This document shows, in pieces, positions 1 through 64,000 of a stretch of 64,000 nucleotides of DNA. The notes under the pieces are model-generated. The model searched no databases. It was given only the letters and a program-made list of their open reading frames with translations, and was not told the origin of the DNA. Position numbers and translations under genes: made by a program. Positions within the stretch are counted from its first letter, which is position 1. Each line of letters opens with the position of its first letter. This stretch comes from Patescibacteria group bacterium. GTDB lineage: Bacteria > Patescibacteriota > Patescibacteriia > JBDRGY01. The stretch spans positions 8,690 to 72,689 of the forward strand of contig JBDRGY010000014.1 in NCBI GenBank assembly GCA_043817315.1, written 5' to 3'.

Positions 1-417
1 TCCCACGATCCAAAATATATCCCCCAGCTGCTTTTAGCAGCCAAGCAATATGATGTAGTTTTGGGATCCAGATACATCCACGGCGGCGGCGTCAGAAATT
101 GGGGTTTATCCCGTCGGCTGATTTCCCAGTTCGGTAATCTGTACGCCAGAGCAATTCTATTGTCACCAGTCAAAGATTTAACAGGGGGTTTTAAATGTTT
201 TAATAAAAAGGTCTTGGAATCTTTAGATTTAGACAATGTAGAATCTTTAGGCTACAACTTTCAGATTGAACTGACTTACAAAACATTAAAAAAAGGTTTT
301 ACCATCAAAGAAATACCTATTATTTTTACGGAAAGAAAAGGCGGTAAGTCCAAGTTTAACATGGGTATTGTTTTAGAAAGTTTTATTAAAGTAATTCAAT
401 TAAGGTTTAAAAAATAG
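1..417 (+). CDS. Glycosyltransferase family 2 (dolichyl-phosphate mannose synthase-like), 5'-truncated at the window edge
   Basis: Frame 1 is open from nt 1 (SHDPKYIPQLLLAAKQYDVVLGSRYIHGGGVRNWGLSRRL...) and continues into the ORF ending at 417. The C-terminal region (GGFKCFNKKVLESLDLD...GYNFQIELTYK) resembles the GT2 DPM1-like family. Confidence 0.55.
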   Translation, partial: SHDPKYIPQLLLAAKQYDVVLGSRYIHGGGVRNWGLSRRLISQFGNLYARAILLSPVKDLTGGFKCFNKKVLESLDLDNVESLGYNFQIELTYKTLKKGFTIKEIPIIFTERKGGKSKFNMGIVLESFIKVIQLRFKK

Positions 418-491
418 TAACACGTAATGAGTAACATGATTTTGTTGCTTTTTTTATTGTCCAAAACGTCTTAAAATGATAAAATTCATTT

Positions 492-2045
492 ATGATTAGC
501 GCCAAAATACGCCAAAACATACCGGAGATATTAAAATATCTCCTTATAGTTGTCTTTATAATAATTTTTTCTTATTTATCGTTTGCTAGGCATGATTCCT
601 TAAAAACATACATGAATGATTTGGGGGCGATTGAACAGGTTATTTGGAACACTCTGAACGGTAATTTTTTTGAAGGCTCTTCGGTGATGTTGGCCGGCAG
701 TGTTGATTACAATTATTTAGGGGCTCATTTTGGGATAATCTTAATTCTGCTAACTCCTTTTTATTGGTTGTTTTCCTCCCCGAAAACTTTACTTTTTATT
801 CAAGTGTTTTTGGTTGGTCTGGCTGGGCTGCCTCTTTATTGGTTAGCCAAGGAAAAGTTGAAAAGCAGTTGGGCGGGGATGGTTTTTCTGATTAGTTATT
901 TATCCTATCCGGCTATTCAAAACGCTTTACTTTACGATTTTCATGAGGTTGTTTTAGCCGCGCCTTTCACAATTTTTGCCTTATACTTCTTAGAAAAAAA
1001 TAAAAAAGTCCCCTTTGTAGTATTTGCTGTTTTGGCCTGCTTGTGCCAGGAGCATATTGCTTTGATTTTTTTCATGGTTGGACTATATATTATTTTTGTC
1101 AAAAAACAAAAACGATTTGGTCTGAAAGTCGCAGCAGCTGCTTTGATTTGGTTTTTACTTTTATTGGGAGTGATCATGCCGGCCCTGTCCACAAGCGGAG
1201 AACCAGAATTAATAAAAGCAGAAACTGAATATTATCCCTCGCGCTATGCTTGGTTAGGAGGTAGTCTTACGGAAGTTGTTAAAAACCTTTTTACTAACCC
1301 CAGCCAAACACTCAGCTACATTTTCCAATACGAAAAAATCAGATATCTTTTTTACTTGCTGATGCCGGTTTTTGGACTTGCTGTTTTTTCACCGATGGTT
1401 TTAGTTGCTTTGCCGATAATCGGGATTAATCTGTTAAGCAGTATCAACATGCCCTATAATTTATATTTTTACCATTCAGCCATTATTACGCCGATGATTA
1501 TGGTGGCAGCTATTTTGGCTTTAAAAAAACATTTTCTGGGCAGTAAATATTTACATTACTTTTTAGCTGCTATTGTTGTAGCCAGTTTGACTATTAATTA
1601 TATTTTTTCTTTGACTCCCTGGACGGCCAGATACAGCCTGGAGGATTTTAGGCCGACTGCTCATGCCAAGAAAATTTCTGAAATTAAGGAATTAATTCCG
1701 GATGAGGCTTCGCTCTCCATTCAACATAATTTAGGTTCCCATTTTACCCAACGCCGGAATATTTTTCGTTTCCCCCTTTCTTACAACGAAGCCGAATATG
1801 TTTTATTGGATTATACTGATCCCTATTACAATAACAGGGAACAGATATTTCATTTTGATTATTCTCTACAAATGCCTAGGAACATTTGGTTTGATTTGAC
1901 TGTAGAATTGATAAATAGCCCGGATTACGGGGTGATTTTTTTTGAGGACGGCTTTTTATTATTCCAAAAAGGAGCAGCCCGAAATCTAAATGACCAGGCC
2001 CACAGCGACATATTCGAGATTATTGATGATGGGGATCGTTTATGA
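492..2045 (+). CDS. Polytopic membrane protein, DUF2079-like
   Basis: 517 aa with more than 10 predicted TM helices. It sits inside a glycosyltransferase/methyltransferase cluster. The family call is by overall architecture only. Confidence 0.4.
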   Translation: MISAKIRQNIPEILKYLLIVVFIIIFSYLSFARHDSLKTYMNDLGAIEQVIWNTLNGNFFEGSSVMLAGSVDYNYLGAHFGIILILLTPFYWLFSSPKTLLFIQVFLVGLAGLPLYWLAKEKLKSSWAGMVFLISYLSYPAIQNALLYDFHEVVLAAPFTIFALYFLEKNKKVPFVVFAVLACLCQEHIALIFFMVGLYIIFVKKQKRFGLKVAAAALIWFLLLLGVIMPALSTSGEPELIKAETEYYPSRYAWLGGSLTEVVKNLFTNPSQTLSYIFQYEKIRYLFYLLMPVFGLAVFSPMVLVALPIIGINLLSSINMPYNLYFYHSAIITPMIMVAAILALKKHFLGSKYLHYFLAAIVVASLTINYIFSLTPWTARYSLEDFRPTAHAKKISEIKELIPDEASLSIQHNLGSHFTQRRNIFRFPLSYNEAEYVLLDYTDPYYNNREQIFHFDYSLQMPRNIWFDLTVELINSPDYGVIFFEDGFLLFQKGAARNLNDQAHSDIFEIIDDGDRL

Positions 2046-2680
2046 AGCCCAATTCTTTTGACGACAGATACAACGAGCAAGTCAAAGATTATTACCGGAA
2101 TATTGAGGATTATGATTGGGTGGAGGTTACTGATAATTGGAAAGGACCAGAATCTATAATTCACAAAAACCGAGAATGGACAATAAAAAAATTGATCAAA
2201 AAATACGGCCAAGGGAAATTTCTGGATGTTGGTTGCGGGGCTGGGCTAATCTTACGCCACCTGCCAAGAGGCTCTCAGGCTATCGATATCAACCCGCGAA
2301 ACATTGCCCGAGTAAAAAAATATGTACCTGATGCCAAAGTAACCCTGGGGGACGCCGAAGATTTACCGTATCAAGATGAACAATTCGATACGGTAATTTG
2401 TACGGAGACTTTAGAGCACCTAGTCAGGCCAGACAGAGCTTTATCAGAAATTCAAAGAGTCCTGAAAACAAACGGCGCTTTGATAGGTTCGGTTCCCCGT
2501 TTGTCGATTATTTGGCGATTCCGTTGGTTGAGCAGCACTCACCCCCATGATGAACCTTTTCACAACGAATACCGAAAAGAAGAATTGAGCAATCTTTTAG
2601 AGATTTTTCCCAAAAATAAAATTTGGAAATCATTAGGTCGAGCCAGCTTTATATTTATTGCGCATAAAAATGACAGTTAG
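2042..2680 (+). CDS. Class I SAM-dependent methyltransferase
   Basis: Motif I LDVGCGAGLILRHL and post-I motif DTVICTETLEHL. The start overlaps the upstream stop (ATGA). Confidence 0.7.
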   Translation: MKPNSFDDRYNEQVKDYYRNIEDYDWVEVTDNWKGPESIIHKNREWTIKKLIKKYGQGKFLDVGCGAGLILRHLPRGSQAIDINPRNIARVKKYVPDAKVTLGDAEDLPYQDEQFDTVICTETLEHLVRPDRALSEIQRVLKTNGALIGSVPRLSIIWRFRWLSSTHPHDEPFHNEYRKEELSNLLEIFPKNKIWKSLGRASFIFIAHKNDS

Positions 2681-4133
2681 ACTTTTCAAACAAAAACATA
2701 TCCTGATATTTATTCTGGTTACCATGGTTTTTCTCATTTGTCTGAAATTGCCCATGGACCCCGATATGGGATGGCACTTACAAGACGGTCAGTTGATCCT
2801 AGCCAACAAAGGAATTCCAGCCACTGATCCTTATTCTTATACCATGCCAGATTTTCCGGTAATTTTTCACGAGTGGTTGACTGATATAATTATGTGGCTG
2901 ATTTATTACCGTCTGGGCCTATTGGTTTTGTCGGTGGTTTTTGCCGCCATCACTTTCTTGGCTTTCATTACGGTAGCTCGGTCCATCCCGGCCAGATTTG
3001 AATATCAGATTTTGGCTGCTCTATTGGGGGCGATCGCTTCTATCCCGATCATTGGTGCTAGGCCTCAGATGATTACTTTATTGGGGCTGGCCATGATCAT
3101 TTATATTTTCTACCGGTTCAAAAACAACCCCCGAAGTAAAATAATCTATTGGTTGCCCCTAATTTTCTTATTTTGGGTCAATTTGCACGGAGGCTTTGTT
3201 ATTGGTTTATTTATTCTTGGTTTATTTTTGGGCCTTGAATTATTAAGACACTGGTTATCCAGGTTTATCAAGAAATTTTCTATTACCATAATGGCCTGGA
3301 GAGATTGGCTGAAATTGGCAATATTAACCGTGGGATCGGCTCTAGTCACTTTGCTAAACCCATATGGTTACAAGATTTATGAAGAAATTTATAGAACTTT
3401 CTTTGACTGTACCTATGCCAGGCAGAATATTTTAGAATGGCTGCCCCTAAAGTTTTTTCAACTAAATGCCACCCAGTTTATTATTTATCTGATTCTTTTT
3501 GTCATCCTTCTTTTGGTGGCTTGGCGCAAGATCGACTTTAGCTATCTGATAGTTACCATAATTTTTGGCGTCTTGGCATTTACCAGCTGGCGCAATGTTC
3601 CATTATTCATTTTAGTTAGTATTCCTTTTTGGGTATATTTTGTGAAAAATTTAACCGGGCAAACTCTGGTCAAATTTATGAGGTCAAAATGGACAATAGT
3701 TGTTTTATTAATCTGTCTATTTTTATTGGGTCAGCAGAAATATAATGAACTTGTTCCTCATACTAAATCTGTGGTAGAATTAGCCAAGAAAGCACATTAT
3801 CCCATTGAATTAACCCAGTGGCTTGCGGATAATCCGCAAGAGGGTAATGTTTTTAACGAATACAATTGGGGAGGGTTCCTTATCTGGCAATTGCCGGAAC
3901 AGAAATTTTTTATTGACGGTCGGATGGCCTGTTGGGAACAAAATGATATTGAGATTTTCCGGATGCATCAGAGGGCTCTAAGGCAAGAAGAAAGTTGGCC
4001 AGAAGTCTTTGACCAGTTTGATATCAAATGGGCCATCTTGGGAAAAAATGATTTGATAGGTGCTATCCTGGTCAGTCAGGGTTGGCAAGAGATTTATGCA
4101 GATGATCTGGCTAAAATATTAAGGAAAGAATAA
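2658..4133 (+). CDS. Polytopic membrane protein, possible GT-C fold glycosyltransferase
   Basis: 491 aa with about 12 TM helices in the N-terminal two-thirds and a soluble C-terminal domain, a topology typical of GT-C family enzymes. The true start may be the ATG at 2670. Confidence 0.35.
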   Translation: MRIKMTVRLFKQKHILIFILVTMVFLICLKLPMDPDMGWHLQDGQLILANKGIPATDPYSYTMPDFPVIFHEWLTDIIMWLIYYRLGLLVLSVVFAAITFLAFITVARSIPARFEYQILAALLGAIASIPIIGARPQMITLLGLAMIIYIFYRFKNNPRSKIIYWLPLIFLFWVNLHGGFVIGLFILGLFLGLELLRHWLSRFIKKFSITIMAWRDWLKLAILTVGSALVTLLNPYGYKIYEEIYRTFFDCTYARQNILEWLPLKFFQLNATQFIIYLILFVILLLVAWRKIDFSYLIVTIIFGVLAFTSWRNVPLFILVSIPFWVYFVKNLTGQTLVKFMRSKWTIVVLLICLFLLGQQKYNELVPHTKSVVELAKKAHYPIELTQWLADNPQEGNVFNEYNWGGFLIWQLPEQKFFIDGRMACWEQNDIEIFRMHQRALRQEESWPEVFDQFDIKWAILGKNDLIGAILVSQGWQEIYADDLAKILRKE

Positions 4134-5879
4134 ATGTTGAAGAATAAAAAACTGTTAATAGTAATCATCGCCGTTTTTTTGTTTTTGCCACAACTAGCCA
4201 GCGCTATTGAGTCGGGCACAATTAGTATCAAGCCGGCTTACCCTGATTCCGATGTCCAGTTTTCTAATAGTTGGTTTATTTACAATTTAGGCCCAGGAGA
4301 AAGCAAAGAAGATGCCTGCCTTATTCTAAATAATGGTGAAGAACCGGTGACGGTCGAGGTTTATTCGGTTGATGCCACTACTACTATTCAGGGTAGCTTT
4401 GCCCCGGGTGATTCCTATACAGAACCGAGCGGAGTCGGTTCCTGGGTAGCAATGTCTGGGCGTGAATTTGTGCTGGAACCAAATTCGGAACTGCTAGTAC
4501 CTTTTACTATTACTATTCCAGAAACAGTGGATGTGGGCGATCATATGGGAGCGGTTATCATTCAGAAAAAAGCGCCGGAACCAACTGAAGCCGGAGGCAC
4601 AGGAGTCAGTATTGTCACCCGAGTTGGGGTCAGGATATACCAGACTGTACCCGGAGAGGTGATCAAAGATCTAGATATCAATAGTCTGACCTGGCGCTAC
4701 GCCGATAGAGTATTATTTGAAGGGGAAGTTTTGAATAACTGGCTGCAATTTAAACGTTATCTGGGCTTTGGCAAGCCAGCCTCGATAGAAGTAGAGATAG
4801 CCAATAAAGGTAATAACAGGCTATTACCAAAAGGCCACTTTACTTTAACCAATATTTTCGGTCAGATCAGCCATAAGCAGGAATCGGATTTGGGAGAGAT
4901 TTTTCCCGGAGAAACTAATAATGTTCCGGTATCTTGGCACAAACCCTGGCCGGCACTTGGCCGTTTTGTCCTCAGGGTTGAAGCCACCTTTGATCAAGAG
5001 TTGCCTCCGGAGGAGAGGGAAATCGTAATTTGGGTTTTGCCGTATAATCTTATTTTTATTCTGATTATTCTGGCGGTACTGATCATCCTGATCCGGCTGA
5101 CCTTTCTACTGGTCATGGTCAAAAAACGCAAAAAGTGGGCTACTCATGTGGTGCAGCCCGAGGAAACTTTGGCCGACATCGCGGTAATGTATTCGGTCAA
5201 ATGGAAAAAAGTGGCTAAGGTCAATAAATTAAAAAAACCATTTAGTTTATCTTCCGGTCAAATTTTGTGGATACCGGGGGTCAAAAAGAAAAAAGAAATG
5301 GAAGAAGTGGGTACTCCTTTACCCCAGGAGGCCAAAGAGGGCAAAACGATTACTATCTGGAAGTGGGATTTGACACCGACTATCTTCTGGTCTAGTTTGT
5401 CGGGATTGATCATAGTGGTGCTGGCCGTTTTATGGTTTGTCTGGCTGGATGATGTTTTCCTGCAACCAACTGTTACTGTCAACGCCAATGTCAATGCCAA
5501 TACTAATGTCAATGTTAACACCTCGTTGATTCCCCAAGAAGCTTTAGATAGAGATATAGTCCGTAAATCTGATTTGGCCGAAATCCAGGAGGCCCTAGAA
5601 AGATATAAAACAGCAGAGGGCCAGTATCCTTTGGCCGAAGACAGAGACAGGACTAACTCCGCCGGGAATCGTTTGCAAGTCGAGCTACAGGACAAAGGTC
5701 ATCTATTGGAGCTACCGGTTGATCCTCTGGATCCCCAATATTATTACGGCTATTTATCAGCAGACGGTTCCAGTTATGAAATTACCGCAGTTTTGGAGAA
5801 CACCGAAGACCCGGAAGGAATCTTAGTCAACGACTTTTATCTCTACCAATTGGCACCAACAGCTTCCGAAGAGATATAA
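4134..5879 (+). CDS. Secreted/membrane protein with a LysM domain and a C-terminal type IV pilin/pseudopilin-like globular domain
   Basis: Signal peptide (MLKNKKLLIVIIAVFLFLPQLASA), TM helix, LysM (HVVQPEETLADIAVMYSVKWKKVAKVNKLKKPFSLSSGQILWIPG), a second TM helix, a NANVNANTNVNVN low-complexity linker, then a GspG-like segment (DLAEIQEALERYKTAEGQYPLAED...LPVDPLDPQYYYGYLSADGSSYEITAVLEN). Confidence 0.55.
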   Translation: MLKNKKLLIVIIAVFLFLPQLASAIESGTISIKPAYPDSDVQFSNSWFIYNLGPGESKEDACLILNNGEEPVTVEVYSVDATTTIQGSFAPGDSYTEPSGVGSWVAMSGREFVLEPNSELLVPFTITIPETVDVGDHMGAVIIQKKAPEPTEAGGTGVSIVTRVGVRIYQTVPGEVIKDLDINSLTWRYADRVLFEGEVLNNWLQFKRYLGFGKPASIEVEIANKGNNRLLPKGHFTLTNIFGQISHKQESDLGEIFPGETNNVPVSWHKPWPALGRFVLRVEATFDQELPPEEREIVIWVLPYNLIFILIILAVLIILIRLTFLLVMVKKRKKWATHVVQPEETLADIAVMYSVKWKKVAKVNKLKKPFSLSSGQILWIPGVKKKKEMEEVGTPLPQEAKEGKTITIWKWDLTPTIFWSSLSGLIIVVLAVLWFVWLDDVFLQPTVTVNANVNANTNVNVNTSLIPQEALDRDIVRKSDLAEIQEALERYKTAEGQYPLAEDRDRTNSAGNRLQVELQDKGHLLELPVDPLDPQYYYGYLSADGSSYEITAVLENTEDPEGILVNDFYLYQLAPTASEEI

Positions 5880-5882
5880 TAT

Positions 5883-8800
5883 ATGAGAGATAAAGTATTT
5901 AAAACAATCAACCTTGTTTGTTTAATTGGCTTGGTTTTATCTACCATACCGAGTGCAGCAATTGATTCCTGGCTCGGTTCTTTTGGTTTAGTGAAGAACG
6001 AAGTACAAGCTGGCATCATTGAACCGCTTATCGAAACGGACTGGCACCCCTTTACTGATAATGCTGTTCGCAAGAAAAATGAAGACGGTACCTGGACCGC
6101 TAATTTCTTCGAGAATAAACGCTATATCGATTATCAGGGTCGTTGGCAGCTGAAGAAAGATTTGTTAACTGTCAAAGTGGGGGATAACGCGGAAATCATC
6201 TTTAATTGGGGAGACAGAGAATTTCAGTTAGTCCCTTATACTTACTTTCATGGAGAAAAATATCGTTACGAAAATCTTAATTCTTTAGTCAAAGAGCAAA
6301 TTGATTTACAGGCAGAGATAAAGGATATTGAGGGTGGGAAAAAGTGGTCGCACACCTTGAATAAAGCTAAGTATTTAGATAAGGTCGGTTTTGTTTTTGA
6401 ACCAGCCGGCCTGATTGTCAAGAAAAATGACACTTTGTTAGCCCTGGATGATTTTTTGTATTTAAGTTTCAACGATTTACTGCAGTCAGGTTACGATATT
6501 GAATTAACCGATCAGGAATTAGTTGTGGCCAATTTGAAAGAAGGTTTAAATATTTTAGATCCCAACTTTAATTCCACAGCAGCGGCTGACGGACAGCTTA
6601 CCAGATCATTCCCCAGCGGCACTAATGATGCCGCTTATCCTTCGGCAGACCCAACTAATATCGGGGACGATCTTGAATTTTTACCCTTTGGAGAAACCAG
6701 CCAATACTTCCGAGGCTATTTTTCTTTTGATACCTCATCTATACCAGACGGCGACTTGTCCAGTATCAGTGGGGCCAGCCTATACACTTATGTAGAGGCT
6801 TTTGTCCGGTCATCCAGATATACCCCTCCCCTTGGTTGGGCTTATGATTACATGTGCGACACTGATGATATCGGTGCCTCGTTAGACACTGGAGACTGGG
6901 ATCTGTCCAGTCCGGTTAATTGTGTTGCTGCCAATAACTGGGGGGGGCCGGGAAATGAAGGCTGGAAAAGCCCAAGCATTGGAGGTGGTAATGTTAATAA
7001 GACCGGAGACACTGATATTGAAATTAAACAGTATTATGGCACCACTGCCGGAAAAAGAGCCTACGCTCAAGTAACCATGACCGAGGACGGCGGGGCCAAT
7101 ATTCCTTATCTGACGGTTACCTACACGGAATACGATCCGGTCCAGAAAAACTGGCGCTGGTATGATGACGAGTGGGACTCTAGAGCAGAGCGGATATATA
7201 TAGTGGATGATTACGATGCCCAGGCTTATGCCAGTTGCGATACAGATGGAACCTTTGCTGGGTCAGAAAGTGAATTTACTTCTGGTGACTACGGCAACAT
7301 TGATGAAGATGACGCCAATCTTGTTCTAGACGGAAATTCAGTAGAGAATGAATACACCTATCACAGATTTGTCTTTACCATTGATGGATCCATTTCGGAC
7401 ATTTATCAGGTTGATGTCACCTGGAAGGGTTATGCCGAGGATGATGATATTAATTATGGCCACTCTTTGTGGATAGAAGAGAACAGTACCTGGACGGAAA
7501 GAGATAGTGGTACCTCTTCCTCCAAAGAGACATTATCATATAGTTATACTTCAGGATTTGGTGACATTATCAGCGGAGGTACCATGGAAGTGGCTGCCCA
7601 GGCCGATGTTACTTCTGGCGGCTTTAATACTTTAAGAAGTTATTACGCTGAAGTCAAAGTTTATTACAACACTTTAAATGAAGATTTAGGAGCGGAAAAT
7701 GCCGAAGCCTACAAAAACCCAATTTTCTGGGATCAAACCCTGAAATTAAGAGTAACCCTGGAGAATGAAGGAGCCATAGCCGGAGATAATATCCGCAAAG
7801 CTTTGCAGTATTCTACGGATGAATCCAGCTGGACTGATGTTTCGGAAAATGACGCCGGAACCCCCAATCTCTGGCGTTACGGCGATCCCATCAAGTGTGG
7901 AGGAACCGATGATGCTGTCCTGCCCGCTTTATTATTAACGGACTCCGATACCTTGGCAACTCATAACGAATCAGGGGATGATGCCTCTACTTATGATCAC
8001 GCCGTGGCGGATTTAGCTGAATACGAATTCTGCTTGGAAAATTACGCAGCTACTCCCGATACGCTTTATTATTTTCGGGTTTATGATAATGGACTGGGAG
8101 AAGAGGTGCCCTTAGACACCAGTGAAACTCATCCCCAATTGACAACCTCTGAGGTGCCGGTCCGCTCCGGACCAGACGGAGTCTTTACCCACTATACTAT
8201 TAATCAAATATATGATAATGACCAACTGGCTATGAAATTCTTGGCTCCGGATGATCTAGCTGACTGGAAAATTGCCTTTTGGGGATCGGAATTCGGTACT
8301 GTCACTGACAGCTTGAAAGTTGATGTTTGTCAGGCCACTGAAGATGATGTTTTTGATGCCAACTGCCTTGTTTTGGACACGGCTTCCATTGACCCATCTG
8401 CAATCAAGGATTGGCAGGCCGATATGGCCTATACTTATGACATTGTTGAAGGTAATTATTACTGGCTGCATTTCTACGAAGATGGCACGGCTGGAGACAG
8501 TACCAATAATTTCCGAGTCAGGAGTGTCAGTTCCCGAATAAAGAAGGAGATTGCTCAGTTTACAACTGACGGTTGGACAGGTACGACCGAAATGGGCAGT
8601 ACAACAATAAGGATAAAAGATGGCAGTGCTACCGATAAAAGGATATACCCGATGTATGTAGGCTCGGATCAGGAATTATATACGGCCGATACTTACCAGA
8701 TATACAGTCCCCGGGCTGATTTAACAGTCAATTACGTCTATTTAAAATTGGCTGGTAGAGATAATACGGGTGGAGATATTTCCCTGAGTATTTGTAATCA

Positions 8801-11021
8801 TGACACCAGCTGTCCCGCCGATTTAGCTACCGGCTCGGCCACTTTTTCCAATACCCAAGGTTATGCCGGTTGGTACCCGATCAAATTGGATGAGGCCATT
8901 ACTCTAGATAGCGACATCAATTACCGGATAAATTTTACGGTTGATACAGCTAGTGATTGGGATATCGGTTATCATATTACTGACCCCAGTACTGAATCAC
9001 TGGAGGGAACTTCTTCTTACGGGGTGTTTGATGGTACTACTTATACTGACCGGGATTGGTCTTTTCGTTTGGCTAATCACGGACTCAACGCCGATGCCGA
9101 ACTGGAAAATCTTAATTCTACTTGGTATAACACGGAAAATGTTCAATCGGGTGCCTTTTTTGGCCGTTGGGCTTTTAAAATCTCGCCGACTGTTAATTCT
9201 ACTTTAAGCTCGGTCAGTTTATACGCCTATAAAGTGGGCAGTCCAACTGATAATTTGGAAGTGGCTATCCAAGCCGATTCATCAGGCAGTCCGGCCGGGA
9301 CCGACTTAGAATTAAAAACAGTGGCTGGCAGCAGCTTGACCACTAGTGCTACTTGGACGGACTGGACCGGCTTTTCTTACAGCCTAACCGCTGGAACTGA
9401 TTATTGGTTAGTGATTACCAGAACCGGTGGAGCCAGTACCGTTAATTACTACCGATTTATTTCCACCATTCATTATAATGATTTATTTCCCTTTAAAATT
9501 TTTAGCGGAGGATCCTGGTCGGGCAACAACACAGCCACTTCCATTGCCTCTAAGGTGACTACTTCCCAAGAAACTTTCAAAAACGAATTTTACAATACTT
9601 CCCAAGCTGTTAACGGTACTGATGAATGGCGTTCCCAGAGCATGGCGCCGGAAGTAGCCAAAAAAGTCAAAGGTTTTTTGGTGCCAGTCGGCGGTTACAA
9701 TTCGAATAATGATGCCACAGCCACCATGAGTTTGTATAGTGATTCCACGGGCAGCCCGGGTTCTGAATTATCCGGTACCAAATCAGAAATCAGACGTCAA
9801 TACCAAGACGATTCTTTGACCGAAACCGGTTTACTGGTTTGGGAGTTTGCTGATACTTACACTATGTCGGCTGATACCCGTTATTGGATTGTCCACAAAG
9901 CGTTAGATGGTACTGCCAGTAACGAAAGTTATTGGCTGGAGGATACTTGGAGGACAGAATCGGATAGTTGGAAAGGGACGACTGAAGGAGCCAAGCATAC
10001 TACCAGTGCAGGGAGTTCTTGGTCCGACCGGGCCTTTGATTTCGATCTTTGGGCGATTGTTGATCCTTATGGCCCCAAATCAGTGGACTGGCGTTTTTAC
10101 GGAGACGAAGCCAGCACTACCCCTAGCTCACCTTACGCGGCGGAAAATACCGCTCCTGACGGGACGATCGGAGACGGCGATGTCTTTAAATTAAGACTAA
10201 CCTTGGATGAGGAAACGGGCACCGGAATTGCTAACAGCAAAAAAAGAATCCAATATGATACGGCTTCCGATTTTTCCGGCACCCCAACTTATGTTGGAGA
10301 GTCCGGTTCGGCAACCATCTGGCGTTATTCCACTTCCTGTGGTGGGGCGGACAATGGTGCCTTAGCCGGTACGGTGATTTCCGGCACCCCAACAGCTGGC
10401 ACTTACAATGAATCTGGCACCAGCACTACTACTTATGACCATGAAGCATCTACCCTGACAGAGTTTGAATTTTGTATTGAAAATAATAGTGCTACGGCCG
10501 CTACCCCATATTATTTTCGGGCTTACGACGTAGCTACGGATGAGGCAATTGATAAAGCTAGCGGAGAAACTTTCCCCAGCCTAACGACGGCCACTTATTC
10601 ACTGCAGATTTTGGCCGAAGACAAAAATATTGGCTTTACCGATTATGGTTTACCGGGCAGTGGTACCTCTACCCATGTTTTTACTTCTGATGAGGAAATT
10701 ATCGCTTCAGACTGGACAGGATCTGGCATCGGTTGGTCAGTTACAGCTTCGGCCACTGATTTGGATAACGGAGAAGAAACAATCGACAACAGCAATATCG
10801 ATTGGACCACTGGCACTATCTGGGCTCTTTATGGAGCTGATACCACCAGTGTGACGACCGCTTGTGCTCCCTGTAATTTAAATTCTGAGCAAACTATTTT
10901 TTCCGCTGCTTCCGGTTACGGGAAAGGCAGTTATTATATCCAACCGACTGTTGTTCTTACCCTCAGTGAAAGTGAATTTATCGGAAACTATGTTTCTGAA
11001 GTAACTTTAACGATTTCTTAG
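5883..11021 (+). CDS. Giant secreted surface protein (1712 aa) with an internally duplicated domain
   Basis: Signal peptide MRDKVFKTINLVCLIGLVLSTIPSAA. Composition is rich in Thr/Ser/Asp/Gly. An approximately 120-aa domain (W.RY....CGG.D...........Y.ESG...TYDH....L.E.EFC.EN...T....YYFR.YD) occurs twice. Confidence 0.6.
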   Translation: MRDKVFKTINLVCLIGLVLSTIPSAAIDSWLGSFGLVKNEVQAGIIEPLIETDWHPFTDNAVRKKNEDGTWTANFFENKRYIDYQGRWQLKKDLLTVKVGDNAEIIFNWGDREFQLVPYTYFHGEKYRYENLNSLVKEQIDLQAEIKDIEGGKKWSHTLNKAKYLDKVGFVFEPAGLIVKKNDTLLALDDFLYLSFNDLLQSGYDIELTDQELVVANLKEGLNILDPNFNSTAAADGQLTRSFPSGTNDAAYPSADPTNIGDDLEFLPFGETSQYFRGYFSFDTSSIPDGDLSSISGASLYTYVEAFVRSSRYTPPLGWAYDYMCDTDDIGASLDTGDWDLSSPVNCVAANNWGGPGNEGWKSPSIGGGNVNKTGDTDIEIKQYYGTTAGKRAYAQVTMTEDGGANIPYLTVTYTEYDPVQKNWRWYDDEWDSRAERIYIVDDYDAQAYASCDTDGTFAGSESEFTSGDYGNIDEDDANLVLDGNSVENEYTYHRFVFTIDGSISDIYQVDVTWKGYAEDDDINYGHSLWIEENSTWTERDSGTSSSKETLSYSYTSGFGDIISGGTMEVAAQADVTSGGFNTLRSYYAEVKVYYNTLNEDLGAENAEAYKNPIFWDQTLKLRVTLENEGAIAGDNIRKALQYSTDESSWTDVSENDAGTPNLWRYGDPIKCGGTDDAVLPALLLTDSDTLATHNESGDDASTYDHAVADLAEYEFCLENYAATPDTLYYFRVYDNGLGEEVPLDTSETHPQLTTSEVPVRSGPDGVFTHYTINQIYDNDQLAMKFLAPDDLADWKIAFWGSEFGTVTDSLKVDVCQATEDDVFDANCLVLDTASIDPSAIKDWQADMAYTYDIVEGNYYWLHFYEDGTAGDSTNNFRVRSVSSRIKKEIAQFTTDGWTGTTEMGSTTIRIKDGSATDKRIYPMYVGSDQELYTADTYQIYSPRADLTVNYVYLKLAGRDNTGGDISLSICNHDTSCPADLATGSATFSNTQGYAGWYPIKLDEAITLDSDINYRINFTVDTASDWDIGYHITDPSTESLEGTSSYGVFDGTTYTDRDWSFRLANHGLNADAELENLNSTWYNTENVQSGAFFGRWAFKISPTVNSTLSSVSLYAYKVGSPTDNLEVAIQADSSGSPAGTDLELKTVAGSSLTTSATWTDWTGFSYSLTAGTDYWLVITRTGGASTVNYYRFISTIHYNDLFPFKIFSGGSWSGNNTATSIASKVTTSQETFKNEFYNTSQAVNGTDEWRSQSMAPEVAKKVKGFLVPVGGYNSNNDATATMSLYSDSTGSPGSELSGTKSEIRRQYQDDSLTETGLLVWEFADTYTMSADTRYWIVHKALDGTASNESYWLEDTWRTESDSWKGTTEGAKHTTSAGSSWSDRAFDFDLWAIVDPYGPKSVDWRFYGDEASTTPSSPYAAENTAPDGTIGDGDVFKLRLTLDEETGTGIANSKKRIQYDTASDFSGTPTYVGESGSATIWRYSTSCGGADNGALAGTVISGTPTAGTYNESGTSTTTYDHEASTLTEFEFCIENNSATAATPYYFRAYDVATDEAIDKASGETFPSLTTATYSLQILAEDKNIGFTDYGLPGSGTSTHVFTSDEEIIASDWTGSGIGWSVTASATDLDNGEETIDNSNIDWTTGTIWALYGADTTSVTTACAPCNLNSEQTIFSAASGYGKGSYYIQPTVVLTLSESEFIGNYVSEVTLTIS

Positions 11022-11054
11022 TTGTCAGGGAGGAATAGCTAAACGAAAGGACCA

Positions 11055-11083
11055 TTGCTTTACCTGTTTTTTTGTGCTAGAAT
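11055..11083 (+). promoter_or_regulatory. Sigma70-type promoter (TTGCTT-17-TAGAAT)
   Basis: TTGCTT followed by a 17-nt spacer ending in TG, then TAGAAT. It is embedded in a 40-nt motif that recurs at 12221-12260. Confidence 0.4.
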
Positions 11084-11105
11084 AATATAACAAGTTGAAT
11101 AAATA

Positions 11106-12047
11106 TTGACTGAATATAAGGATAAGACTATGAAAAGAAAGACAGTTGGGAAAATAATCGTCCTGATGTTGATTATTCTTTTCGGCCTTGTAGGTGTTGC
11201 TCAGGCTTATGATCTCAATGCTTTTGATTTTGTGGTCTATGGTGATTCCCATGCTGGTTATGAACCAGCTGTGCCTATTCATGAGGCAATCCTGGCCGAA
11301 ATCGAGACCATTGAACCAGATCTGATTTTACACACCGGTGATTATACTCATGGCGATGATCCGACAACTTGCGCCATATTCGAAGAAGTTACCCAACGGG
11401 TTAGAAGTAATTACCCATATTATTTGACTACTGGAAACCATGATGAAGATAAAGTGTGCGCTGTAGACTCCTATCATTTCAACTTCAAAGATGCCTTATT
11501 TGTTTCTCTGAAAGTCCCGAAATTTACTGACAAACTCTCCGTTGAAAGGTTTAATTGGCTAAAGAGTCTGATAAAAAATTCGGCCAAACGCTTTAAATTC
11601 GTATTTTTTCACAATCCGCCTTATTCCACAGGAATTAGAGGATGCAATACCACCATTCGAGAACAAATCAGTGATCTTCTGGATAACTACCGGGTAGATG
11701 TAGTTTTCAACGGTCATGCTCATGGTTATGAGCGGTTCACTGTCGGTAATGTTAAATACGTAGTAACCGGAGGAGGTGGAGGAGTGCCCCACGATCTGGG
11801 TACTATTAATTGTACAAACCCGATTAATTCGCTACAGTATTCGGAAGAAACTTATAACTACGTTAAAGTTCAGGTTAAAACTAACAGTTTGACACTAGAG
11901 GCCTATAACACTGATGGGGAAATGATCGATACCATGTCGATAGTCAAGCCGCCAGTTAAGAAAAAAATATTAGCTTCAGCCATTGAAAAACCTCTAACCA
12001 TCTTTAAAAGAGGTTTGACCAAGATCAAGGATATAATGGGATTCTAG
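11106..12047 (+). CDS. Secreted calcineurin-like metallophosphoesterase
   Basis: Motifs GDSHAG, HTGDYTHGDD, TGNHDE and GHAHGYER, with an N-terminal signal/TM segment. Confidence 0.75.
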   Translation: MTEYKDKTMKRKTVGKIIVLMLIILFGLVGVAQAYDLNAFDFVVYGDSHAGYEPAVPIHEAILAEIETIEPDLILHTGDYTHGDDPTTCAIFEEVTQRVRSNYPYYLTTGNHDEDKVCAVDSYHFNFKDALFVSLKVPKFTDKLSVERFNWLKSLIKNSAKRFKFVFFHNPPYSTGIRGCNTTIREQISDLLDNYRVDVVFNGHAHGYERFTVGNVKYVVTGGGGGVPHDLGTINCTNPINSLQYSEETYNYVKVQVKTNSLTLEAYNTDGEMIDTMSIVKPPVKKKILASAIEKPLTIFKRGLTKIKDIMGF

Positions 12048-12225
12048 CCGACGGAGCTTTATCGGGAGGTCGTTTTTATTATAATACAACCCTTGGTTTA
12101 TTCCGGAAGAGTATTTACTTTTTTAGACGGTCTGTTTTAATGGCCCTGAATAGAGTTATAATAAATCTACTGTAGCCATTACGATATTATGATATTATGA
12201 TAAAGAGAAATTTCTCGGGGGACCG

Positions 12226-12254
12226 TTGCTTTCCCTGTTTTTTTATGCTATAAT
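12226..12254 (+). promoter_or_regulatory. Sigma70-type promoter with extended -10 (TTGCTT-17-TGcTATAAT)
   Basis: TTGCTT at 12226-31, a 17-nt spacer, and TATAAT at 12249-54 preceded by TGC. It lies upstream of tRNA-Val and lepB. Confidence 0.45.
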
Positions 12255-12302
12255 ACTATTACTTTTAGCTAATTTAAGGGAAAAAACAGGGAGTTCCAGC
12301 TC

Positions 12303-12379
12303 GGGCGGCTAGCTCAGCTGGTCAGAGCGTACGGTTCACATCCGTAAGGTCACAAGTTCGAGTCTTGTGCCGCCCACCA
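12303..12379 (+). tRNA. tRNA-Val (anticodon CAC)
   Basis: Manual cloverleaf: acceptor GGGCGGC/GCCGCCC, D-stem GCTC/GAGC, anticodon stem TACGG/CCGTA with loop TTCACAT, T-arm ACAAG-TTCGAGT-CTTGT, discriminator A, and an encoded CCA. Confidence 0.85.
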
Positions 12380-12398
12380 TAAATAATATAATAATAAA

Positions 12399-13046
12399 AT
12401 GCTAGGACAGCTAGGCAAACCAAAGAGTTTAGAAAAACAGAAGATAGAGGAAGAGATGTCCAAAGAGGAAATCACTCCTCCTTTTTGGAAATCAGTCAGT
12501 AGTTTCGTTGTCGAAGTATTGAAGATAGTGATTATCTCTCTGGTGATTATTATTCCAATTCGTTATTTCCTGATCAAGCCTTTTTATGTAAAAGGTGCTT
12601 CTATGGAACCCACCTTTTACGATCACGAGTATCTGGTAATTGACGAAATATCCTATCGTTTTAAAGACCCGGCCAGAGGTGATATTGTAGTTTTCCGTTA
12701 TTCAGAAGACACTTCCCAGTTTTTTATCAAAAGATTGATTGGATTGCCTGGAGAGACTGTAGAAATTTCCCAGGGAGAGGTGGTTATTTACAATGGACAT
12801 GACAGTCAAGGCACCACCCTGGATGAGACCGCTTATCTGGATACCAATGTAACTACTTCCGGGGACGTCTTGGTCAATTTGGCCAGCCAAGAATACTTTG
12901 TATTAGGCGATAACAGGCCCTACAGTTTAGACTCCAGGCGCATTGGCAACATCACCCGGGAAGATATCATTGGTAAGACCTGGATAAGAGCCTGGCCTTT
13001 TTACAAATTTAAACATTTTAATAATCCTGAATATAACTTTGAATAA
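12399..13046 (+). CDS. lepB: Signal peptidase I
   Basis: N-terminal TM helix, the GASMEPTF box with catalytic Ser, the RLIGLPGE region containing the catalytic Lys, and GDNRPYSLDSR. Confidence 0.8.
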   Translation: MLGQLGKPKSLEKQKIEEEMSKEEITPPFWKSVSSFVVEVLKIVIISLVIIIPIRYFLIKPFYVKGASMEPTFYDHEYLVIDEISYRFKDPARGDIVVFRYSEDTSQFFIKRLIGLPGETVEISQGEVVIYNGHDSQGTTLDETAYLDTNVTTSGDVLVNLASQEYFVLGDNRPYSLDSRRIGNITREDIIGKTWIRAWPFYKFKHFNNPEYNFE

Positions 13047-13052
13047 GACAGT

Positions 13053-14417
13053 ATGCCACGTAAACCTACAAAAAAAGAAAAGACAGCTCTAGCTAATCTG
13101 GAGACCGAGCCCAAAAACAAAGCACATCAAGCTCATCTCCTAAAAGGGATGAAAGATATCTTGCCGGCCGATCAGAAATATTGGGACTTTATTTTTGATA
13201 AAGTCAGGTCTATGGCCACTGATTATGGATACTCCAGGATTGAGACGCCGATAATGGAAGAAACCGGCTTGTTCGTCCGTGCGGTAGGAAAAGAAACAGA
13301 TATTGTGGAGAAAGAAGTATATTCCTTTGCCGACAAGGGCGAAGAAAACGTAACCCTTAGGCCGGAAAATACAGCGGCAGTTGCCAGGGCCTATATCGAA
13401 CACGGCTTTCTGGCTCAACCCCAACCGGTTAAGCTTTTTTATTTTGGACCCTTTTTCCGCTACAGTCGCCCTCAGTCCGGCCGCTACAGACAGTTTTGGC
13501 AGTTTGGTTTTGAGGTGATTGGCGAAGATCATCCTATTGTCGATGCCCAATTAATATTCCTGGCCTATAAGATTTTAGAAGAGATTGGGTTGAAAGTGTC
13601 TGTTCAGGTAAACAGTATCGGCTGCCCCAGTTGCCGGGAAAACTTTCAGCAGGTATTGATCGAGTATTTCCGCTCCAAACGTAAATCCCTTTGCGAGGAC
13701 TGCAAAAGGAGATTATCGAAAAATCCTTTACGCCTTTTGGATTGCAAGGAACCAGCCTGCCAAGAGGTCGCCCAAGACAGTCCCCAGATTGTCGATTACC
13801 TTTGCGAGGAATGTCGTGAGCATTTTGTTAAAGTCTTGGAATATTTGGACAGCCTAGATATTTCTTATACCCTAAACCCCCATTTAGTGCGAGGATTGGA
13901 TTACTACACTCGTACCGCTTTTGAGATTTGGCCAGAGGGCGAAGACCTAACAGCCCAATCCGCTTTGGGTGGTGGGGGGCGCTATGACAATTTAATTGAA
14001 CAGGTAGGAGGAAGACCAACGTCTGCCTCCGGGTTTGCCTGCGGCATCGAAAGAATAATCATCCGCCTTAAAGACAAGAACATCCCAGTGCCCGGCAAAC
14101 CAGCCCCGGATATTTTTCTGGCCCAACTGGGAGTCTCGGCCCGCAAAGAATGCCTCAAGCTGTATGAGAGAATGCGCAGCGAAAAAATAAAAGTGGCAGA
14201 AGACTTTTCTCAAGACAGTATCAAGGACCAGCTGGCCAGAGCTTCCAAGTTGAAGGCTAAACTATCTTTGATCCTGGGCCAGAAAGAGATTTTAGATGGC
14301 ACCATTCTGGTTCGAGACATGGAAAACGGAATTCAAGAGGTAGTTGACTATTCCAAAATAATTCCCGAAATCCAAAAAAGATTGGACAAAATCAACAATA
14401 CAGCCAACAATAATTAG
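13053..14417 (+). CDS. hisS: Histidyl-tRNA synthetase with a Cys-rich insertion
   Basis: Class II aaRS motifs (FYFGPFFRYSRPQSGRYRQFWQFG, GGGRYDNL) and a C-terminal anticodon-binding domain. The insertion contains four CxxC-like pairs (CPSC, CEDC, CKEPAC, CEEC). The real start may be the internal M at MKDILPAD. Confidence 0.85.
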   Translation: MPRKPTKKEKTALANLETEPKNKAHQAHLLKGMKDILPADQKYWDFIFDKVRSMATDYGYSRIETPIMEETGLFVRAVGKETDIVEKEVYSFADKGEENVTLRPENTAAVARAYIEHGFLAQPQPVKLFYFGPFFRYSRPQSGRYRQFWQFGFEVIGEDHPIVDAQLIFLAYKILEEIGLKVSVQVNSIGCPSCRENFQQVLIEYFRSKRKSLCEDCKRRLSKNPLRLLDCKEPACQEVAQDSPQIVDYLCEECREHFVKVLEYLDSLDISYTLNPHLVRGLDYYTRTAFEIWPEGEDLTAQSALGGGGRYDNLIEQVGGRPTSASGFACGIERIIIRLKDKNIPVPGKPAPDIFLAQLGVSARKECLKLYERMRSEKIKVAEDFSQDSIKDQLARASKLKAKLSLILGQKEILDGTILVRDMENGIQEVVDYSKIIPEIQKRLDKINNTANNN

Positions 14418-14427
14418 CCAGATCAAA

Positions 14428-14766
14428 ATGGCCGATTGTATTTTTTGTCAAATAGTTACCCAAAAGATTCCTGCCCAAATAGTTTACCAGGACGAAAACT
14501 ATTTGGCCTTTTCAGATATTAAACCAGCAGCACCTGTTCATCTGCTAATAATTCCTAAAAAACATTTAGAACTGAAAGATTTTGAAGAAGGACAACCCGA
14601 TTTGCCGGTTGCCGTAGTTAAAATAGCCAAACAGTTAGCCAAGGACCACAACATTGATCAGAGCGGCTACCGTTTGGTAATCAATAACGGTAAAGATGCC
14701 GGGCAAGAAGTAGCCCATCTTCATTGGCATCTCTTGGGCGGCCAGCGCCTAGGGCCGATCACCTAA
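14428..14766 (+). CDS. HIT-family (histidine triad) nucleotide hydrolase
   Basis: HLHWHLLGG histidine-triad motif in a 112-aa protein. Confidence 0.8.
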   Translation: MADCIFCQIVTQKIPAQIVYQDENYLAFSDIKPAAPVHLLIIPKKHLELKDFEEGQPDLPVAVVKIAKQLAKDHNIDQSGYRLVINNGKDAGQEVAHLHWHLLGGQRLGPIT

Positions 14767-14768
14767 CC

Positions 14769-14797
14769 GACGTTGACGAATTTGGAGGAAATTAGTA
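14769..14797 (+). promoter_or_regulatory. Sigma70-type promoter (TTGACG-17-TATACT)
   Basis: TTGACG, a 17-nt spacer, then TATACT, upstream of rpsU. The SD GGGGGTG precedes a TTG start. Confidence 0.35.
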
Positions 14798-14850
14798 TAC
14801 TATAAGAGATAATTCATAAATAAATCTGTAAGTTAGGGGGTGAATATAAC

Positions 14851-15099
14851 TTGGTCGAAGTTAAGAGGAAAGACGGGGAGACCCCGGAGAGCTTGCTGCG
14901 TCGTTTTAGCAAAAAAGTGCAGCAAAGCGGTGTTTTGATACGCGCCAAGAAGAATCGTTTCTACGAACGTCCCAAAAATAGAAGAGCCATTAAGGAAGAC
15001 GCTATCCGCCGCAAGGCTATCCGTGATAAAAAAGACTATTTACGTAAGATTGGCAAGCTAGAGGAGTTTGAAAAAAGCCTGCGCAAGAGGAGAAGCTAA
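14851..15099 (+). CDS. rpsU: 30S ribosomal protein S21 (TTG start)
   Basis: VEVKRKDGETPESLLRRFSKKVQQSGVL...RFYERP matches the S21 family. Confidence 0.85.
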   Translation: MVEVKRKDGETPESLLRRFSKKVQQSGVLIRAKKNRFYERPKNRRAIKEDAIRRKAIRDKKDYLRKIGKLEEFEKSLRKRRS

Positions 15100-15103
15100 A
15101 AAC

Positions 15104-15556
15104 ATGAAAACATCAGAACAAATCGAACAAGATTTGAAAAAAGCTCAAAAAGCCAAAGATGAAGTCAGCCTGACAACCTTGCGTATGCTGAAATCGGCCC
15201 TCCACAACCAGGAGATTAGCCTCAAGCAGAAGGAATTAAAAGACGGAGAGGTGCTTAAGGTAGTGGCTACCGAAGTGAAGAAGCACAAAGACTCTATTGA
15301 GGCCTATCGCCAGGGGGAGCGAGGTGATCTGGCCAAAAAGGAAGAAGTAGAATTAGCCATTTTGGAAAAGTACCTTCCAGAGCAACTGGGTGATGAGGAG
15401 ATCAGGCGGGTGGTGGCTGAAATTTTGGATAAGAATCCAGAACTAAAAGATCCCAAAGCTTTCGGCAAGGTCATGAGTCAAGTGATGGCTCAATTAAAGG
15501 GTCAGGCCGATGGCCAAATAGTTAATCAAATCGTTAAAGAGCTTATCAATTCTTAG
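15104..15556 (+). CDS. yqeY: GatB/YqeY-domain protein
   Basis: MKTSEQIEQDLKKAQKAKDEVSLTTLRMLKSAL..., in the conserved rpsU-yqeY arrangement. The in-frame ATG at 15104 is preferred over the track start at 15068, which overlaps rpsU. Confidence 0.75.
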   Translation: MKTSEQIEQDLKKAQKAKDEVSLTTLRMLKSALHNQEISLKQKELKDGEVLKVVATEVKKHKDSIEAYRQGERGDLAKKEEVELAILEKYLPEQLGDEEIRRVVAEILDKNPELKDPKAFGKVMSQVMAQLKGQADGQIVNQIVKELINS

Positions 15557-15557
15557 T

Positions 15558-18500
15558 ATGACAGGGAGGAATAAAATATTTCAGGGAATTTTGGCTGGGT
15601 TGTTTTTGTCTTCCTTGATTTTAGCTGGCAGCTACTTTGTTTTGCCGGAAACTTCTTTAGCCGGTTCCATAGATATGACAGTCGGGGGCAGTTTAGGATA
15701 CGGCCCCTCTGATTTATTACAGACAGTAGTTTTGATCGTGCGCTGGGCCTTGGGCTTATTGGCTTTAGTGGCGGTCATTTTTATTATATATGGTGGTTAT
15801 CTCTGGCTGTCTTCCCGAGGCAACGAAGAGCAGGTGATGAAGGCCAAGCGGGTGTTACGGGATGCCGTAATCGGTATAGTTATTGTGTTACTAGCCTGGG
15901 CCATTGTTACTTATATTATCGGGGTAGTGGGTAACGCTACCAACGGTGAGGGCGGTTCCTCGGGCTGTGGTCTGCCTGATCAGTGTGTTCATTGTGATAC
16001 TTGGTGTAATGCAGACGGATCCACTTCCTATGATCCAGATAATTGCCATTACTTATGTAATTTACCGTCCAGCGGTTTTAAGGTGCGCTGGACTCAACCC
16101 CGGAATGATGATGAAAACGTAACCATTTGTACTGTGATCCAGGCAGGATTCAACGAGACGGTCAATTCCTCTGCTGCCAGCGTAAACACCGGCACTTTTA
16201 GTATCTACCCCACGGGGTCACCGGCAGATATTATTGATGGCACCTTTACCATAGTAGACAAGGTAATAGATTTCATGCCCACTGACTTTTTGGCCATTAA
16301 TACAGCCTACACTTTTAAAATAGAAGGAGTTCTAAATTTGGACGGTGAAGAGGTGGATCCCAAGACAGTTTATTTTACAACAGGCGAGGAAGTAGATGAG
16401 ATACCTCCCATAGTAAATTTGACTGACCCTATTCACGACCAAGGCGAAGTTTGTACCAATACCAATATAGCAGCTGTCTTTAACGAGCCGATTAGAGTGA
16501 TCACTGTTCATGATGGAGCCGAGGATCCAGAGCCCAGTGTCCGCTTCTTCAAGAATTATGACACCGCAGCAGAACTGGAATTGCCCTATCGCGACAACAT
16601 TCATTTTCCGGATGCCTCCAGCTTTATTGCCAAGCCGTTGGATTTACCCCTAGACTCATTTACCGATTACAGTGCCTATCTGGTAGGCGGCGAAATAAGC
16701 AATGCCATTACGGATGTTTGCGGCAATCAGCTGGATGGAGGTGGCGGTCCTCATTTTGGCGGGGTTCCCAACGGAACAGTGGATCCTCCTGATACGGATC
16801 GCTATGTCTGGGATTTTGAAACCGGTGATAATCCGGAGTGTACGCCGGAGATTACGGGAATTAGTCCCACTGAAGGATATTATACGGAAACTAACGTTAC
16901 TATTGACGGTTATTATTTAGGCATCACTGGCGATGTAGTCTTTAAAAACCGGGTTTATGATAAACAAAACTGTTTTGATGGAGAACACTATCCAACTGAA
17001 GATTGTGTCACTCAGTGGTTTTCCACTCAAATTAAGATAGATACTCCGGTTGGCTCCGAAGACAACGGCAATATTAAAGTAGATAATGGTTTTGAAACAG
17101 CTACTTCAGAACAAACCTACCAAGTGCTCAGTCCCTTTATTAATTGGATCAGCCCAAAACGAGGAGGAGTGGGACAATACGTCACTATCAAGGGGGAGAA
17201 TTTCGGGGATATCAAGGGTAATGTCTGGTTTAGAAGGCCCTCTGACAGAGCCGAAGTGTTGGGTATTTTCCCACCAGAAGCCCAATGCGGTGTTACCTGG
17301 TGGAACGATAAGATAATTATTACTGTACCCCCCGGTTTCAATGTGGATGATGATTTGGTTATTCAGGTGGAAACAGCTCCCGTTGATCCTAAATGGAGCA
17401 ATCAAAAAGATTTTAAATTTACTGATGATCCTCCGGGACCCGGTTTATGTTTAGTGGAACCAGACTGCGGCTCGGCCGGTGAAGAAGTAAGTCTCTATGG
17501 AGAGAAATTCGGTGATTATGAAGATGGAGTAACCGTAGTTAATTACGATGAATATCAAGCAGCAGGCTATCCGGGTGCCGGCTGGAGCGATCAACACATC
17601 AGAGCTCAATCACAAGCTAGTTTAGCCAACGATGGCTATACCTTGCGAGTCTTTAACGCCGCCGGAAACAGCAATCCCATGCCTTATGATATTCCTTGTG
17701 GCGGCGCTCCCTATATAATCAATGACACTTCTTGCGATCCGGATTTAGATCTCTGGCCCTCACCTAATCCCAGGCCCAATTCTACCGATGTCTGCAAAAA
17801 CGCCGTAGTCAACGCCCGTTTTGGTCCCGAGAATCAATGTATCGGCGGAGCTGATGAGGGTGAAACTTGTACTGTCGATGCTGATTGTGACAGCAACCAA
17901 TGCGGTATGGAGATGAATGGAGGTACTCTTGCCGGCAACGTCATTCTAGAAGTGTGTAATGCGGGTGGCAGCTTTGATGCCACTGCCTGTGCTGATTTAG
18001 GCGGCACTCTTACTTTTTACGCCCCCAATCAATTTACCCTAGACCCAGCCGCCGCTTTTGTGGCGGACACTTGGTATCAAGCAACAGTCAATAAAGAAGT
18101 AGAATCCTCAACAGGAGCCAAGATGAACAGTGACTACAGCTGGCACTTCAAGATAAAAGAAGACGGTAGTGACTGCCCGGTAGCCTTTGTCAATTTATAT
18201 GATGACGGCCCTGATCCGGTTGGAGAAATAAATTATATTATTGCAGCCGAAGGAGATAACTTCGAGGATTATCATGCCGCTCCTTTTGCCGAAGATTGTA
18301 CTCCGCTGGCAGCTGGTGGCTACACCTATTTATGGTCTTCTTTCAACACTGGTGTGGCCCAGGTGGCGGCTACCACTGTTCCGGCCAACAAAGCTACGGC
18401 CGTGGCCAACGGCTATACCTATGTCAAAGTAGAAACCGAAGGTAAATCAGACCGGGAAAGGTTAACTGTCAATTACTGCGATGCCTCTACAGATTGTACG

Positions 18501-21500
18501 GATTACGATGGTGATGGCTTCGGCGATGATTGTCCTGATAGTGTTTGTGATTTAGAAACCAATAAATGTACCCCGGACGTTCTCGGCTTAAGTCCGGGAG
18601 ATGGTGCCCCCGGTACTTGTGTCACCATTCCCGGCTGTTATTTCGGGGAAAGCACCGGCACGGTTAAATATACCGATGACGTTACAGCAACTTCCATCAG
18701 ATGCCAGGACGATAATTGGCAGGATCACCAGATAGTTTCCGAAGTGCCAGAAGGAGCAAGTAATGGCTTAGTCACTATCAGGAAGCGAGATGGCCTAGAA
18801 GCTGATTCAGCACCTCAAGAGTTTACGGTTAACGCTACGGTCCGGCCCTGTCTCTGCCGCATTGCTCCAAGCAATGGTGAAGAACATGATAAACCAGAGT
18901 TTTACGGGTACGGATTCACCTCAGCAGCCGGAGATCAACTGGCTTATTACACCTCAGCAGCAGGTGGTTTTATAGAAGCTGCTACTTACGGTTCCTGGAC
19001 CGATACCAGAGCCAGCAACGTAGAAGTACCAGTAGGCGTAGCTGAAGGTGATAACCCAGCCAAGGTAACCATAGACGGCCTTGATAGTAATGAACTAGAT
19101 TTCGGCTTTGATCCTGGTTGGGGTCCTCCCTGCTCTTCAGATCCGGACCCGGCAATCTGTACTCCAGATGATGCTATGTGTCCAGTGGATTCTGAATGTC
19201 GTGATACCTATTGCACCTGTCGCTCCCTGCCCAGTTTGGCTTGCGATTCCCAGATAGCAGTAGCCGGTTGTCAGGAAGATGATACTTTGTGCCCGGTTGA
19301 CCATTATTGTGATGCTGCTGATTGTCTCTGCAAGGAAGGATCCGGTCCAGAAGGTGAAGAAGGTGATCCTTGCGATAGCGATGACAGTACGCCAGAATGT
19401 GATCCTGAGGATGCCTTGTGCAACCATGTTGATTTAGTGTGTAACCCTGGTAATTGCGAATGCCGCTGGAAACCGTTTGAGATGCTTCCTTTTTTGATGG
19501 ACGAGGGGTGTACTTCTTCTTTGGTGGTGTTTGAATTCAACCAAAGGGTGGATGCTGCTACAGCCACAGTTAAGGACGCAGATGATGAGTATATTAATAT
19601 TAGGATAGCCGATTTACTTACAGCAGAATATGTTCCGGGCCAACTATCAGTTTATGGCAAGAAGGTAATCTTTAACCCGGACGGATTATTTAAAGAAGAT
19701 GGTCGCTATCAATACGCGATTCAAGCCGGGCCAGGCGGAGTTCTCAGTGAACATGGTGGTGAATTGGAAGCTACCTATCAAGGTGCTTTTGACATTGAGG
19801 GTCCTTGTACTTTGAGTAAGATTAAATTTTTCATGAGTGATGAGCAGGAAGATAATTATGGACCGCCTGATCTTTTTACCTGTAATTATGATTCAGGCTG
19901 TGGGGATGATTTTGATGACGCGGCCACCGGTAACCAGCACGCCCTTTTGGGACTGGGATATGACAATGTAGGCAGAGTGGTCAGCGCGGACTTTACCAGC
20001 TTTGATCGCTATGCTGGAAGTGACGATGTGGTGGTCTGGAACGATCCTTCACCCGTAGCTCCGCCCCCCTCAACTAACCCCTTTTGGTACGGCTATATTG
20101 AGCCCAAATCCGGTACCGACATTGGCACTGCTCAGATAGATGTTGAAGCCACTGATGAGCCCTGGACACCGGTCGGAGAAGAGCCCAATGTGGTCAATAC
20201 CGCTTTTTCAGTGAAAGTCTTTATTTGTGAACATCCTTGGCCCACGGACACCTTCCCCTTTAGAGACCCGGCTCATAATTGGGAAACTTTCTATTGCATG
20301 GACGGTGGCTTGCCGGATTTTACAAACAGAACATCAGTGGTGCCACCTGATCCTGATATCTTGGGTGAATATTTATTAACCAAAGCGGAAGGGGCGGACG
20401 TTATTGGTATCCGGATGATGAAGAATTTTGAACACTATTCACCTTCCGAGTGGTACGCTAAGAAATTCGGGCCCAACACGGGACATCCTATGTCTCTTTC
20501 CATTGACGGTTACCAAGCAGTCAAAGATGGGCGCACAATTTATATCAACGGAGCTAATCTGGGAGGCACCCTTTATTCCAATATGTATATTATCTCCTAC
20601 GACGAAGAAGAGTCTAGTTGTAATATTGCCAAGAACCCCAGCTTTGAAAGCGGCCTGGACGATTGGTCCTCTCAGGGGGGCACGGTCACTATTGACAGCG
20701 GAGTGGGAGCTCAGATTGATGATTCTAGCTCCGTCAAACTGTATTCACCCAACGGTATCCAATCTTTTGTAATGCAGGAATTTGATAACCTAGAGATCGG
20801 AAAATCCTACACTATCTCTGGTTGGGTCAAGGCCGAGTTTGCCGCCAGCAACAAGGGTAGGGTAGGAATTATTACCCAATGTTATGGACTAAGGTGCGAC
20901 GATGGATCTAATGTTGGCAAAAAATGCAAGATTAATGATGACTGTCCCGACAGTAGCTGCGGCATGGGCATAGTCAATGACACTCAGTGCGGATTCCATA
21001 AGTCCTCTTATCCGCTTTGGGGTGATGCCGATGATATTATTCTGGTTAATGATGAAGAAAATGGGGGACATGGTTCCGTACTGCCTTGGACCAAGGTAAA
21101 TGTAACGGTCAAATACGATTCACCCGGGTATACTTTAAGAGTGCTCTGCGTTAATTCAACCACAGAGGCAGACACCGGTATAGCAGGAGGATCTGGTGAG
21201 GGCAATTCCTGGTGCGATTTTATCCAGCTAGAACCCAGAGGTTCTTGTAATCAGTCTTTTGTGCGACAAGTTTACGATGAATTGATAGACAACTGGGCCT
21301 TCAATACTAATGAGGGTAGTTTTGCCGAGGGAGCCCTGGGAGTGGCTCGGGTAAAAAGAGATATTGGTAGATTAGGCGATCTGATGTATGTCAGGAATCG
21401 TTTGATTGACTATGCTGTTATCAATAACAGCTACCCTGACCTGGAAGCCGGTTCCTATATGCGTAATATTTCTTCGTCTCTGTGGCCTTCTTGGCAAGCC

Positions 21501-21830
21501 CGACTGGGTAATGCTCTGGGCAAAGGTTTGCCGTCTGACCCTTTACAAACCACAGCCATTTGTGCCCCTCCATATGATACTGACACCTGCTGGGATGAAG
21601 AGGCCAAGATATTTACCTGTCCGGGAAATGTGTATTCCTATGGCTATCGGGCTTTTGATATCGAAGCCTCAGGCGCTCTCAGGAGCAAATTGTATGGTCA
21701 CCTGGAATATACTGCCGCTGGATGGCAAGATCCAGTCAGTAATTATTCCGGGGATCTTTGTCAGGATCGACAGTGCAGTGATGTTAGTTGTTTCAATAAA
21801 GAGATTAATGTTGGCGACATTACTTTATAA
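15558..21830 (+). CDS. Giant (2090 aa) surface protein: N-terminal VirB2/TrbC-like pilin domain, IPT/TIG domains, Cys-rich repeats and a C-terminal CBM4/9-like carbohydrate-binding domain
   Basis: N-terminus has two long hydrophobic helices flanking a short polar loop (VVLIVRWALGLLALVAVIFIIYGGYLWLSSRGNEEQVMKAKRVLRDAVIGIVIVLLAWAIV), like type IV secretion pilins. At least five IPT/TIG-like units (for example CTPEITGISPTEGYYTETNVTIDGYYLG and PFINWISPKRGGVGQYVTIKGENFGD). A Cys-rich segment (CTPDDAMCPVDSECRDTYCTC...). The C-terminal NPSFESGLDDWSSQGG...YTISGWVKAE is CBM4/9-like. Confidence 0.6.
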   Translation: MTGRNKIFQGILAGLFLSSLILAGSYFVLPETSLAGSIDMTVGGSLGYGPSDLLQTVVLIVRWALGLLALVAVIFIIYGGYLWLSSRGNEEQVMKAKRVLRDAVIGIVIVLLAWAIVTYIIGVVGNATNGEGGSSGCGLPDQCVHCDTWCNADGSTSYDPDNCHYLCNLPSSGFKVRWTQPRNDDENVTICTVIQAGFNETVNSSAASVNTGTFSIYPTGSPADIIDGTFTIVDKVIDFMPTDFLAINTAYTFKIEGVLNLDGEEVDPKTVYFTTGEEVDEIPPIVNLTDPIHDQGEVCTNTNIAAVFNEPIRVITVHDGAEDPEPSVRFFKNYDTAAELELPYRDNIHFPDASSFIAKPLDLPLDSFTDYSAYLVGGEISNAITDVCGNQLDGGGGPHFGGVPNGTVDPPDTDRYVWDFETGDNPECTPEITGISPTEGYYTETNVTIDGYYLGITGDVVFKNRVYDKQNCFDGEHYPTEDCVTQWFSTQIKIDTPVGSEDNGNIKVDNGFETATSEQTYQVLSPFINWISPKRGGVGQYVTIKGENFGDIKGNVWFRRPSDRAEVLGIFPPEAQCGVTWWNDKIIITVPPGFNVDDDLVIQVETAPVDPKWSNQKDFKFTDDPPGPGLCLVEPDCGSAGEEVSLYGEKFGDYEDGVTVVNYDEYQAAGYPGAGWSDQHIRAQSQASLANDGYTLRVFNAAGNSNPMPYDIPCGGAPYIINDTSCDPDLDLWPSPNPRPNSTDVCKNAVVNARFGPENQCIGGADEGETCTVDADCDSNQCGMEMNGGTLAGNVILEVCNAGGSFDATACADLGGTLTFYAPNQFTLDPAAAFVADTWYQATVNKEVESSTGAKMNSDYSWHFKIKEDGSDCPVAFVNLYDDGPDPVGEINYIIAAEGDNFEDYHAAPFAEDCTPLAAGGYTYLWSSFNTGVAQVAATTVPANKATAVANGYTYVKVETEGKSDRERLTVNYCDASTDCTDYDGDGFGDDCPDSVCDLETNKCTPDVLGLSPGDGAPGTCVTIPGCYFGESTGTVKYTDDVTATSIRCQDDNWQDHQIVSEVPEGASNGLVTIRKRDGLEADSAPQEFTVNATVRPCLCRIAPSNGEEHDKPEFYGYGFTSAAGDQLAYYTSAAGGFIEAATYGSWTDTRASNVEVPVGVAEGDNPAKVTIDGLDSNELDFGFDPGWGPPCSSDPDPAICTPDDAMCPVDSECRDTYCTCRSLPSLACDSQIAVAGCQEDDTLCPVDHYCDAADCLCKEGSGPEGEEGDPCDSDDSTPECDPEDALCNHVDLVCNPGNCECRWKPFEMLPFLMDEGCTSSLVVFEFNQRVDAATATVKDADDEYINIRIADLLTAEYVPGQLSVYGKKVIFNPDGLFKEDGRYQYAIQAGPGGVLSEHGGELEATYQGAFDIEGPCTLSKIKFFMSDEQEDNYGPPDLFTCNYDSGCGDDFDDAATGNQHALLGLGYDNVGRVVSADFTSFDRYAGSDDVVVWNDPSPVAPPPSTNPFWYGYIEPKSGTDIGTAQIDVEATDEPWTPVGEEPNVVNTAFSVKVFICEHPWPTDTFPFRDPAHNWETFYCMDGGLPDFTNRTSVVPPDPDILGEYLLTKAEGADVIGIRMMKNFEHYSPSEWYAKKFGPNTGHPMSLSIDGYQAVKDGRTIYINGANLGGTLYSNMYIISYDEEESSCNIAKNPSFESGLDDWSSQGGTVTIDSGVGAQIDDSSSVKLYSPNGIQSFVMQEFDNLEIGKSYTISGWVKAEFAASNKGRVGIITQCYGLRCDDGSNVGKKCKINDDCPDSSCGMGIVNDTQCGFHKSSYPLWGDADDIILVNDEENGGHGSVLPWTKVNVTVKYDSPGYTLRVLCVNSTTEADTGIAGGSGEGNSWCDFIQLEPRGSCNQSFVRQVYDELIDNWAFNTNEGSFAEGALGVARVKRDIGRLGDLMYVRNRLIDYAVINNSYPDLEAGSYMRNISSSLWPSWQARLGNALGKGLPSDPLQTTAICAPPYDTDTCWDEEAKIFTCPGNVYSYGYRAFDIEASGALRSKLYGHLEYTAAGWQDPVSNYSGDLCQDRQCSDVSCFNKEINVGDITL

Positions 21831-21849
21831 TTAAGATATTTAGGATAGT

Positions 21850-22629
21850 ATGCCAGAAGAAAATATAAACCACCCCCCAAAGCAAGTAGAAGATATTTTT
21901 GAAGATGTGGATCAAAGTCCAGTTGCGGCTGGACCTCCGCCAGCTCCACCAGTTTCACCAGCAGAACCAGTATCTACTCCACCCGCTCAGCCGATGTCAG
22001 CTCCAGCTGCCCCCAAACAAGATGTTGGTTTTCCCTCTCCTGTGGCGGGCGGAACTCCCAAACCACCCAAAATTCCTATGTCATCCGGGCTCAGATGGAT
22101 AATCATAATTGTGGTGGGTGTAGCCATAATCATTTTGGGCTTAGGTGTTTATTATTATTTTGTGAGACAGACTGAAAATGATAATATTAATAATGTTAAT
22201 GACAACCTTAACTCGACAACGGCCAGTGTCAATACCAACTTGAACACAAACCTAAACACCAATGTCAACGGGAATGTTAACCAGAACACCAATCAGACAG
22301 TTACCAATCTAAATCAAAACACCAACCTTAACATCAACACTAATACCAATGTCAATACTAATACCAACCTTAATGCCAACACCAACCAGGCCCCAGACCA
22401 AGATCAAGACGGATTGACTGATGCTGAAGAAAAGCAGTTGGGAACTGACCCCGAAGTTGTTGATTCAGACGGTGACGGGTTATATGATTATGAGGAAGTG
22501 AAAATTTATACCACGGATCCCTTGGACGCAGACACAGACGGTGATGGTTTCGAAGATGGTCAAGAAGTGCAAAATGGTTACAATCCCAAAGGTGATGGTA
22601 AAATTATAAATACCAACATTAATAGCTAA
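21850..22629 (+). CDS. Membrane-anchored protein with a Pro-rich N-terminus, an N/T-rich linker and thrombospondin type-3-like Asp-rich calcium-binding repeats
   Basis: TM helix IIIIVVGVAIIILGLGVYYYFV, NTNLNTNVN repeats, and DQDQDGLTDAEEKQLGTDPEVVDSDGDGLYDYEE...DADTDGDGFEDGQEVQNGYNPKGDG. Confidence 0.5.
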   Translation: MPEENINHPPKQVEDIFEDVDQSPVAAGPPPAPPVSPAEPVSTPPAQPMSAPAAPKQDVGFPSPVAGGTPKPPKIPMSSGLRWIIIIVVGVAIIILGLGVYYYFVRQTENDNINNVNDNLNSTTASVNTNLNTNLNTNVNGNVNQNTNQTVTNLNQNTNLNINTNTNVNTNTNLNANTNQAPDQDQDGLTDAEEKQLGTDPEVVDSDGDGLYDYEEVKIYTTDPLDADTDGDGFEDGQEVQNGYNPKGDGKIINTNINS

Positions 22630-22646
22630 ATAAAAGGAAAAAGATA

Positions 22647-24302
22647 ATGGCATTTTCTGATGAAAACAAACAAGATAGTCTAGGCTCCACTCCTCTAGGG
22701 CCCGGCCAGAGCGTCCAGCCCGATATTGAGGGAGGAGACTTTGAGCTTCCCACGCCCCCCAGCCAGGAAGATGATAGAGCAGAGGAACCGGTTCAAAGGG
22801 CAGCAGTTGGTACGGTTTCGGAGCCAATAATGCACACTATGCCCAGTAAGTTTTTATCAGGAAAGTCCAGCAAGGGAAGCGAGCAGAAGAAAAAGGGTTC
22901 ACCCAAGAAAATCATTATATGGGGCGCAATTATTTTTGTCGTCCTGGTTGGTCTAGTTTTGGGAGCCATCCTTCTGTTTAATAACGCAGTCAATACAAAT
23001 AACGTTAATAGTAATGTGACAGTTAATGCCAACAGCAATTCGACAGGTCAGTTGGATCGGGCAGCGGTGGTCAAGGAAATTGATGCCGACGATAGCCTGG
23101 CCGGCTATTTGTCGGACAATAACTGCATTTCGGTGAATGAAGATCTGAGCGGTTACATCGCCAAAATGGTAGAAGTGCGCTTGGGAATTATTAACGATTA
23201 TATTGCTTATGATGGTTCTGGTTTGTCAGTCAGCATGCTAAGAAGCTCTTATCCTACTGGCACTTTTATTTCCACATTTAAGTTGTATGCCAAAGGAAAC
23301 GGATACGAAGTTCCCGATATGGAAGATTTTTGGTATGTGGGCATGACCTTTGGTGATACCTGTAATAAACAAGTAGAAGTTTGGGTTGACCTCGACCAAC
23401 CTGACCAGGTCTATTACGGTGATTTGCACGATTCTGAGGATTGGATTATGACCAATGTCGGTACCAACACCAACACCAATCAGAATGTTAACGCGAATAG
23501 CAACATAAACCAAAACACTAATACCAATCAGAATAGTAATACCAACACCAACGTCAATCTAAATACCCCGGTTTCCGACAGCGAGGACACTGATAACGAC
23601 AGCCTGACCGATGTAGAGGAAATTGCCTACGGTACTCAGGACAATTTGCCCGATACTGATGGTGATGGTTACACCGATGGCACCGAGGTGCAAAATGGTT
23701 ATAACCCCAAAGGCAGCGGTTCTTTGTCCAGCTCTGATTTGGTTGAGACTTATACCAATGATGTCCAAAACTACACTATTTTGTATCCTCGCGCCCTCCT
23801 AGATCAACCTACCAGCGTAGAAACAAAAAAAGAAGTTGTTTTCTTGGCGCCTTCCGGCGAGTTTATTGAAGTAACGGTCCAAGATAACCCCTCTCAGCTG
23901 GCTGCCTCGGCCTGGTATATGGCTCGTAATCCAGGAGTCGATATGACTACTCTAGATAGTATTACCGTAAACGGGCTGAAGGGAATTCTCAGTCCTGATA
24001 AATTAGCTGCCTACTTGGCCCAAGATGAAAAAATCTTTGTCATATCATATGATCGAGGCACCAAGACAGAAATCGGCTATCGCACCACTTTCAAAATGAT
24101 GTATAAAAGTTTTGTGGCAGAATCAGTACCTATTAACAGCAATACTAATCAAAATCTGAATACCAATATTAATACCAATTCCAACAGCAATGTAAATACC
24201 AATACTAACAGTAATTCCAACACCAACACCAATACCAACACCAATACCAATACCAACACCAACTCAAACATTAATCAAAACAGCAACACTAATTCCTTGT
24301 AG
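22647..24302 (+). CDS. Membrane-anchored paralog-like protein with N/T-rich linkers, a globular domain and TSP3-like calcium-binding repeats
   Basis: TM helix IIIWGAIIFVVLVGLVLGAILLF, repeats DSEDTDNDSLTDVEEIAYGTQDNLPDTDGDGYTDGTEVQNGYNPKGSG, and a long C-terminal NTNTNTN tract. Confidence 0.5.
   Translation: MAFSDENKQDSLGSTPLGPGQSVQPDIEGGDFELPTPPSQEDDRAEEPVQRAAVGTVSEPIMHTMPSKFLSGKSSKGSEQKKKGSPKKIIIWGAIIFVVLVGLVLGAILLFNNAVNTNNVNSNVTVNANSNSTGQLDRAAVVKEIDADDSLAGYLSDNNCISVNEDLSGYIAKMVEVRLGIINDYIAYDGSGLSVSMLRSSYPTGTFISTFKLYAKGNGYEVPDMEDFWYVGMTFGDTCNKQVEVWVDLDQPDQVYYGDLHDSEDWIMTNVGTNTNTNQNVNANSNINQNTNTNQNSNTNTNVNLNTPVSDSEDTDNDSLTDVEEIAYGTQDNLPDTDGDGYTDGTEVQNGYNPKGSGSLSSSDLVETYTNDVQNYTILYPRALLDQPTSVETKKEVVFLAPSGEFIEVTVQDNPSQLAASAWYMARNPGVDMTTLDSITVNGLKGILSPDKLAAYLAQDEKIFVISYDRGTKTEIGYRTTFKMMYKSFVAESVPINSNTNQNLNTNINTNSNSNVNTNTNSNSNTNTNTNTNTNTNTNSNINQNSNTNSL
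24130..24298 (+). repeat. Hexanucleotide tandem repeat (AATACC/AACACC and variants) encoding poly(Asn-Thr/Asn-Ser)
   Basis: aataccaacaccaataccaacaccaataccaataccaacacc... Similar tracts occur at 22190-22390, 23461-23570, 5470-5525 and, on the minus strand, around 53650-53700. Confidence 0.6.
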
Positions 24303-24325
24303 GGATTTTTGTAATTGTTCTTTTT

Positions 24326-24727
24326 ATGCCAGTTGCCATTAATAACACCATAAAGCAGGAAATTGATAAGCGCTTTTTCCAGAAGACGGCTCGGTCAGTT
24401 TTTCGGGTCTGCAAAAAGTCCCTATCAAAGTACCAACTTTCAATTGCCCTGGTCGACAATCGAACGATCAGGCGGCTGAATAAACAATATCGAAATAAAA
24501 ACAAAATAACTACTGTCTTATCCTTTTCTTTCTCGGAAGAATCAGGTGAAATTGTTTTAGCTGTTCCTGAAATCAGAAAAAAAAGCCAGGAGGAGGGGAT
24601 AAGCTTTAAAAACAACCTGCAGAGAATACTGGTGCATGGTCTTTTGCATCTTTGTGGTTATCATCATGGCAATCAAAAAGAAGCCAGGAGGGCGGAGGCG
24701 CTAGAATATAAAATATTAGCCAGATAA
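24326..24727 (+). CDS. ybeY: rRNA maturation endoribonuclease YbeY
   Basis: HGLLHLCGYHH zinc-binding motif. Confidence 0.8.
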   Translation: MPVAINNTIKQEIDKRFFQKTARSVFRVCKKSLSKYQLSIALVDNRTIRRLNKQYRNKNKITTVLSFSFSEESGEIVLAVPEIRKKSQEEGISFKNNLQRILVHGLLHLCGYHHGNQKEARRAEALEYKILAR

Positions 24728-25093
24728 ATGCCTGTTTTTAACATCAAAACTCTACTTAAAAGCTTTACCTATGCTTGGCGCGGCTTTCGTTACGCCACTC
24801 GCCGGGAGCAAAATTTTAGGATTCATTTGGTTTCAACGGTGGTGGTGATACTATTAATGATATTTTTCAGCGTAACTCTATACGAAGCCATTATTTTGAC
24901 TATAGCCATTATGTTCGTTTTGATCCTAGAGCTGGTAAACATAATATTTGAGAGACTGGTTGATATGTTGCAGCCTCGCATTCACCATTATGCCGAAATT
25001 ATCAAGGATTTGATGGCCACTGCTGTTCTGGTAGCCTCTGCCGGGGCCCTGATTGTAGGCATATTAGTGTTCTATCCCTACCTTTTTTCTTAA
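24728..25093 (+). CDS. dgkA: Diacylglycerol/undecaprenol kinase, DgkA family
   Basis: 121 aa with three TM helices and the conserved E..N..FE..VD core (ELVNIIFERLVDML). Confidence 0.75.
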   Translation: MPVFNIKTLLKSFTYAWRGFRYATRREQNFRIHLVSTVVVILLMIFFSVTLYEAIILTIAIMFVLILELVNIIFERLVDMLQPRIHHYAEIIKDLMATAVLVASAGALIVGILVFYPYLFS

Positions 25094-25155
25094 GTTGCAC
25101 ATAATCAGTAAATACTTTATAATAAAAATAAATATTTCAGAAGGAAGAAACAAGA

Positions 25156-26403
25156 ATGGCAAGAGAATCAATTATCACTGGAGTTGATATCGGCTCGAAC
25201 GCAGTCCGGGTAATGGTGGGACAGAGAAACGCAGTAGAAGAGCCACTGCAGATTATCGGAGTAGGCGAGGTCCCCTCAGAAGGGATCAGTAAAGGTGTGG
25301 TCACAAGTATTGAAGACGCCGTTTCTTCTATTTCTAAAGGCCTGGAGAAGGCGGAGAGGATGACGGGTATTCCCATCGAACATGCCTATATTGGCATTGG
25401 TGGAACTCATGTTATTTCTCAGGACAGCCACGGTGTGATAGCCGTTTCCAAGGCTGACGGAGAAATTAAGGAAGAAGATGTAGAAAGAGTGATTGAAGCG
25501 GCTCAAGCAGTTGCCACTCCGCCCAACTACGAAATCCTTCATGTTATCCCCAGAAGTTTTACCGTGGATGACCAAAAAGGAATAAAAGATCCGATCGGTA
25601 TGTCGGGAATCAGGCTGGAAGTTGACGCTCAAATTATTCAGGGTTTAACCGCTCAAATAAAAAATTTAACCAAATCAGTTTACCGCACTTCAGTTGATAT
25701 TGATGATTTAGTCTTGGGCATATTGGCCTCAGCCGAAGCCTGTATTAGCAAGAGACAAAAAGAACTGGGAGTGGTCTTGGTCAATATCGGCAGTGCTACT
25801 AGTTCCTTGATGGTCTTTGAAGAGGGTGACGTATTGCATACAGCCATTCTGCCAATTGGGGCCGGCCATATTACCAATGACATTGCTATCGGGTTACGTA
25901 CTTCCATCGAGATTGCCGAAAAAATAAAGTTGGATTACGGCTCAGCCCTGCCTAAAGATATCAGTAAACATCAGGAAATTGATCTTTCCAACATCGAAGA
26001 ATCAGAAGAGGGATTGGTTTCCCAAAAACAGGTGGCCGAGATTATTGAAGCCAGGCTAGAGGAGATATATAAAATGGTAGATAAAGAGCTAAAAGAAATT
26101 GATCGCTCAGGCTTATTGCCGGCGGGAGTAGTATTATCGGGCGGAGGATCCAAACTGCCCGGAGCTGTCGAAGTAGCCAAACGAATATTTAAACTGCCCA
26201 GCACTATTGGTTATCCCTCAGAGATAATTACAGCCATTGATAAAGTTAAAGATCCCTCCTTTACTGTAGCTGTCGGTTTAGTCTTGTGGGGATCTCAGAT
26301 GGAAGATAAGGTGGGTGGTCGCAAGATTTTCAGTACTGATTTCTCTTCTGTCTCCAAGGCAACAGATAAGATGAAGAGCTGGTTTAAGTCGCTAATGCCA
26401 TAG
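25156..26403 (+). CDS. ftsA: Cell division protein FtsA
   Basis: Actin-like ATPase (ITGVDIGSNAVRV, GGGSKLPG), immediately upstream of ftsZ. Confidence 0.9.
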   Translation: MARESIITGVDIGSNAVRVMVGQRNAVEEPLQIIGVGEVPSEGISKGVVTSIEDAVSSISKGLEKAERMTGIPIEHAYIGIGGTHVISQDSHGVIAVSKADGEIKEEDVERVIEAAQAVATPPNYEILHVIPRSFTVDDQKGIKDPIGMSGIRLEVDAQIIQGLTAQIKNLTKSVYRTSVDIDDLVLGILASAEACISKRQKELGVVLVNIGSATSSLMVFEEGDVLHTAILPIGAGHITNDIAIGLRTSIEIAEKIKLDYGSALPKDISKHQEIDLSNIEESEEGLVSQKQVAEIIEARLEEIYKMVDKELKEIDRSGLLPAGVVLSGGGSKLPGAVEVAKRIFKLPSTIGYPSEIITAIDKVKDPSFTVAVGLVLWGSQMEDKVGGRKIFSTDFSSVSKATDKMKSWFKSLMP

Positions 26404-26405
26404 TC

Positions 26406-27590
26406 ATGGCCCCAAATAATATTAAGAAAGATAAATCTATGGAAATTAAACCGGAAATTGAAACTTTCGCCAAGATCCAAGTAATTGGCGTAGGAGGAAG
26501 TGGCAATGCCGCAATTAATAGAATGATTTCTTCGAAAATCAGAGGTGTTGATTTTGTGGCCATTAATACCGATGCTCAAGCCCTTCATCATTCCAGGGCC
26601 GGAACCAAATTACACATAGGAAAAATGACTACCAAAGGCTTGGGAGCTGGCATGGACCCAGAATTGGGACTAAAGGCAGCCGAAGAGAATCAGGACGAAT
26701 TACATGAGATGATTAAGGGATCCGATATGGTATTTATCACTTGTGGCCTGGGAGGAGGAACTGGTACCGGAGCCTCACCAGTCATCGCTGATATCGCCAA
26801 AGACGTTGGAGCCTTAACCGTGGGAGTGGTCACTAAACCATTTGGTTTTGAAGGAGAACAGAGGAGACTTCTAGCCGACAGGGGATTGTCTGATTTAGCT
26901 GAAAAGGTTGATTCAATCATCACAATTCCCAATGACCGCATTTTACAAATTATTGATAAGAAAACTTCTTTGTTAGATTCTTTTGCAATTGTTGATGATG
27001 TTCTCCGTCAAGGCGTCCAGGGTATTTCCGATTTGATTACGGTGCCAGGATTGATTAACGTTGACTTTGCTGATGTCAAAGCCATTATGGAGAACACGGG
27101 TTCAGCCCTGATGGGAATCGGTAATGCCACTGGAGAGAATCGGGCCATAGAAGCGGCCAAGTCCGCCATCGACAGCCCCTTGCTGGAATTGTCTATTGAC
27201 GGAGCCAAAGGCATCCTGTTTACCATATCGGGTGGTCCGGGATTGGGTATGTATGAAGTTAACGAGGCGGCTAAAGTGATTACTTCCAACGCCGACGCCA
27301 ATGCTAAGGTTATATTCGGTGCAGTCATCGATGAAAATATGAAAGATCAGATCTCCATAACCGTTATTGCTACAGGTTTCGGAGAAAAGGGCAGAAAAGC
27401 TGCCAGGAAGGTATCAGCAACTCGGTTAACTCCATTTGAAGAGGAAAAACCTGAAAGAAATGAAAAGAAAAAGCCGGCCTTTGAACCGGTGCCTCCAGTA
27501 TTAGGAGCAACACCAGACCAAGACGACATTAAGAAAAAAGAGGAAGAAGAACTAGAAATTCCGGCCTTTATCCGGAAAAAGATGATGTAG
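26406..27590 (+). CDS. ftsZ: Cell division protein FtsZ
   Basis: GVGGSGNAAINRM and the tubulin signature GGGTGTGASPVIA. Confidence 0.95.
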   Translation: MAPNNIKKDKSMEIKPEIETFAKIQVIGVGGSGNAAINRMISSKIRGVDFVAINTDAQALHHSRAGTKLHIGKMTTKGLGAGMDPELGLKAAEENQDELHEMIKGSDMVFITCGLGGGTGTGASPVIADIAKDVGALTVGVVTKPFGFEGEQRRLLADRGLSDLAEKVDSIITIPNDRILQIIDKKTSLLDSFAIVDDVLRQGVQGISDLITVPGLINVDFADVKAIMENTGSALMGIGNATGENRAIEAAKSAIDSPLLELSIDGAKGILFTISGGPGLGMYEVNEAAKVITSNADANAKVIFGAVIDENMKDQISITVIATGFGEKGRKAARKVSATRLTPFEEEKPERNEKKKPAFEPVPPVLGATPDQDDIKKKEEEELEIPAFIRKKMM

Positions 27591-27632
27591 TCCCCTTTTC
27601 GCAAACTTTTTTGATATAAAATAAAACAAAAT

Positions 27633-27664
27633 ACTGAAAGTTTTTTGAGTCTTTCAGTTTTTTT
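27633..27664 (+). terminator. Rho-independent terminator after ftsZ
   Basis: Stem CTGAAAG...CTTTCAG followed by TTTTTTT. Confidence 0.5.
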
Positions 27665-27680
27665 ACCGACTATTCTAACA

Positions 27681-29966
27681 ATGTCAGAGGCAATTACTCA
27701 GATTAGGAAGAGGGACGGCAGAGTAGTCCCTTTTGATCAGAAGAAGGTCTACGAAGCAATTCGTAAGGCTACAATTGGAGTTGGAAAAGAAAATAAAAGC
27801 CAGGCCAAAAAACTGTCCAAACAAGTTACAGAGCTGATGAAAGAACGGTATCAGGGGGGGGTAATTCCCACCGTGGAAAATGTGCAGGATGTAGTTGAAG
27901 AGATATTGATCAAGAATGAACAAGTGCAGATGGCCCGGGCTTTTATTATTTATAGGCAGAAACACAAAGAAATCAGAGAAATGAAAGCCACTTTGGTAAC
28001 TGATGGTGAAAAAGTGTCAGCCACCTCTAATTCTCTAATTGTCTTGCGCAAAAGATATCTTAAAAAGGATGAAAACGGTAAGCCGACTGAAACCCCCGTA
28101 GATTTATTTAGAAGAGTAGCCAATAATATCGCTTTTGCTGATGAGATGTACAAGACTCTCTACAATCGTGATATAAATGTGGAAGAAACTGCTCGAGCCT
28201 TCTTTAAAATGATGGCCCACCTAGAATTTATGCCCAATTCGCCGACCCTAATGAATGCGGGTCGTGATTTGCAGCAGCTTTCCGCTTGTTTTGTATTACC
28301 GGTGGATGATTCCATAGAGGGAATATTTGAAACCATAAAAAATACAGCTTTAATACACCAATCAGGCGGGGGCACCGGCTTTTCCTTTTCCAGGCTGAGA
28401 CCCAGTGGTGATCGGGTAAAAAGCACCGGAGGTGTCGCCTCAGGACCGGTCTCCTTTATGAAAGTATTTAATTCGGCTACTGAAGCTATAAAGCAAGGAG
28501 GGACCAGAAGGGGAGCCAACATGGGAATACTGAAAGTAGAGCACCCCGATATTCTAGAATTTATTACATCCAAAGCTGACTGTAGCGAATTGAATAATTT
28601 TAACATCTCGGTAGCCCTGACTGACAAGTTTATGAAAGCCCTGGACAAAGATGAAGAGTACGAGCTGATCAATCCCTCCAACAAAGAGATAGCCGATAAA
28701 CTAAAAGCCTCCAAAGTTTTTGATCTAATAGTCGATGGAGCCTGGAAAAACGGTGATCCCGGAATCATTTTTTCCGATCGCATTAACCAGTTTAATCCCA
28801 CTCCGCAAGTAGGTGAGCTTGAATCTACCAATCCTTGCGGCGAACAGCCACTATTGCCTTTTGAATCCTGTAATTTGGGCTCAATCAATCTAGCCAAGAT
28901 GGTCTTGGGGGAAGAGATTGATTGGGAGAAATTAAGGAAGACTGTTCGCAAAGCCGTTCACTTCTTGGATAACGTCATCGATATGAGTCGTTTCCCTCTG
29001 GAAAAAATAGAAGAGATGGTGGAAAGAAATCGAAAGATCGGTCTGGGAGTGATGGGCTGGGCTGATATGCTAGTGCAGCTGGAAATACCTTACAATTCTG
29101 ACAAAGCCTTCAAAATTGCTGAGAAGGTCATGAAATTTATCGACGATACGGCCAAAGAGAAATCGTCTGAATTGGCTGAAGAGAGAGGAATCTTTCCCAA
29201 CTACCCTGGCAGTACTTATGACAAGAAGAAGGACGGGCGAAAAATGCGAAATGCCACAGTCACCACCATTGCCCCTACCGGTACTATTTCCATCATTTCC
29301 GGATGCAGCTCTGGGATTGAACCGTTCTTTGCCATTTCTTTTGTCAGGAAGAATTTATTGGACGAGGGAGATGAGCTGCTCGATGTTAATCCATATTTTG
29401 AGAGAGTAGCCAAGAAAGAAGGATTTTATTCGGAAGAATTGATGCGACGTATCGCTAAGAAGGGGACTATTCACGATTTCGAAGAGATACCAGAGAAATG
29501 GCGTAAAATATTTGTAACCGCTCATGACATTGCTCCTGAGGAACATGTTAAGATGCAAGCCGCTTTCCAAAAATATACGGATAATGCAGTTTCCAAAACC
29601 GTAAATTTTCCCCATGAAGCTACACCCGAAGATGTGCGCAAAGTTTATCTCCTGGCCTATAAATCAGGCTGTAAAGGAGTGACCATTTATCGAGACCGCA
29701 GTCGTGATTTGCAAGTATTAAACATTGAACATGGAGATGACAAGAAAGAGAAAGAAGCCCCGGTCCAGGTTCCTGAGGGAGATGAAGTGACTCTTGATGA
29801 GGTAGCTGTTCCTAAGGCACCGGACCTTAAAGTGAACAACAACAACCATGATCAGCCAATCGATGTTCATAAATTAAAAGTCTGCCCTGAATGCGGAACT
29901 GATCTGCAAATTGCAGAAGGTTGTATCACTTGCCCTTCTTGTGGTTATTCAGCTTGCAGTCTGTAA
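27681..29966 (+). CDS. nrdJ: Class II adenosylcobalamin-dependent ribonucleotide reductase with an N-terminal ATP-cone and a C-terminal zinc ribbon
   Basis: ATP-cone ([22 protein letters not shown]), the class II core ([17 protein letters not shown]) and a C-terminal CPECG...CITCPSCG. The ATG at 27681 is preferred because the track start at 27645 lies inside the upstream terminator. Confidence 0.85.
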
Positions 29967-29977
29967 GTATCTTTAAT

Positions 29978-30493
29978 ATGAAAAAAGGTCTAGTCCACAT
30001 TTATACAGGAAACGGAAAAGGAAAGACTACAGCTGCCCTGGGCTTAGCCTTAAGGGCCCTGGGACATAAACAGAAAGTTTGCCTGATTCAGTTTATGAAG
30101 AAGGGTAGTTACGGCGAACTGCGCTCCTTGCAGAAGTTACAGGGGATTACAATAAGACAGTTCGGCACCTCTCAGTTGATCAAAAAGGGCAAAGTAACTG
30201 ATAGAGACAAGAAAGAAGCAGCCGCCGCCCTTAGGTTCGCTGCCAAAACCATCAGTCAAAAGTTTGACCTGGTGATCCTAGATGAAATAATTGTAGCTAT
30301 CCACTTTGGACTGATAGAAGAGCCAAAGGTACTTGAGCTAATTAAGGAAAAACCAAAAACCCTAGAGTTGGTCTTGACAGGACGTAAAGTTTCTGCTAAG
30401 ATAATATCTACCGCTGATTTAGTGACGGAAATGAAGGAAATCAAGCATTATTACCGCCAAGGAGTTACCGCCAGAAAGGGCATAGAATACTAG
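29978..30493 (+). CDS. cobO: Cob(I)alamin adenosyltransferase, CobA/CobO/BtuR family
   Basis: P-loop VHIYTGNGKGKTTAALGLALRALG. The ATG at 29978 is preferred over the track start at 29921, which overlaps the nrdJ 3' end. Confidence 0.75.
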   Translation: MKKGLVHIYTGNGKGKTTAALGLALRALGHKQKVCLIQFMKKGSYGELRSLQKLQGITIRQFGTSQLIKKGKVTDRDKKEAAAALRFAAKTISQKFDLVILDEIIVAIHFGLIEEPKVLELIKEKPKTLELVLTGRKVSAKIISTADLVTEMKEIKHYYRQGVTARKGIEY

Positions 30494-30509
30494 CATCATT
30501 AACAAATAA

Positions 30510-30685
30510 GATAAGGGAAACCGGTGTATCCTGTCATTCGGCAGGAGAGTCCGGTGCGGTCCCGCCACTGTAATCTCGTCTCTTCCTGGGAGGGAAGGAG
30601 GAACCCATTAACCAGCAAGCCACTGTCCGCTCCAGGCGGATGGGAAGGCGGTTAAAGGGACGGGGAAGCCAGGACACCTAAGTTT
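30510..30685 (+). promoter_or_regulatory. Cobalamin (B12) riboswitch aptamer
   Basis: AAGGGAAACCGGTGTATCCTG, then GGTGCGGTCCCGCCACTGTAATC (the conserved CCCGCCACUGU core), then a B12-box-like GAAGCCAGGACACCTAAG, which is the RF00174 arrangement. A decisive test is cmsearch with RF00174. Confidence 0.7.
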
Positions 30686-30696
30686 TTCTCTCTACC

Positions 30697-30755
30697 TTCG
30701 GTCGAAAGGTAAAGCAATTTAGAGACCTTGCTTAAACCGAAGTAAGGTTTTTTTA
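30697..30755 (+). terminator. Riboswitch expression platform: alternative hairpins ending in a terminator-like stem plus U-tract
   Basis: TACCTTCGGTCGAAAGGTA hairpin. CTTCGGT can alternatively pair with ACCGAAG, which is followed by GGTTTTTTT. Confidence 0.4.
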
Positions 30756-30768
30756 AAGGATTAAAGAA

Positions 30769-31233
30769 ATGAAACACAATCTGAAATTTCTCTTTATCAC
30801 TGTCATTGTAGCTGCTGCTGGTTTGGCTGTTATCGGAGGAACCAGTATTCAGGTTAGCAATCAATTAGCAACACTGGTTGACGATGAAGTCGGCCCAATC
30901 GGGGCAGTTGCTGGAGCAGCTGTCAAGGGCCAAGCCAGCTTTATCATCAACTTTGGTGACAAGAGTCGCAGTTTCCAGTTTGAGGTGGATCAGAAAACAA
31001 CTGCCTATCAGTTATTACAAAGGGCCAGCATCAGAGAAAACCTGGTTTTAGAAACTGAAGAGTATAAGGATCTGGGCACAATCGTTGACGGCATCAGCGA
31101 TTACAAAGGCGGCCAAGATGACAATTACTGGATACTGTATGTCAATGGTAAAATGGCCCAAGCTGCTATTGATAAAACCATGGTCAACCCCGACGACAAA
31201 GTGGAACTACGATTTGAACCGAGTCCCTATTAA
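30769..31233 (+). CDS. Secreted DUF4430-like (transcobalamin-like) putative B12-binding protein
   Basis: Signal peptide. The C-terminal YWILYVNGKMAQAAIDKTMVNPDDKVELRFE matches the DUF4430 pattern. It lies directly downstream of the B12 riboswitch. Confidence 0.5.
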   Translation: MKHNLKFLFITVIVAAAGLAVIGGTSIQVSNQLATLVDDEVGPIGAVAGAAVKGQASFIINFGDKSRSFQFEVDQKTTAYQLLQRASIRENLVLETEEYKDLGTIVDGISDYKGGQDDNYWILYVNGKMAQAAIDKTMVNPDDKVELRFEPSPY

Positions 31234-31250
31234 TATTTAAATCGGAGGAA

Positions 31251-31814
31251 ATGATAAATAAAAACAAGCTAATTTTTTCTATCGCCATCATTATCTTTGC
31301 GGTACTATCCCGCATTCTGTTGCGCGATATCCCCAACATAGAAACTATCACTATTACCGCCTTGCTGGCCGGTTCTATTTTAGGCGGAGCCTATGCAGTA
31401 GTAATTCCTCTATCGGCCATTGCCCTAACTGATATCTGGATCGGCAATAATTCTATTATGCTTTTTACTTGGTCGGCCTGGGCCCTAATCGGGCTGATTG
31501 GTTTGATAGCCAAGAAGGACAGAAAAGATTCTTTTAAATACGCTTTCAAATTAACCGGGCTGGGAATGGGTGCCTCGTTGCTTTTTTATTTATGGACCAA
31601 TTTCGGAGTCTGGCTAATGTGGCCCCAGATGTACCCCACTACTTTATCTGGTTTGGGCCAGTGTTATATCATGGGCTTACCATTTCTGAGATACAGCCTA
31701 ATCAGCAATCTTATTTTTATTCCGAGCGTTTCTTTTTGTCTGGTAGCCTGTTTCAAATGGCTGAAGGTTAGAAACAAACTGCCCGAATTAGTTAAATCTA
31801 AAAGAGATATCTAG
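31251..31814 (+). CDS. Small polytopic membrane protein, possible ECF-type S component for cobalamin or a precursor
   Basis: 187 aa with 5-6 TM helices, co-transcribed behind the riboswitch-controlled DUF4430 gene. The assignment is from context only. Confidence 0.3.
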   Translation: MINKNKLIFSIAIIIFAVLSRILLRDIPNIETITITALLAGSILGGAYAVVIPLSAIALTDIWIGNNSIMLFTWSAWALIGLIGLIAKKDRKDSFKYAFKLTGLGMGASLLFYLWTNFGVWLMWPQMYPTTLSGLGQCYIMGLPFLRYSLISNLIFIPSVSFCLVACFKWLKVRNKLPELVKSKRDI

Positions 31815-31816
31815 TT

Positions 31817-32986
31817 ATGCTAAAGAAGAGAGACAATAATAGTGTTTTAGTTTTAGCCCTGATAATCAGTTTTGTAGTAGGGGGGGTATCGGGAGGTGTT
31901 ATCGGATCTCTTACTTCAGGTGTTTTTACAGCCAATAATCAGACCACTACCTCGACCAACAAACAGGTAACTGTTCAAGAAAATTCAGCTACAATCGACG
32001 TAGTTAAAGCAGTTAGCCCCTCGGTGGTTAGTATTGTTATAAGTAAGGACCTGAGCGAAATTTATAGCTTAAATGATCCCTTTGGTTTTTACTACGGATA
32101 TGATATACCCCAAGGACAAACTGAAATAGGGGGAGGAACCGGCTTTATCATCAGTTCCGATGGATTAATCTTGACTAACAGGCATGTGATATCCGACACC
32201 GAGGCAGATTATACAGTGATTACCAACAGTGGGGATAGCTATGAGGCAACTGTTATTGGTACGGACCCTTTTAATGATATTGGAGTGGTTAAGATTGAAG
32301 CTCCCGGATTGGTTCCAGTTCAACTGGGGGATTCAAATGATATCCAGATCGGCCAAACAGTGATTGCCATAGGAAACGCCCTGGCTGAATATAGCAACAC
32401 AGTAACCCGGGGAGTGATTTCCGGTATTAACAGAACTATCACGGCAGGTGACGCCTCGGGCCAGTCTGAAGTTATAGAAGAAGCGATTCAGACTGATGCC
32501 GCTATCAATCCTGGTAATTCAGGCGGTCCTTTGCTTAACATAGAGGGTCAAGTGATTGGTATAAATACAGCCATTAATCAAGCAGGGGAGGCGGTTGGTT
32601 TTGCCATCCCTATCAACGTGGCCAAACCGGTAGTTACCAGTGTAGAACTGTACGGGAGAATCATCAGGCCGATGCTGGGAATTCGTTATCGAGTAATCAC
32701 TTCGGAATTAGCTGAGGCCAATGAATTGTCAGTAGATTACGGAGCCCTCCTAATAACTGGTGATAGCCCGGCCCAAGTAGCGGTTTTACCTGATAGCCCG
32801 GCAGACCTGGCCGGATTAAAAGAGGGTGATATCATTTTAGAGTTTAACGAGCAGCGGATTGACAGCGACAATACCATTGGTGATGAGATTGCCAAATATC
32901 AAGTAGACGAGCAGATAACCCTGAAAGTGCTACGAGATGGCCAGGAATTTGAAGTTAAAGTTACTTTGGCAGAATACGATTTCTAA
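31817..32986 (+). CDS. htrA: HtrA/DegP-family serine protease with a PDZ domain
   Basis: Trypsin-like catalytic triad context (TNRHV, D, GNSGGPL) and a C-terminal PDZ domain. Confidence 0.8.
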   Translation: MLKKRDNNSVLVLALIISFVVGGVSGGVIGSLTSGVFTANNQTTTSTNKQVTVQENSATIDVVKAVSPSVVSIVISKDLSEIYSLNDPFGFYYGYDIPQGQTEIGGGTGFIISSDGLILTNRHVISDTEADYTVITNSGDSYEATVIGTDPFNDIGVVKIEAPGLVPVQLGDSNDIQIGQTVIAIGNALAEYSNTVTRGVISGINRTITAGDASGQSEVIEEAIQTDAAINPGNSGGPLLNIEGQVIGINTAINQAGEAVGFAIPINVAKPVVTSVELYGRIIRPMLGIRYRVITSELAEANELSVDYGALLITGDSPAQVAVLPDSPADLAGLKEGDIILEFNEQRIDSDNTIGDEIAKYQVDEQITLKVLRDGQEFEVKVTLAEYDF

Positions 32987-33068
32987 CAGTCATTTTCTAT
33001 AAATAACCCGACCAGACAGTGGGGTTATTATTATTGTCAAACAGTCAAAAAGATGATAGTTTATAGGT

Positions 33069-34161
33069 ATGAAAGACCTGATAGAAAAAATTAAGGAGTT
33101 GCAGGAAAAAATCTCCAAATTACGGAGGTTACTTTGACCTTGCCAAGAAACAGACTGAACTGAAGGCTCTGGCTATAGAAATGAGCCAGCCTGATTTCTG
33201 GAATAACCCTCAGAAGGCCAAGTCAGTTTCCGAAAAGTTTAACCAGCTAGATGAGGAGGTCAACACTTGGAAAAAGATCGAGCAGGAAACAGATTCGTTG
33301 TTAGGGTTGGCTGAGACTTCGGAACAGGAAAGCGATGATTCGCTAAAAAAAGAGATTACCAGGAAATATCAAGAACTTAATAAGAAATTCAATGACTTAG
33401 AATTTCTTATTTTATTATCCGGCCCCTATGATTCTCATAACGTAATCATGGCTATTCATGCCGGGGCCGGCGGAGTCGATGCCCAGGATTGGGCAGAGAT
33501 GCTGCTGCGTATGTTTTTGCGTTTTGCCGAAAAGAAAAAATGGCCGGTTACTGTATTAGACAAATCTAGCGGTGCCGAGGCTGGTCTCAAATCAGTTTCC
33601 TTAGAAATTAAAGGTCATTACGCCTATGGTTTTCTAAGGAGTGAGGCAGGTGTCCATCGCCTGGTGCGCATCTCTCCCTTTGATGCTGAAAAGATGCGCC
33701 ACACCTCTTTTGCCCTGGTGGAGGTTCTGCCCGAGCTGGAAGAGGTTAATGAAGTTGAGATCAAGCCAGAAGATTTGCGGATAGATGTTTTTCGCTCTTC
33801 AGGACACGGCGGGCAAAGCGTCAACACCACAGATTCGGCTGTTCGCATAGTGCATTTGCCAACTGAGATTACCGTGGTTTGCCGCAACGAGCGCTCCCAG
33901 TCTCAAAACAAGGAAAACGCCATGAAGTATCTAAAAAGCAAGCTACATAAGTTTTATTCGGAAAAAAAGCAGCAGGAGAAGCAGAAAATCAGGGGCGACT
34001 ATCAATCTGCGGAGTGGGGGAGCCAAATTCGCTCTTACGTATTACATCCCTATAAAATGGTTAAAGATCACAGAACCAATCAGGAAACGTCCGATGTTAA
34101 CAAGGTGCTAGATGGCCAAATTGACGACTTTATGGAAGCTTACCTCAGAAAACAACAATAG
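33069..34161 (+). CDS. prfB: Peptide chain release factor 2 with a programmed +1 frameshift at CUU UGA C (33132-33138)
   Basis: Frame 0 reads MKDLIEKIKELQEKISKLRRLL then TGA at 33135-33137. The +1 frame from 33136 continues DLAKKQTELKALAIEMSQPDFW... into the 326-aa ORF with the SPF motif and GGQ (SSGHGGQSVNTT). An SD-like CGGAGG precedes the slippery CTT TGA C. Confidence 0.85.
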
Positions 34162-34294
34162 TGTAGACAGAAAACTGACAGATTATGGCCATTTTTTTTA
34201 CTAAAATTAGCGCAAATATTACATTATCATATTGTTGTGTAGAAAGAAGTTTGACAATTAACTTCAAAAAATTATAATTAAAACAACGAAATAT

Positions 34295-35545
34295 ATGACT
34301 ATTTGCATCTTCGAAGATCAACAATATCAGAAACTTCTCCCACTTTGTTACGGAAGGCCGGTTTACGAGCTTAAAGTGGGGGCCTTTACTTTATTGGAAA
34401 GAATTCTTAACGTTTATCCCAAGGCTAAGTTTTCCCTGCAGAGCCGCCCCTATTTAGCCAACAGCTTAAAGCAACGCTACGGTGATTTATCCATTAATAA
34501 GCTGAGAAATGACGACTATCTATTTATTAACGGATCAATAATCGCTGATAGCAAGCTGCCCAACAAGGTAAAGGAAAAAGGGGCAAATTGTTGTTATCTC
34601 AAAGGCAAAGACCTAATAGCGGCCAGGCTGGACAAAGAAGCCGTTGCTAAGATTGACATGAAAAGAGATTTAGCAGAACAGTTACGGAAACTACCCAAAA
34701 AGAAAATTGCAATTAACAGAATAGAATATCTTTGGGATTTACTCGGCTGGCACCAACAGTTGCTGGCTGAAGATATTAATAACTTGCTCAAAGGCAAAAA
34801 ACCGGCCACCAGGTATCGGGAAGGGGTATTTGTTGTTAATTCCAAAAAAGTGTTCATTGATCGTAACTGTGATATCAAACCAGGTGCCGTCTTGGATGCG
34901 TCAGAGGGGCCCATCTATATCGAGGAGGGAGTGACCATCGGGGCCAATTCAGTATTAACCGGTCCGGTCTACATAGGCTATGATTCCATTATCAATCCTT
35001 TGGCCAGAATTGATCACCATACTTATATCGGACCACTTTGCAAAATCGGCGGAGAAGTTGGCAAGTCAATTATCCAGAGCTATTCCAATAAGCAGCATGA
35101 CGGACATTTGGGTCATGCCTATATTGGTTCCTGGTGTAACTTGGGAGCGGATAGTACAAACTCCGACATGAAAAACAATTACAGTTCGGTAAAAGTGTGG
35201 ACCAACGGCCAGATGCAAGATTCTAAACAAACCTTTGTGGGATTATTTATGGCTGACCACGGCAAATCAGGAATTGGCACCCTGTTTAATACCGGAACAG
35301 TGGTAGGATTCTCCAGCAACGTGGTGGGAGCTGCCGTAACTCCCAAAGCCGTTCCCTCTTTTGGCTGGATAAACCTAGAGGGCCAATCCCAAGAATATGA
35401 TTTAACTAAAGCGATAAAAACAGCAGAAGCAGCCATGAAAAGACGAAAGCAAAAGATGACACCGGCCCTGAGGAGGCTATTCAAAGAAATATTCCAGCTT
35501 TCCCAAGCCGAAAGGAAACAATTACTTCCTAAAATCAATAAGTAG
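34295..35545 (+). CDS. Putative sugar-phosphate nucleotidyltransferase/acyltransferase with a left-handed beta-helix (hexapeptide) domain, GlmU-like
   Basis: Hexapeptide repeats (IGANSVLTGPVYIGYDSIINPLARIDHHTYIGPLCKIGGEVG), immediately upstream of glmS. Confidence 0.45.
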   Translation: MTICIFEDQQYQKLLPLCYGRPVYELKVGAFTLLERILNVYPKAKFSLQSRPYLANSLKQRYGDLSINKLRNDDYLFINGSIIADSKLPNKVKEKGANCCYLKGKDLIAARLDKEAVAKIDMKRDLAEQLRKLPKKKIAINRIEYLWDLLGWHQQLLAEDINNLLKGKKPATRYREGVFVVNSKKVFIDRNCDIKPGAVLDASEGPIYIEEGVTIGANSVLTGPVYIGYDSIINPLARIDHHTYIGPLCKIGGEVGKSIIQSYSNKQHDGHLGHAYIGSWCNLGADSTNSDMKNNYSSVKVWTNGQMQDSKQTFVGLFMADHGKSGIGTLFNTGTVVGFSSNVVGAAVTPKAVPSFGWINLEGQSQEYDLTKAIKTAEAAMKRRKQKMTPALRRLFKEIFQLSQAERKQLLPKINK

Positions 35546-37432
35546 ATGTGCGGAATAATCGGTTACGTCGGTAACCAAAAAACATTACCAGTCTTAATCG
35601 AGGGGTTAAAACGACTAGAATATCGCGGCTACGATTCAGCCGGAGTAGCCTTAACTGATGCCGGCAATATTTTTATTACCAGGTCAGAGGGAAAGATAGC
35701 AGAATTGGAAAAGAAATTAGTAAACAAGGAACAAGACAGTGTTTCGGGCATTGCTCATACTCGTTGGGCCACTCATGGTATTCCTTCCGAAGCGAATGCC
35801 CATCCGCAAACCGATTGCCAAGAGGAAATCGCCGTGGTTCATAACGGCATCGTGGAAAACTACGAGGAATTAAAAACCGGATTAATCAAGAACGGGCACC
35901 AGTTTAATAGTGAAACAGATACAGAGGTGCTGGCTCATTTGATAGAGGAGGCTTATCAGGAAGGAGTTCCTCTGGAAAAAGCGGTAACCTGTGCCTTGGT
36001 GGGAGAATCGGGCCGTAGAGTAATCGGTACCTATGGCTTGGTGGTAACTTCAAAAAGGGAGCCGGGTAAACTGGTAGCGGCTCGTTTGGGCAGTCCCTTG
36101 GTTTTGGGCGTAGGACCAGATGGCAGCCATTTTATTGCCTCAGATATTTCGGCTTTTCTGGAACACACTGACCAGGTGGTTTATTTAGAAGATGGAGACA
36201 TCGTAGTCATAGAAGCGGATCGGCACAAAGTCATTCACCAGGAAAACGGATCTGCCCTAAGGTGCATCAATAAGATTGATTGGGACTTAGCTCAGATCCA
36301 AAAGGGCGGCTACGACCATTTTATGTTGAAAGAGATTATGGAACAGCCCGCCAGCATTGCCAGGACTATAACTGGCCGGTTATTGGGCAAGGAAGGTCGG
36401 GTTCGGCTGGGTGGAATTGAACGAGCCCAACAAAAAGAATATCAGAAAAAATTAATCAACCTGGAAAGTATAGACAAGATAGATCTTCTGGCTTGTGGCA
36501 CCTCTTGGCATGCCGGACTTATTGGCTCTTTTATATTTGAGAGGATGCTGGGAATCCCTTGTTCGGCCCAGTATGCTTCCGAATATCGTTATCGTCAGCC
36601 TGTGATTGATGATAAAACACTTGCTATAGCTATTTCTCAATCGGGCGAGACTACCGATACTCTAGAGGCCCTGAGGGAGGCCAAGAAAAAGGGGGCGGTT
36701 CCTTTTGGTATCGTCAATGTGGTTGGTTCCACTATTGCCCGGGAAACTGGTATCGGAATCTATACTCACGCCGGTCCGGAAATCGGGGTTGCCTCCACCA
36801 AAGCCTTCACCTCCCAGGTGGTTACTTTGCTATTACTGGCTTTGTATTGGGGCAGAAACAGAAACAACCTGACAGCTCATCGAGCCAAAGAAATTATTAA
36901 GGCTCTGCAGCAGTTACCAGACCAGGCAAAAAGTATTCTGGATAATCATCAAAAGGTTAAAGAGTTGGCTAAGAAATTTAAAGATTTTCATAACTTTCTT
37001 TACCTGGGGCGAGGCTATAACTATCCAACTGCTCTAGAAGGCGCTTTGAAATTAAAAGAGATTTCCTACATTCACGCTGAGGGTTATCCAGCGGCCGAGA
37101 TGAAACATGGTCCCATTGCCCTGATTGATCCCCGAATGCCGGTGGTTTTCATTGCCCCCAAAGACAACGAAGGCCCCACTTACGAAAAGATATTGAGCAA
37201 TATTGAAGAGGTTAAAGCCAGAAAAGGCACGGTGATTGCCGTAGCCACCGAGGGAGATAAATTAATCGCCGATAAAGTTGATGACGTCATTTACATCCCC
37301 AGTACTGAAGCGATGTTGACCCCAATTTTGGCAGTTATCCCTTTACAACTTTTAGCTTATTATATTGCCGTATCCAGGGGCTGTGATGTGGATCAGCCCA
37401 GGAATTTGGCTAAAAGTGTGACAGTGGAATAA
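35546..37432 (+). CDS. glmS: Glutamine--fructose-6-phosphate aminotransferase
   Basis: N-terminal MCGIIGYVG (Ntn Cys), two SIS domains and a C-terminal ...KSVTVE. Confidence 0.95.
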   Translation: MCGIIGYVGNQKTLPVLIEGLKRLEYRGYDSAGVALTDAGNIFITRSEGKIAELEKKLVNKEQDSVSGIAHTRWATHGIPSEANAHPQTDCQEEIAVVHNGIVENYEELKTGLIKNGHQFNSETDTEVLAHLIEEAYQEGVPLEKAVTCALVGESGRRVIGTYGLVVTSKREPGKLVAARLGSPLVLGVGPDGSHFIASDISAFLEHTDQVVYLEDGDIVVIEADRHKVIHQENGSALRCINKIDWDLAQIQKGGYDHFMLKEIMEQPASIARTITGRLLGKEGRVRLGGIERAQQKEYQKKLINLESIDKIDLLACGTSWHAGLIGSFIFERMLGIPCSAQYASEYRYRQPVIDDKTLAIAISQSGETTDTLEALREAKKKGAVPFGIVNVVGSTIARETGIGIYTHAGPEIGVASTKAFTSQVVTLLLLALYWGRNRNNLTAHRAKEIIKALQQLPDQAKSILDNHQKVKELAKKFKDFHNFLYLGRGYNYPTALEGALKLKEISYIHAEGYPAAEMKHGPIALIDPRMPVVFIAPKDNEGPTYEKILSNIEEVKARKGTVIAVATEGDKLIADKVDDVIYIPSTEAMLTPILAVIPLQLLAYYIAVSRGCDVDQPRNLAKSVTVE

Positions 37433-37457
37433 AAAATAATTTTCTATTGCCTGACAG

Positions 37458-37478
37458 AACCCCATTTAGGGGTTTTTT
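37458..37478 (+). terminator. Rho-independent terminator after glmS
   Basis: AACCCC-ATTTA-GGGGTT followed by TTTTT. Confidence 0.5.
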
Positions 37479-37561
37479 GGTTAATTATTGACAAATTAGC
37501 AATAAGAGTTAAGATATTAAACCCACCAGTTAGAATTGGGCATCCAAAAAGGAGGTGTACC

Positions 37562-38389
37562 TTGAAGCTGAAGATCGGGCTAGTCGTAGTCGTTGCTCTT
37601 GTTTCGATCATCTTAGTTAGCTGCTCCCAACAGACAGAACCAAAGTTGACGGTTCGGGAAAGGCAGCTGATTGAATCGAGCCGATCCAGTCTGGCTCAAT
37701 TGGCTGAAACGAGCCAGGCGGCAAAGGAACTGCTTCTCTTTTTCGACAACGAGGCAACTTTAGCCAAGTACATCGACAAAGAGACGTTCCAGGTGGTTGA
37801 AGATCCCCAGAGTCCTCATTTCTTCTACGTAGTGGCGGATACAACCAAGCCTGTACTGGGAGAACAAAGATCGTACGTGGCAGCCGAGTTTGATATAGGG
37901 ATTCGTTGTCTGACTCTGTACGACTATCAGTTTTCCGGGCTGGTGCAGGGGCTTTTCCTGGCACACGAGCTGCAACACGCCATGGACTGTGTATTGGGAG
38001 GCGAAAAGGTAAGCACCTTTATATCAGTTGAATGGCTGATGGGTGAATACCACGCTCTCTGGACAGTCAAGGAGATTCTCAATCAGCATACGGAAGGAGA
38101 GTGGGAGGAAATCGCCCTGACCAGCCGGGCAAAACGAGAATCACTGTCAATTGCCCTTGGCCATGATACCTCTTCCTTTACCTTTGGACCGGCGCCTGGT
38201 GATTCCAGCCGGATTGTCGCTCTTTTCGGAAACTTGGCCCCAGATGACTACAATTCCCTGGTAACTCAGATGATCATTGATGCCAATATGTACAATGTCA
38301 AAGAAATAGCCGGGGCCGACACTATGCTCTTTTTCAATGGAGCTTTGGATTTCCTAGAGACGTTCTACTCTACATATGGAGCCCACTAG
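37562..38389 (+). CDS. Lipoprotein with an HExxH motif (putative zinc metallopeptidase-like) in a higher-GC cassette
   Basis: Lipobox LVSCSQ and LAHELQHAMDC. GC is about 50% against about 40% in the flanks, and codon usage is GC-shifted (CTG, GCC). It has its own TTGACA-17-TAAGAT promoter at about 37490-37518 and a terminator at 38402-38435. Confidence 0.5.
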   Translation: MKLKIGLVVVVALVSIILVSCSQQTEPKLTVRERQLIESSRSSLAQLAETSQAAKELLLFFDNEATLAKYIDKETFQVVEDPQSPHFFYVVADTTKPVLGEQRSYVAAEFDIGIRCLTLYDYQFSGLVQGLFLAHELQHAMDCVLGGEKVSTFISVEWLMGEYHALWTVKEILNQHTEGEWEEIALTSRAKRESLSIALGHDTSSFTFGPAPGDSSRIVALFGNLAPDDYNSLVTQMIIDANMYNVKEIAGADTMLFFNGALDFLETFYSTYGAH

Positions 38390-38401
38390 TCACATCCCGC
38401 C

Positions 38402-38435
38402 AAGGTCTCTTATATAAGAGACCTTTTTATTTTTG
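38402..38435 (+). terminator. Rho-independent terminator (perfect 24-nt palindrome plus T-tract)
   Basis: AAGGTCTCTTATATAAGAGACCTT followed by TTTATTTTTG. Confidence 0.55.
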
Positions 38436-38531
38436 TTGACAATTCTAATCAATATTGTAAGCTATGGTCAGACGGGACAAGATCATTGGCCCGTTTTTCA
38501 ATTGCCAGCTAAATATTTTAAAGCCAGCTTA

Positions 38532-39962
38532 ATGGGGTTTATCTTAGGAACGGGGCTGGCTTCTTTTTATTCGCTTGATCACCAGATGTTGTATCTGCTC
38601 GTTGGCTTGGGATTAGTTTTTTTGATTCCCCAAAGAAGCAGAATGATCGGATTGGTCCTTATTCTAGCTAGTCTAGCAGTTTTTAGATGGCAGCTGGTGG
38701 CCGACCCAGACCTCTCTTCAGAATATGACAAGGAGGTAAGTTTTACGGCCACAATTGACAGGGAGGTGGATTTAAGACTGAACCAGCAACGTTTAACGGT
38801 ATTGGCTAAAGAATATAACACTCATTTTTTGATTACCACCTACTTATATCCCAGATTCTCCTACGGTGATCAACTAGAAATCAGCGGCAGGTTGCAAGAG
38901 CCTGAAGCCTTTTCCGATTTCGATTACCAAGGTTATTTAGAGCGCTACGGTATTCACGGTATCATTTATCGTCCTTGGATTGAAAAAACTGGAGAAGACA
39001 GCTCGTTTCGGAGATACTTGTTTCAATTTAAGGGCCTGGTCAAGAACAAATTAGACCAGTATCTTGTGGAACCGACCAGTTCTTTGGTCAAAGCCATTAT
39101 TCTGGCAACTAAAGGAACTGTACCCTCGGAAATAAAAGAGAATTTCAGCAAAGCTGGAACCAGCCACATTATTGCCATTTCCGGAATGCACATTACCATC
39201 ATATCTGGATTAATATTAAACCTTCTATTGGGAGCGGGCCTAAATCGCAAGCAGGCCTTTTGGGCAGCTACTCTGATACTGCTTATCTATCTGTTTATCA
39301 TTGGTTTTCCGGCTTCAGCAGTCAGGGCAACTTTTATGGGTTTTTTAGTGATGTGGGCTATGTATTTGGGTCGGCTCAATAATTCCCTAAACGCCATTCT
39401 ATTAACTGCTTCAGTAATGTTGCTGTTAAACCCCAGGTTATTGAGAAACGATATTGGCTTTCAGCTTTCTTTTGCTGCTGTTATTGGCATAATATACTTC
39501 AAACCCTGGTTCGATAAACTTTTCGAGAAGTTATCCAGCCGTTTTCAGATCAAGGAAGCGATTGCCATGACTTTAGCGGCTCAGGTCACTACCTTTCCCT
39601 TAATAATTTACTATTTTGATAGGTTTTCTCTGGTGGCACCCCTGGCCAATATCTTAGTGGTGCCGGTTTTGCCCTTTATATTGATTTTGGGCATCGTCGG
39701 TATCGGTCTCAGTTTTATAATTCCCTTTTTGGCTCCAGTGGTTTTTGGAACGCTGTCTCTGTTGGTCACCTATGTGATTAAAGTAATTGAACTTCTGAGT
39801 GGCTTTTCATTTTCATACATGATGGTTGATAATTTTACGGGTACACATATTCTTGTGTCCTATTTTGTAGTTTCTACTGGACTTCTGCTTATAAATAAAT
39901 ATAGACGTAGACAGATAACCATTGCGAGCCCCGACGAGGGGCGTGACAATCCCGATAATTAG
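38532..39962 (+). CDS. comEC: ComEC/Rec2 N-terminal part (DUF4131 plus the competence channel domain), separate ORF
   Basis: DUF4131-like OB region followed by a polytopic competence domain with TSHIIAISGMHITII. The ATG at 38532 is preferred because the track start at 38433 overlaps the upstream terminator and promoter. Confidence 0.7.
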   Translation: MGFILGTGLASFYSLDHQMLYLLVGLGLVFLIPQRSRMIGLVLILASLAVFRWQLVADPDLSSEYDKEVSFTATIDREVDLRLNQQRLTVLAKEYNTHFLITTYLYPRFSYGDQLEISGRLQEPEAFSDFDYQGYLERYGIHGIIYRPWIEKTGEDSSFRRYLFQFKGLVKNKLDQYLVEPTSSLVKAIILATKGTVPSEIKENFSKAGTSHIIAISGMHITIISGLILNLLLGAGLNRKQAFWAATLILLIYLFIIGFPASAVRATFMGFLVMWAMYLGRLNNSLNAILLTASVMLLLNPRLLRNDIGFQLSFAAVIGIIYFKPWFDKLFEKLSSRFQIKEAIAMTLAAQVTTFPLIIYYFDRFSLVAPLANILVVPVLPFILILGIVGIGLSFIIPFLAPVVFGTLSLLVTYVIKVIELLSGFSFSYMMVDNFTGTHILVSYFVVSTGLLLINKYRRRQITIASPDEGRDNPDN

Positions 39963-39997
39963 CTGCCAGGGGAAAGAAGAATTACTACATCTATATC

Positions 39998-40261
39998 ATG
40001 ACTAATAATAGAAACACGGTCTTATATGTGGGTATGACCAGTAATTTGGTAAGACGAGTTGAGTCGCACAAAGATAAAATTGTTAAGGGGTTTACAAAAA
40101 GATATAATATAGATAAATTGGTGTATTTTGAGGAAAGTAATGATCGGTGGGGTGCAATTACTAGAGAAAAGCAAATAAAGGCAGGGTCGAGGGCCAAGAA
40201 AGAGAAAATGATTAATAAAATGAACCCTGGATGGCGGGACCTATGCCACATATTTTACTAA
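39998..40261 (+). CDS. GIY-YIG nuclease family protein (UPF0213/YhbQ-like)
   Basis: VLYVGMTSNLVRRVESHK...KLVYFEE in an 87-aa protein, inserted between the two comEC ORFs. Confidence 0.7.
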   Translation: MTNNRNTVLYVGMTSNLVRRVESHKDKIVKGFTKRYNIDKLVYFEESNDRWGAITREKQIKAGSRAKKEKMINKMNPGWRDLCHIFY

Positions 40262-40264
40262 TCA

Positions 40265-41167
40265 ATGGGATTGCTTCGTCACTACGCTCCTCGCAATGGT
40301 AATGAATTAAAAATGAACAGCCCAAAAAAATTATTAATAATCATTATTATCCTGACTGCCCTGGGTATGGCCGCTTGCCTTTTTCTTTACCAAGAAAAGG
40401 AAAAGTTGTTGGAAGTAGTTTTTATGGACGTGGGTCAAGGCGATGCCATTTTGATAAAAACTCCTTACGATCAGCAAATCTTAATAGACGGGGGGCCAGA
40501 CAACCAGGTGCTTCAGAAATTGGGTCAGCATATGCCTTTTTGGGACCGCTCGATTGATCTGTTGATCTTGACTCATCCCCATTCTGATCACGTGGGCGGC
40601 TTGCCAGCAGTTATGGATCGCTATCAGGTTGAGCAGATATTTTATACGGGTGTACTGCATACCTCACCCGATTATTTAGCTTGGTTGCAAAAGATAGAGG
40701 AGCAAGCCGTCGATCTAAAAATTACCAAATCAGGTGACAGAGTTAATTTAGGTAACGATCTTTATTTAGACACTTTATTTCCCCTGGAGGATTACACTAA
40801 CCAAGAAGTGGAGGATTTGAACGGGACTTCTGTTGTTAATAAATTGGTTTACGGCCAACACGCCTTCTTGCTGACCGGCGATTTACCCGCGGAGCAGGAA
40901 CTGGCAGTTTTGAACCAGGGAATCAATGTGACCGCTGACGTTTTAAAAGTAGGACATCATGGATCCAAATATTCTTCTTCTTCAGAATTCTTGTCAGACG
41001 TCGACCCTCAATACGCCATTGTTCAAGTGGGCCAAGACAACAAATTTGGTCATCCTCATCTGGTTGCTTTAAACAATATAGAGAGTTCGGGGGCGGTGAT
41101 TCTGCGTAGTGATAAATTGGGTGATATTAAATGCCAATCAGACAAATCGGTTTTATCTTGTTTCTAG
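40265..41167 (+). CDS. ComEC C-terminal metallo-beta-lactamase domain protein (separate ORF with its own TM anchor)
   Basis: DVGQGDAILIK, LILTHPHSDHVGG and KVGHHGSKYSS. The alternative start MNSPKK is at 40313. Confidence 0.75.
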   Translation: MGLLRHYAPRNGNELKMNSPKKLLIIIIILTALGMAACLFLYQEKEKLLEVVFMDVGQGDAILIKTPYDQQILIDGGPDNQVLQKLGQHMPFWDRSIDLLILTHPHSDHVGGLPAVMDRYQVEQIFYTGVLHTSPDYLAWLQKIEEQAVDLKITKSGDRVNLGNDLYLDTLFPLEDYTNQEVEDLNGTSVVNKLVYGQHAFLLTGDLPAEQELAVLNQGINVTADVLKVGHHGSKYSSSSEFLSDVDPQYAIVQVGQDNKFGHPHLVALNNIESSGAVILRSDKLGDIKCQSDKSVLSCF

Positions 41168-41187
41168 TTTGTGATATAATTTGATAT

Positions 41188-41865
41188 ATGGCGGAAAGTG
41201 AAAAAATCGATCAGGCAATTAGACCTTGGTATTTAAAGGGCTGGGGCTTGGTTTTTTCCATAGCCTTGATAGCTGTTTTGATCTGGCTGATCGGCCTGGT
41301 AATGTGGCTTTATAACCCTTTTGCTGAGTTGGGAGGAACCAGCCGGCAAGCGGTTAATCCCCTGAGTGTTGATGAAGATGATGATCCGGCCTGGGGAAGT
41401 GTCTATGCCAAAGTGACCATTATCTCCTTTGAGGATTACACCTGCCCGGTTTGCGGTGAGGCCTACGAGGCTATAAAACAGATACGGGAAAACTACTACG
41501 ACGATGTATATATTGTCTTCCGCGATTTCCCTATTTTGGGTCCGACTTCTACCACAGCGGCTTTGGCAGCGGAGTGTGCCGAGGATCAAGGGAAATTTTG
41601 GGAGATGCACGATAAGCTTTTTGAGAACCAAACTTTAATTTCTGAAGAATACGTAAAAGCTTTTGCAGCCCAAATCGGTCTGGATTTGAACACCTTTACT
41701 GATTGTTTGTACGACAACGAGCATCGGGCCGAGATCCAAAGTGATTTAAGTGAAGGTATTGCGGCCGGAGTTGAGGGGACACCGACTTGGTTTATTGAAG
41801 GAACCAGGTTAGAGGGGGCGATTCCTTACGAGGTTTGGGAACAAATAATAGATAGTTATATATAA
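41188..41865 (+). CDS. Membrane-anchored thioredoxin-fold DsbA-like thiol:disulfide oxidoreductase
   Basis: TM anchor and a CPVC active site (YTCPVCGE). Confidence 0.65.
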   Translation: MAESEKIDQAIRPWYLKGWGLVFSIALIAVLIWLIGLVMWLYNPFAELGGTSRQAVNPLSVDEDDDPAWGSVYAKVTIISFEDYTCPVCGEAYEAIKQIRENYYDDVYIVFRDFPILGPTSTTAALAAECAEDQGKFWEMHDKLFENQTLISEEYVKAFAAQIGLDLNTFTDCLYDNEHRAEIQSDLSEGIAAGVEGTPTWFIEGTRLEGAIPYEVWEQIIDSYI

Positions 41866-41905
41866 AGGAAAGACAAATTAACCAACAGTAGGTTTATATT
41901 TTTTT

Positions 41906-42889
41906 ATGCCGATTATCGAAGTAAACAATCTAACTAAGAAGTTCAAATCGTTGGTGGCCGTCAATGACGTATCCTTTACTGTAAGCCAGGGAGAGATATT
42001 TGGTTTTTTGGGACCCAACGGAGCGGGCAAGACAACCACTATCAATATCTTAACCACCTTGCTGCAACCAACATCAGGATCGGCCACTGTCAATCAGTTT
42101 GATGTGGTCAAAAACAAAGAACAAGTCAGAGAGAGTATTGGTTTGATTTTTCAGGACCCCTCATTGGATGACAAACTGTCGGCCTTGGAAAATCTCAAAT
42201 TTCATGCTTGGCTCTACCGGGTGGATAAAGCCGTGCAACAGCAGAGGATGTCTGAGATGCTAAAGATGGTCGGCCTATATAGCAGAAAGAAAGATCGAGT
42301 GGATACCTTTTCGGGGGGGATGAAAAGGAGGCTGGAAATTGCCAGGGGACTTATCCATCACCCCAAAGTATTATTTTTAGACGAACCGACCATCGGCCTG
42401 GATCCCCAAACCCGTAATCATATTTGGGAATATGTCCTACAGTTGAGAGCCAGGGAGAATATTACTATGTTTTTAACCACCCACTACATGGATGAAGCTG
42501 AATACTGTGATCGGGTAGCAATTATCGATGAAGGTAAAATTATAGCCCTGGATACGGTGGCCAACTTGAAGAAGTTGATCGGCGGTGACGTTATTATTAT
42601 CAAAACCAGTGATAACCAAAAAGCCCAAGAAGAAATCCAGCAGAAGTGGCAATTGGAAGCCAAGCCCAAAGATGACCAGTTGATGATAAATAAACCGGGG
42701 GGCGAAAAGTTTATCCCCGACTTGTTTAAGAATATCAGTCCCGCCATTGAAAGTGTGGCCCTGCGGCAGCCGACTCTCAATGATGTATTTCTGAAATTAA
42801 CCGGCAAAGAAATTCGTGATGAAGAAGTTTCCAAGAAAGATAAAATGAAAAGACATTTAAAAATGAGAAGCAGGATGGGACCCCACTAA
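41906..42889 (+). CDS. ABC transporter ATP-binding protein
   Basis: Walker A GPNGAGKTT, signature SGGMKRRL and Walker B LFLDEPT. Confidence 0.85.
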   Translation: MPIIEVNNLTKKFKSLVAVNDVSFTVSQGEIFGFLGPNGAGKTTTINILTTLLQPTSGSATVNQFDVVKNKEQVRESIGLIFQDPSLDDKLSALENLKFHAWLYRVDKAVQQQRMSEMLKMVGLYSRKKDRVDTFSGGMKRRLEIARGLIHHPKVLFLDEPTIGLDPQTRNHIWEYVLQLRARENITMFLTTHYMDEAEYCDRVAIIDEGKIIALDTVANLKKLIGGDVIIIKTSDNQKAQEEIQQKWQLEAKPKDDQLMINKPGGEKFIPDLFKNISPAIESVALRQPTLNDVFLKLTGKEIRDEEVSKKDKMKRHLKMRSRMGPH

Positions 42890-42890
42890 G

Positions 42891-43709
42891 ATGAAACACC
42901 TCAAAGCAATTTATATTATTTGGTACCGGGATATCCTGCGCTACTGGCGCAACCGGGCCAGGATTATCACTTCCCTGGCCATGCCCTTCTTGTGGTTAGT
43001 GATGTTTGGTTCAGGAATTAAAGGTTCACTTTCTTTTGGTGCCGGGGGATTAGATGGAGCCAATTTTGACTACGTTCAGTTTCTCTTCCCCGGAGTGCTG
43101 GGCATGACTATTTTATTCACCTCTATCTTTGCCGCCATCTCTATAGTGACTGATCGGGAATTTGGTTTTATGAAAGAGATTTTAGTCGCTCCGGTTTCTA
43201 GGACGGCAGTGGCTTTGGGCAAGATCTTGGGTGGTTCGACCATAGCCATGGTTCAGGCTTCTCTGATGATGGTCTTAGCTCCTTTAGTCGGGGTGCAACT
43301 GTCCTGGGGGTTGGTGTTGGGCTTATTACCGGTAATGTTTTTGGTGGCTTTTTCCCTAAACTCGCTGGGGATTTTAGTGGCCTCTCGCCTCAAATCTACC
43401 GAAGCCTTTTCTATGGTAATGCAGTTTATTATGATGCCCATGTTTTTCTTGTCAGGAGCCCTTTTTCCGCTGAATAATTTGCCGGGCTGGATGACATTTT
43501 TGAGCAAAATAAATCCTGCTTCCTACGGTATAGATAGTTTGCGCCAGGTGGCCTTTAGGTATTTAGAGGTACCGGAGACGATAGCTGATTATTTCAAGAT
43601 GGAACTATTCGGCAATAAATTGAGCTTAGGATACGACCTATTGTTGGTGGGCGCCTTTGGTTTAGTGATGCTGCTGGCGGCAGTACTGGCCTTTCGCCGC
43701 AGTCAATAA
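42891..43709 (+). CDS. ABC-2 type transporter permease
   Basis: Six TM helices. Start codon overlaps the upstream ATPase gene stop (TAAGATG). Confidence 0.75.
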   Translation: MKHLKAIYIIWYRDILRYWRNRARIITSLAMPFLWLVMFGSGIKGSLSFGAGGLDGANFDYVQFLFPGVLGMTILFTSIFAAISIVTDREFGFMKEILVAPVSRTAVALGKILGGSTIAMVQASLMMVLAPLVGVQLSWGLVLGLLPVMFLVAFSLNSLGILVASRLKSTEAFSMVMQFIMMPMFFLSGALFPLNNLPGWMTFLSKINPASYGIDSLRQVAFRYLEVPETIADYFKMELFGNKLSLGYDLLLVGAFGLVMLLAAVLAFRRSQ

Positions 43710-43786
43710 AGGGATTCTTGACAAATTTTTCAATCATGATAAACTTTCTTAACCGGATAAATATTAATTAATAAAGGATAAAAAAG

Positions 43787-44554
43787 ATGAATGAAGGATC
43801 ACCAGAAGGAAAAGGTATTTTCAAAAACCCATCGAAACAAACCTTTTTACTGGGTTTATTCATAGGCATTTCGGTCATCACAACCTTTGCCTTTTTCTTT
43901 ACCCTGGCCATGGCTTTAGACAATGGTTCCCTGGGTGGAGACGATGCCAAAGTGGCTGATAGCGGCAACGTAGCTGGTCAACAGGATGCCGTCGTAGATC
44001 CTGCTGCTGGGGTTGCTCCCACTCCCACTCCTACTCCAGTTGACATCGAACAGATCGTTAGCCTGGATGGAGCTCACATCAAAGGAGCCGAGAACGCTAC
44101 TGTTACCATGATCGAGTATTCTGATTTTGAGTGTCCTTACTGCTCAAAGCACCAGGAAACTCTAACTCAGATTTTAGATGAATATCCCAACGACGTCAGA
44201 TTAGTTTATAAACATTTCCCCTTGTCTTTTCATGCCAACGCCCAAAAGGCCGGTGAAGCCTCTGAATGTGCCGGTGATCAAGACAAATTTTGGGAGATGC
44301 ACGACCTGATCTATGCCGCTGAAGCCTTCAGTATCGATACCTTCAAACAGTTTGCCAAAGATCTGGGTCTGGATACCAGCAAGTTTAACACTTGTTTGGA
44401 TGACGGTACTCACGCTTCCACAGTGCAATCTGACATGGTAGAGGGACAAGCCGCCGGAGTCGAAGGAACTCCAGCCACCTTTGTAAACGGCACCCTAATC
44501 TCAGGTGCTATTCCCTACGATTCTTTCAAGGCGGTTATCGATGCCGAGCTCTAA
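43787..44554 (+). CDS. DsbA-like thioredoxin-domain protein (secreted/anchored)
   Basis: CPYC active site (FECPYCSKH) and an N-terminal TM helix. Confidence 0.7.
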   Translation: MNEGSPEGKGIFKNPSKQTFLLGLFIGISVITTFAFFFTLAMALDNGSLGGDDAKVADSGNVAGQQDAVVDPAAGVAPTPTPTPVDIEQIVSLDGAHIKGAENATVTMIEYSDFECPYCSKHQETLTQILDEYPNDVRLVYKHFPLSFHANAQKAGEASECAGDQDKFWEMHDLIYAAEAFSIDTFKQFAKDLGLDTSKFNTCLDDGTHASTVQSDMVEGQAAGVEGTPATFVNGTLISGAIPYDSFKAVIDAEL

Positions 44555-45322
44555 ATGATTCCCTGGTTTCAATTCACACAGTTTTCCATAGGACCCCTGA
44601 CCATCCAGGTCTGGGGTCTTTTTCTGGCCCTAGCTTTTTTGGTCAGCATCATCGCCAGTGGCTATGAATTAAAAAGAAAAGGTTTGCAGCATCGGATAAT
44701 CTTGGATCTATCAGTCTGGGTAATCATTGGAGCTATTGTGGGCGGCCGCTTGTTCTATGTTCTTAATGAGTGGTCCCGGTTCCAAGAGCAGCTGGTTGAT
44801 ATCTTCAAATTGTGGCAAGGAGGCATGGCCTTGTACGGTGGAGTGATTGGCGGCAGTCTTGCTGCTTGGCTTTTTATCAAACGCAAGAAACTGAAGTTCG
44901 GACCTTATGCTGATGCTGTTTTGTTTACTCTTCCCTTGGGGCTCTTTGTCGGCAGGATTGGTTGTCTGATGATTCACGATCATCTGGGTTCAGTGACCAC
45001 AGTGCCTTGGGGCATAGAGTATTTAGGGCAGGTGAGACACGAAACTGCTTTATACAGCCTGGTACTCAATTTAGTCTTGTTTATAGTCTTATTCTTTCTG
45101 CGCAAAGCCAAGTTTAATTTTACCGGTTTAGTTTCTTCAATATTCCTGATTGGTTACGGTTTGGGGCGCTTTGTTATTGATATTTTTAGGGCTCAGGATT
45201 TGCCCTTTTCTGATCCCAGATTTGGCGGTTTAACCCCTTCACAGTATGTTAGTATTTTACTAGTGATTATGGGGATCTGGTTATGGATCAGGATAAAGAA
45301 ACAGAGATTAGACGACAAGTAA
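44555..45322 (+). CDS. lgt: Prolipoprotein diacylglyceryl transferase
   Basis: Similarity to E. coli Lgt: FSIGP..W.G, GGRLFYVL, W.GGMALYGG.IG and GRIGC. Confidence 0.75.
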   Translation: MIPWFQFTQFSIGPLTIQVWGLFLALAFLVSIIASGYELKRKGLQHRIILDLSVWVIIGAIVGGRLFYVLNEWSRFQEQLVDIFKLWQGGMALYGGVIGGSLAAWLFIKRKKLKFGPYADAVLFTLPLGLFVGRIGCLMIHDHLGSVTTVPWGIEYLGQVRHETALYSLVLNLVLFIVLFFLRKAKFNFTGLVSSIFLIGYGLGRFVIDIFRAQDLPFSDPRFGGLTPSQYVSILLVIMGIWLWIRIKKQRLDDK

Positions 45323-45343
45323 TAAGAGAATAGCTAATATTAG

Positions 45344-45366
45344 ACTCCGACATTGGAGTTTTTTTG
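45344..45366 (+). terminator. Rho-independent terminator after lgt
   Basis: ACTCC-GACAT-TGGAGT followed by TTTTTTT. Confidence 0.5.
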
Positions 45367-45403
45367 GTTTTGGTCCTACAATTTAGCTGTCTGGGCTCTA
45401 GCC

Positions 45404-45432
45404 TTGACAAATAGGCGTTTTTGTGATAGTAT
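45404..45432 (+). promoter_or_regulatory. Consensus sigma70 promoter (TTGACA-17-TAGTAT) driving the GC-rich cassette
   Basis: TTGACA at 45404-09, a 17-nt spacer, and TAGTAT at 45427-32. A 130-nt leader with two hairpins follows, then GGAGG and an ATG at 45568. Confidence 0.5.
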
Positions 45433-45567
45433 GGCCTGTTAACCTGAGGCAGATTCTAGCCTCTGGCTGACCTACCTGTGAATTAGGTAGTTGTTTAGTA
45501 CATTGACAACCTGTTCTGAGTGAGATAACGAAAGCAAACAGAGCCAAGGACGAGAGGAGGTAGTACC

Positions 45568-46908
45568 ATGATTGCGGCATTTATTGCCCTGTCGGGACTG
45601 GTAGCGGCGGCGATCTACATCGTTGCCTACTACATTCCCAAGCAGAATGGTGATTTCGAGGCCCCCCCGTTACCGCCCCTGAAGACCGAGGGTGTCGATG
45701 GAGCTGATGGCGACGAGCTTACCCCCGAGTACCTCGAGAATGAAGTCGAAGCCCTTCTGACTGAGTTACTGGGAGAAGAAGCGGCTAAGGGAGTCAACTT
45801 GATTCCGCCCAAAACACCGGCTTATCGTGAGGGGTCGATTCCCAAGAAAGCCTGTCATTACCGGGTCGGTGGCAAGTGGACTCTGCTGATTCTCTGGATG
45901 GCCGCTGGTCTGTTCCCGCTGGTCGGTTGGCTGACTCGTGGTGGTATGGGAGCTGGAATCGGGGTATTGATTTCGGTATTCGGCTACTACGTCGTCAGCA
46001 ACTACAGCTATGGTAAGAACGATGCTCAAATCTATCGGGGAGTTGAATTCCTTGGTGATCCAGCTGCCATTGTGCCACCTGGACCCTTCTTCCTGCATCC
46101 TTTCGTGGAGAAGCTGGCTCCACGGGTGGCCAATACCAGGCTGCTTAGTATCAACAAGATCCTGGAAGATGTGCACAGCCGCGGAGCTATCCCGGCCCAC
46201 ATCCAGCTGGGGCTGATGGCCCAGATCGTCAATTCGCCACGGGCCATTGCCGCCTATGTCTGGGGTTTCCAAGGCGATGACGTATCGGCAATGTTGCAGT
46301 CGGTGCGTTCGGCCACTACGGACTTTGTCGGTCAGATTCACTTGATTGACATGTCCAGGCTGCAGTCCTTGCTCCAGATGTTCACCATGTGGTATCTGCG
46401 CTGCCTGCGTTTCTACGAGCGTCTTGGCATCGAAGTGATCATGCCTGAGTACATGGGTTACATCCCTGACGGCGACGAGTATCAAACTGCTCTGTCCGCC
46501 AAGCAGGTCAAGACCCATGAAGGCGAAGGCGTGATTGCTATGGCCGAGAAGCAGAAGGCAGCGGATAAGTTCGCTGGCGAAGGACGTGAGTCCTACTTGA
46601 CTGCTGAAGCTAAGGGTGAGCAGGCGTTGGCCGAGGCGTTGGTCGGAGTCTATAAAGACCCCACCATTGCCGAACGTCACGTCGATCATCGAGGCCGCAA
46701 CACCGCTCTGCTGGCTGCCCAGGATAATGAACGAGTGATTCTGATGTCGGACAACTCTGGTGGTGAGTCTGGCGGCTTGGCAGCCGGTGCCCGGAAGTCA
46801 CTCATGTTCAAGATAATTGGTGACGTGGTCAAGAGAAACCTCCAGGATGCCGGGATTCTTCCCAAGTCCGACGACGATGATCACGCTGCCATCTCTGGTG
46901 CTGAGTAG
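45568..46908 (+). CDS. SPFH/band-7 (stomatin/prohibitin/flotillin-like) membrane protein, high GC
   Basis: N-terminal TM helices, an SPFH-like core (PFVEKLAPRVANTRLLSINK...IPAHIQLGLMAQIVNSPRAIAAYVWGF) and a flotillin-like C-terminus (EAKGEQALAEALVGV). The gene is about 57% GC. Confidence 0.45.
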   Translation: MIAAFIALSGLVAAAIYIVAYYIPKQNGDFEAPPLPPLKTEGVDGADGDELTPEYLENEVEALLTELLGEEAAKGVNLIPPKTPAYREGSIPKKACHYRVGGKWTLLILWMAAGLFPLVGWLTRGGMGAGIGVLISVFGYYVVSNYSYGKNDAQIYRGVEFLGDPAAIVPPGPFFLHPFVEKLAPRVANTRLLSINKILEDVHSRGAIPAHIQLGLMAQIVNSPRAIAAYVWGFQGDDVSAMLQSVRSATTDFVGQIHLIDMSRLQSLLQMFTMWYLRCLRFYERLGIEVIMPEYMGYIPDGDEYQTALSAKQVKTHEGEGVIAMAEKQKAADKFAGEGRESYLTAEAKGEQALAEALVGVYKDPTIAERHVDHRGRNTALLAAQDNERVILMSDNSGGESGGLAAGARKSLMFKIIGDVVKRNLQDAGILPKSDDDDHAAISGAE

Positions 46909-46953
46909 TATCTAATCGGGGGCGCCCTCGGACGCCCCCACTAACACTAAGAG

Positions 46954-48120
46954 GTGATAACTATGGCCAAAGGACCGAAGAAACAGAAAGGCCAGCAGGT
47001 AGTCAAGCCACCCGAGGTACCGAAAGGTCCTGATCGAGTTCAGCAGAAGCTGGTGCGCAAGAGGACTGAAGTTGACACAGACACTCGGGTCGGTTCCGTC
47101 GAAGAAAAGACGGAAATCACAAGATCCAAGGGTTCAACTATACTGGTTCGTCTGGCGCTTCTGGCCGGTATCCTGCTGATACTGTTTCGTGAAGGATCCT
47201 GGGTGATCAAGGGATGGCCGGTACCTGTTGGTCTGATCTGGGGCGTGGCCGTGCTTATGGCCCTGATCATGCTACTGCCTCTGATTCCCAAGAAGGCCGG
47301 CAAGAAGTTCAGCTTCCCCATGGCAGCAGTGGCCGGAATCGTCTTTCTGTTGGCGATGCTGGCTATACCATTGCTGATAGCTCCGGACCAGGTCGATACC
47401 CTCTGGACCGAGGCTCGCAACTGGCTGTATGCTATTGTGGGGATCACTGTGATCGGGGCGGTCTGTAGTACCCTGACCAAGAAGAAGGCCTATCTGGTCT
47501 TCGGAGTGATCATCTCAGTGGGCTTACTGATCTATGGACCACTGCCCATCCTGACAGCGGGACAGGCAGGCAAGTCGGTAATCAGTGAGGCCCCCACCTA
47601 CTCCAGATATCTGTGTGAGGACATCACCAAGGACGGAGCCATCTGGGCCAAAGAGGTCCGGATTTCTCCGCTGCCTGATGGTGAAGCTCTGGAGATCCTG
47701 ATCAACAAGAGGGACGCCGGCAACTGGCTGATGCTGCAGACCAAGACGGGTCTAGTAGACGTTGGCGACGGCCTGTTTGGTCCTCGGGGCAATCCAGACA
47801 AGGACCCCTACGTCGACAGTACGTTCGATCGTAGCAAGGCCGGTCTGGAAGCCCGTGTCTGTTCCAGTGAGGCAGCTGCCATCACCTGGTTCATGCACAA
47901 GCGAGCGGCTCCTGGTGTGTTCACCAGTCGTATCGTCAGGAAGGACATCCCGGTAGTCATCGCCATTCTGGAAGAGTGGTTCGACAAAGCAGGCTCTGAT
48001 AACATCACCCTGTGGCTGCGGATCGTTCACCGTCCTGAGGAATGTAATGACGGTAACGACCGTGGTTCTTTCACCGCTCACGTCTGGATGGCAGAGGAGC
48101 CGCCGATCGGTTCTTCGTAA
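46954..48120 (+). CDS. Membrane protein with four TM helices and a soluble C-terminal domain, possible NfeD-like partner of the SPFH protein, high GC
   Basis: 388 aa. Same GC-rich cassette and likely co-transcribed. No recognisable motif. Confidence 0.4.
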   Translation: MITMAKGPKKQKGQQVVKPPEVPKGPDRVQQKLVRKRTEVDTDTRVGSVEEKTEITRSKGSTILVRLALLAGILLILFREGSWVIKGWPVPVGLIWGVAVLMALIMLLPLIPKKAGKKFSFPMAAVAGIVFLLAMLAIPLLIAPDQVDTLWTEARNWLYAIVGITVIGAVCSTLTKKKAYLVFGVIISVGLLIYGPLPILTAGQAGKSVISEAPTYSRYLCEDITKDGAIWAKEVRISPLPDGEALEILINKRDAGNWLMLQTKTGLVDVGDGLFGPRGNPDKDPYVDSTFDRSKAGLEARVCSSEAAAITWFMHKRAAPGVFTSRIVRKDIPVVIAILEEWFDKAGSDNITLWLRIVHRPEECNDGNDRGSFTAHVWMAEEPPIGSS

Positions 48121-48141
48121 CACTCAGAAACAGGTTCATTG

Positions 48142-48174
48142 AGGGAGCGCCTTGTGTGCTCCCTCTTTTCTTTT
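48142..48174 (+). terminator. Rho-independent terminator closing the GC-rich cassette
   Basis: AGGGAGC-gccttgtgt-GCTCCCT followed by CTTTTCTTTTCC. Confidence 0.55.
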
Positions 48175-48228
48175 CCCAAAAAAACCAATTTCCGTTATAA
48201 TTAGATTATAATTTCTAATCATAAAAAA

Positions 48229-51200
48229 ATGAGAAAACAACTTAGTTTTGTAGTAATGATTAGTCTGATTGCTACTTTTTTCCCCCTGACTGATTCTCAA
48301 GCCACTTACGGTGATGTTTCTAAATATTTAGGCCACATTTATGCCGGAGATGGGGGAACAGCTGCTGCCGCCTATTTTGATTTCCCGGAAGATATCGAAG
48401 TAGATAGCTCTGGGAATTTTTTTGTTGCTGATACCTATAATAACGTTATCCGTAAAATTAGTTCTGCAGGAACTGTTTCCACCTTAGCCGGCACTGGCTC
48501 TTACGGCCTGACCAATGGGGCTACTACCGCTGCTGAATTTGCCCTACCTCGAGGAATAACCATTGATGCCTCGGGCAATATCTATGTGGCTGATACTGCC
48601 AACAATGCCGTCAGGAAAATCGCTGGCAGTACAGTGACCACCTTGGTCGGCGAAGGCTTATCAGCCCCTGAAGGCTTGATTATATATGGCTCCACTTTGT
48701 ATATAGCTGATACTGGTAACGATGCTATTAAATCAGTGTCCACGGCTGGCGGCACAGTAACCACCTTGGCTGGTTCTGGATTAAGTTCACCCAAGAAACT
48801 AGAAGTAGCAGCAGACGGAAGTTTGCTCTATGTTTCTGATGCCGGTAGTTACCGGGTATTAAAAGTTAACATTAGTACCGGAACGGTGTCTGTTTTGGCT
48901 GGCTCGGGTACAGCTGGCTATGCTGAAGGAACAGGCACAGCTGCCCAGTTTGAAAACATCTGGGGAGTGGAGTTGTATGGTGATTATCTTTATGTTGCCG
49001 ACGGGGATGGTTTTGATGACATGATCCGTAAGATAAATGTAACTACCGGAGAAACTTCTTCGTTTGCCACTGACAGCAATATGATGGCCATCAATTTCGG
49101 AGCAGGGCTACGGGTCTATAATGGCTATATTTATTTATGTAACCAGGGAATAGGAACTATTCATAAATTCAACGTGGACGATGATTCCGATAATGAAACC
49201 TTTGCTGGCTATGAGCGCTTTGGCCATCGAAACGGTACTAACCCACTTTTCGGCCGACCTCATGATATGGCGATGACTCAGGACGGTACCACTTTCTATT
49301 TAGCCGACAATAATAAGATAAGGAAGATTGTTAAAGCAACAGGAAATACCACCTATGTGACGGGTTCATCTGTTGACAACTACCGGGAAGGCTTGCCGGT
49401 AGGAGCCCCGGGCGGTATCGGTGCTGAAGCCCGCTTTTCCACTATTGCCTCAGTTGCGGTTAATAACGCGGGCACTGCTCTTTATCTGGTGGATCGCTGG
49501 AATAACCGGGTGCGCAAGGTTGATTTATCCGACCCTGATTATCAAACATACTTAATTTCAGGCGCTGGGCGAATTAATACCACTGGCACCCAGAGAAATG
49601 GTTATCAGGAAGGAATTAAGTGCGATTCGGTCAAAAATAAAGATGAATCATTTACCAAGCAATCGGGCTGTGCCTACTTTGATAATCCGGCTGGTATTGT
49701 TATCTCTCCTGATAATGCTTATTTGTATGTTTCTGACACCAACAACCAAAGAATCAGAAAGGTGAGAATTGCTGATGGTCAAACTTCTTTAGTGGCCGGT
49801 TCGGGCACAGCAGGCTACTTAAATGGGGAGGCTACCACTGCCCAGTTCCATACGCCCTACGGCTTAACCATAGATGCAAACGGAGATTTTCTTTATGTGG
49901 CTGATAGAGACAATCATGTCATTAGAAAAATAGACACAGCAACTGGTTTTGTTTCCACTCTGGCGGGCAAGGGCAGCGCTGGATATCTAGACGCCATTGG
50001 CACCTCGGCCTATTTTTCCTATCCGGAATATATCAAAATGGGAGCCGATGGTAATTTGTATGTAACTGAAGTTGGTTCGCAACGAGTCAGAGTAATTGAT
50101 ACGGTATCTGGTGACACCAGGCTAGTAGCCGGATCAGGCTACCGGGGTTATAAAAATGGGGCTAAAGAAGAAGCTGAATTCAATAATCCGGAAGGGTTGG
50201 TACCAGATACCGCTAATAATTCTGTTTATGTATTGGATTCTTGGAACGATGTGATCCGCCAGGTCGATATCGAAGGGGAAATCCCTCACACCGAACCGGC
50301 TCCGACAGTGACCGCTGTGATTCCTGATTTTGTAGAGCCCAAATGGGATGACGGTAGTGGGTTACGGGTAAGGATTACTGGTACCAATTTCCGACACGGA
50401 GCCGTTACTCATTTTTATACTTATCAAGCCTCAGCCACTTATGTGGTTTCCGACACAGAATTGGTAGCCGAATTACCCCTATCACAAATGTCAGCCGGCT
50501 ATTATGATGTGACAGTAACCAATTTGGACGGTCAAGCCGCTTATCTGTCCAAAGGGATAGGAATTTCTGATAATCTGGGCAATGTGCCAGGGGAACACTT
50601 CTCGGTACCGGGAGCGGAGACTGAGGAAGCGACAGAAGTAAGCATTGCCCCGGGTAACAGCTTTTATGCTTATTCGGAAACGATTCGGGGTGGCTTTTAT
50701 GTAGCTGTGGGTAATGTCCAGGGAGATGGACGGGAGGAAATTCTTACCGGCACCGGCATTGGGTTAGGTCCCCAGGTGAGAATATTTGATTTAGAGGGAG
50801 GTTTAAAAACCACTTTCTTTGCCTATGCGGAACATCTGCGATCAGGAGTCAGAGTGGCAGTGGGGGACCTAAACGGTGATGGTTACAATGAAATAATAAC
50901 AGCCCCAGGTCCGGGAGGCCGGCCCCATATCAGGACTTTTTCAGGAGACGGACAAGCCCTAAATGCCGGATTTTTCGCTCTGGATGGGCAGTTCCAGGGG
51001 GGTGCCTTCGTAGCCTGTGGAGATGTAAACGGTGACGGGCAAGATGAAATTATAGTGACAGCTGGTCCGGGAGGTGGACCCCACGTTACTGTCCACAATG
51101 GAGATGGTGATCTTTTAGCCACTTTCTTTGCCTATGACCAGCATACTTTCCGTTATGGTATTCGTCCTGCAGTTTTAGACGTCGATGGTGACGGCCATAT

Positions 51201-51591
51201 GGAGATTCTTACCGGACCGGAAACCGGATCACCACACATTCAAACCTTTCAAATTAGGCCGGGTGAAATCAGACAACTCAATCCAGGTTTTTACGCATAT
51301 GACCCAGATTACAAAGGAGGAGTAGCAGTGACCGGTGGTGATATGGACGGTGACGGAGCTGATGAGATTATTGCTGGAGTGGGTGATGCCGCCTCTCCAC
51401 TGGTTAGATTGTTTTACAGTGATGGGTCCGGATATCTCCGTAAAGAGTTTTACGCTTATCCCACTACATTTTTATCAGGAGTCAATGTGGCCTCAGGTGA
51501 TGTTGATGGTGATGATATTGATGAAGTAATAACTTCTCCTCGGGCTGATGGGGGTCCTCAAATCAGGATTATTGAAGTTGATCGATTATAA
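48229..51591 (+). CDS. Secreted NHL-repeat beta-propeller / IPT-TIG / FG-GAP repeat protein (1120 aa)
   Basis: Signal peptide. Several NHL repeats (SGNFFVADTYNNVIRKI, SGNIYVADTANNAVRKI, YLYVSDTNNQRIRKV), an IPT-like domain (PTVTAVIP...RVRITGTNF), and at least five C-terminal FG-GAP/VCBS-like repeats (GDLNGDGYNEIITAPGPGG, GDVNGDGQDEIIVTAGPGG). Confidence 0.7.
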   Translation: MRKQLSFVVMISLIATFFPLTDSQATYGDVSKYLGHIYAGDGGTAAAAYFDFPEDIEVDSSGNFFVADTYNNVIRKISSAGTVSTLAGTGSYGLTNGATTAAEFALPRGITIDASGNIYVADTANNAVRKIAGSTVTTLVGEGLSAPEGLIIYGSTLYIADTGNDAIKSVSTAGGTVTTLAGSGLSSPKKLEVAADGSLLYVSDAGSYRVLKVNISTGTVSVLAGSGTAGYAEGTGTAAQFENIWGVELYGDYLYVADGDGFDDMIRKINVTTGETSSFATDSNMMAINFGAGLRVYNGYIYLCNQGIGTIHKFNVDDDSDNETFAGYERFGHRNGTNPLFGRPHDMAMTQDGTTFYLADNNKIRKIVKATGNTTYVTGSSVDNYREGLPVGAPGGIGAEARFSTIASVAVNNAGTALYLVDRWNNRVRKVDLSDPDYQTYLISGAGRINTTGTQRNGYQEGIKCDSVKNKDESFTKQSGCAYFDNPAGIVISPDNAYLYVSDTNNQRIRKVRIADGQTSLVAGSGTAGYLNGEATTAQFHTPYGLTIDANGDFLYVADRDNHVIRKIDTATGFVSTLAGKGSAGYLDAIGTSAYFSYPEYIKMGADGNLYVTEVGSQRVRVIDTVSGDTRLVAGSGYRGYKNGAKEEAEFNNPEGLVPDTANNSVYVLDSWNDVIRQVDIEGEIPHTEPAPTVTAVIPDFVEPKWDDGSGLRVRITGTNFRHGAVTHFYTYQASATYVVSDTELVAELPLSQMSAGYYDVTVTNLDGQAAYLSKGIGISDNLGNVPGEHFSVPGAETEEATEVSIAPGNSFYAYSETIRGGFYVAVGNVQGDGREEILTGTGIGLGPQVRIFDLEGGLKTTFFAYAEHLRSGVRVAVGDLNGDGYNEIITAPGPGGRPHIRTFSGDGQALNAGFFALDGQFQGGAFVACGDVNGDGQDEIIVTAGPGGGPHVTVHNGDGDLLATFFAYDQHTFRYGIRPAVLDVDGDGHMEILTGPETGSPHIQTFQIRPGEIRQLNPGFYAYDPDYKGGVAVTGGDMDGDGADEIIAGVGDAASPLVRLFYSDGSGYLRKEFYAYPTTFLSGVNVASGDVDGDDIDEVITSPRADGGPQIRIIEVDRL

Positions 51592-51638
51592 TACTCCCTG
51601 GTTACATTTCTTGGGGAATTAAGATATAATTTATTACT

Positions 51639-52331
51639 ATGCCGTTGACCTTATTTAAAACTATTTCTGGTCGTGATAAGAATAAGAGTTTAGAAAAGCT
51701 CATCAGTTATTCCCTGCCGGATCAGGATCTGATATTGATGGCGATTTTGTCTATTATTATGGCCACTCTGGCGTTTTTGCTGGACAATATGGCAGTATTG
51801 ATCGGCAGTATGCTGATTGCTCCTATTATTTATCCCATCATGAGTTGCGGCATGTCCTTTGCCGTTTTAGACGTTAAGTTATTTCTCCGGTCATTAGGAA
51901 CTATTTCAATTTTTGCAATATTAGGAATTACTTCTGCCATACTAGTTACTATTTTGTTCAGCTCTTACCGGGTTGACTTTTCCAGTGACTTAATCTCTCA
52001 TATGCAGCCTTCCTGGTTGTATTTTGCTGTTGCCATTGTAGCCGGACTGGCTGCTTCTTTTGCCCTGGTCAAGCCTGAACTAAACGAAATGTTTCCCGGT
52101 ATCGCCGTATCGGTTGCTCTTATTCCCCCCTTGTCTGTTATCGGAATAGGGTTGGCCAATGGTAAAACAGAGATTGTCGCTGATGCAATCCATCTTTTTC
52201 TAAGCAACGCGGGGGGGATTATTCTGGCTTCTCTGATAATTTTTACTTTTATGCGTTTTCGTCTAAAGAGAAGAATAGCCCAAAAGGTGCTGGCTCAGGA
52301 GGAAAAAGAATTGGAAAACGGATTAACCTAG
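51639..52331 (+). CDS. Polytopic membrane protein, DUF389-like
   Basis: 230 aa with about six TM helices. No catalytic motif identified. Confidence 0.4.
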   Translation: MPLTLFKTISGRDKNKSLEKLISYSLPDQDLILMAILSIIMATLAFLLDNMAVLIGSMLIAPIIYPIMSCGMSFAVLDVKLFLRSLGTISIFAILGITSAILVTILFSSYRVDFSSDLISHMQPSWLYFAVAIVAGLAASFALVKPELNEMFPGIAVSVALIPPLSVIGIGLANGKTEIVADAIHLFLSNAGGIILASLIIFTFMRFRLKRRIAQKVLAQEEKELENGLT

Positions 52332-52365
52332 AATATTAGAAAAAAGATAATTAATATTTATCAAT

Positions 52366-52740
52366 ATGAATGAAAAACCCAAAGTATTGATAATAGACGA
52401 CGAAGAACCCTTTTTATTAGTAATGACAGAAAAGCTGTCAGACTATTTTCAGGTTACTGTGGCCAAAGACGGCCAGGCGGGACTAGAAAGAGCTTTGGCA
52501 GAACATCCCGATCTGATCTTATTAGATATTGTGATGCCCAAGATGCACGGCTGGGACGTTTACGAAAAGCTGCGGCGTGATGACTGGGGTAAATGGGTTC
52601 CGGTGGTAATAATGACCAACGTGGCCAATAAATACAAAGCGGAACAAGGGGCCAAATCCGGTGAGTTTGATTATTGTGTTAAATCGGACTATAATCTAGA
52701 AGAGATAGTTGAAAAGATAAAAGATAAGTTAAAAAAATAA
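52366..52740 (+). CDS. Stand-alone response regulator receiver (CheY-like) domain protein
   Basis: KVLIIDDEEPF...LILLDIVMPKMHGW, with the conserved Asp and Lys positions. Confidence 0.8.
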   Translation: MNEKPKVLIIDDEEPFLLVMTEKLSDYFQVTVAKDGQAGLERALAEHPDLILLDIVMPKMHGWDVYEKLRRDDWGKWVPVVIMTNVANKYKAEQGAKSGEFDYCVKSDYNLEEIVEKIKDKLKK

Positions 52741-52750
52741 CTAATAACCT

Positions 52751-53128
52751 ATGACCGCTAAAAAAAAGGTGCTGGTGATTGATGATGAACAACCTTTCTT
52801 GGATATTATGCAGGAGAAATTAGGCAAAGAAGGATTAGAGCCTTTATTGGCCATGGGGGGGGAGAAGGGAATAGAAGTTGCCCTCAAAGAACATCCTGAC
52901 CTTATCGTTTTAGACGTTCTAATGCCGGGGATGCACGGGTGGTCGGTTTACGAAAAATTAAGACAAGACGATTGGGGCCGGGGTGTGCCCGTTATTATCT
53001 TAACCAACGTGACTGATAAATACCGTAAAGAGCAGGGTGAGAAAACCGGGGGTTACGAATATCTGGTTAAGACGGATGTTTCTCTGGAAGAGGTGATTAG
53101 AAAGATAAGGGAAAAAGCCGGCGCTTAA
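52751..53128 (+). CDS. Stand-alone response regulator receiver domain protein (tandem paralog)
   Basis: KVLVIDDEQPF...LIVLDVLMPGMHGW. It shares EHPDL, MHGW.VYEKLR.DDWG and VPV.I.TNV with the upstream gene. Confidence 0.8.
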   Translation: MTAKKKVLVIDDEQPFLDIMQEKLGKEGLEPLLAMGGEKGIEVALKEHPDLIVLDVLMPGMHGWSVYEKLRQDDWGRGVPVIILTNVTDKYRKEQGEKTGGYEYLVKTDVSLEEVIRKIREKAGA

Positions 53129-53133
53129 GAAAT

Positions 53134-53166
53134 AAAAAATCCAAGCGAAAACAGCTTGGATTTTTT
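53134..53166. terminator. Bidirectional rho-independent terminator between convergent genes
   Basis: AAAAAATCCAAGC-gaaaaca-GCTTGGATTTTTT. Confidence 0.55.
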
Positions 53167-53173
53167 GGTTATA

Positions 53174-53857
53174 CTATTCGGTGCCGGTTTGGGAAGTAAA
53201 GTGGAAATATTTTAGCATGTTCTCAAAGACATCGGTATTTTGGGAGCCGCGCAGGCCGATAGAATAAACGTAATCATCCACTTCGGCATAAATTATATTA
53301 TCGGTTGTGTCGTGATAACTCGGGTTATTAGACAAGATGTAGCTGGTTCCGCTGGTCTTGGCATCTTGGTATAAATCCCAGACCGGTTTGTGGATTTCAA
53401 TAAAAACAGACCCTTGGTAATTGGGTGCTTTGCCCGAAGAAATTGATTGATAGTCATCAAAGGAATAAAAAGCAAATAGCTTGGAAATATCACCGTTGCC
53501 TAAATCCTGTTCTGAGTACTCTTTGACTATCCACTTGGTTTTATAAATAGTGGAAAAATTGTATTCTTCACTCTTGAAAAAAGAATAACCGGGGACGTTG
53601 TATTGATCAGAGCCGAGATCACCCAGAGCTTCTTGGTCAGTTGCTGAATTAGTATTTTGGTTGAGGTTGGAATTTTGGGTAACTACCTGACCTTCTTCTG
53701 ACTCGGTTTTAGTCAAAAACCACCAAGCTCCATATCCAATACCTGCCACCAACACTACTAATACAATAATCACCACTTTATTTACCGGTTTCCTGGGCGG
53801 TTTTTCTGGTTTACCAGTGGGTAGTTTTTCTTCTGGTTTTAAATCTGTGATTGCCAT
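53174..53857 (-). CDS. Membrane-anchored hypothetical protein with an Asn-rich linker
   Basis: TM helix VVIIVLVVLVAGIGYGAWWFL and an NSNLNQNTNS tract. It is the only ORF covering this interval, and a terminator follows its 3' end. Confidence 0.5.
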   Translation of the reverse strand: MAITDLKPEEKLPTGKPEKPPRKPVNKVVIIVLVVLVAGIGYGAWWFLTKTESEEGQVVTQNSNLNQNTNSATDQEALGDLGSDQYNVPGYSFFKSEEYNFSTIYKTKWIVKEYSEQDLGNGDISKLFAFYSFDDYQSISSGKAPNYQGSVFIEIHKPVWDLYQDAKTSGTSYILSNNPSYHDTTDNIIYAEVDDYVYSIGLRGSQNTDVFENMLKYFHFTSQTGTE

Positions 53858-53903
53858 ATTCCGATTATAGGATATTTTGTTAAATTAAACAAACTGTTTA
53901 ACT

Positions 53904-53931
53904 TTGTCAAAATGAGTGTCTATGTTATAAT
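53904..53931 (+). promoter_or_regulatory. Sigma70-type promoter (TTGTCA-16-TGtTATAAT) for the tRNA-Asp locus
   Basis: TTGTCA at 53904-09 and TATAAT at 53926-31 preceded by TGT. Confidence 0.35.
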
Positions 53932-53948
53932 GTCTTTACTTAAATCGC

Positions 53949-53972
53949 GAACCGGTGGTGTAGCCCGGTTAA
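53949..53972 (+). repeat. Partial copy of the 5' part of tRNA-Asp (acceptor 5' strand plus D-arm)
   Basis: gaACCGGTGGTGTAGCCCGGTTAA: 22 of 22 identical to positions 3-24 of the tRNA-Asp 90 nt downstream, followed by a 7-bp hairpin TCCCGCA...TGCGGGA. Confidence 0.45.
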
Positions 53973-54038
53973 TCCCGCAACTATTTTTAACAGGAAGTGC
54001 GGGACAGGCACGCCACAAGCAATTTGGAAAATGGTGGT

Positions 54039-54116
54039 GGACCGGTGGTGTAGCCCGGTTAACACGCCTCCCTGTCACGGAGGAGATCGAGGGTTCAAAT
54101 CCCTTCCGGTCCGCCA
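54039..54116 (+). tRNA. tRNA-Asp (anticodon GUC)
   Basis: Acceptor GGACCGG/CCGGTCC, D-stem GTGT/ACAC, anticodon stem CCTCC/GGAGG with loop CTGTCAC, T-arm GAGGG-TTCAAAT-CCCTT, discriminator G, and an encoded CCA. Confidence 0.85.
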
Positions 54117-54255
54117 CCATTTTCCAAACACTGTCTCCCTGCTTGCCCCGCAGAACGAAACGCTAGTGAAGCTTCTTGCGGGGTCACGGATAAAATTGTG
54201 GGTTCTCCGCCACTTAAATTTTATGTTAATGTACGGCGGATCCCCCGCAGGGGGA

Positions 54256-54276
54256 AAATCCCTTCCGGTCTGCCAC
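54256..54276 (+). repeat. Partial copy of the 3' part of tRNA-Asp (T-loop, T-stem and acceptor 3' strand, one mismatch)
   Basis: AAATCCCTTCCGGTCtGCCAC against AAATCCCTTCCGGTCcGCCAC in the tRNA. It is preceded by a CCCCCGCAGGGGG hairpin. Confidence 0.45.
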
Positions 54277-54367
54277 TAGTTTCAAACCCACAGCCGCCCT
54301 TGCCCGTCCCATAGGACTGAAAAATTGAATAAATTTTCATTAAATAATTTAACATTAATAATCAAAT

Positions 54368-54787
54368 ATGTCCAAATTTGAGAGGTGGTCGGGTGTAGAG
54401 GGTAAAGAAGGCACAGGAATTGACGATAAAGCAAAAGATACGACAACAACGGAAGTTGTTGAAATCGAGAGTGATATACCAAAAGAAGTTATTGAAAGAG
54501 GCGACACAAGTGAAATCCGTAGTTCGAGAAGAGAAAAATTTGCCGGTCATCTTGAGAAAGCTGGTCCTCGCACCCTGATTGAATACATTAAAAAAGGGGG
54601 AATTGATCTTGAGAATGTCAAAGGGTTACGCCAAGAATGGAAAGGAATAATCGAGAGAATCAAAGAAAAAGGAGGAGGAATCCATTGGCAAAATCCAAAA
54701 ATGTATTTTTTATCTAAAAGGGAAGCAGCCAATATGGCTTTAGAAGAACTGCAGGACAGATTTGCCCGCGGTCAAATTAAATATTAA
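54368..54787 (+). CDS. Hypothetical protein
   Basis: 139-aa charged soluble protein, the only ORF in the interval. No recognisable motifs. Confidence 0.35.
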   Translation: MSKFERWSGVEGKEGTGIDDKAKDTTTTEVVEIESDIPKEVIERGDTSEIRSSRREKFAGHLEKAGPRTLIEYIKKGGIDLENVKGLRQEWKGIIERIKEKGGGIHWQNPKMYFLSKREAANMALEELQDRFARGQIKY

Positions 54788-54903
54788 CTGATTTTGTCGG
54801 CAAATCATACAAAATTTTTTTTGGTAAGCCACCAATTTTTAATACCAGGAGATCATCCCGTGGCCGTGGGATCCGGTCCGCAAGATAGCAGGTTATTTAA
54901 GAG

Positions 54904-55284
54904 ATGAATAAATTAAAGATATTTTCTAAATATTGGCTACCGGTTATTTTATGGGCTGGAGTCATTTTTTATTTTTCCTCAATTCCCCATTTGCAGATTG
55001 AGGCGTTGGGAGTTTGGGATATTATTTTAAGGAAGATAGCTCATGCCACTGAATATGGTGTATTGGCCTTTTTGGCTCTGCGGCTAGGATTAAGAGAAAA
55101 CAAGAAGGGGACCGTAACTTTGGTAACGGTAATTATTTTCTGTGCTCTATATGCCTGGTCTGATGAATGGCATCAATCTTTTGTGGAAGGCCGCACCTTT
55201 GCTGTTTGGGATATTGCTATCGATTCATTGGGCGCCTCAGTTTTTGCTTTACTTTATTACCGAAACAAAAAACAGCCTAAATAA
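54904..55284 (+). CDS. VanZ-like family membrane protein
   Basis: WSDEWHQSFVEGRTFAVWDIAIDSLGA matches the VanZ-like pattern, with four TM helices. Confidence 0.6.
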   Translation: MNKLKIFSKYWLPVILWAGVIFYFSSIPHLQIEALGVWDIILRKIAHATEYGVLAFLALRLGLRENKKGTVTLVTVIIFCALYAWSDEWHQSFVEGRTFAVWDIAIDSLGASVFALLYYRNKKQPK

Positions 55285-55304
55285 ATAGCTGCCTTTTGTT
55301 GGTC

Positions 55305-55652
55305 TTATTTTTTGACTTCTTGAACAATCGCTTTAAATACCTTGGGGTGATTTTCCGCAAAATCAGCCAAGATTTTTCGGTCCAGCTCAATTTTATTCTT
55401 TTTCAATAAGTCGATGAAATTAGAATAAGTCAGATCTTCCTGACGGCAAGCGGCATTGATTTTTATCTGCCACAGCTTGCGAAATTCTCTTTTTTTGGTT
55501 CGTCTATCACGATAGGCATAGACGCCGGCTTTCAACTGAGCAGGCCGGGCTAATTTAATTTTCTTTTTTCTACCCCAACGATAACCTTTGGTTGTTTTTA
55601 ACAACCTTTTTCGTTTTTGGAGATGGGTTTTTCCTCGTTTTACACGTGACAT
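55305..55652 (-). CDS. rplT: 50S ribosomal protein L20
   Basis: MSRVKRGKTHLQKRKRLLKTTKGYRWGRKK... Confidence 0.9.
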   Translation of the reverse strand: MSRVKRGKTHLQKRKRLLKTTKGYRWGRKKKIKLARPAQLKAGVYAYRDRRTKKREFRKLWQIKINAACRQEDLTYSNFIDLLKKNKIELDRKILADFAENHPKVFKAIVQEVKK

Positions 55653-55655
55653 AGA

Positions 55656-55847
55656 TTATCCCACTAATTTCTTAATTGCTTTTACGTTAGCCTTGTTAAT
55701 GGTACGGTCTCTTCTTTTCTTTTTAGTGATCCGGCCCGATTCCCGAGCATTAAAATGATCTTGACCCGATCGGCGCTGCATCATTTTCTTGCCCCGGGTT
55801 ATTTTGATTCGTTTGGCTGTTGCTTTATGTGTCTTTATTTTCGGCAT
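55656..55847 (-). CDS. rpmI: 50S ribosomal protein L35
   Basis: MPKIKTHKATAKRIKITRGKK... Its start overlaps the infC stop (TAATG). Confidence 0.9.
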   Translation of the reverse strand: MPKIKTHKATAKRIKITRGKKMMQRRSGQDHFNARESGRITKKKRRDRTINKANVKAIKKLVG

Positions 55848-56350
55848 TATTGCTTCTTATTAATAATTACGGAATACAGCCTGCCCTGTCTGGTTAGGGG
55901 CTGTTCGATTTTTATATCTCCCAGGGCTTCGATAAACTTGGTAATTTTCTCCTTGGCTAAATCCTGGTGAGCCATTTCTCGACCCCTTAGCCTCATTTCA
56001 ATCTTGACTTTGTCGCCTTTAGTCAAGAACTTAGTAGTCTGCTTACTGCGCACTTCCATATCATGATCGCCCATCTTTAAGGTTAGGCGCAATCCTTTGA
56101 GTTCAACTTTCTTTTGCTTGTGCTTCGATTTCTGCTCAGCCTTTTCTTGCTGGTATTTAAATTTCCCAAAGTCTATGAATTTACAGACAGGCGGTTGGGA
56201 AAGCGGTGATACCTCGACCAGGTCCAATCCTTTCTCTCTGGCCTGGTTGAGAGCATCTAAAGTATCAATCTCTCCTTGATGGTTGCCTCTTTCGTCGATT
56301 AGAACGACCTTGGGAACTCGAATTTGTTGATTCTTACGAAATTTTTTAAT
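55847..56350 (-). CDS. infC: Translation initiation factor IF-3 with a non-canonical AUU start codon
   Basis: The track ORF (55847-56227) holds only the C-terminal domain. The frame stays open upstream to a TAA at 56371-56369 and encodes the IF3 N-domain (KNQQIRVPKVVLIDERGNHQGEIDTLDALNQAREKGLDLVEVSP). No ATG/GTG/TTG is available, and there is an in-frame ATT at 56350-56348. The AUU start is the classical autoregulated infC start. Confidence 0.75.
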   Translation of the reverse strand: MKKFRKNQQIRVPKVVLIDERGNHQGEIDTLDALNQAREKGLDLVEVSPLSQPPVCKFIDFGKFKYQQEKAEQKSKHKQKKVELKGLRLTLKMGDHDMEVRSKQTTKFLTKGDKVKIEMRLRGREMAHQDLAKEKITKFIEALGDIKIEQPLTRQGRLYSVIINKKQ

Positions 56351-56445
56351 TGTTTGTTGGATTAAAGATTAGTAATGTGTAATGCGAGATGCGTAATGCG
56401 AAGCAATTCTCATTACCCATTACTCATTTCGCGTTACGTTTTTGT

Positions 56446-56839
56446 TGGTGGAGGTGAGGGGCTTTTCACCCCTGTCTAGCCAGCTCCTAAAATAATTATC
56501 TACCTACTTAGTCTGTTTAAGTTGTTCGAGCCGATCAGTATAAACAGACAAAATCTGATTAGCTCTAGTCCATTTTGGTTTCGATAATTCTACCTGGACA
56601 CGCGAATTATCTATCCTAATAAGTTGACACCCAAACTTGCCTATTAGGAGTCGGCAAATCCAGATGGCAGTAGATATTAAGCTACTGCAGGTGCAAGACT
56701 GAAGCTAGCAAAAGCTGCTTTAACCTTGCTGACAAGTGATTTGGCACTTATCGGTTTCTCCGATTATTTTACGAGTCTTCGGAGACTACTCGGAAGGCAA
56801 ATTATTTCAGGCTCAAACCATCGATTTTATAACACCCCC
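56446..56839 (-). ncRNA. ssrA: tmRNA (ssrA)
   Basis: On the minus strand, immediately downstream of smpB. The 5' end is GGGGGTGTTATAAAATCGATGG (tRNA-like, as in GGGGcUGauucuGGAUUCGACGG). The 3' end is ...CAGGGG-TGAAAAG-CCCCT-CACCTCC-A-CCA. The acceptor stem GGGGGTG/CACCTCC carries the G3:U70 wobble, the alanine identity element. A candidate tag reading frame ends ...AAFASFSLAPAVA-TAA, with the stop codon in the loop of hairpin GCAGTAG-cttaatat-CTACTGC (+ strand 56667-56688), as in helix 5 of known tmRNAs. Confidence 0.65.
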
Positions 56840-56844
56840 GTGTT

Positions 56845-57297
56845 TTATCTTTTTAAGGCTTTTCTGATTCGTCTGGCAACTTCCTTCTTTTTGATGTATT
56901 CGCGCTTATCGTACTTCTTCCTGCCCTTGCCAATTCCAAAATCGATTTTAATGAAGCCTTTCTTATTATAAACAGATAAGGGCACTAATGTCAAGCCTGA
57001 TTTACGGCCCCTCAGCTTCCCGGAGATTTTTCTCAACTCCGATTTGTGTACCAAAAGCAAGCGGGATCTGACGGGATCATAGTCCTTTTGAGCCTGACCA
57101 GCCTTTTGATACGGGGCAATGCGGGAATTGATCAAAAACAGGTTTCCTTGGCGGGGAGAGATATAGCTGCCCTTTAAGTTGAAATGTCCCAATTTAGCCG
57201 ATTTTACTTCAGGACCGGTTAAAACTATGCCGGCCTCCCATTTATCTAGAATTTCGTAGTCTAGATTGGCCCTTTTATTGCGAGCGATAGTTGGCAT
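56845..57297 (-). CDS. smpB: SsrA-binding protein SmpB
   Basis: MPTIARNKRANLDYEILDKWEAGIVLTGPEVKS... Confidence 0.9.
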   Translation of the reverse strand: MPTIARNKRANLDYEILDKWEAGIVLTGPEVKSAKLGHFNLKGSYISPRQGNLFLINSRIAPYQKAGQAQKDYDPVRSRLLLVHKSELRKISGKLRGRKSGLTLVPLSVYNKKGFIKIDFGIGKGRKKYDKREYIKKKEVARRIRKALKR

Positions 57298-57337
57298 TTT
57301 TTTGTGGTTATCTGATAAATAGATTATAATTTATACT

Positions 57338-58999
57338 ATGAAAACAGTAAAATCAAACATTGTTAGGGATGTCAGAAGGGTCTTCAATAATCTTTGGCCC
57401 CAGTTATTGGAAAAGGAGATTGAAGCGGAAGTGGATCATCCCCAGGAAGTCATACATGGTGATTATTCGACCAACGTGGCCCTAAGATTGGCATCTGAGC
57501 TAGGAGAAAGTCCCATGGTAATCGGTAATAAGATTATTACCGGTGGCTTGAAAATTGCGGGCTTAGAGAGGGCAGAAGTGGTGCCCCCAGGCTTTATTAA
57601 TTTTTATTTAAATGCAACTTGGCTTGGCCGACAGGTTAGGAAAGTCCTGGACCAGGGTAGTGATTTTGCTAGTTCTAATTTAGGAAAAAACCAGAAGGTG
57701 CAAGTAGAGTTTATCTCGGCTAATCCGACTGGACCGCTGCATGTGGGTAACGGACGAGGTGCTTTTACCGGTGACGCCCTGGCCAATGTATTCGATAAAC
57801 TGGGCTACAAAGTACAACGTGAGTATTACGTCAATGATATCGGAAAGCAGGTTGATCGCTTGGCTGAGTCAGTCACCAGACGCTATTTGAAACAGCAGGG
57901 GATCTCTGTTGATTATCCGGACTATTGCTACAAAGGTAAGTACATTGACCAATTGGCCAAAGAATTGAATCTGCATAAGTATAAACTGACCAACATCAAC
58001 TTATTGAAGTCTAGAATTCGTTACCGGGCTTTGCAGATGATGATTAAGGATATGAAGAAGACGGTGACCGAGAAACTTAAGATCAAATTTGATAATTGGT
58101 TTTCCGAGAAATCCTTGTACAAATCTGGTGCTGTTGATCAAGTATTAACCGACCTCAAAAAAAAAGACCTCTTATATAAAAAAGACGGAGCCATCTGGGT
58201 TAAAACCTCGAAGTACGGAGATGACAAGGATAGAGTAGTGGTCAAAGCAAGCGAAGACCAAACCTATTTTCTTTCTGATATCGCTTACCTTTGGAATAAA
58301 TTAGAAGTTAGAAAGTTTGATAAGGTGATAGATATCTGGGGAGCGGATCATCACGGCTATGTCAATAGGATGTTGAGCATGACCAAAGCTCTGGACCATC
58401 AAGGGAAATTTGATATTATTATTGTCCAGCTGGTCCGTCTGATGGAGGGAGGAGTGGAAATTAGGATGGCCAAAAGAACCGGTACCTATGTTACTCTGGA
58501 TGAATTGGTGTCCGAAGTGGGGTTGGATGCTACACGTTTCTTCTTTTTGATGCACGCCTTTGATACTCATATGGATTTTGATATGACTTTGGCCAAGAAG
58601 AAATCTGATAAAAACCCGGTCTATTACGTCCAATATGCTCATGCCAGGATATGTAGTATAATTAATAAGGTTGCCAAAGAAACCAAGCAGACCAAAAAGA
58701 AACCCAAAAAAACAGAACAAAAAAAGATCTATTTGCGAGAAGGGGCAGAAACTGCCCTGGCCAAGATGCTGTTGCGATTTCCGGAAGTCTTGGAGGAAGT
58801 GGTTATTACCTATCAAGTTCATAAATTACCCAACTATTGCAGAGAACTTGCTTCCTCTTTCCATGACTTTTATACTCAATGCAGGGTGATCGAGGCCGAG
58901 GGTATCAATTGGAGCCGGGTCAGACTGATTAAAGCAACTCAGATTGTTCTGGAAGAAAGTTTAAGGGTAATGGGCATTAGCGCCCCTAAAAAGATGTAA
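57338..58999 (+). CDS. argS: Arginyl-tRNA synthetase
   Basis: Class I HIGH-type motif (PTGPLHVGNGRG), a KMSK-like RMAKRTG, and a DALR anticodon-binding C-terminus. Confidence 0.9.
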   Translation: MKTVKSNIVRDVRRVFNNLWPQLLEKEIEAEVDHPQEVIHGDYSTNVALRLASELGESPMVIGNKIITGGLKIAGLERAEVVPPGFINFYLNATWLGRQVRKVLDQGSDFASSNLGKNQKVQVEFISANPTGPLHVGNGRGAFTGDALANVFDKLGYKVQREYYVNDIGKQVDRLAESVTRRYLKQQGISVDYPDYCYKGKYIDQLAKELNLHKYKLTNINLLKSRIRYRALQMMIKDMKKTVTEKLKIKFDNWFSEKSLYKSGAVDQVLTDLKKKDLLYKKDGAIWVKTSKYGDDKDRVVVKASEDQTYFLSDIAYLWNKLEVRKFDKVIDIWGADHHGYVNRMLSMTKALDHQGKFDIIIVQLVRLMEGGVEIRMAKRTGTYVTLDELVSEVGLDATRFFFLMHAFDTHMDFDMTLAKKKSDKNPVYYVQYAHARICSIINKVAKETKQTKKKPKKTEQKKIYLREGAETALAKMLLRFPEVLEEVVITYQVHKLPNYCRELASSFHDFYTQCRVIEAEGINWSRVRLIKATQIVLEESLRVMGISAPKKM

Positions 59000-59004
59000 A
59001 AACT

Positions 59005-60204
59005 ATGAGAATTGGTATAGATTGTCGAACAATTTTAAATCCAGGCAAAGGCGAACAAGCTGGAGTCGGCCATTATACTTATTATTTGATCAAGAATCTA
59101 CTAAAGAACGACAAAAAGAATCAGTACGTCCTTTTCTTTGATTACCGGGTGACTAAGACTAGAGAGTTTAAGCAAAAGAACGTTGAGGTCAAGTACTTCC
59201 CTTTTTCTGAGTACAAGAAGTTTCTTCCCTTTTCCTACTCTCACATGTTGATCTCCGCTTTTATATCTAGGGCCAAGCTGGATATCTATCATTCACCGGC
59301 TAATGTCATCCCCTATACCTATTCCGGCCCCTCGGTTATTACGGTGCACGACTTGGCAATCTACAAACATCCAGAATGGTTCCCCCGGGGCCAGAAATTC
59401 AGCACCAGGCTTTTGGTACCCAAGAGCTTGCATAAAGCCAAAAGGATAATCGCTGTTTCTCAAGCTACCAAAAAAGACATCATCAAACTATTTAAAATAC
59501 CGGCCCACAAAATTGATGTGATTTACGAAGGAGTTTTTCGAGAGAAACCCAAAGTCGGCTTCCAAGCTGTTAAGAAAAAGCACGGTTTAGCTGATGATTA
59601 CATTTTATTCTTGGGCACTATCGAACCTCGCAAAAATCTAATCGGTTTGGTTCATGCCTATGCTGAACTAATCAAGAATAAACGATTTAGCAAATACCAA
59701 TTGGTGATTGCTGGTGCCAAGGGCTGGAAAGAGGGAGAGGTTTTCAAAACTATCAGAAAGATGAAGCTCGAAGATAGAGTACTTTATCTGGGCTATGTAG
59801 CCCACCAGGATAAATTAAGCTTGATTTCCAACGCCAAGGTATTTATCTTTCCATCATACTATGAGGGTTTCGGCTTACCAATTTTAGAAGCCATGGAATT
59901 GGGCGCACCGGTTATTACCAGCAATGTTTCCTCTATTCCTGAAGTGACCAATCATTCAGCTGTTCATATCAACCCCACCAAAGAAAAAGAAATTGTCCAG
60001 GCCCTGGCCAAAGTTTTGGGCAGTGCTGTAGTCAGGAGAAAACTGCGGGCTGCCGGTATCAATAAGGCCAAGCAGTTTTCTTGGCAGAAGTGTGCCCAGC
60101 AGACCGGTGCAGTTTACCGAAAGGTATATCAAGAGATAAAAAGGGAAGCCAAAGCCAAAGAGGCCAGAAAAAAGAAGTCCAAGCAGCCTAAAAAGAAAAA
60201 ATAG
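59005..60204 (+). CDS. Glycosyltransferase family 4 (GT-B fold) with a Lys-rich C-terminal tail
   Basis: EGFGLPILEAMELGAPVITSN, the GT4 E-X7-E region. Confidence 0.75.
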   Translation: MRIGIDCRTILNPGKGEQAGVGHYTYYLIKNLLKNDKKNQYVLFFDYRVTKTREFKQKNVEVKYFPFSEYKKFLPFSYSHMLISAFISRAKLDIYHSPANVIPYTYSGPSVITVHDLAIYKHPEWFPRGQKFSTRLLVPKSLHKAKRIIAVSQATKKDIIKLFKIPAHKIDVIYEGVFREKPKVGFQAVKKKHGLADDYILFLGTIEPRKNLIGLVHAYAELIKNKRFSKYQLVIAGAKGWKEGEVFKTIRKMKLEDRVLYLGYVAHQDKLSLISNAKVFIFPSYYEGFGLPILEAMELGAPVITSNVSSIPEVTNHSAVHINPTKEKEIVQALAKVLGSAVVRRKLRAAGINKAKQFSWQKCAQQTGAVYRKVYQEIKREAKAKEARKKKSKQPKKKK

Positions 60205-60216
60205 TTTTTTATTTAG

Positions 60217-60441
60217 ATGGAATTCCGAGTCAAAGTCATTAGCAATGCCGATAGAAATGAAATCATCGAAGTAGACGATGATTTTTTAAAAGTGAAAATA
60301 ACCGCTTCACCGGCCAAGGGGAAAGCCAATCAGGCTTTGATAAAGCTATTGGCCAAAGAGTTTGGAGTACCCCCATCAGAAATTATAATACTAAAAGGGC
60401 TAAAAGCCCGAGATAAAGTCGTAGTCATCGGTTTGACTTAA
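60217..60441 (+). CDS. DUF167/YggU (UPF0235) family protein
   Basis: 74 aa: FRVKVISNADRNEI...LKVKITASPAKGKANQALIKLLAKEFGV. Confidence 0.6.
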   Translation: MEFRVKVISNADRNEIIEVDDDFLKVKITASPAKGKANQALIKLLAKEFGVPPSEIIILKGLKARDKVVVIGLT

Positions 60442-60471
60442 AGCCGAAATTGCCTTAAATTAAAGGGTAGA

Positions 60472-63363
60472 ATGCTAGACAAACCGAATTTCCCGGAGCT
60501 GGAAGAAGAAGTCCTTAAATTCTGGGAAGACAACCAAATATTCCAACAATCCTTGGACAAGAAATCACCCAAGGGTGATTTTATCTTTTATGAAGGACCG
60601 CCGACAGCTAACGGCCGACCTCACATTGGCCATGTTTTAGCGCGAGCTTTCAAGGATTTATTTCCCCGCTACAAAACGATGCAGGGTTATCACGTGGCCA
60701 GAAAAGCTGGTTGGGATACCCACGGTTTGCCGGTTGAATTGGAGGTTGAGAAAGCCATCAACATTTCTGGCAAGAAACAAATTGAGGAGTTTGGAGTAGA
60801 GAAATTCAACAAGCAGTGTAAAGATTCCGTCTGGAAATACAAAGGAGAATGGGAAAAAATGACCAAAAGGATCGGATTCTGGATAGATTTGGAACATCCC
60901 TATGTTACTTACGACAATGAATACATTGAATCTGTCTGGTGGATTCTAAAACAGATTTGGGACAAGCAGCTTTTATACAAAGGTCATAAGGTAGTGCCCC
61001 AATGTCCGAGATGCGGGACTGCCTTGTCGTCACATGAAGTAGCTCAAGGTTATAAATCAATTACTGAAGAGTCAGTTTACCTCAAATTCAAATTAGTTGA
61101 TCAAAAAAACACTTATGTCTTAGCCTGGACTACTACTCCCTGGACTTTACCGGGTAATGTAGCCTTGGCCCTGGGTCCTAAAGTAACTTATGTCAAAGTT
61201 AAACAAGGAAATGAGTATTACATTTTAGCCAAAGACCGTTTAGATATTTTAGAAAGTAAATACGAAATTGTTGAAGAGTATAAAGCTAAGGATTTGGACG
61301 GTAAAAGGTACCAACCACTGTTCGATTTCTTGGATTTGGAAAAGGTAACAGGCAAATCCGGCTACCGATTGGCCTTGGCTGATTTTGTGACCGTGGAAGA
61401 TGGCACTGGAGTGGTACACACCGCCGTGATGTACGGAGAAGATGATTACAATCTGGGAGAGGAAATAGGTTTACCCAAACAACATACGGTCAATGACGAC
61501 GGCACCTTTACCGATTTGGTAAAACCGTGGGCCGGTAAGTTCGTTAAGGATGCGGAAGCAGAAATCACCCAACACTTAAAGGACAAGGGCTTGTTATATA
61601 AAACTGAACAAACTACGCATGATTATCCTTTTTGCTGGCGCTGTGAAACACCACTGCTTTATTACGCTAAGGATTCCTGGTTTATCAAAATGTCAGCGTT
61701 GCGCAGCGAATTAATCGCTAATAACAAGAAGATTAATTGGATTCCGGAATACATCAAAGAAGGTAGATTCGGTGAATGGTTAAACGAAGTAAAAGACTGG
61801 GCCATATCGAGAGAAAGATACTGGGGAACTCCTTTGCCCATTTGGCAGTGTACCAGTTGTCACCAGAATGAATGTCTGGGCTCTATCGAAGAGCTGACTA
61901 AAAAAGTGAATAAGTCGAAAATCAAAGGCCAGGAGGCCAAACTAACCAAACTTGATTTACACCGACCTTATGTAGATGAATTGGTCTGGAAATGTGATTG
62001 TGGTGGAGAGATGAGAAGAGTCTCGGAGGTGATCGACTGCTGGTTTGATTCTGGATCCATGCCCTTTGCCCAATGGCACTATCCTTTTGAAAACGAAGAT
62101 CTAATCGATAAAGGCAAAGCCTATCCCGCCGATTTTATTGCTGAAGCTATTGATCAAACTAGAGGTTGGTTCTATACCTTATTGGCCATTGGAACTTTAT
62201 TAGGCAAAGGAAGTCCCTATAAAAACGTGATCTGTCACGGTCACGTAATGGATGCCAAGGGCCAAAAAATGTCCAAACGTTTAGGGAACGTGATTTCACC
62301 CTGGGAAATGATCGATAAATTCGGTGCTGATGCTATCCGCTGGTTTCTCTACACCGTTAACCAGCCCGGGGAACCAAAGAATTTTGATCCCAAAGCAGTT
62401 GAAGATGTCATCAAAAAGAATTTTCTGTTACTGTGGAATGTTTTGTCGTTTTATAAAACCTACGAGGATGAGGTTAAATCAGATAAATTGAAACCAAAGC
62501 ATGTTCTGGATTTGTGGGTGTTGGCCAAGCTGGATCTATTAGTTAAAGAAGTTACCGAAGAACTAGACAGATATCAAGTGGCCGGGTCAGCCAGAAAGAT
62601 CACAGCTTTTATCAATCAACTTTCTACCTGGTATCTAAGAAGATCTCGAGACAGGTTTAAAGGTGATGACCAAAAGGATAAGGATCAGGCCATCTTAACC
62701 TTGCAACATTGCCTGGTAACCCTGAATAAAGTGTTGGCTCCGTTTGCCCCGATGATCAGTGAAGCCTTTTATCAGGAATTGAATGAAGAGCAGCGATCGA
62801 TTCATCTGGAAGACTGGCCAGAGCCAGCCAAAAAGGTAGATGAAGAATTATTGACCGAAATGGAAACAGTCAGGTTATTGGTGGAAAAAGTTTTAGCCAT
62901 CAGAAAAGAGGCTGGTATCAAAGTGAGACAACCCCTGGCCTCTGTTCAAGTCAAGGGTAAAGCCATCAAGGATCAGCTGTTGGATTTAGCCAAAGATGAA
63001 TTGAATGTAAAGGAAGTGAACTTTGTTAAGCAATTGGAGCCAGGGGCCAAGTGGGCAGTTAAGGAAAACGTAGCCCTTAATACAGAGGTTAGCGATGTCT
63101 TGGCAGAAGAGGGAACAGTCAGGGAAATCATCCGTTCTGTTAATCAGCTGCGCAAGAAACAGAAACTAACCGTTTCCGATCAGATAAAGGTTATTTATCA
63201 GGCAGATAGTGATCAGCTGGCTAAGCTGGTAGATAATAATAAAGAAGAAATATTAAAATCGACCATTAGTTTTGCCCTTGAAAAGGGCACAGTGGCAGAT
63301 GACAGTCAAGAAGTTAAGGTGCCACAAGGTAAAATCAGGATTTCAATACAGAGCAAGCAATAA
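60472..63363 (+). CDS. ileS: Isoleucyl-tRNA synthetase (type 2-like)
   Basis: PPTANGRPHIGH (HIGH motif), KMSKRLGN (KMSKS motif) and the IleRS-type CP1 editing region. Confidence 0.85.
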   Translation: MLDKPNFPELEEEVLKFWEDNQIFQQSLDKKSPKGDFIFYEGPPTANGRPHIGHVLARAFKDLFPRYKTMQGYHVARKAGWDTHGLPVELEVEKAINISGKKQIEEFGVEKFNKQCKDSVWKYKGEWEKMTKRIGFWIDLEHPYVTYDNEYIESVWWILKQIWDKQLLYKGHKVVPQCPRCGTALSSHEVAQGYKSITEESVYLKFKLVDQKNTYVLAWTTTPWTLPGNVALALGPKVTYVKVKQGNEYYILAKDRLDILESKYEIVEEYKAKDLDGKRYQPLFDFLDLEKVTGKSGYRLALADFVTVEDGTGVVHTAVMYGEDDYNLGEEIGLPKQHTVNDDGTFTDLVKPWAGKFVKDAEAEITQHLKDKGLLYKTEQTTHDYPFCWRCETPLLYYAKDSWFIKMSALRSELIANNKKINWIPEYIKEGRFGEWLNEVKDWAISRERYWGTPLPIWQCTSCHQNECLGSIEELTKKVNKSKIKGQEAKLTKLDLHRPYVDELVWKCDCGGEMRRVSEVIDCWFDSGSMPFAQWHYPFENEDLIDKGKAYPADFIAEAIDQTRGWFYTLLAIGTLLGKGSPYKNVICHGHVMDAKGQKMSKRLGNVISPWEMIDKFGADAIRWFLYTVNQPGEPKNFDPKAVEDVIKKNFLLLWNVLSFYKTYEDEVKSDKLKPKHVLDLWVLAKLDLLVKEVTEELDRYQVAGSARKITAFINQLSTWYLRRSRDRFKGDDQKDKDQAILTLQHCLVTLNKVLAPFAPMISEAFYQELNEEQRSIHLEDWPEPAKKVDEELLTEMETVRLLVEKVLAIRKEAGIKVRQPLASVQVKGKAIKDQLLDLAKDELNVKEVNFVKQLEPGAKWAVKENVALNTEVSDVLAEEGTVREIIRSVNQLRKKQKLTVSDQIKVIYQADSDQLAKLVDNNKEEILKSTISFALEKGTVADDSQEVKVPQGKIRISIQSKQ

Positions 63364-63410
63364 GCGCTTGAATTTTATCATTAATATTGGTAAAATAGTC
63401 GAGCGTTTTT

Positions 63411-64000
63411 ATGATTGAAGACAATAAAAAATACGACGTTTTGATTGTTGGCGCAGGACCTGCGGGTCTTTTTGCCGCTTATGAAATAGTCCAAAAAAGC
63501 CCCAAAACTTCAGTTTGCCTGGTGGATATGGGTAAATCGATCAAGAAGAGGAGCAAAAAAGATGTAATGACCGGAGTGGGCGGGGCAGGCACTTTTTCCG
63601 ACGGCAAACTGCATTTTACCCCGGTTTTGTCTCATGAAAAGATGTTTCATCTGTATCCGATTGCTGAATACCAGAAATACATCGATTATGTCGATAAGTT
63701 ATTTACTGATTTCGGGGTAGATTCTCCTTACACCCCGGAAAATTATAGCGAAGTCAACAAACTGGTGGATGACTGTAAAAGGAACGGTATCCATTTGTTT
63801 ATCCGTAAAGCCAGACATGTGGGGACCGATGTTCTGTCTAAAATCATCGGTGACTTCGAAGATGATTTGAGAAAGAAGAAGGTTGAATTCAAGACTGAAA
63901 CAGAAGTTACTGATCTGATTGTCAAAGATGACCGATGCCAAGGTGTTATAACCAAAGAAGGCAAAGAGATTCTGGCTGTCAAAGTAATCCTGGCTCCGGG
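63411..64000 (+). CDS. FAD-dependent oxidoreductase (COG2509-like), 3'-truncated at the window edge
   Basis: ATG at 63411. Rossmann GxGxxG (DVLIVGAGPAGLFAAYEI) and GVGGAGTFSDGKL. The frame is open to the end of the window, so this ORF is absent from the supplied ORF track. Confidence 0.6.
   Translation, partial: MIEDNKKYDVLIVGAGPAGLFAAYEIVQKSPKTSVCLVDMGKSIKKRSKKDVMTGVGGAGTFSDGKLHFTPVLSHEKMFHLYPIAEYQKYIDYVDKLFTDFGVDSPYTPENYSEVNKLVDDCKRNGIHLFIRKARHVGTDVLSKIIGDFEDDLRKKKVEFKTETEVTDLIVKDDRCQGVITKEGKEILAVKVILAP

Follow-up and report, generated by a model that had tools for sequence, protein, structure and literature searches.

An abrupt jump in GC content that coincides with a promoter and a terminator of its own is usually taken as the mark of a recent foreign island. 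The locus described here, a two-gene cassette in the window (the 64,000-nucleotide stretch of Patescibacteria DNA that was analysed; features lie on its + strand unless otherwise stated), has these properties, and an earlier sequence-only reading had ascribed it to acquisition from a high-GC donor. The question is whether the cassette is an import at all, or a resident whose composition gives a false impression of its history.

On the two measures singled out beforehand, GC content and tetranucleotide usage, the segment 45568–48120 stands well apart. It has 55.9% GC compared with 43.4% for the window, in which 2.6-kb windows have a standard deviation of 0.021 and a maximum of 0.488 (z = 5.9), and its tetranucleotide distance from the window corresponds to z = 7.1. 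After normalisation for base composition, the cassette correlates in tetranucleotide usage with the remaining window at 0.40, where the mean is 0.82 (z = −8.1). The anomaly had been put at about 57% GC, slightly above the measured value of about 56%. The GC-ending codons remarked on earlier are evident in both gene 1 (g1; GC 0.558, GC3 0.635) and gene 2 (g2; GC 0.559, GC3 0.650), whereas the remaining 47 ORFs of the window span GC values of 0.35–0.50 with GC3 no higher than 0.558; GC1 and GC2 are likewise elevated in the cassette. The change is abrupt, as described, but its onset is not at the terminator of the preceding lgt gene: the increase starts at around 45540, the ribosome-binding site, and the promoter and leader (45367–45540) are host-like at 0.40–0.46 GC. 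An antisense ORF of 307 codons was found at 45766–46689, as reported, and is not conserved in the sister species L002. This, together with in-frame indels and a pN below pS in a variable tract of g1, leads us to take the + strand frames as the coding ones. Independent ENA assemblies span both junctions, L042 and L043 running from lgt into g1 and L001 from g1 through g2 into the downstream gene, and the cassette is therefore no artefact of assembly.

The proposal of a discrete two-gene transcription unit of foreign-looking composition, with one promoter and one terminator, is borne out. The unit lies between lgt (44555–45322), which encodes prolipoprotein diacylglyceryl transferase and has its own terminator at 45342–45361, and the gene for a surface protein of 1120 residues with NHL/FG-GAP repeats (48229–51591), preceded by a promoter-like site at 48173–48201. 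The sigma-70-type promoter, TTGACA-17-TAGTAT with TG before the −10 box, was located at 45404–45432, and both hexamers are conserved in L002 (TTGACA-17-TAATAT), as is the leader. This leader of 130 nt had been called structured; it does contain two small hairpins (45446–45463 and 45472–45490), matched in L002 by hairpins of different sequence at equal positions, but its predicted folding as a whole does not surpass that of shuffled sequence (z = −0.15). GGAGG at 45556–45560 is placed 7 nt ahead of the ATG at 45568, again as described. The GC stem noted between the genes is present at 46918–46939 as the hairpin GGGGGCGCC-CTCG-GACGCCCCC, which has a 9-bp stem, a 4-nt loop and no T run after it. 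In L001, a near-identical second strain of the window's species, the hairpin is kept with a UUCG loop and one additional pair; it is absent from L002 and L039, in which the intergenic spacer is 18 nt rather than the 54 nt of the window. A hairpin of this kind, with no T run, may yield more g1 than g2. The predicted rho-independent terminator was found at 48141–48175, with a 10-pair stem (hairpin 48141–48165) followed by a T run, and in L001 the stem is kept and the loop alone differs.

Judged from its sequence, the 446-residue product of g1 (45568–46908) is a very divergent member of the SPFH/Band-7 family, in agreement with the sequence-only reading. It scores 21.2 bits against Pfam PF01145 (Band_7; E = 3.2e-4, gathering cut-off 23.6), residues 162–329 aligning with profile positions 14–175 of 176, and its relatives exceed the threshold, with 30.0 bits for L002 g1, 24.8 for the protein P0003 and 41.9 for the L040 neighbour. 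g1 finds L002 g1 with a BLASTP E-value of 2e-23, and P0003, which JGI names an HflC-type protein, with a phmmer E-value of 5e-14 across the SPFH domain. The chain begins with a transmembrane helix, followed by an acidic/basic linker, a second hydrophobic region (104–146), the SPFH/Band-7 domain (approximately 157–330) and a C-terminal part rich in Ala, Glu and Lys. In the crude hydropathy scan from which the topology of both g1 and g2 was taken, hydrophobic segments 1–24 and 104–146 precede the SPFH domain, and the L002 and L039 proteins are laid out alike. By analogy with solved SPFH assemblies, g1 would assemble into an oligomeric ring or cage anchored in the membrane.

The partner, g2, encodes 385 residues (46963–48120). 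Its start is most likely the ATG at 46963, 6 nt after AGAGGTG; we favour this codon over the GTG at 46954, the start assigned previously, because the latter falls within the Shine–Dalgarno sequence itself. A Lys/Arg-rich N-terminus is followed by about five hydrophobic transmembrane helices (55–200), one more than had been counted, and by the C-terminal domain that had been recognised, which comprises 185 residues, is acidic and contains three Cys. This domain is probably beta-rich, and the positive-inside rule and its Cys content suggest that it probably faces outwards as an extracytoplasmic domain. Profile searches, NfeD included, yielded no family match for g2: NfeD (PF01957) is not listed for the window protein at E ≤ 0.1, and none was found at E ≤ 10 for its C-terminal domain or for the L002, L041 and L040 partners. 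Single-sequence AlphaFold models of g2, with pLDDT values of 47 and 37, were unusable.

Of the stomatin/NfeD-like pair proposed earlier, then, the SPFH component stands and the NfeD component does not. The identification of g2 as NfeD was rejected on the missing profile match and on size and architecture, with 385 residues, about five helices and a 185-residue domain with 3–8 Cys; its likeness to NfeD is one of analogy only. SPFH genes are commonly found in an operon with a membrane partner bearing a soluble beta domain (PMC2636767). As in the stomatin/NfeD operons (PH1511/PH1510, QmcA/YbbJ, FloT/YuaF, YqiK/YqiJ), the SPFH gene is here predicted to be co-transcribed with a polytopic partner, and NfeD-type partners share with g2 the succession of N-terminal hydrophobic helices and a soluble C-terminal domain, apparently beta-rich (PMC2636767). 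NfeD, however, has 140–150 residues, three helices and a small all-beta OB-fold (PMC2636767). The operons differ, moreover, in that g2 follows the SPFH gene instead of preceding it, and in that g1 is too divergent for phmmer to find canonical SPFH proteins (E ≤ 1e-3). In HflK/C–FtsH and other SPFH cages, an oligomeric ring or cage corrals a membrane client. The same working principle may be expected here, the g1 scaffold organising or enclosing g2, although the operon encodes no protease or other enzyme and a PDB profile search with g1 gave nothing better than prohibitin at E = 0.14.

Comparison with related genomes, for which three or four species and, within the window's own, two strains were available, is at odds with a recent arrival. 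The check proposed earlier was whether the cassette is absent from the lgt/NHL junction of sister genomes; it is present in L002/L046 (which are the same strain) and in L041, so that two sister species have an equally GC-rich cassette at the equivalent position, between lgt and the NHL gene. Second and third assemblies of the window's species carry it as well. The order in L002 is lgt, g1′ and g2′ (GC 0.545 and 0.526; GC3 0.58 and 0.62), g3 and the NHL gene, and in L041 it is g2″ (GC3 0.64), g3 and the NHL gene. In the more distant L047, ComEC and MBL genes are followed by an SPFH gene and two envelope genes (GC3 0.59–0.62; host 0.47–0.58) and then the NHL gene. The lgt loci of distant relatives (L003–L038) do not contain the cassette. 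In tetranucleotide usage, the window and L002 cassettes correlate with one another at r = 0.63, and each with its own host at 0.40 and 0.33, respectively.

Database searches give a similarly narrow distribution. With g1 as the query, phmmer returned two matches at E ≤ 1e-3 among 1.84e9 representatives, P0001 (the protein itself) and P0003, and no canonical SPFH protein; a word-indexed search over 5.8e9 proteins found self and near-self only. This second tool was the only one used for g2, and distant relatives of g2 may therefore be missed. All detectable relatives belong to a small Patescibacteria clade or lie on short unplaced contigs, and none comes from a high-GC phylum; searches of the IMG/VR, phage, plasmid, PHROG and PADLOC libraries gave no match. 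A GC-richer donor lineage with this family was not found, the 54.5% GC of L039 being measured on 1.8 kb only. The sequence-only reading had named two observations that would speak against it, relatives drawn entirely from the same low-GC lineage and a compositional shift within genome-wide variance; we find the former, while the shift lies far outside the variance of the window.

The cassette also differs from its surroundings in its rate of change. Identity to L002 is 74% for Lgt, 63% for DsbA and 79% for the NHL protein, but 31% for g1 and 21% for g2, and pN is 0.50–0.52 in the cassette as against 0.13–0.20 in the flanks; from these alignments, we conclude that the cassette evolves several times faster than the neighbouring genes. 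In the flanks, pS relative to L002 is already saturated at 0.73–0.84, and the persistence of the anomaly as an un-ameliorated relic of a single old transfer is therefore an insufficient explanation.

Within the species, the divergence is mosaic. In g1, codons 324–446 (46537–46914) share 39% amino acid identity with L001, with pS of 0.82 and pN of 0.39. The indels in this tract, 3 and 18 nt long, keep the reading frame, and the 60 aligned codons before this tract show zero differences. A second variable patch, g2 codons 206–220 (47578–47622), lies just after the last transmembrane helix and has pS of 0.53 and pN of 0.19; outside it, g2 shows no synonymous difference from L001 and two amino acid changes. 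The strains differ by SNPs at a density of 1.8% over the 5′ part of g1, compared with 0.2% over 3.5 kb of flank. On this alignment evidence, the two sharply bounded tracts in an otherwise near-identical strain are imports from strongly diverged alleles. The tracts do not fit the target of a diversity-generating retroelement, in which variation would be confined to adenine positions of a template repeat with a reverse transcriptase nearby: every type of base is affected, indels occur, pS is 0.53–0.82, and no second copy of the tracts is present in the window.

On balance, we regard the cassette as probably a resident, hypervariable two-gene envelope operon whose alleles are exchanged among related Patescibacteria, rather than something recently imported from a high-GC phylum. 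The operon would be the long-standing occupant of one slot, after lgt (after ComEC–MBL in L047) and upstream of the NHL gene, and would be reshuffled by recombination tracts from strongly diverged alleles. Its high GC would be a property of the allele pool of the gene family, kept up by exchange with higher-GC relatives, by a recombination hot spot subject to GC-biased gene conversion, or by the two together. In 11 of 14 bacterial groups, GC3 is higher in genes that recombine (PMC4450053), and the GC3 excess of 0.2 in the cassette may well exceed the usual association. Such a pattern would resemble that of hypervariable surface loci under pressure from phages or partner cells. O-antigen (galF–gnd) and capsule loci and 'metagenomic islands' similarly combine conserved flanks and a fixed slot with divergent, recombining alleles (PMC2884935, PMC3715488, PMC3909814), and have a non-host composition at which assemblies fragment. 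They differ from the present locus, which has two genes, no glycosyltransferases and a scaffold–partner pair in place of a polysaccharide pathway, and in which GC is above that of the host, not below. PaFlo3–9 of Pseudomonas aeruginosa offer a parallel, being SPFH proteins that are remarkably divergent, restricted in phylogenetic range and found in varying genomic contexts (PMC13086221); their context is unconserved, however, whereas here the slot is conserved across species and the sequence is fast-changing.

Two other accounts of the cassette were weighed against this resident-operon explanation. That a stomatin/NfeD-like pair was acquired recently from a high-GC donor, for instance Actinobacteria, would explain the strong anomaly in GC, GC3 and tetranucleotides, the raised GC1 and GC2, and the existence of a discrete unit with its own promoter and terminator. 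We nevertheless consider it very improbable, given that the sister species hold the cassette in the same slot with the same anomaly, that no homologue turned up beyond the clade among 1.84e9 representatives, that promoter and leader are host-like in GC and conserved with L002, and that g2 does not match NfeD. Nor are there traces of mobility: of the 49 ORFs in the window, the 30 that were scanned proved to be core or envelope genes with no integrase, transposase or recombinase among them, no tRNA adjoins the cassette and no direct repeats flank it. The pair might instead be an anti-phage or exclusion system in which an SPFH scaffold serves a membrane effector or sensor and an arms race drives fast evolution. 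The rapid divergence, the within-species mosaic, the hypervariable patch just outside the last g2 transmembrane helix and the narrow taxonomic range fit this proposal, and hypervariable islands are often tied to phage pressure (PMC3909814). It is unlikely all the same: the PHROG and PADLOC libraries gave zero matches, with nothing in PADLOC-DB 2.0 at E ≤ 0.1 for either gene; profile searches detected no enzymatic or effector domain in g1 or g2; the scanned ORFs include no neighbouring defence genes, the neighbours being core envelope and housekeeping genes; and a literature search combining SPFH with anti-phage returned no title or abstract naming either term.

If the operon is resident, composition alone would mislead island-calling here, because the same anomaly persists in the same slot despite saturated synonymous sites. 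A locus-specific force must then sustain the GC content, be it allele exchange, biased gene conversion or selection, and the locus would offer a compact natural test of GC-biased conversion versus import in reduced-genome bacteria. In an uncultured Patescibacteria clade, it is one of a small number of envelope loci that are visibly hypervariable and recombining, and it adds a new SPFH context, a scaffold paired with a partner matching no family. Given its setting among genes for lipoprotein, disulfide-bond and giant surface-protein functions, it is a candidate for a locus that determines how individual strains interact with phages or host cells.

A further feature of the locus is an inverted 9-mer, TTCTGAGTG/CACTCAGAA, which brackets the GC-rich part exactly, with the promoter outside, and is a small candidate regulatory or recombination element around the cassette. 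The left arm is a conserved leader block, GTACATTGACAAcctGTTCTGAGTG (45498–45522; core at 45514–45522), and the right arm, CACTCAGAAACAGGTT (48121–48136; core at 48121–48129), follows directly after the stop codon. L001, L002 and L041 have the right core in the corresponding position, and the motif is missing from L039 and L047. Identity past the core is species-specific, extending to 15 nt in the window and 12 nt in L002.

The repeat could provide site-specific recombination sites at the ends of a DNA module that is either invertible with respect to the fixed promoter or swappable between genomes, with its recombinase encoded elsewhere. Its exact enclosure of the GC-rich part, its occurrence at both ends in the species sampled aside from L039 and L047, and the contigs of several assemblies that break off within the cassette or at its border are consistent with this. 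We find the idea doubtful in view of the single orientation in all five independent assemblies (consensus assemblies, in which a minority orientation could stay hidden), the lack of a recombinase among the ORFs scanned, the frequency of chance inverted repeats of such length (9 pairs in the window, 6 in L002), the lack of the motif in L039 and L047, and the mosaic tracts, which end within genes and not at the repeat. Equally doubtful is the corollary that the SPFH–partner pair is a phase-variable or exchangeable Patescibacteria cassette deriving its foreign composition from its own circulating gene pool. Somewhat better placed, though still a tentative suggestion, is action of the repeat in RNA, pairing of the 5′ and 3′ UTRs closing the transcript and providing exonuclease protection or a site for double-strand processing. 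Both arms are within the predicted transcript, between the −10 box and the terminator hairpin; the extra pairs beyond the core differ between the two species with complementarity retained, and in both of them the most favourable inter-UTR duplex predicted includes the repeat. On the other hand, the duplex energy beats that of shuffled 3′ UTRs weakly (fractions 0.08 and 0.04), the core is identical rather than covarying, which protein recognition would fit equally well, and in L002 the g2 ORF, as annotated, takes in the right arm at its 3′ end. RNA pairing covers the repeat alone and is compatible with the resident-operon explanation of the cassette. Among the loci compared, the only extra copy of the core is in the window, 5.7 kb upstream inside the ComEC gene.

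The cassette between lgt and the NHL gene is an operon of a divergent SPFH/Band-7 gene, g1 (45568–46908), and a polytopic partner gene, g2 (46963–48120), which occupies a conserved slot, diverges fast, carries imported tracts and is GC-rich across species. The GC-rich two-gene unit proposed in the sequence-only reading is borne out by its composition. In 1-kb windows, the GC content is 0.35–0.49, except at 46001–48000, where it is 0.555–0.562; at 200-nt resolution, the rise extends from about 45500–45560 to about 48150, with values of 0.53–0.595 inside. The span 45568–48120 has a GC content of 0.559 against a background of 0.434 ± 0.021 (maximum 0.488) in 2.6-kb windows (z = 5.9). Measured as tetranucleotide distance, its departure from the remaining window sequence has z = 7.1, and its composition-normalised tetranucleotide correlation with the background is 0.40 against a mean of 0.82. 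GC and GC3 are 0.558 and 0.635 for g1 and 0.559 and 0.650 for g2, so that both genes fall outside the GC3 range of the other 47 ORFs in the window (≤0.558); GC1 and GC2 are also elevated in both. The compositional shift had been placed after the lgt terminator; the GC content of the promoter and leader is, however, host-like.

Every signal named in that reading is present: a promoter, TTGACA-17-TAGTAT with a TG extension (45404–45432); GGAGG 7 nt ahead of the g1 ATG at 45568; a G+C intercistronic hairpin (46918–46939), which has no T run; a terminator with a T run (48141–48165); and an antisense ORF of 307 aa. This last was rejected as a true gene, as no counterpart exists in the sister-species contig L002 and indels preserve the reading frames of the plus-strand genes. 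The start of g2 is most likely ATG 46963 rather than 46954. The leader, described earlier as structured, is as a whole no more stable than shuffled sequence (fold z-scores of −0.15 and −1.0), and it has no Rfam match at E ≤ 5 that would make it a known RNA or riboswitch. A second promoter at the leader TTGACA was discarded for want of an acceptable −10 box in the window or L002. Hairpin 2 of the leader (45472–45499), followed by TTGTTTAGTA, has a terminator-like score and could be an attenuator; in L002, the hairpin is present and the T run after it is absent.

A chimeric assembly can be dismissed, as both junctions are spanned in three independent assemblies. Two ENA contigs of the same species from other samples, L042 and L043, cover the ABC transporter, DsbA and lgt genes and continue into g1 at 99.6–99.7% identity, and a third, L001, is continuous from g1 through g2 to the NHL gene; the ENA contigs reproducing the junctions derive from two other samples. 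The assembly is judged sound and the cassette genes genuine; in the divergent tract of g1 between L001 and the window, nonsynonymous differences are proportionally fewer than synonymous ones.

The g1 protein scores 21.2 bits against Pfam Band_7, below the cut-off of 23.6 bits, which is passed by its L002 counterpart (30.0 bits) and by P0003 (24.8 bits), a relative annotated by JGI as an HflC-type protein. The earlier assignment of the first gene to the SPFH family is supported by the passing scores of these relatives alongside the sub-threshold score in the window. From the N-terminus, a transmembrane helix and a charged linker lead to a second hydrophobic stretch, after which come the SPFH domain and an Ala/Glu/Lys-rich part. 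The tail includes NERVILMSD in the window and STVVFAS in L002, and such tails may be akin to the C-terminal strand motif known from other SPFH proteins.

No match to g2 was found in Pfam, NCBIfam, PHROGs or PADLOC. Its N-terminus is rich in Lys and Arg (14 in 54 residues) and is followed by about five hydrophobic helices, rather than the four transmembrane helices originally counted, with short basic loops between them, and then by an acidic domain of 185 aa. By the positive-inside rule, this C-terminal domain is predicted to face outwards. It contains three Cys residues in the window, eight in L002 and five in L041, a second sister-species contig; an extracytoplasmic, disulfide-bonded product would fit the two adjoining DsbA genes and lgt. 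Single-sequence AlphaFold models of g2 (pLDDT 47 and 37) were unusable, with β-strands hinted at low confidence. A resemblance of the C-terminus to the LecA motif ND..G.Y.(D/N)N.G.F.V.I failed on testing: a LecA/PA-IL-like lectin fold is not supported (hhalign E = 0.15, probability 0.4%), and the C-terminus gave no match to Pfam PA-IL or to any PDB profile. An NfeD identity for g2 was rejected on the lack of a profile match. The SPFH half of the stomatin/NfeD-like pair suggested previously is supported, and the NfeD half is an analogy at most.

Relatives of the cassette are very few. A word-indexed search of 5.8 billion proteins returned only its own NCBI record for g1, and one protein at 97% identity for g2. 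In a full HMMER search of 1.84 billion cluster representatives, g1 matched two proteins, itself and P0003 (30% identity, E = 5e-14). The recent transfer from a high-GC phylum envisaged earlier is not supported. Searches of IMG/VR, the GenBank phage set and PLSDB plasmids were empty for the cassette, as was a scan of one JGI metagenome with the g1 profile, and exact look-up of the window Lgt, NHL and g1 proteins found no record.

Sister genomes were identified by way of their flanking genes, and the cassette, whose absence from their lgt/NHL junction had been contemplated, is there in GC-rich form in both L002 and L041. In L002, where Lgt, DsbA and NHL are 74%, 63% and 79% identical to those of the window, lgt is immediately followed by genes for an SPFH protein and a partner, with GC of 0.545 and 0.526 and GC3 of 0.58 and 0.62, respectively, on a background of about 0.40 GC. 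The contigs L046, which shares the synteny GlmS-ComEC-MBL-DsbA-DsbA-Lgt with the window, and L051 belong to the L002 strain and yielded no further variation. In L041 (NHL 69% identical), the partner gene is 44% identical to that of L002 and has a GC3 of 0.64. A more distant relative, L040/L047 (NHL 53% identical, host GC about 0.50), has an SPFH gene on the opposite strand (Band_7 E = 1.4e-10) and two envelope genes in the interval from ComEC-MBL to NHL, with GC3 of 0.59–0.62 against 0.47–0.58 for their neighbours; the L040 SPFH protein matches the g1 profile weakly (E = 0.005), and its 367-aa partner has no detectable homology to g2. The family is absent from distant lgt loci of Falkowbacteria, Magasanikbacteria, Uhrbacteria and others.

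L002 (JAIWBS010000009.1) has been filed under a Pirellulales MAG. It matches L046 (JAUWVJ010000010.1, GCA_030617445.1) at 99.98% identity, is syntenic with the Patescibacteria window and is probably mis-binned. The sister species also have, between the cassette and NHL, an additional polytopic membrane gene, g3, of 516–517 aa (L002, 6877–8427; L041, 1191–2744; L044, 66–1619), which the window lacks. Its GC content (0.35–0.41) is at host level or lower, it has no match in Pfam or NCBIfam, and it follows a promoter located 3′ of the cassette terminator.

Comparison of the window with L002 reveals how fast the cassette diverges. The g1 proteins are 31% identical, over the SPFH core only, and the g2 proteins 21% (E = 4e-5), against 63–79% for their neighbours; the proportion of nonsynonymous differences, pN, is 0.50–0.52 in the cassette and 0.13–0.20 in the flanks. 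Because the proportion of synonymous differences, pS, is saturated in the flanks (0.73–0.84), synonymous sites have fully turned over since the species split. This turnover, together with a GC3 of about 0.6 in both cassettes, means that a single old transfer that has yet to ameliorate is an insufficient explanation. Host GC spans 0.40 to 0.50 in the clade, and that of the cassette is 0.52–0.56 throughout. The tetranucleotide signatures of the two cassettes correlate at r = 0.63, a value that partly reflects GC3 itself and is not to be over-read, against 0.40 and 0.33 for each with its own host; between the hosts, the correlation is 0.92.

Within this species, L001 is near-identical to the window apart from two tracts with sharp bounds. 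The first, g1 codons 324–446, is 39% identical in amino acids (pS 0.82, pN 0.39) and reaches the intercistronic hairpin; the second, g2 codons 206–220, lies right after the last transmembrane helix (pS 0.53, pN 0.19). Beyond them, no synonymous differences occur in the cassette coding sequence that was compared. The g1 indels are of 3 and 18 nt. Across 644 nt of 5′ g1 sequence, 11 differences (1.8%), grouped in small clusters, separate L042 from the window, against seven (0.2%) in 3.5 kb of upstream flank. Hypermutation of the DGR type was ruled out, the substitutions having no adenine specificity, and the 64-kb window contains no silent donor copies of the variable tracts. The two tracts are recombination imports from strongly diverged alleles, which are GC-rich too (0.54–0.57). 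In five assemblies, contigs break off within the cassette or at its edge, as assemblers usually do at polymorphic islands; this evidence is circumstantial.

The upstream intergenic region is 75% identical between the window and L002, with both promoter hexamers kept, and the two share a conserved leader block, GTACATTGACAA..GTTCTGAGTG. The reverse complement of the block core lies immediately 3′ of the conserved g2 end in the window (48121–48129), L001, L002 and L041. Within the fetched cassette-bearing loci, this 9-mer occurs at those two sites only, barring a third copy in the window (39793–39801), within the ComEC gene; 36 unrelated loci contain three copies, the chance expectation. The extent of complementarity between the arms is species-specific: 15 nt, interrupted by one bulge, in the window, and 12 perfect nt in L002. 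Inverted repeats of such size are frequent by chance in one 2.9-kb region, and the evidence is therefore that both arms are conserved at corresponding places; we estimate that two short conserved blocks would share an inverted 9-mer by chance with a probability of about 5e-4. The arms enclose the GC-rich part exactly, and both are within the predicted transcript, in keeping with a candidate role in 5′–3′ RNA pairing of the operon message, although the predicted duplexes are weakly better than shuffles. The other candidate role is that of DNA recombination sites; the cassette has a single orientation across assemblies, and no recombinase was found among the 30 window ORFs scanned.

We take the cassette to be an SPFH–partner operon acting as a hypervariable locus. 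By analogy with stomatin–NfeD and HflK/C–FtsH (PMC2636767), g1 may form a ring or cage that organises g2. The hairpin lacking a T run would set the g1:g2 ratio above 1, and the C-terminal domain of g2, outside the cell, would be the face under diversifying pressure. High GC might be kept through circulation of alleles among higher-GC relatives and/or through GC-biased conversion with frequent recombination (PMC4450053). In behaviour, the closest analogues are hypervariable surface loci that occupy a fixed slot and have an atypical GC content, such as those for O-antigen and capsule, and likewise 'metagenomic islands'.

Elsewhere in the window, two ORFs at 21850–24302 combine bacterial TSP3 repeats with long Asn/Thr-rich repeats (AAYACYAAY...) whose periodicity is 6, 12 and 18 nt; nearby are giant ORFs at 5883–11021 (1712 aa) and 15558–21830 (2090 aa). 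Rfam RF00174 identifies a cobalamin riboswitch (57.9 bits) on the plus strand at 30471–30699, upstream of an ORF at 30769–31233. ComEC is seemingly split into a Competence-domain ORF (38433–39962) and a metallo-β-lactamase ORF (40265–41167), as it is in L046 and L047. The DsbA-like thioredoxin paralogues (41188–41865 and 43787–44554), which lie either side of an ABC-2 exporter just upstream of lgt, are 35% identical and share a 41-nt stretch of 88% identity. Finally, the terminal 38 nt at the end of a tRNA gene (54039–54113) recur with 82% identity at 54249–54286, 159 nt downstream, a possible scar left when an element integrated at this tRNA long ago.
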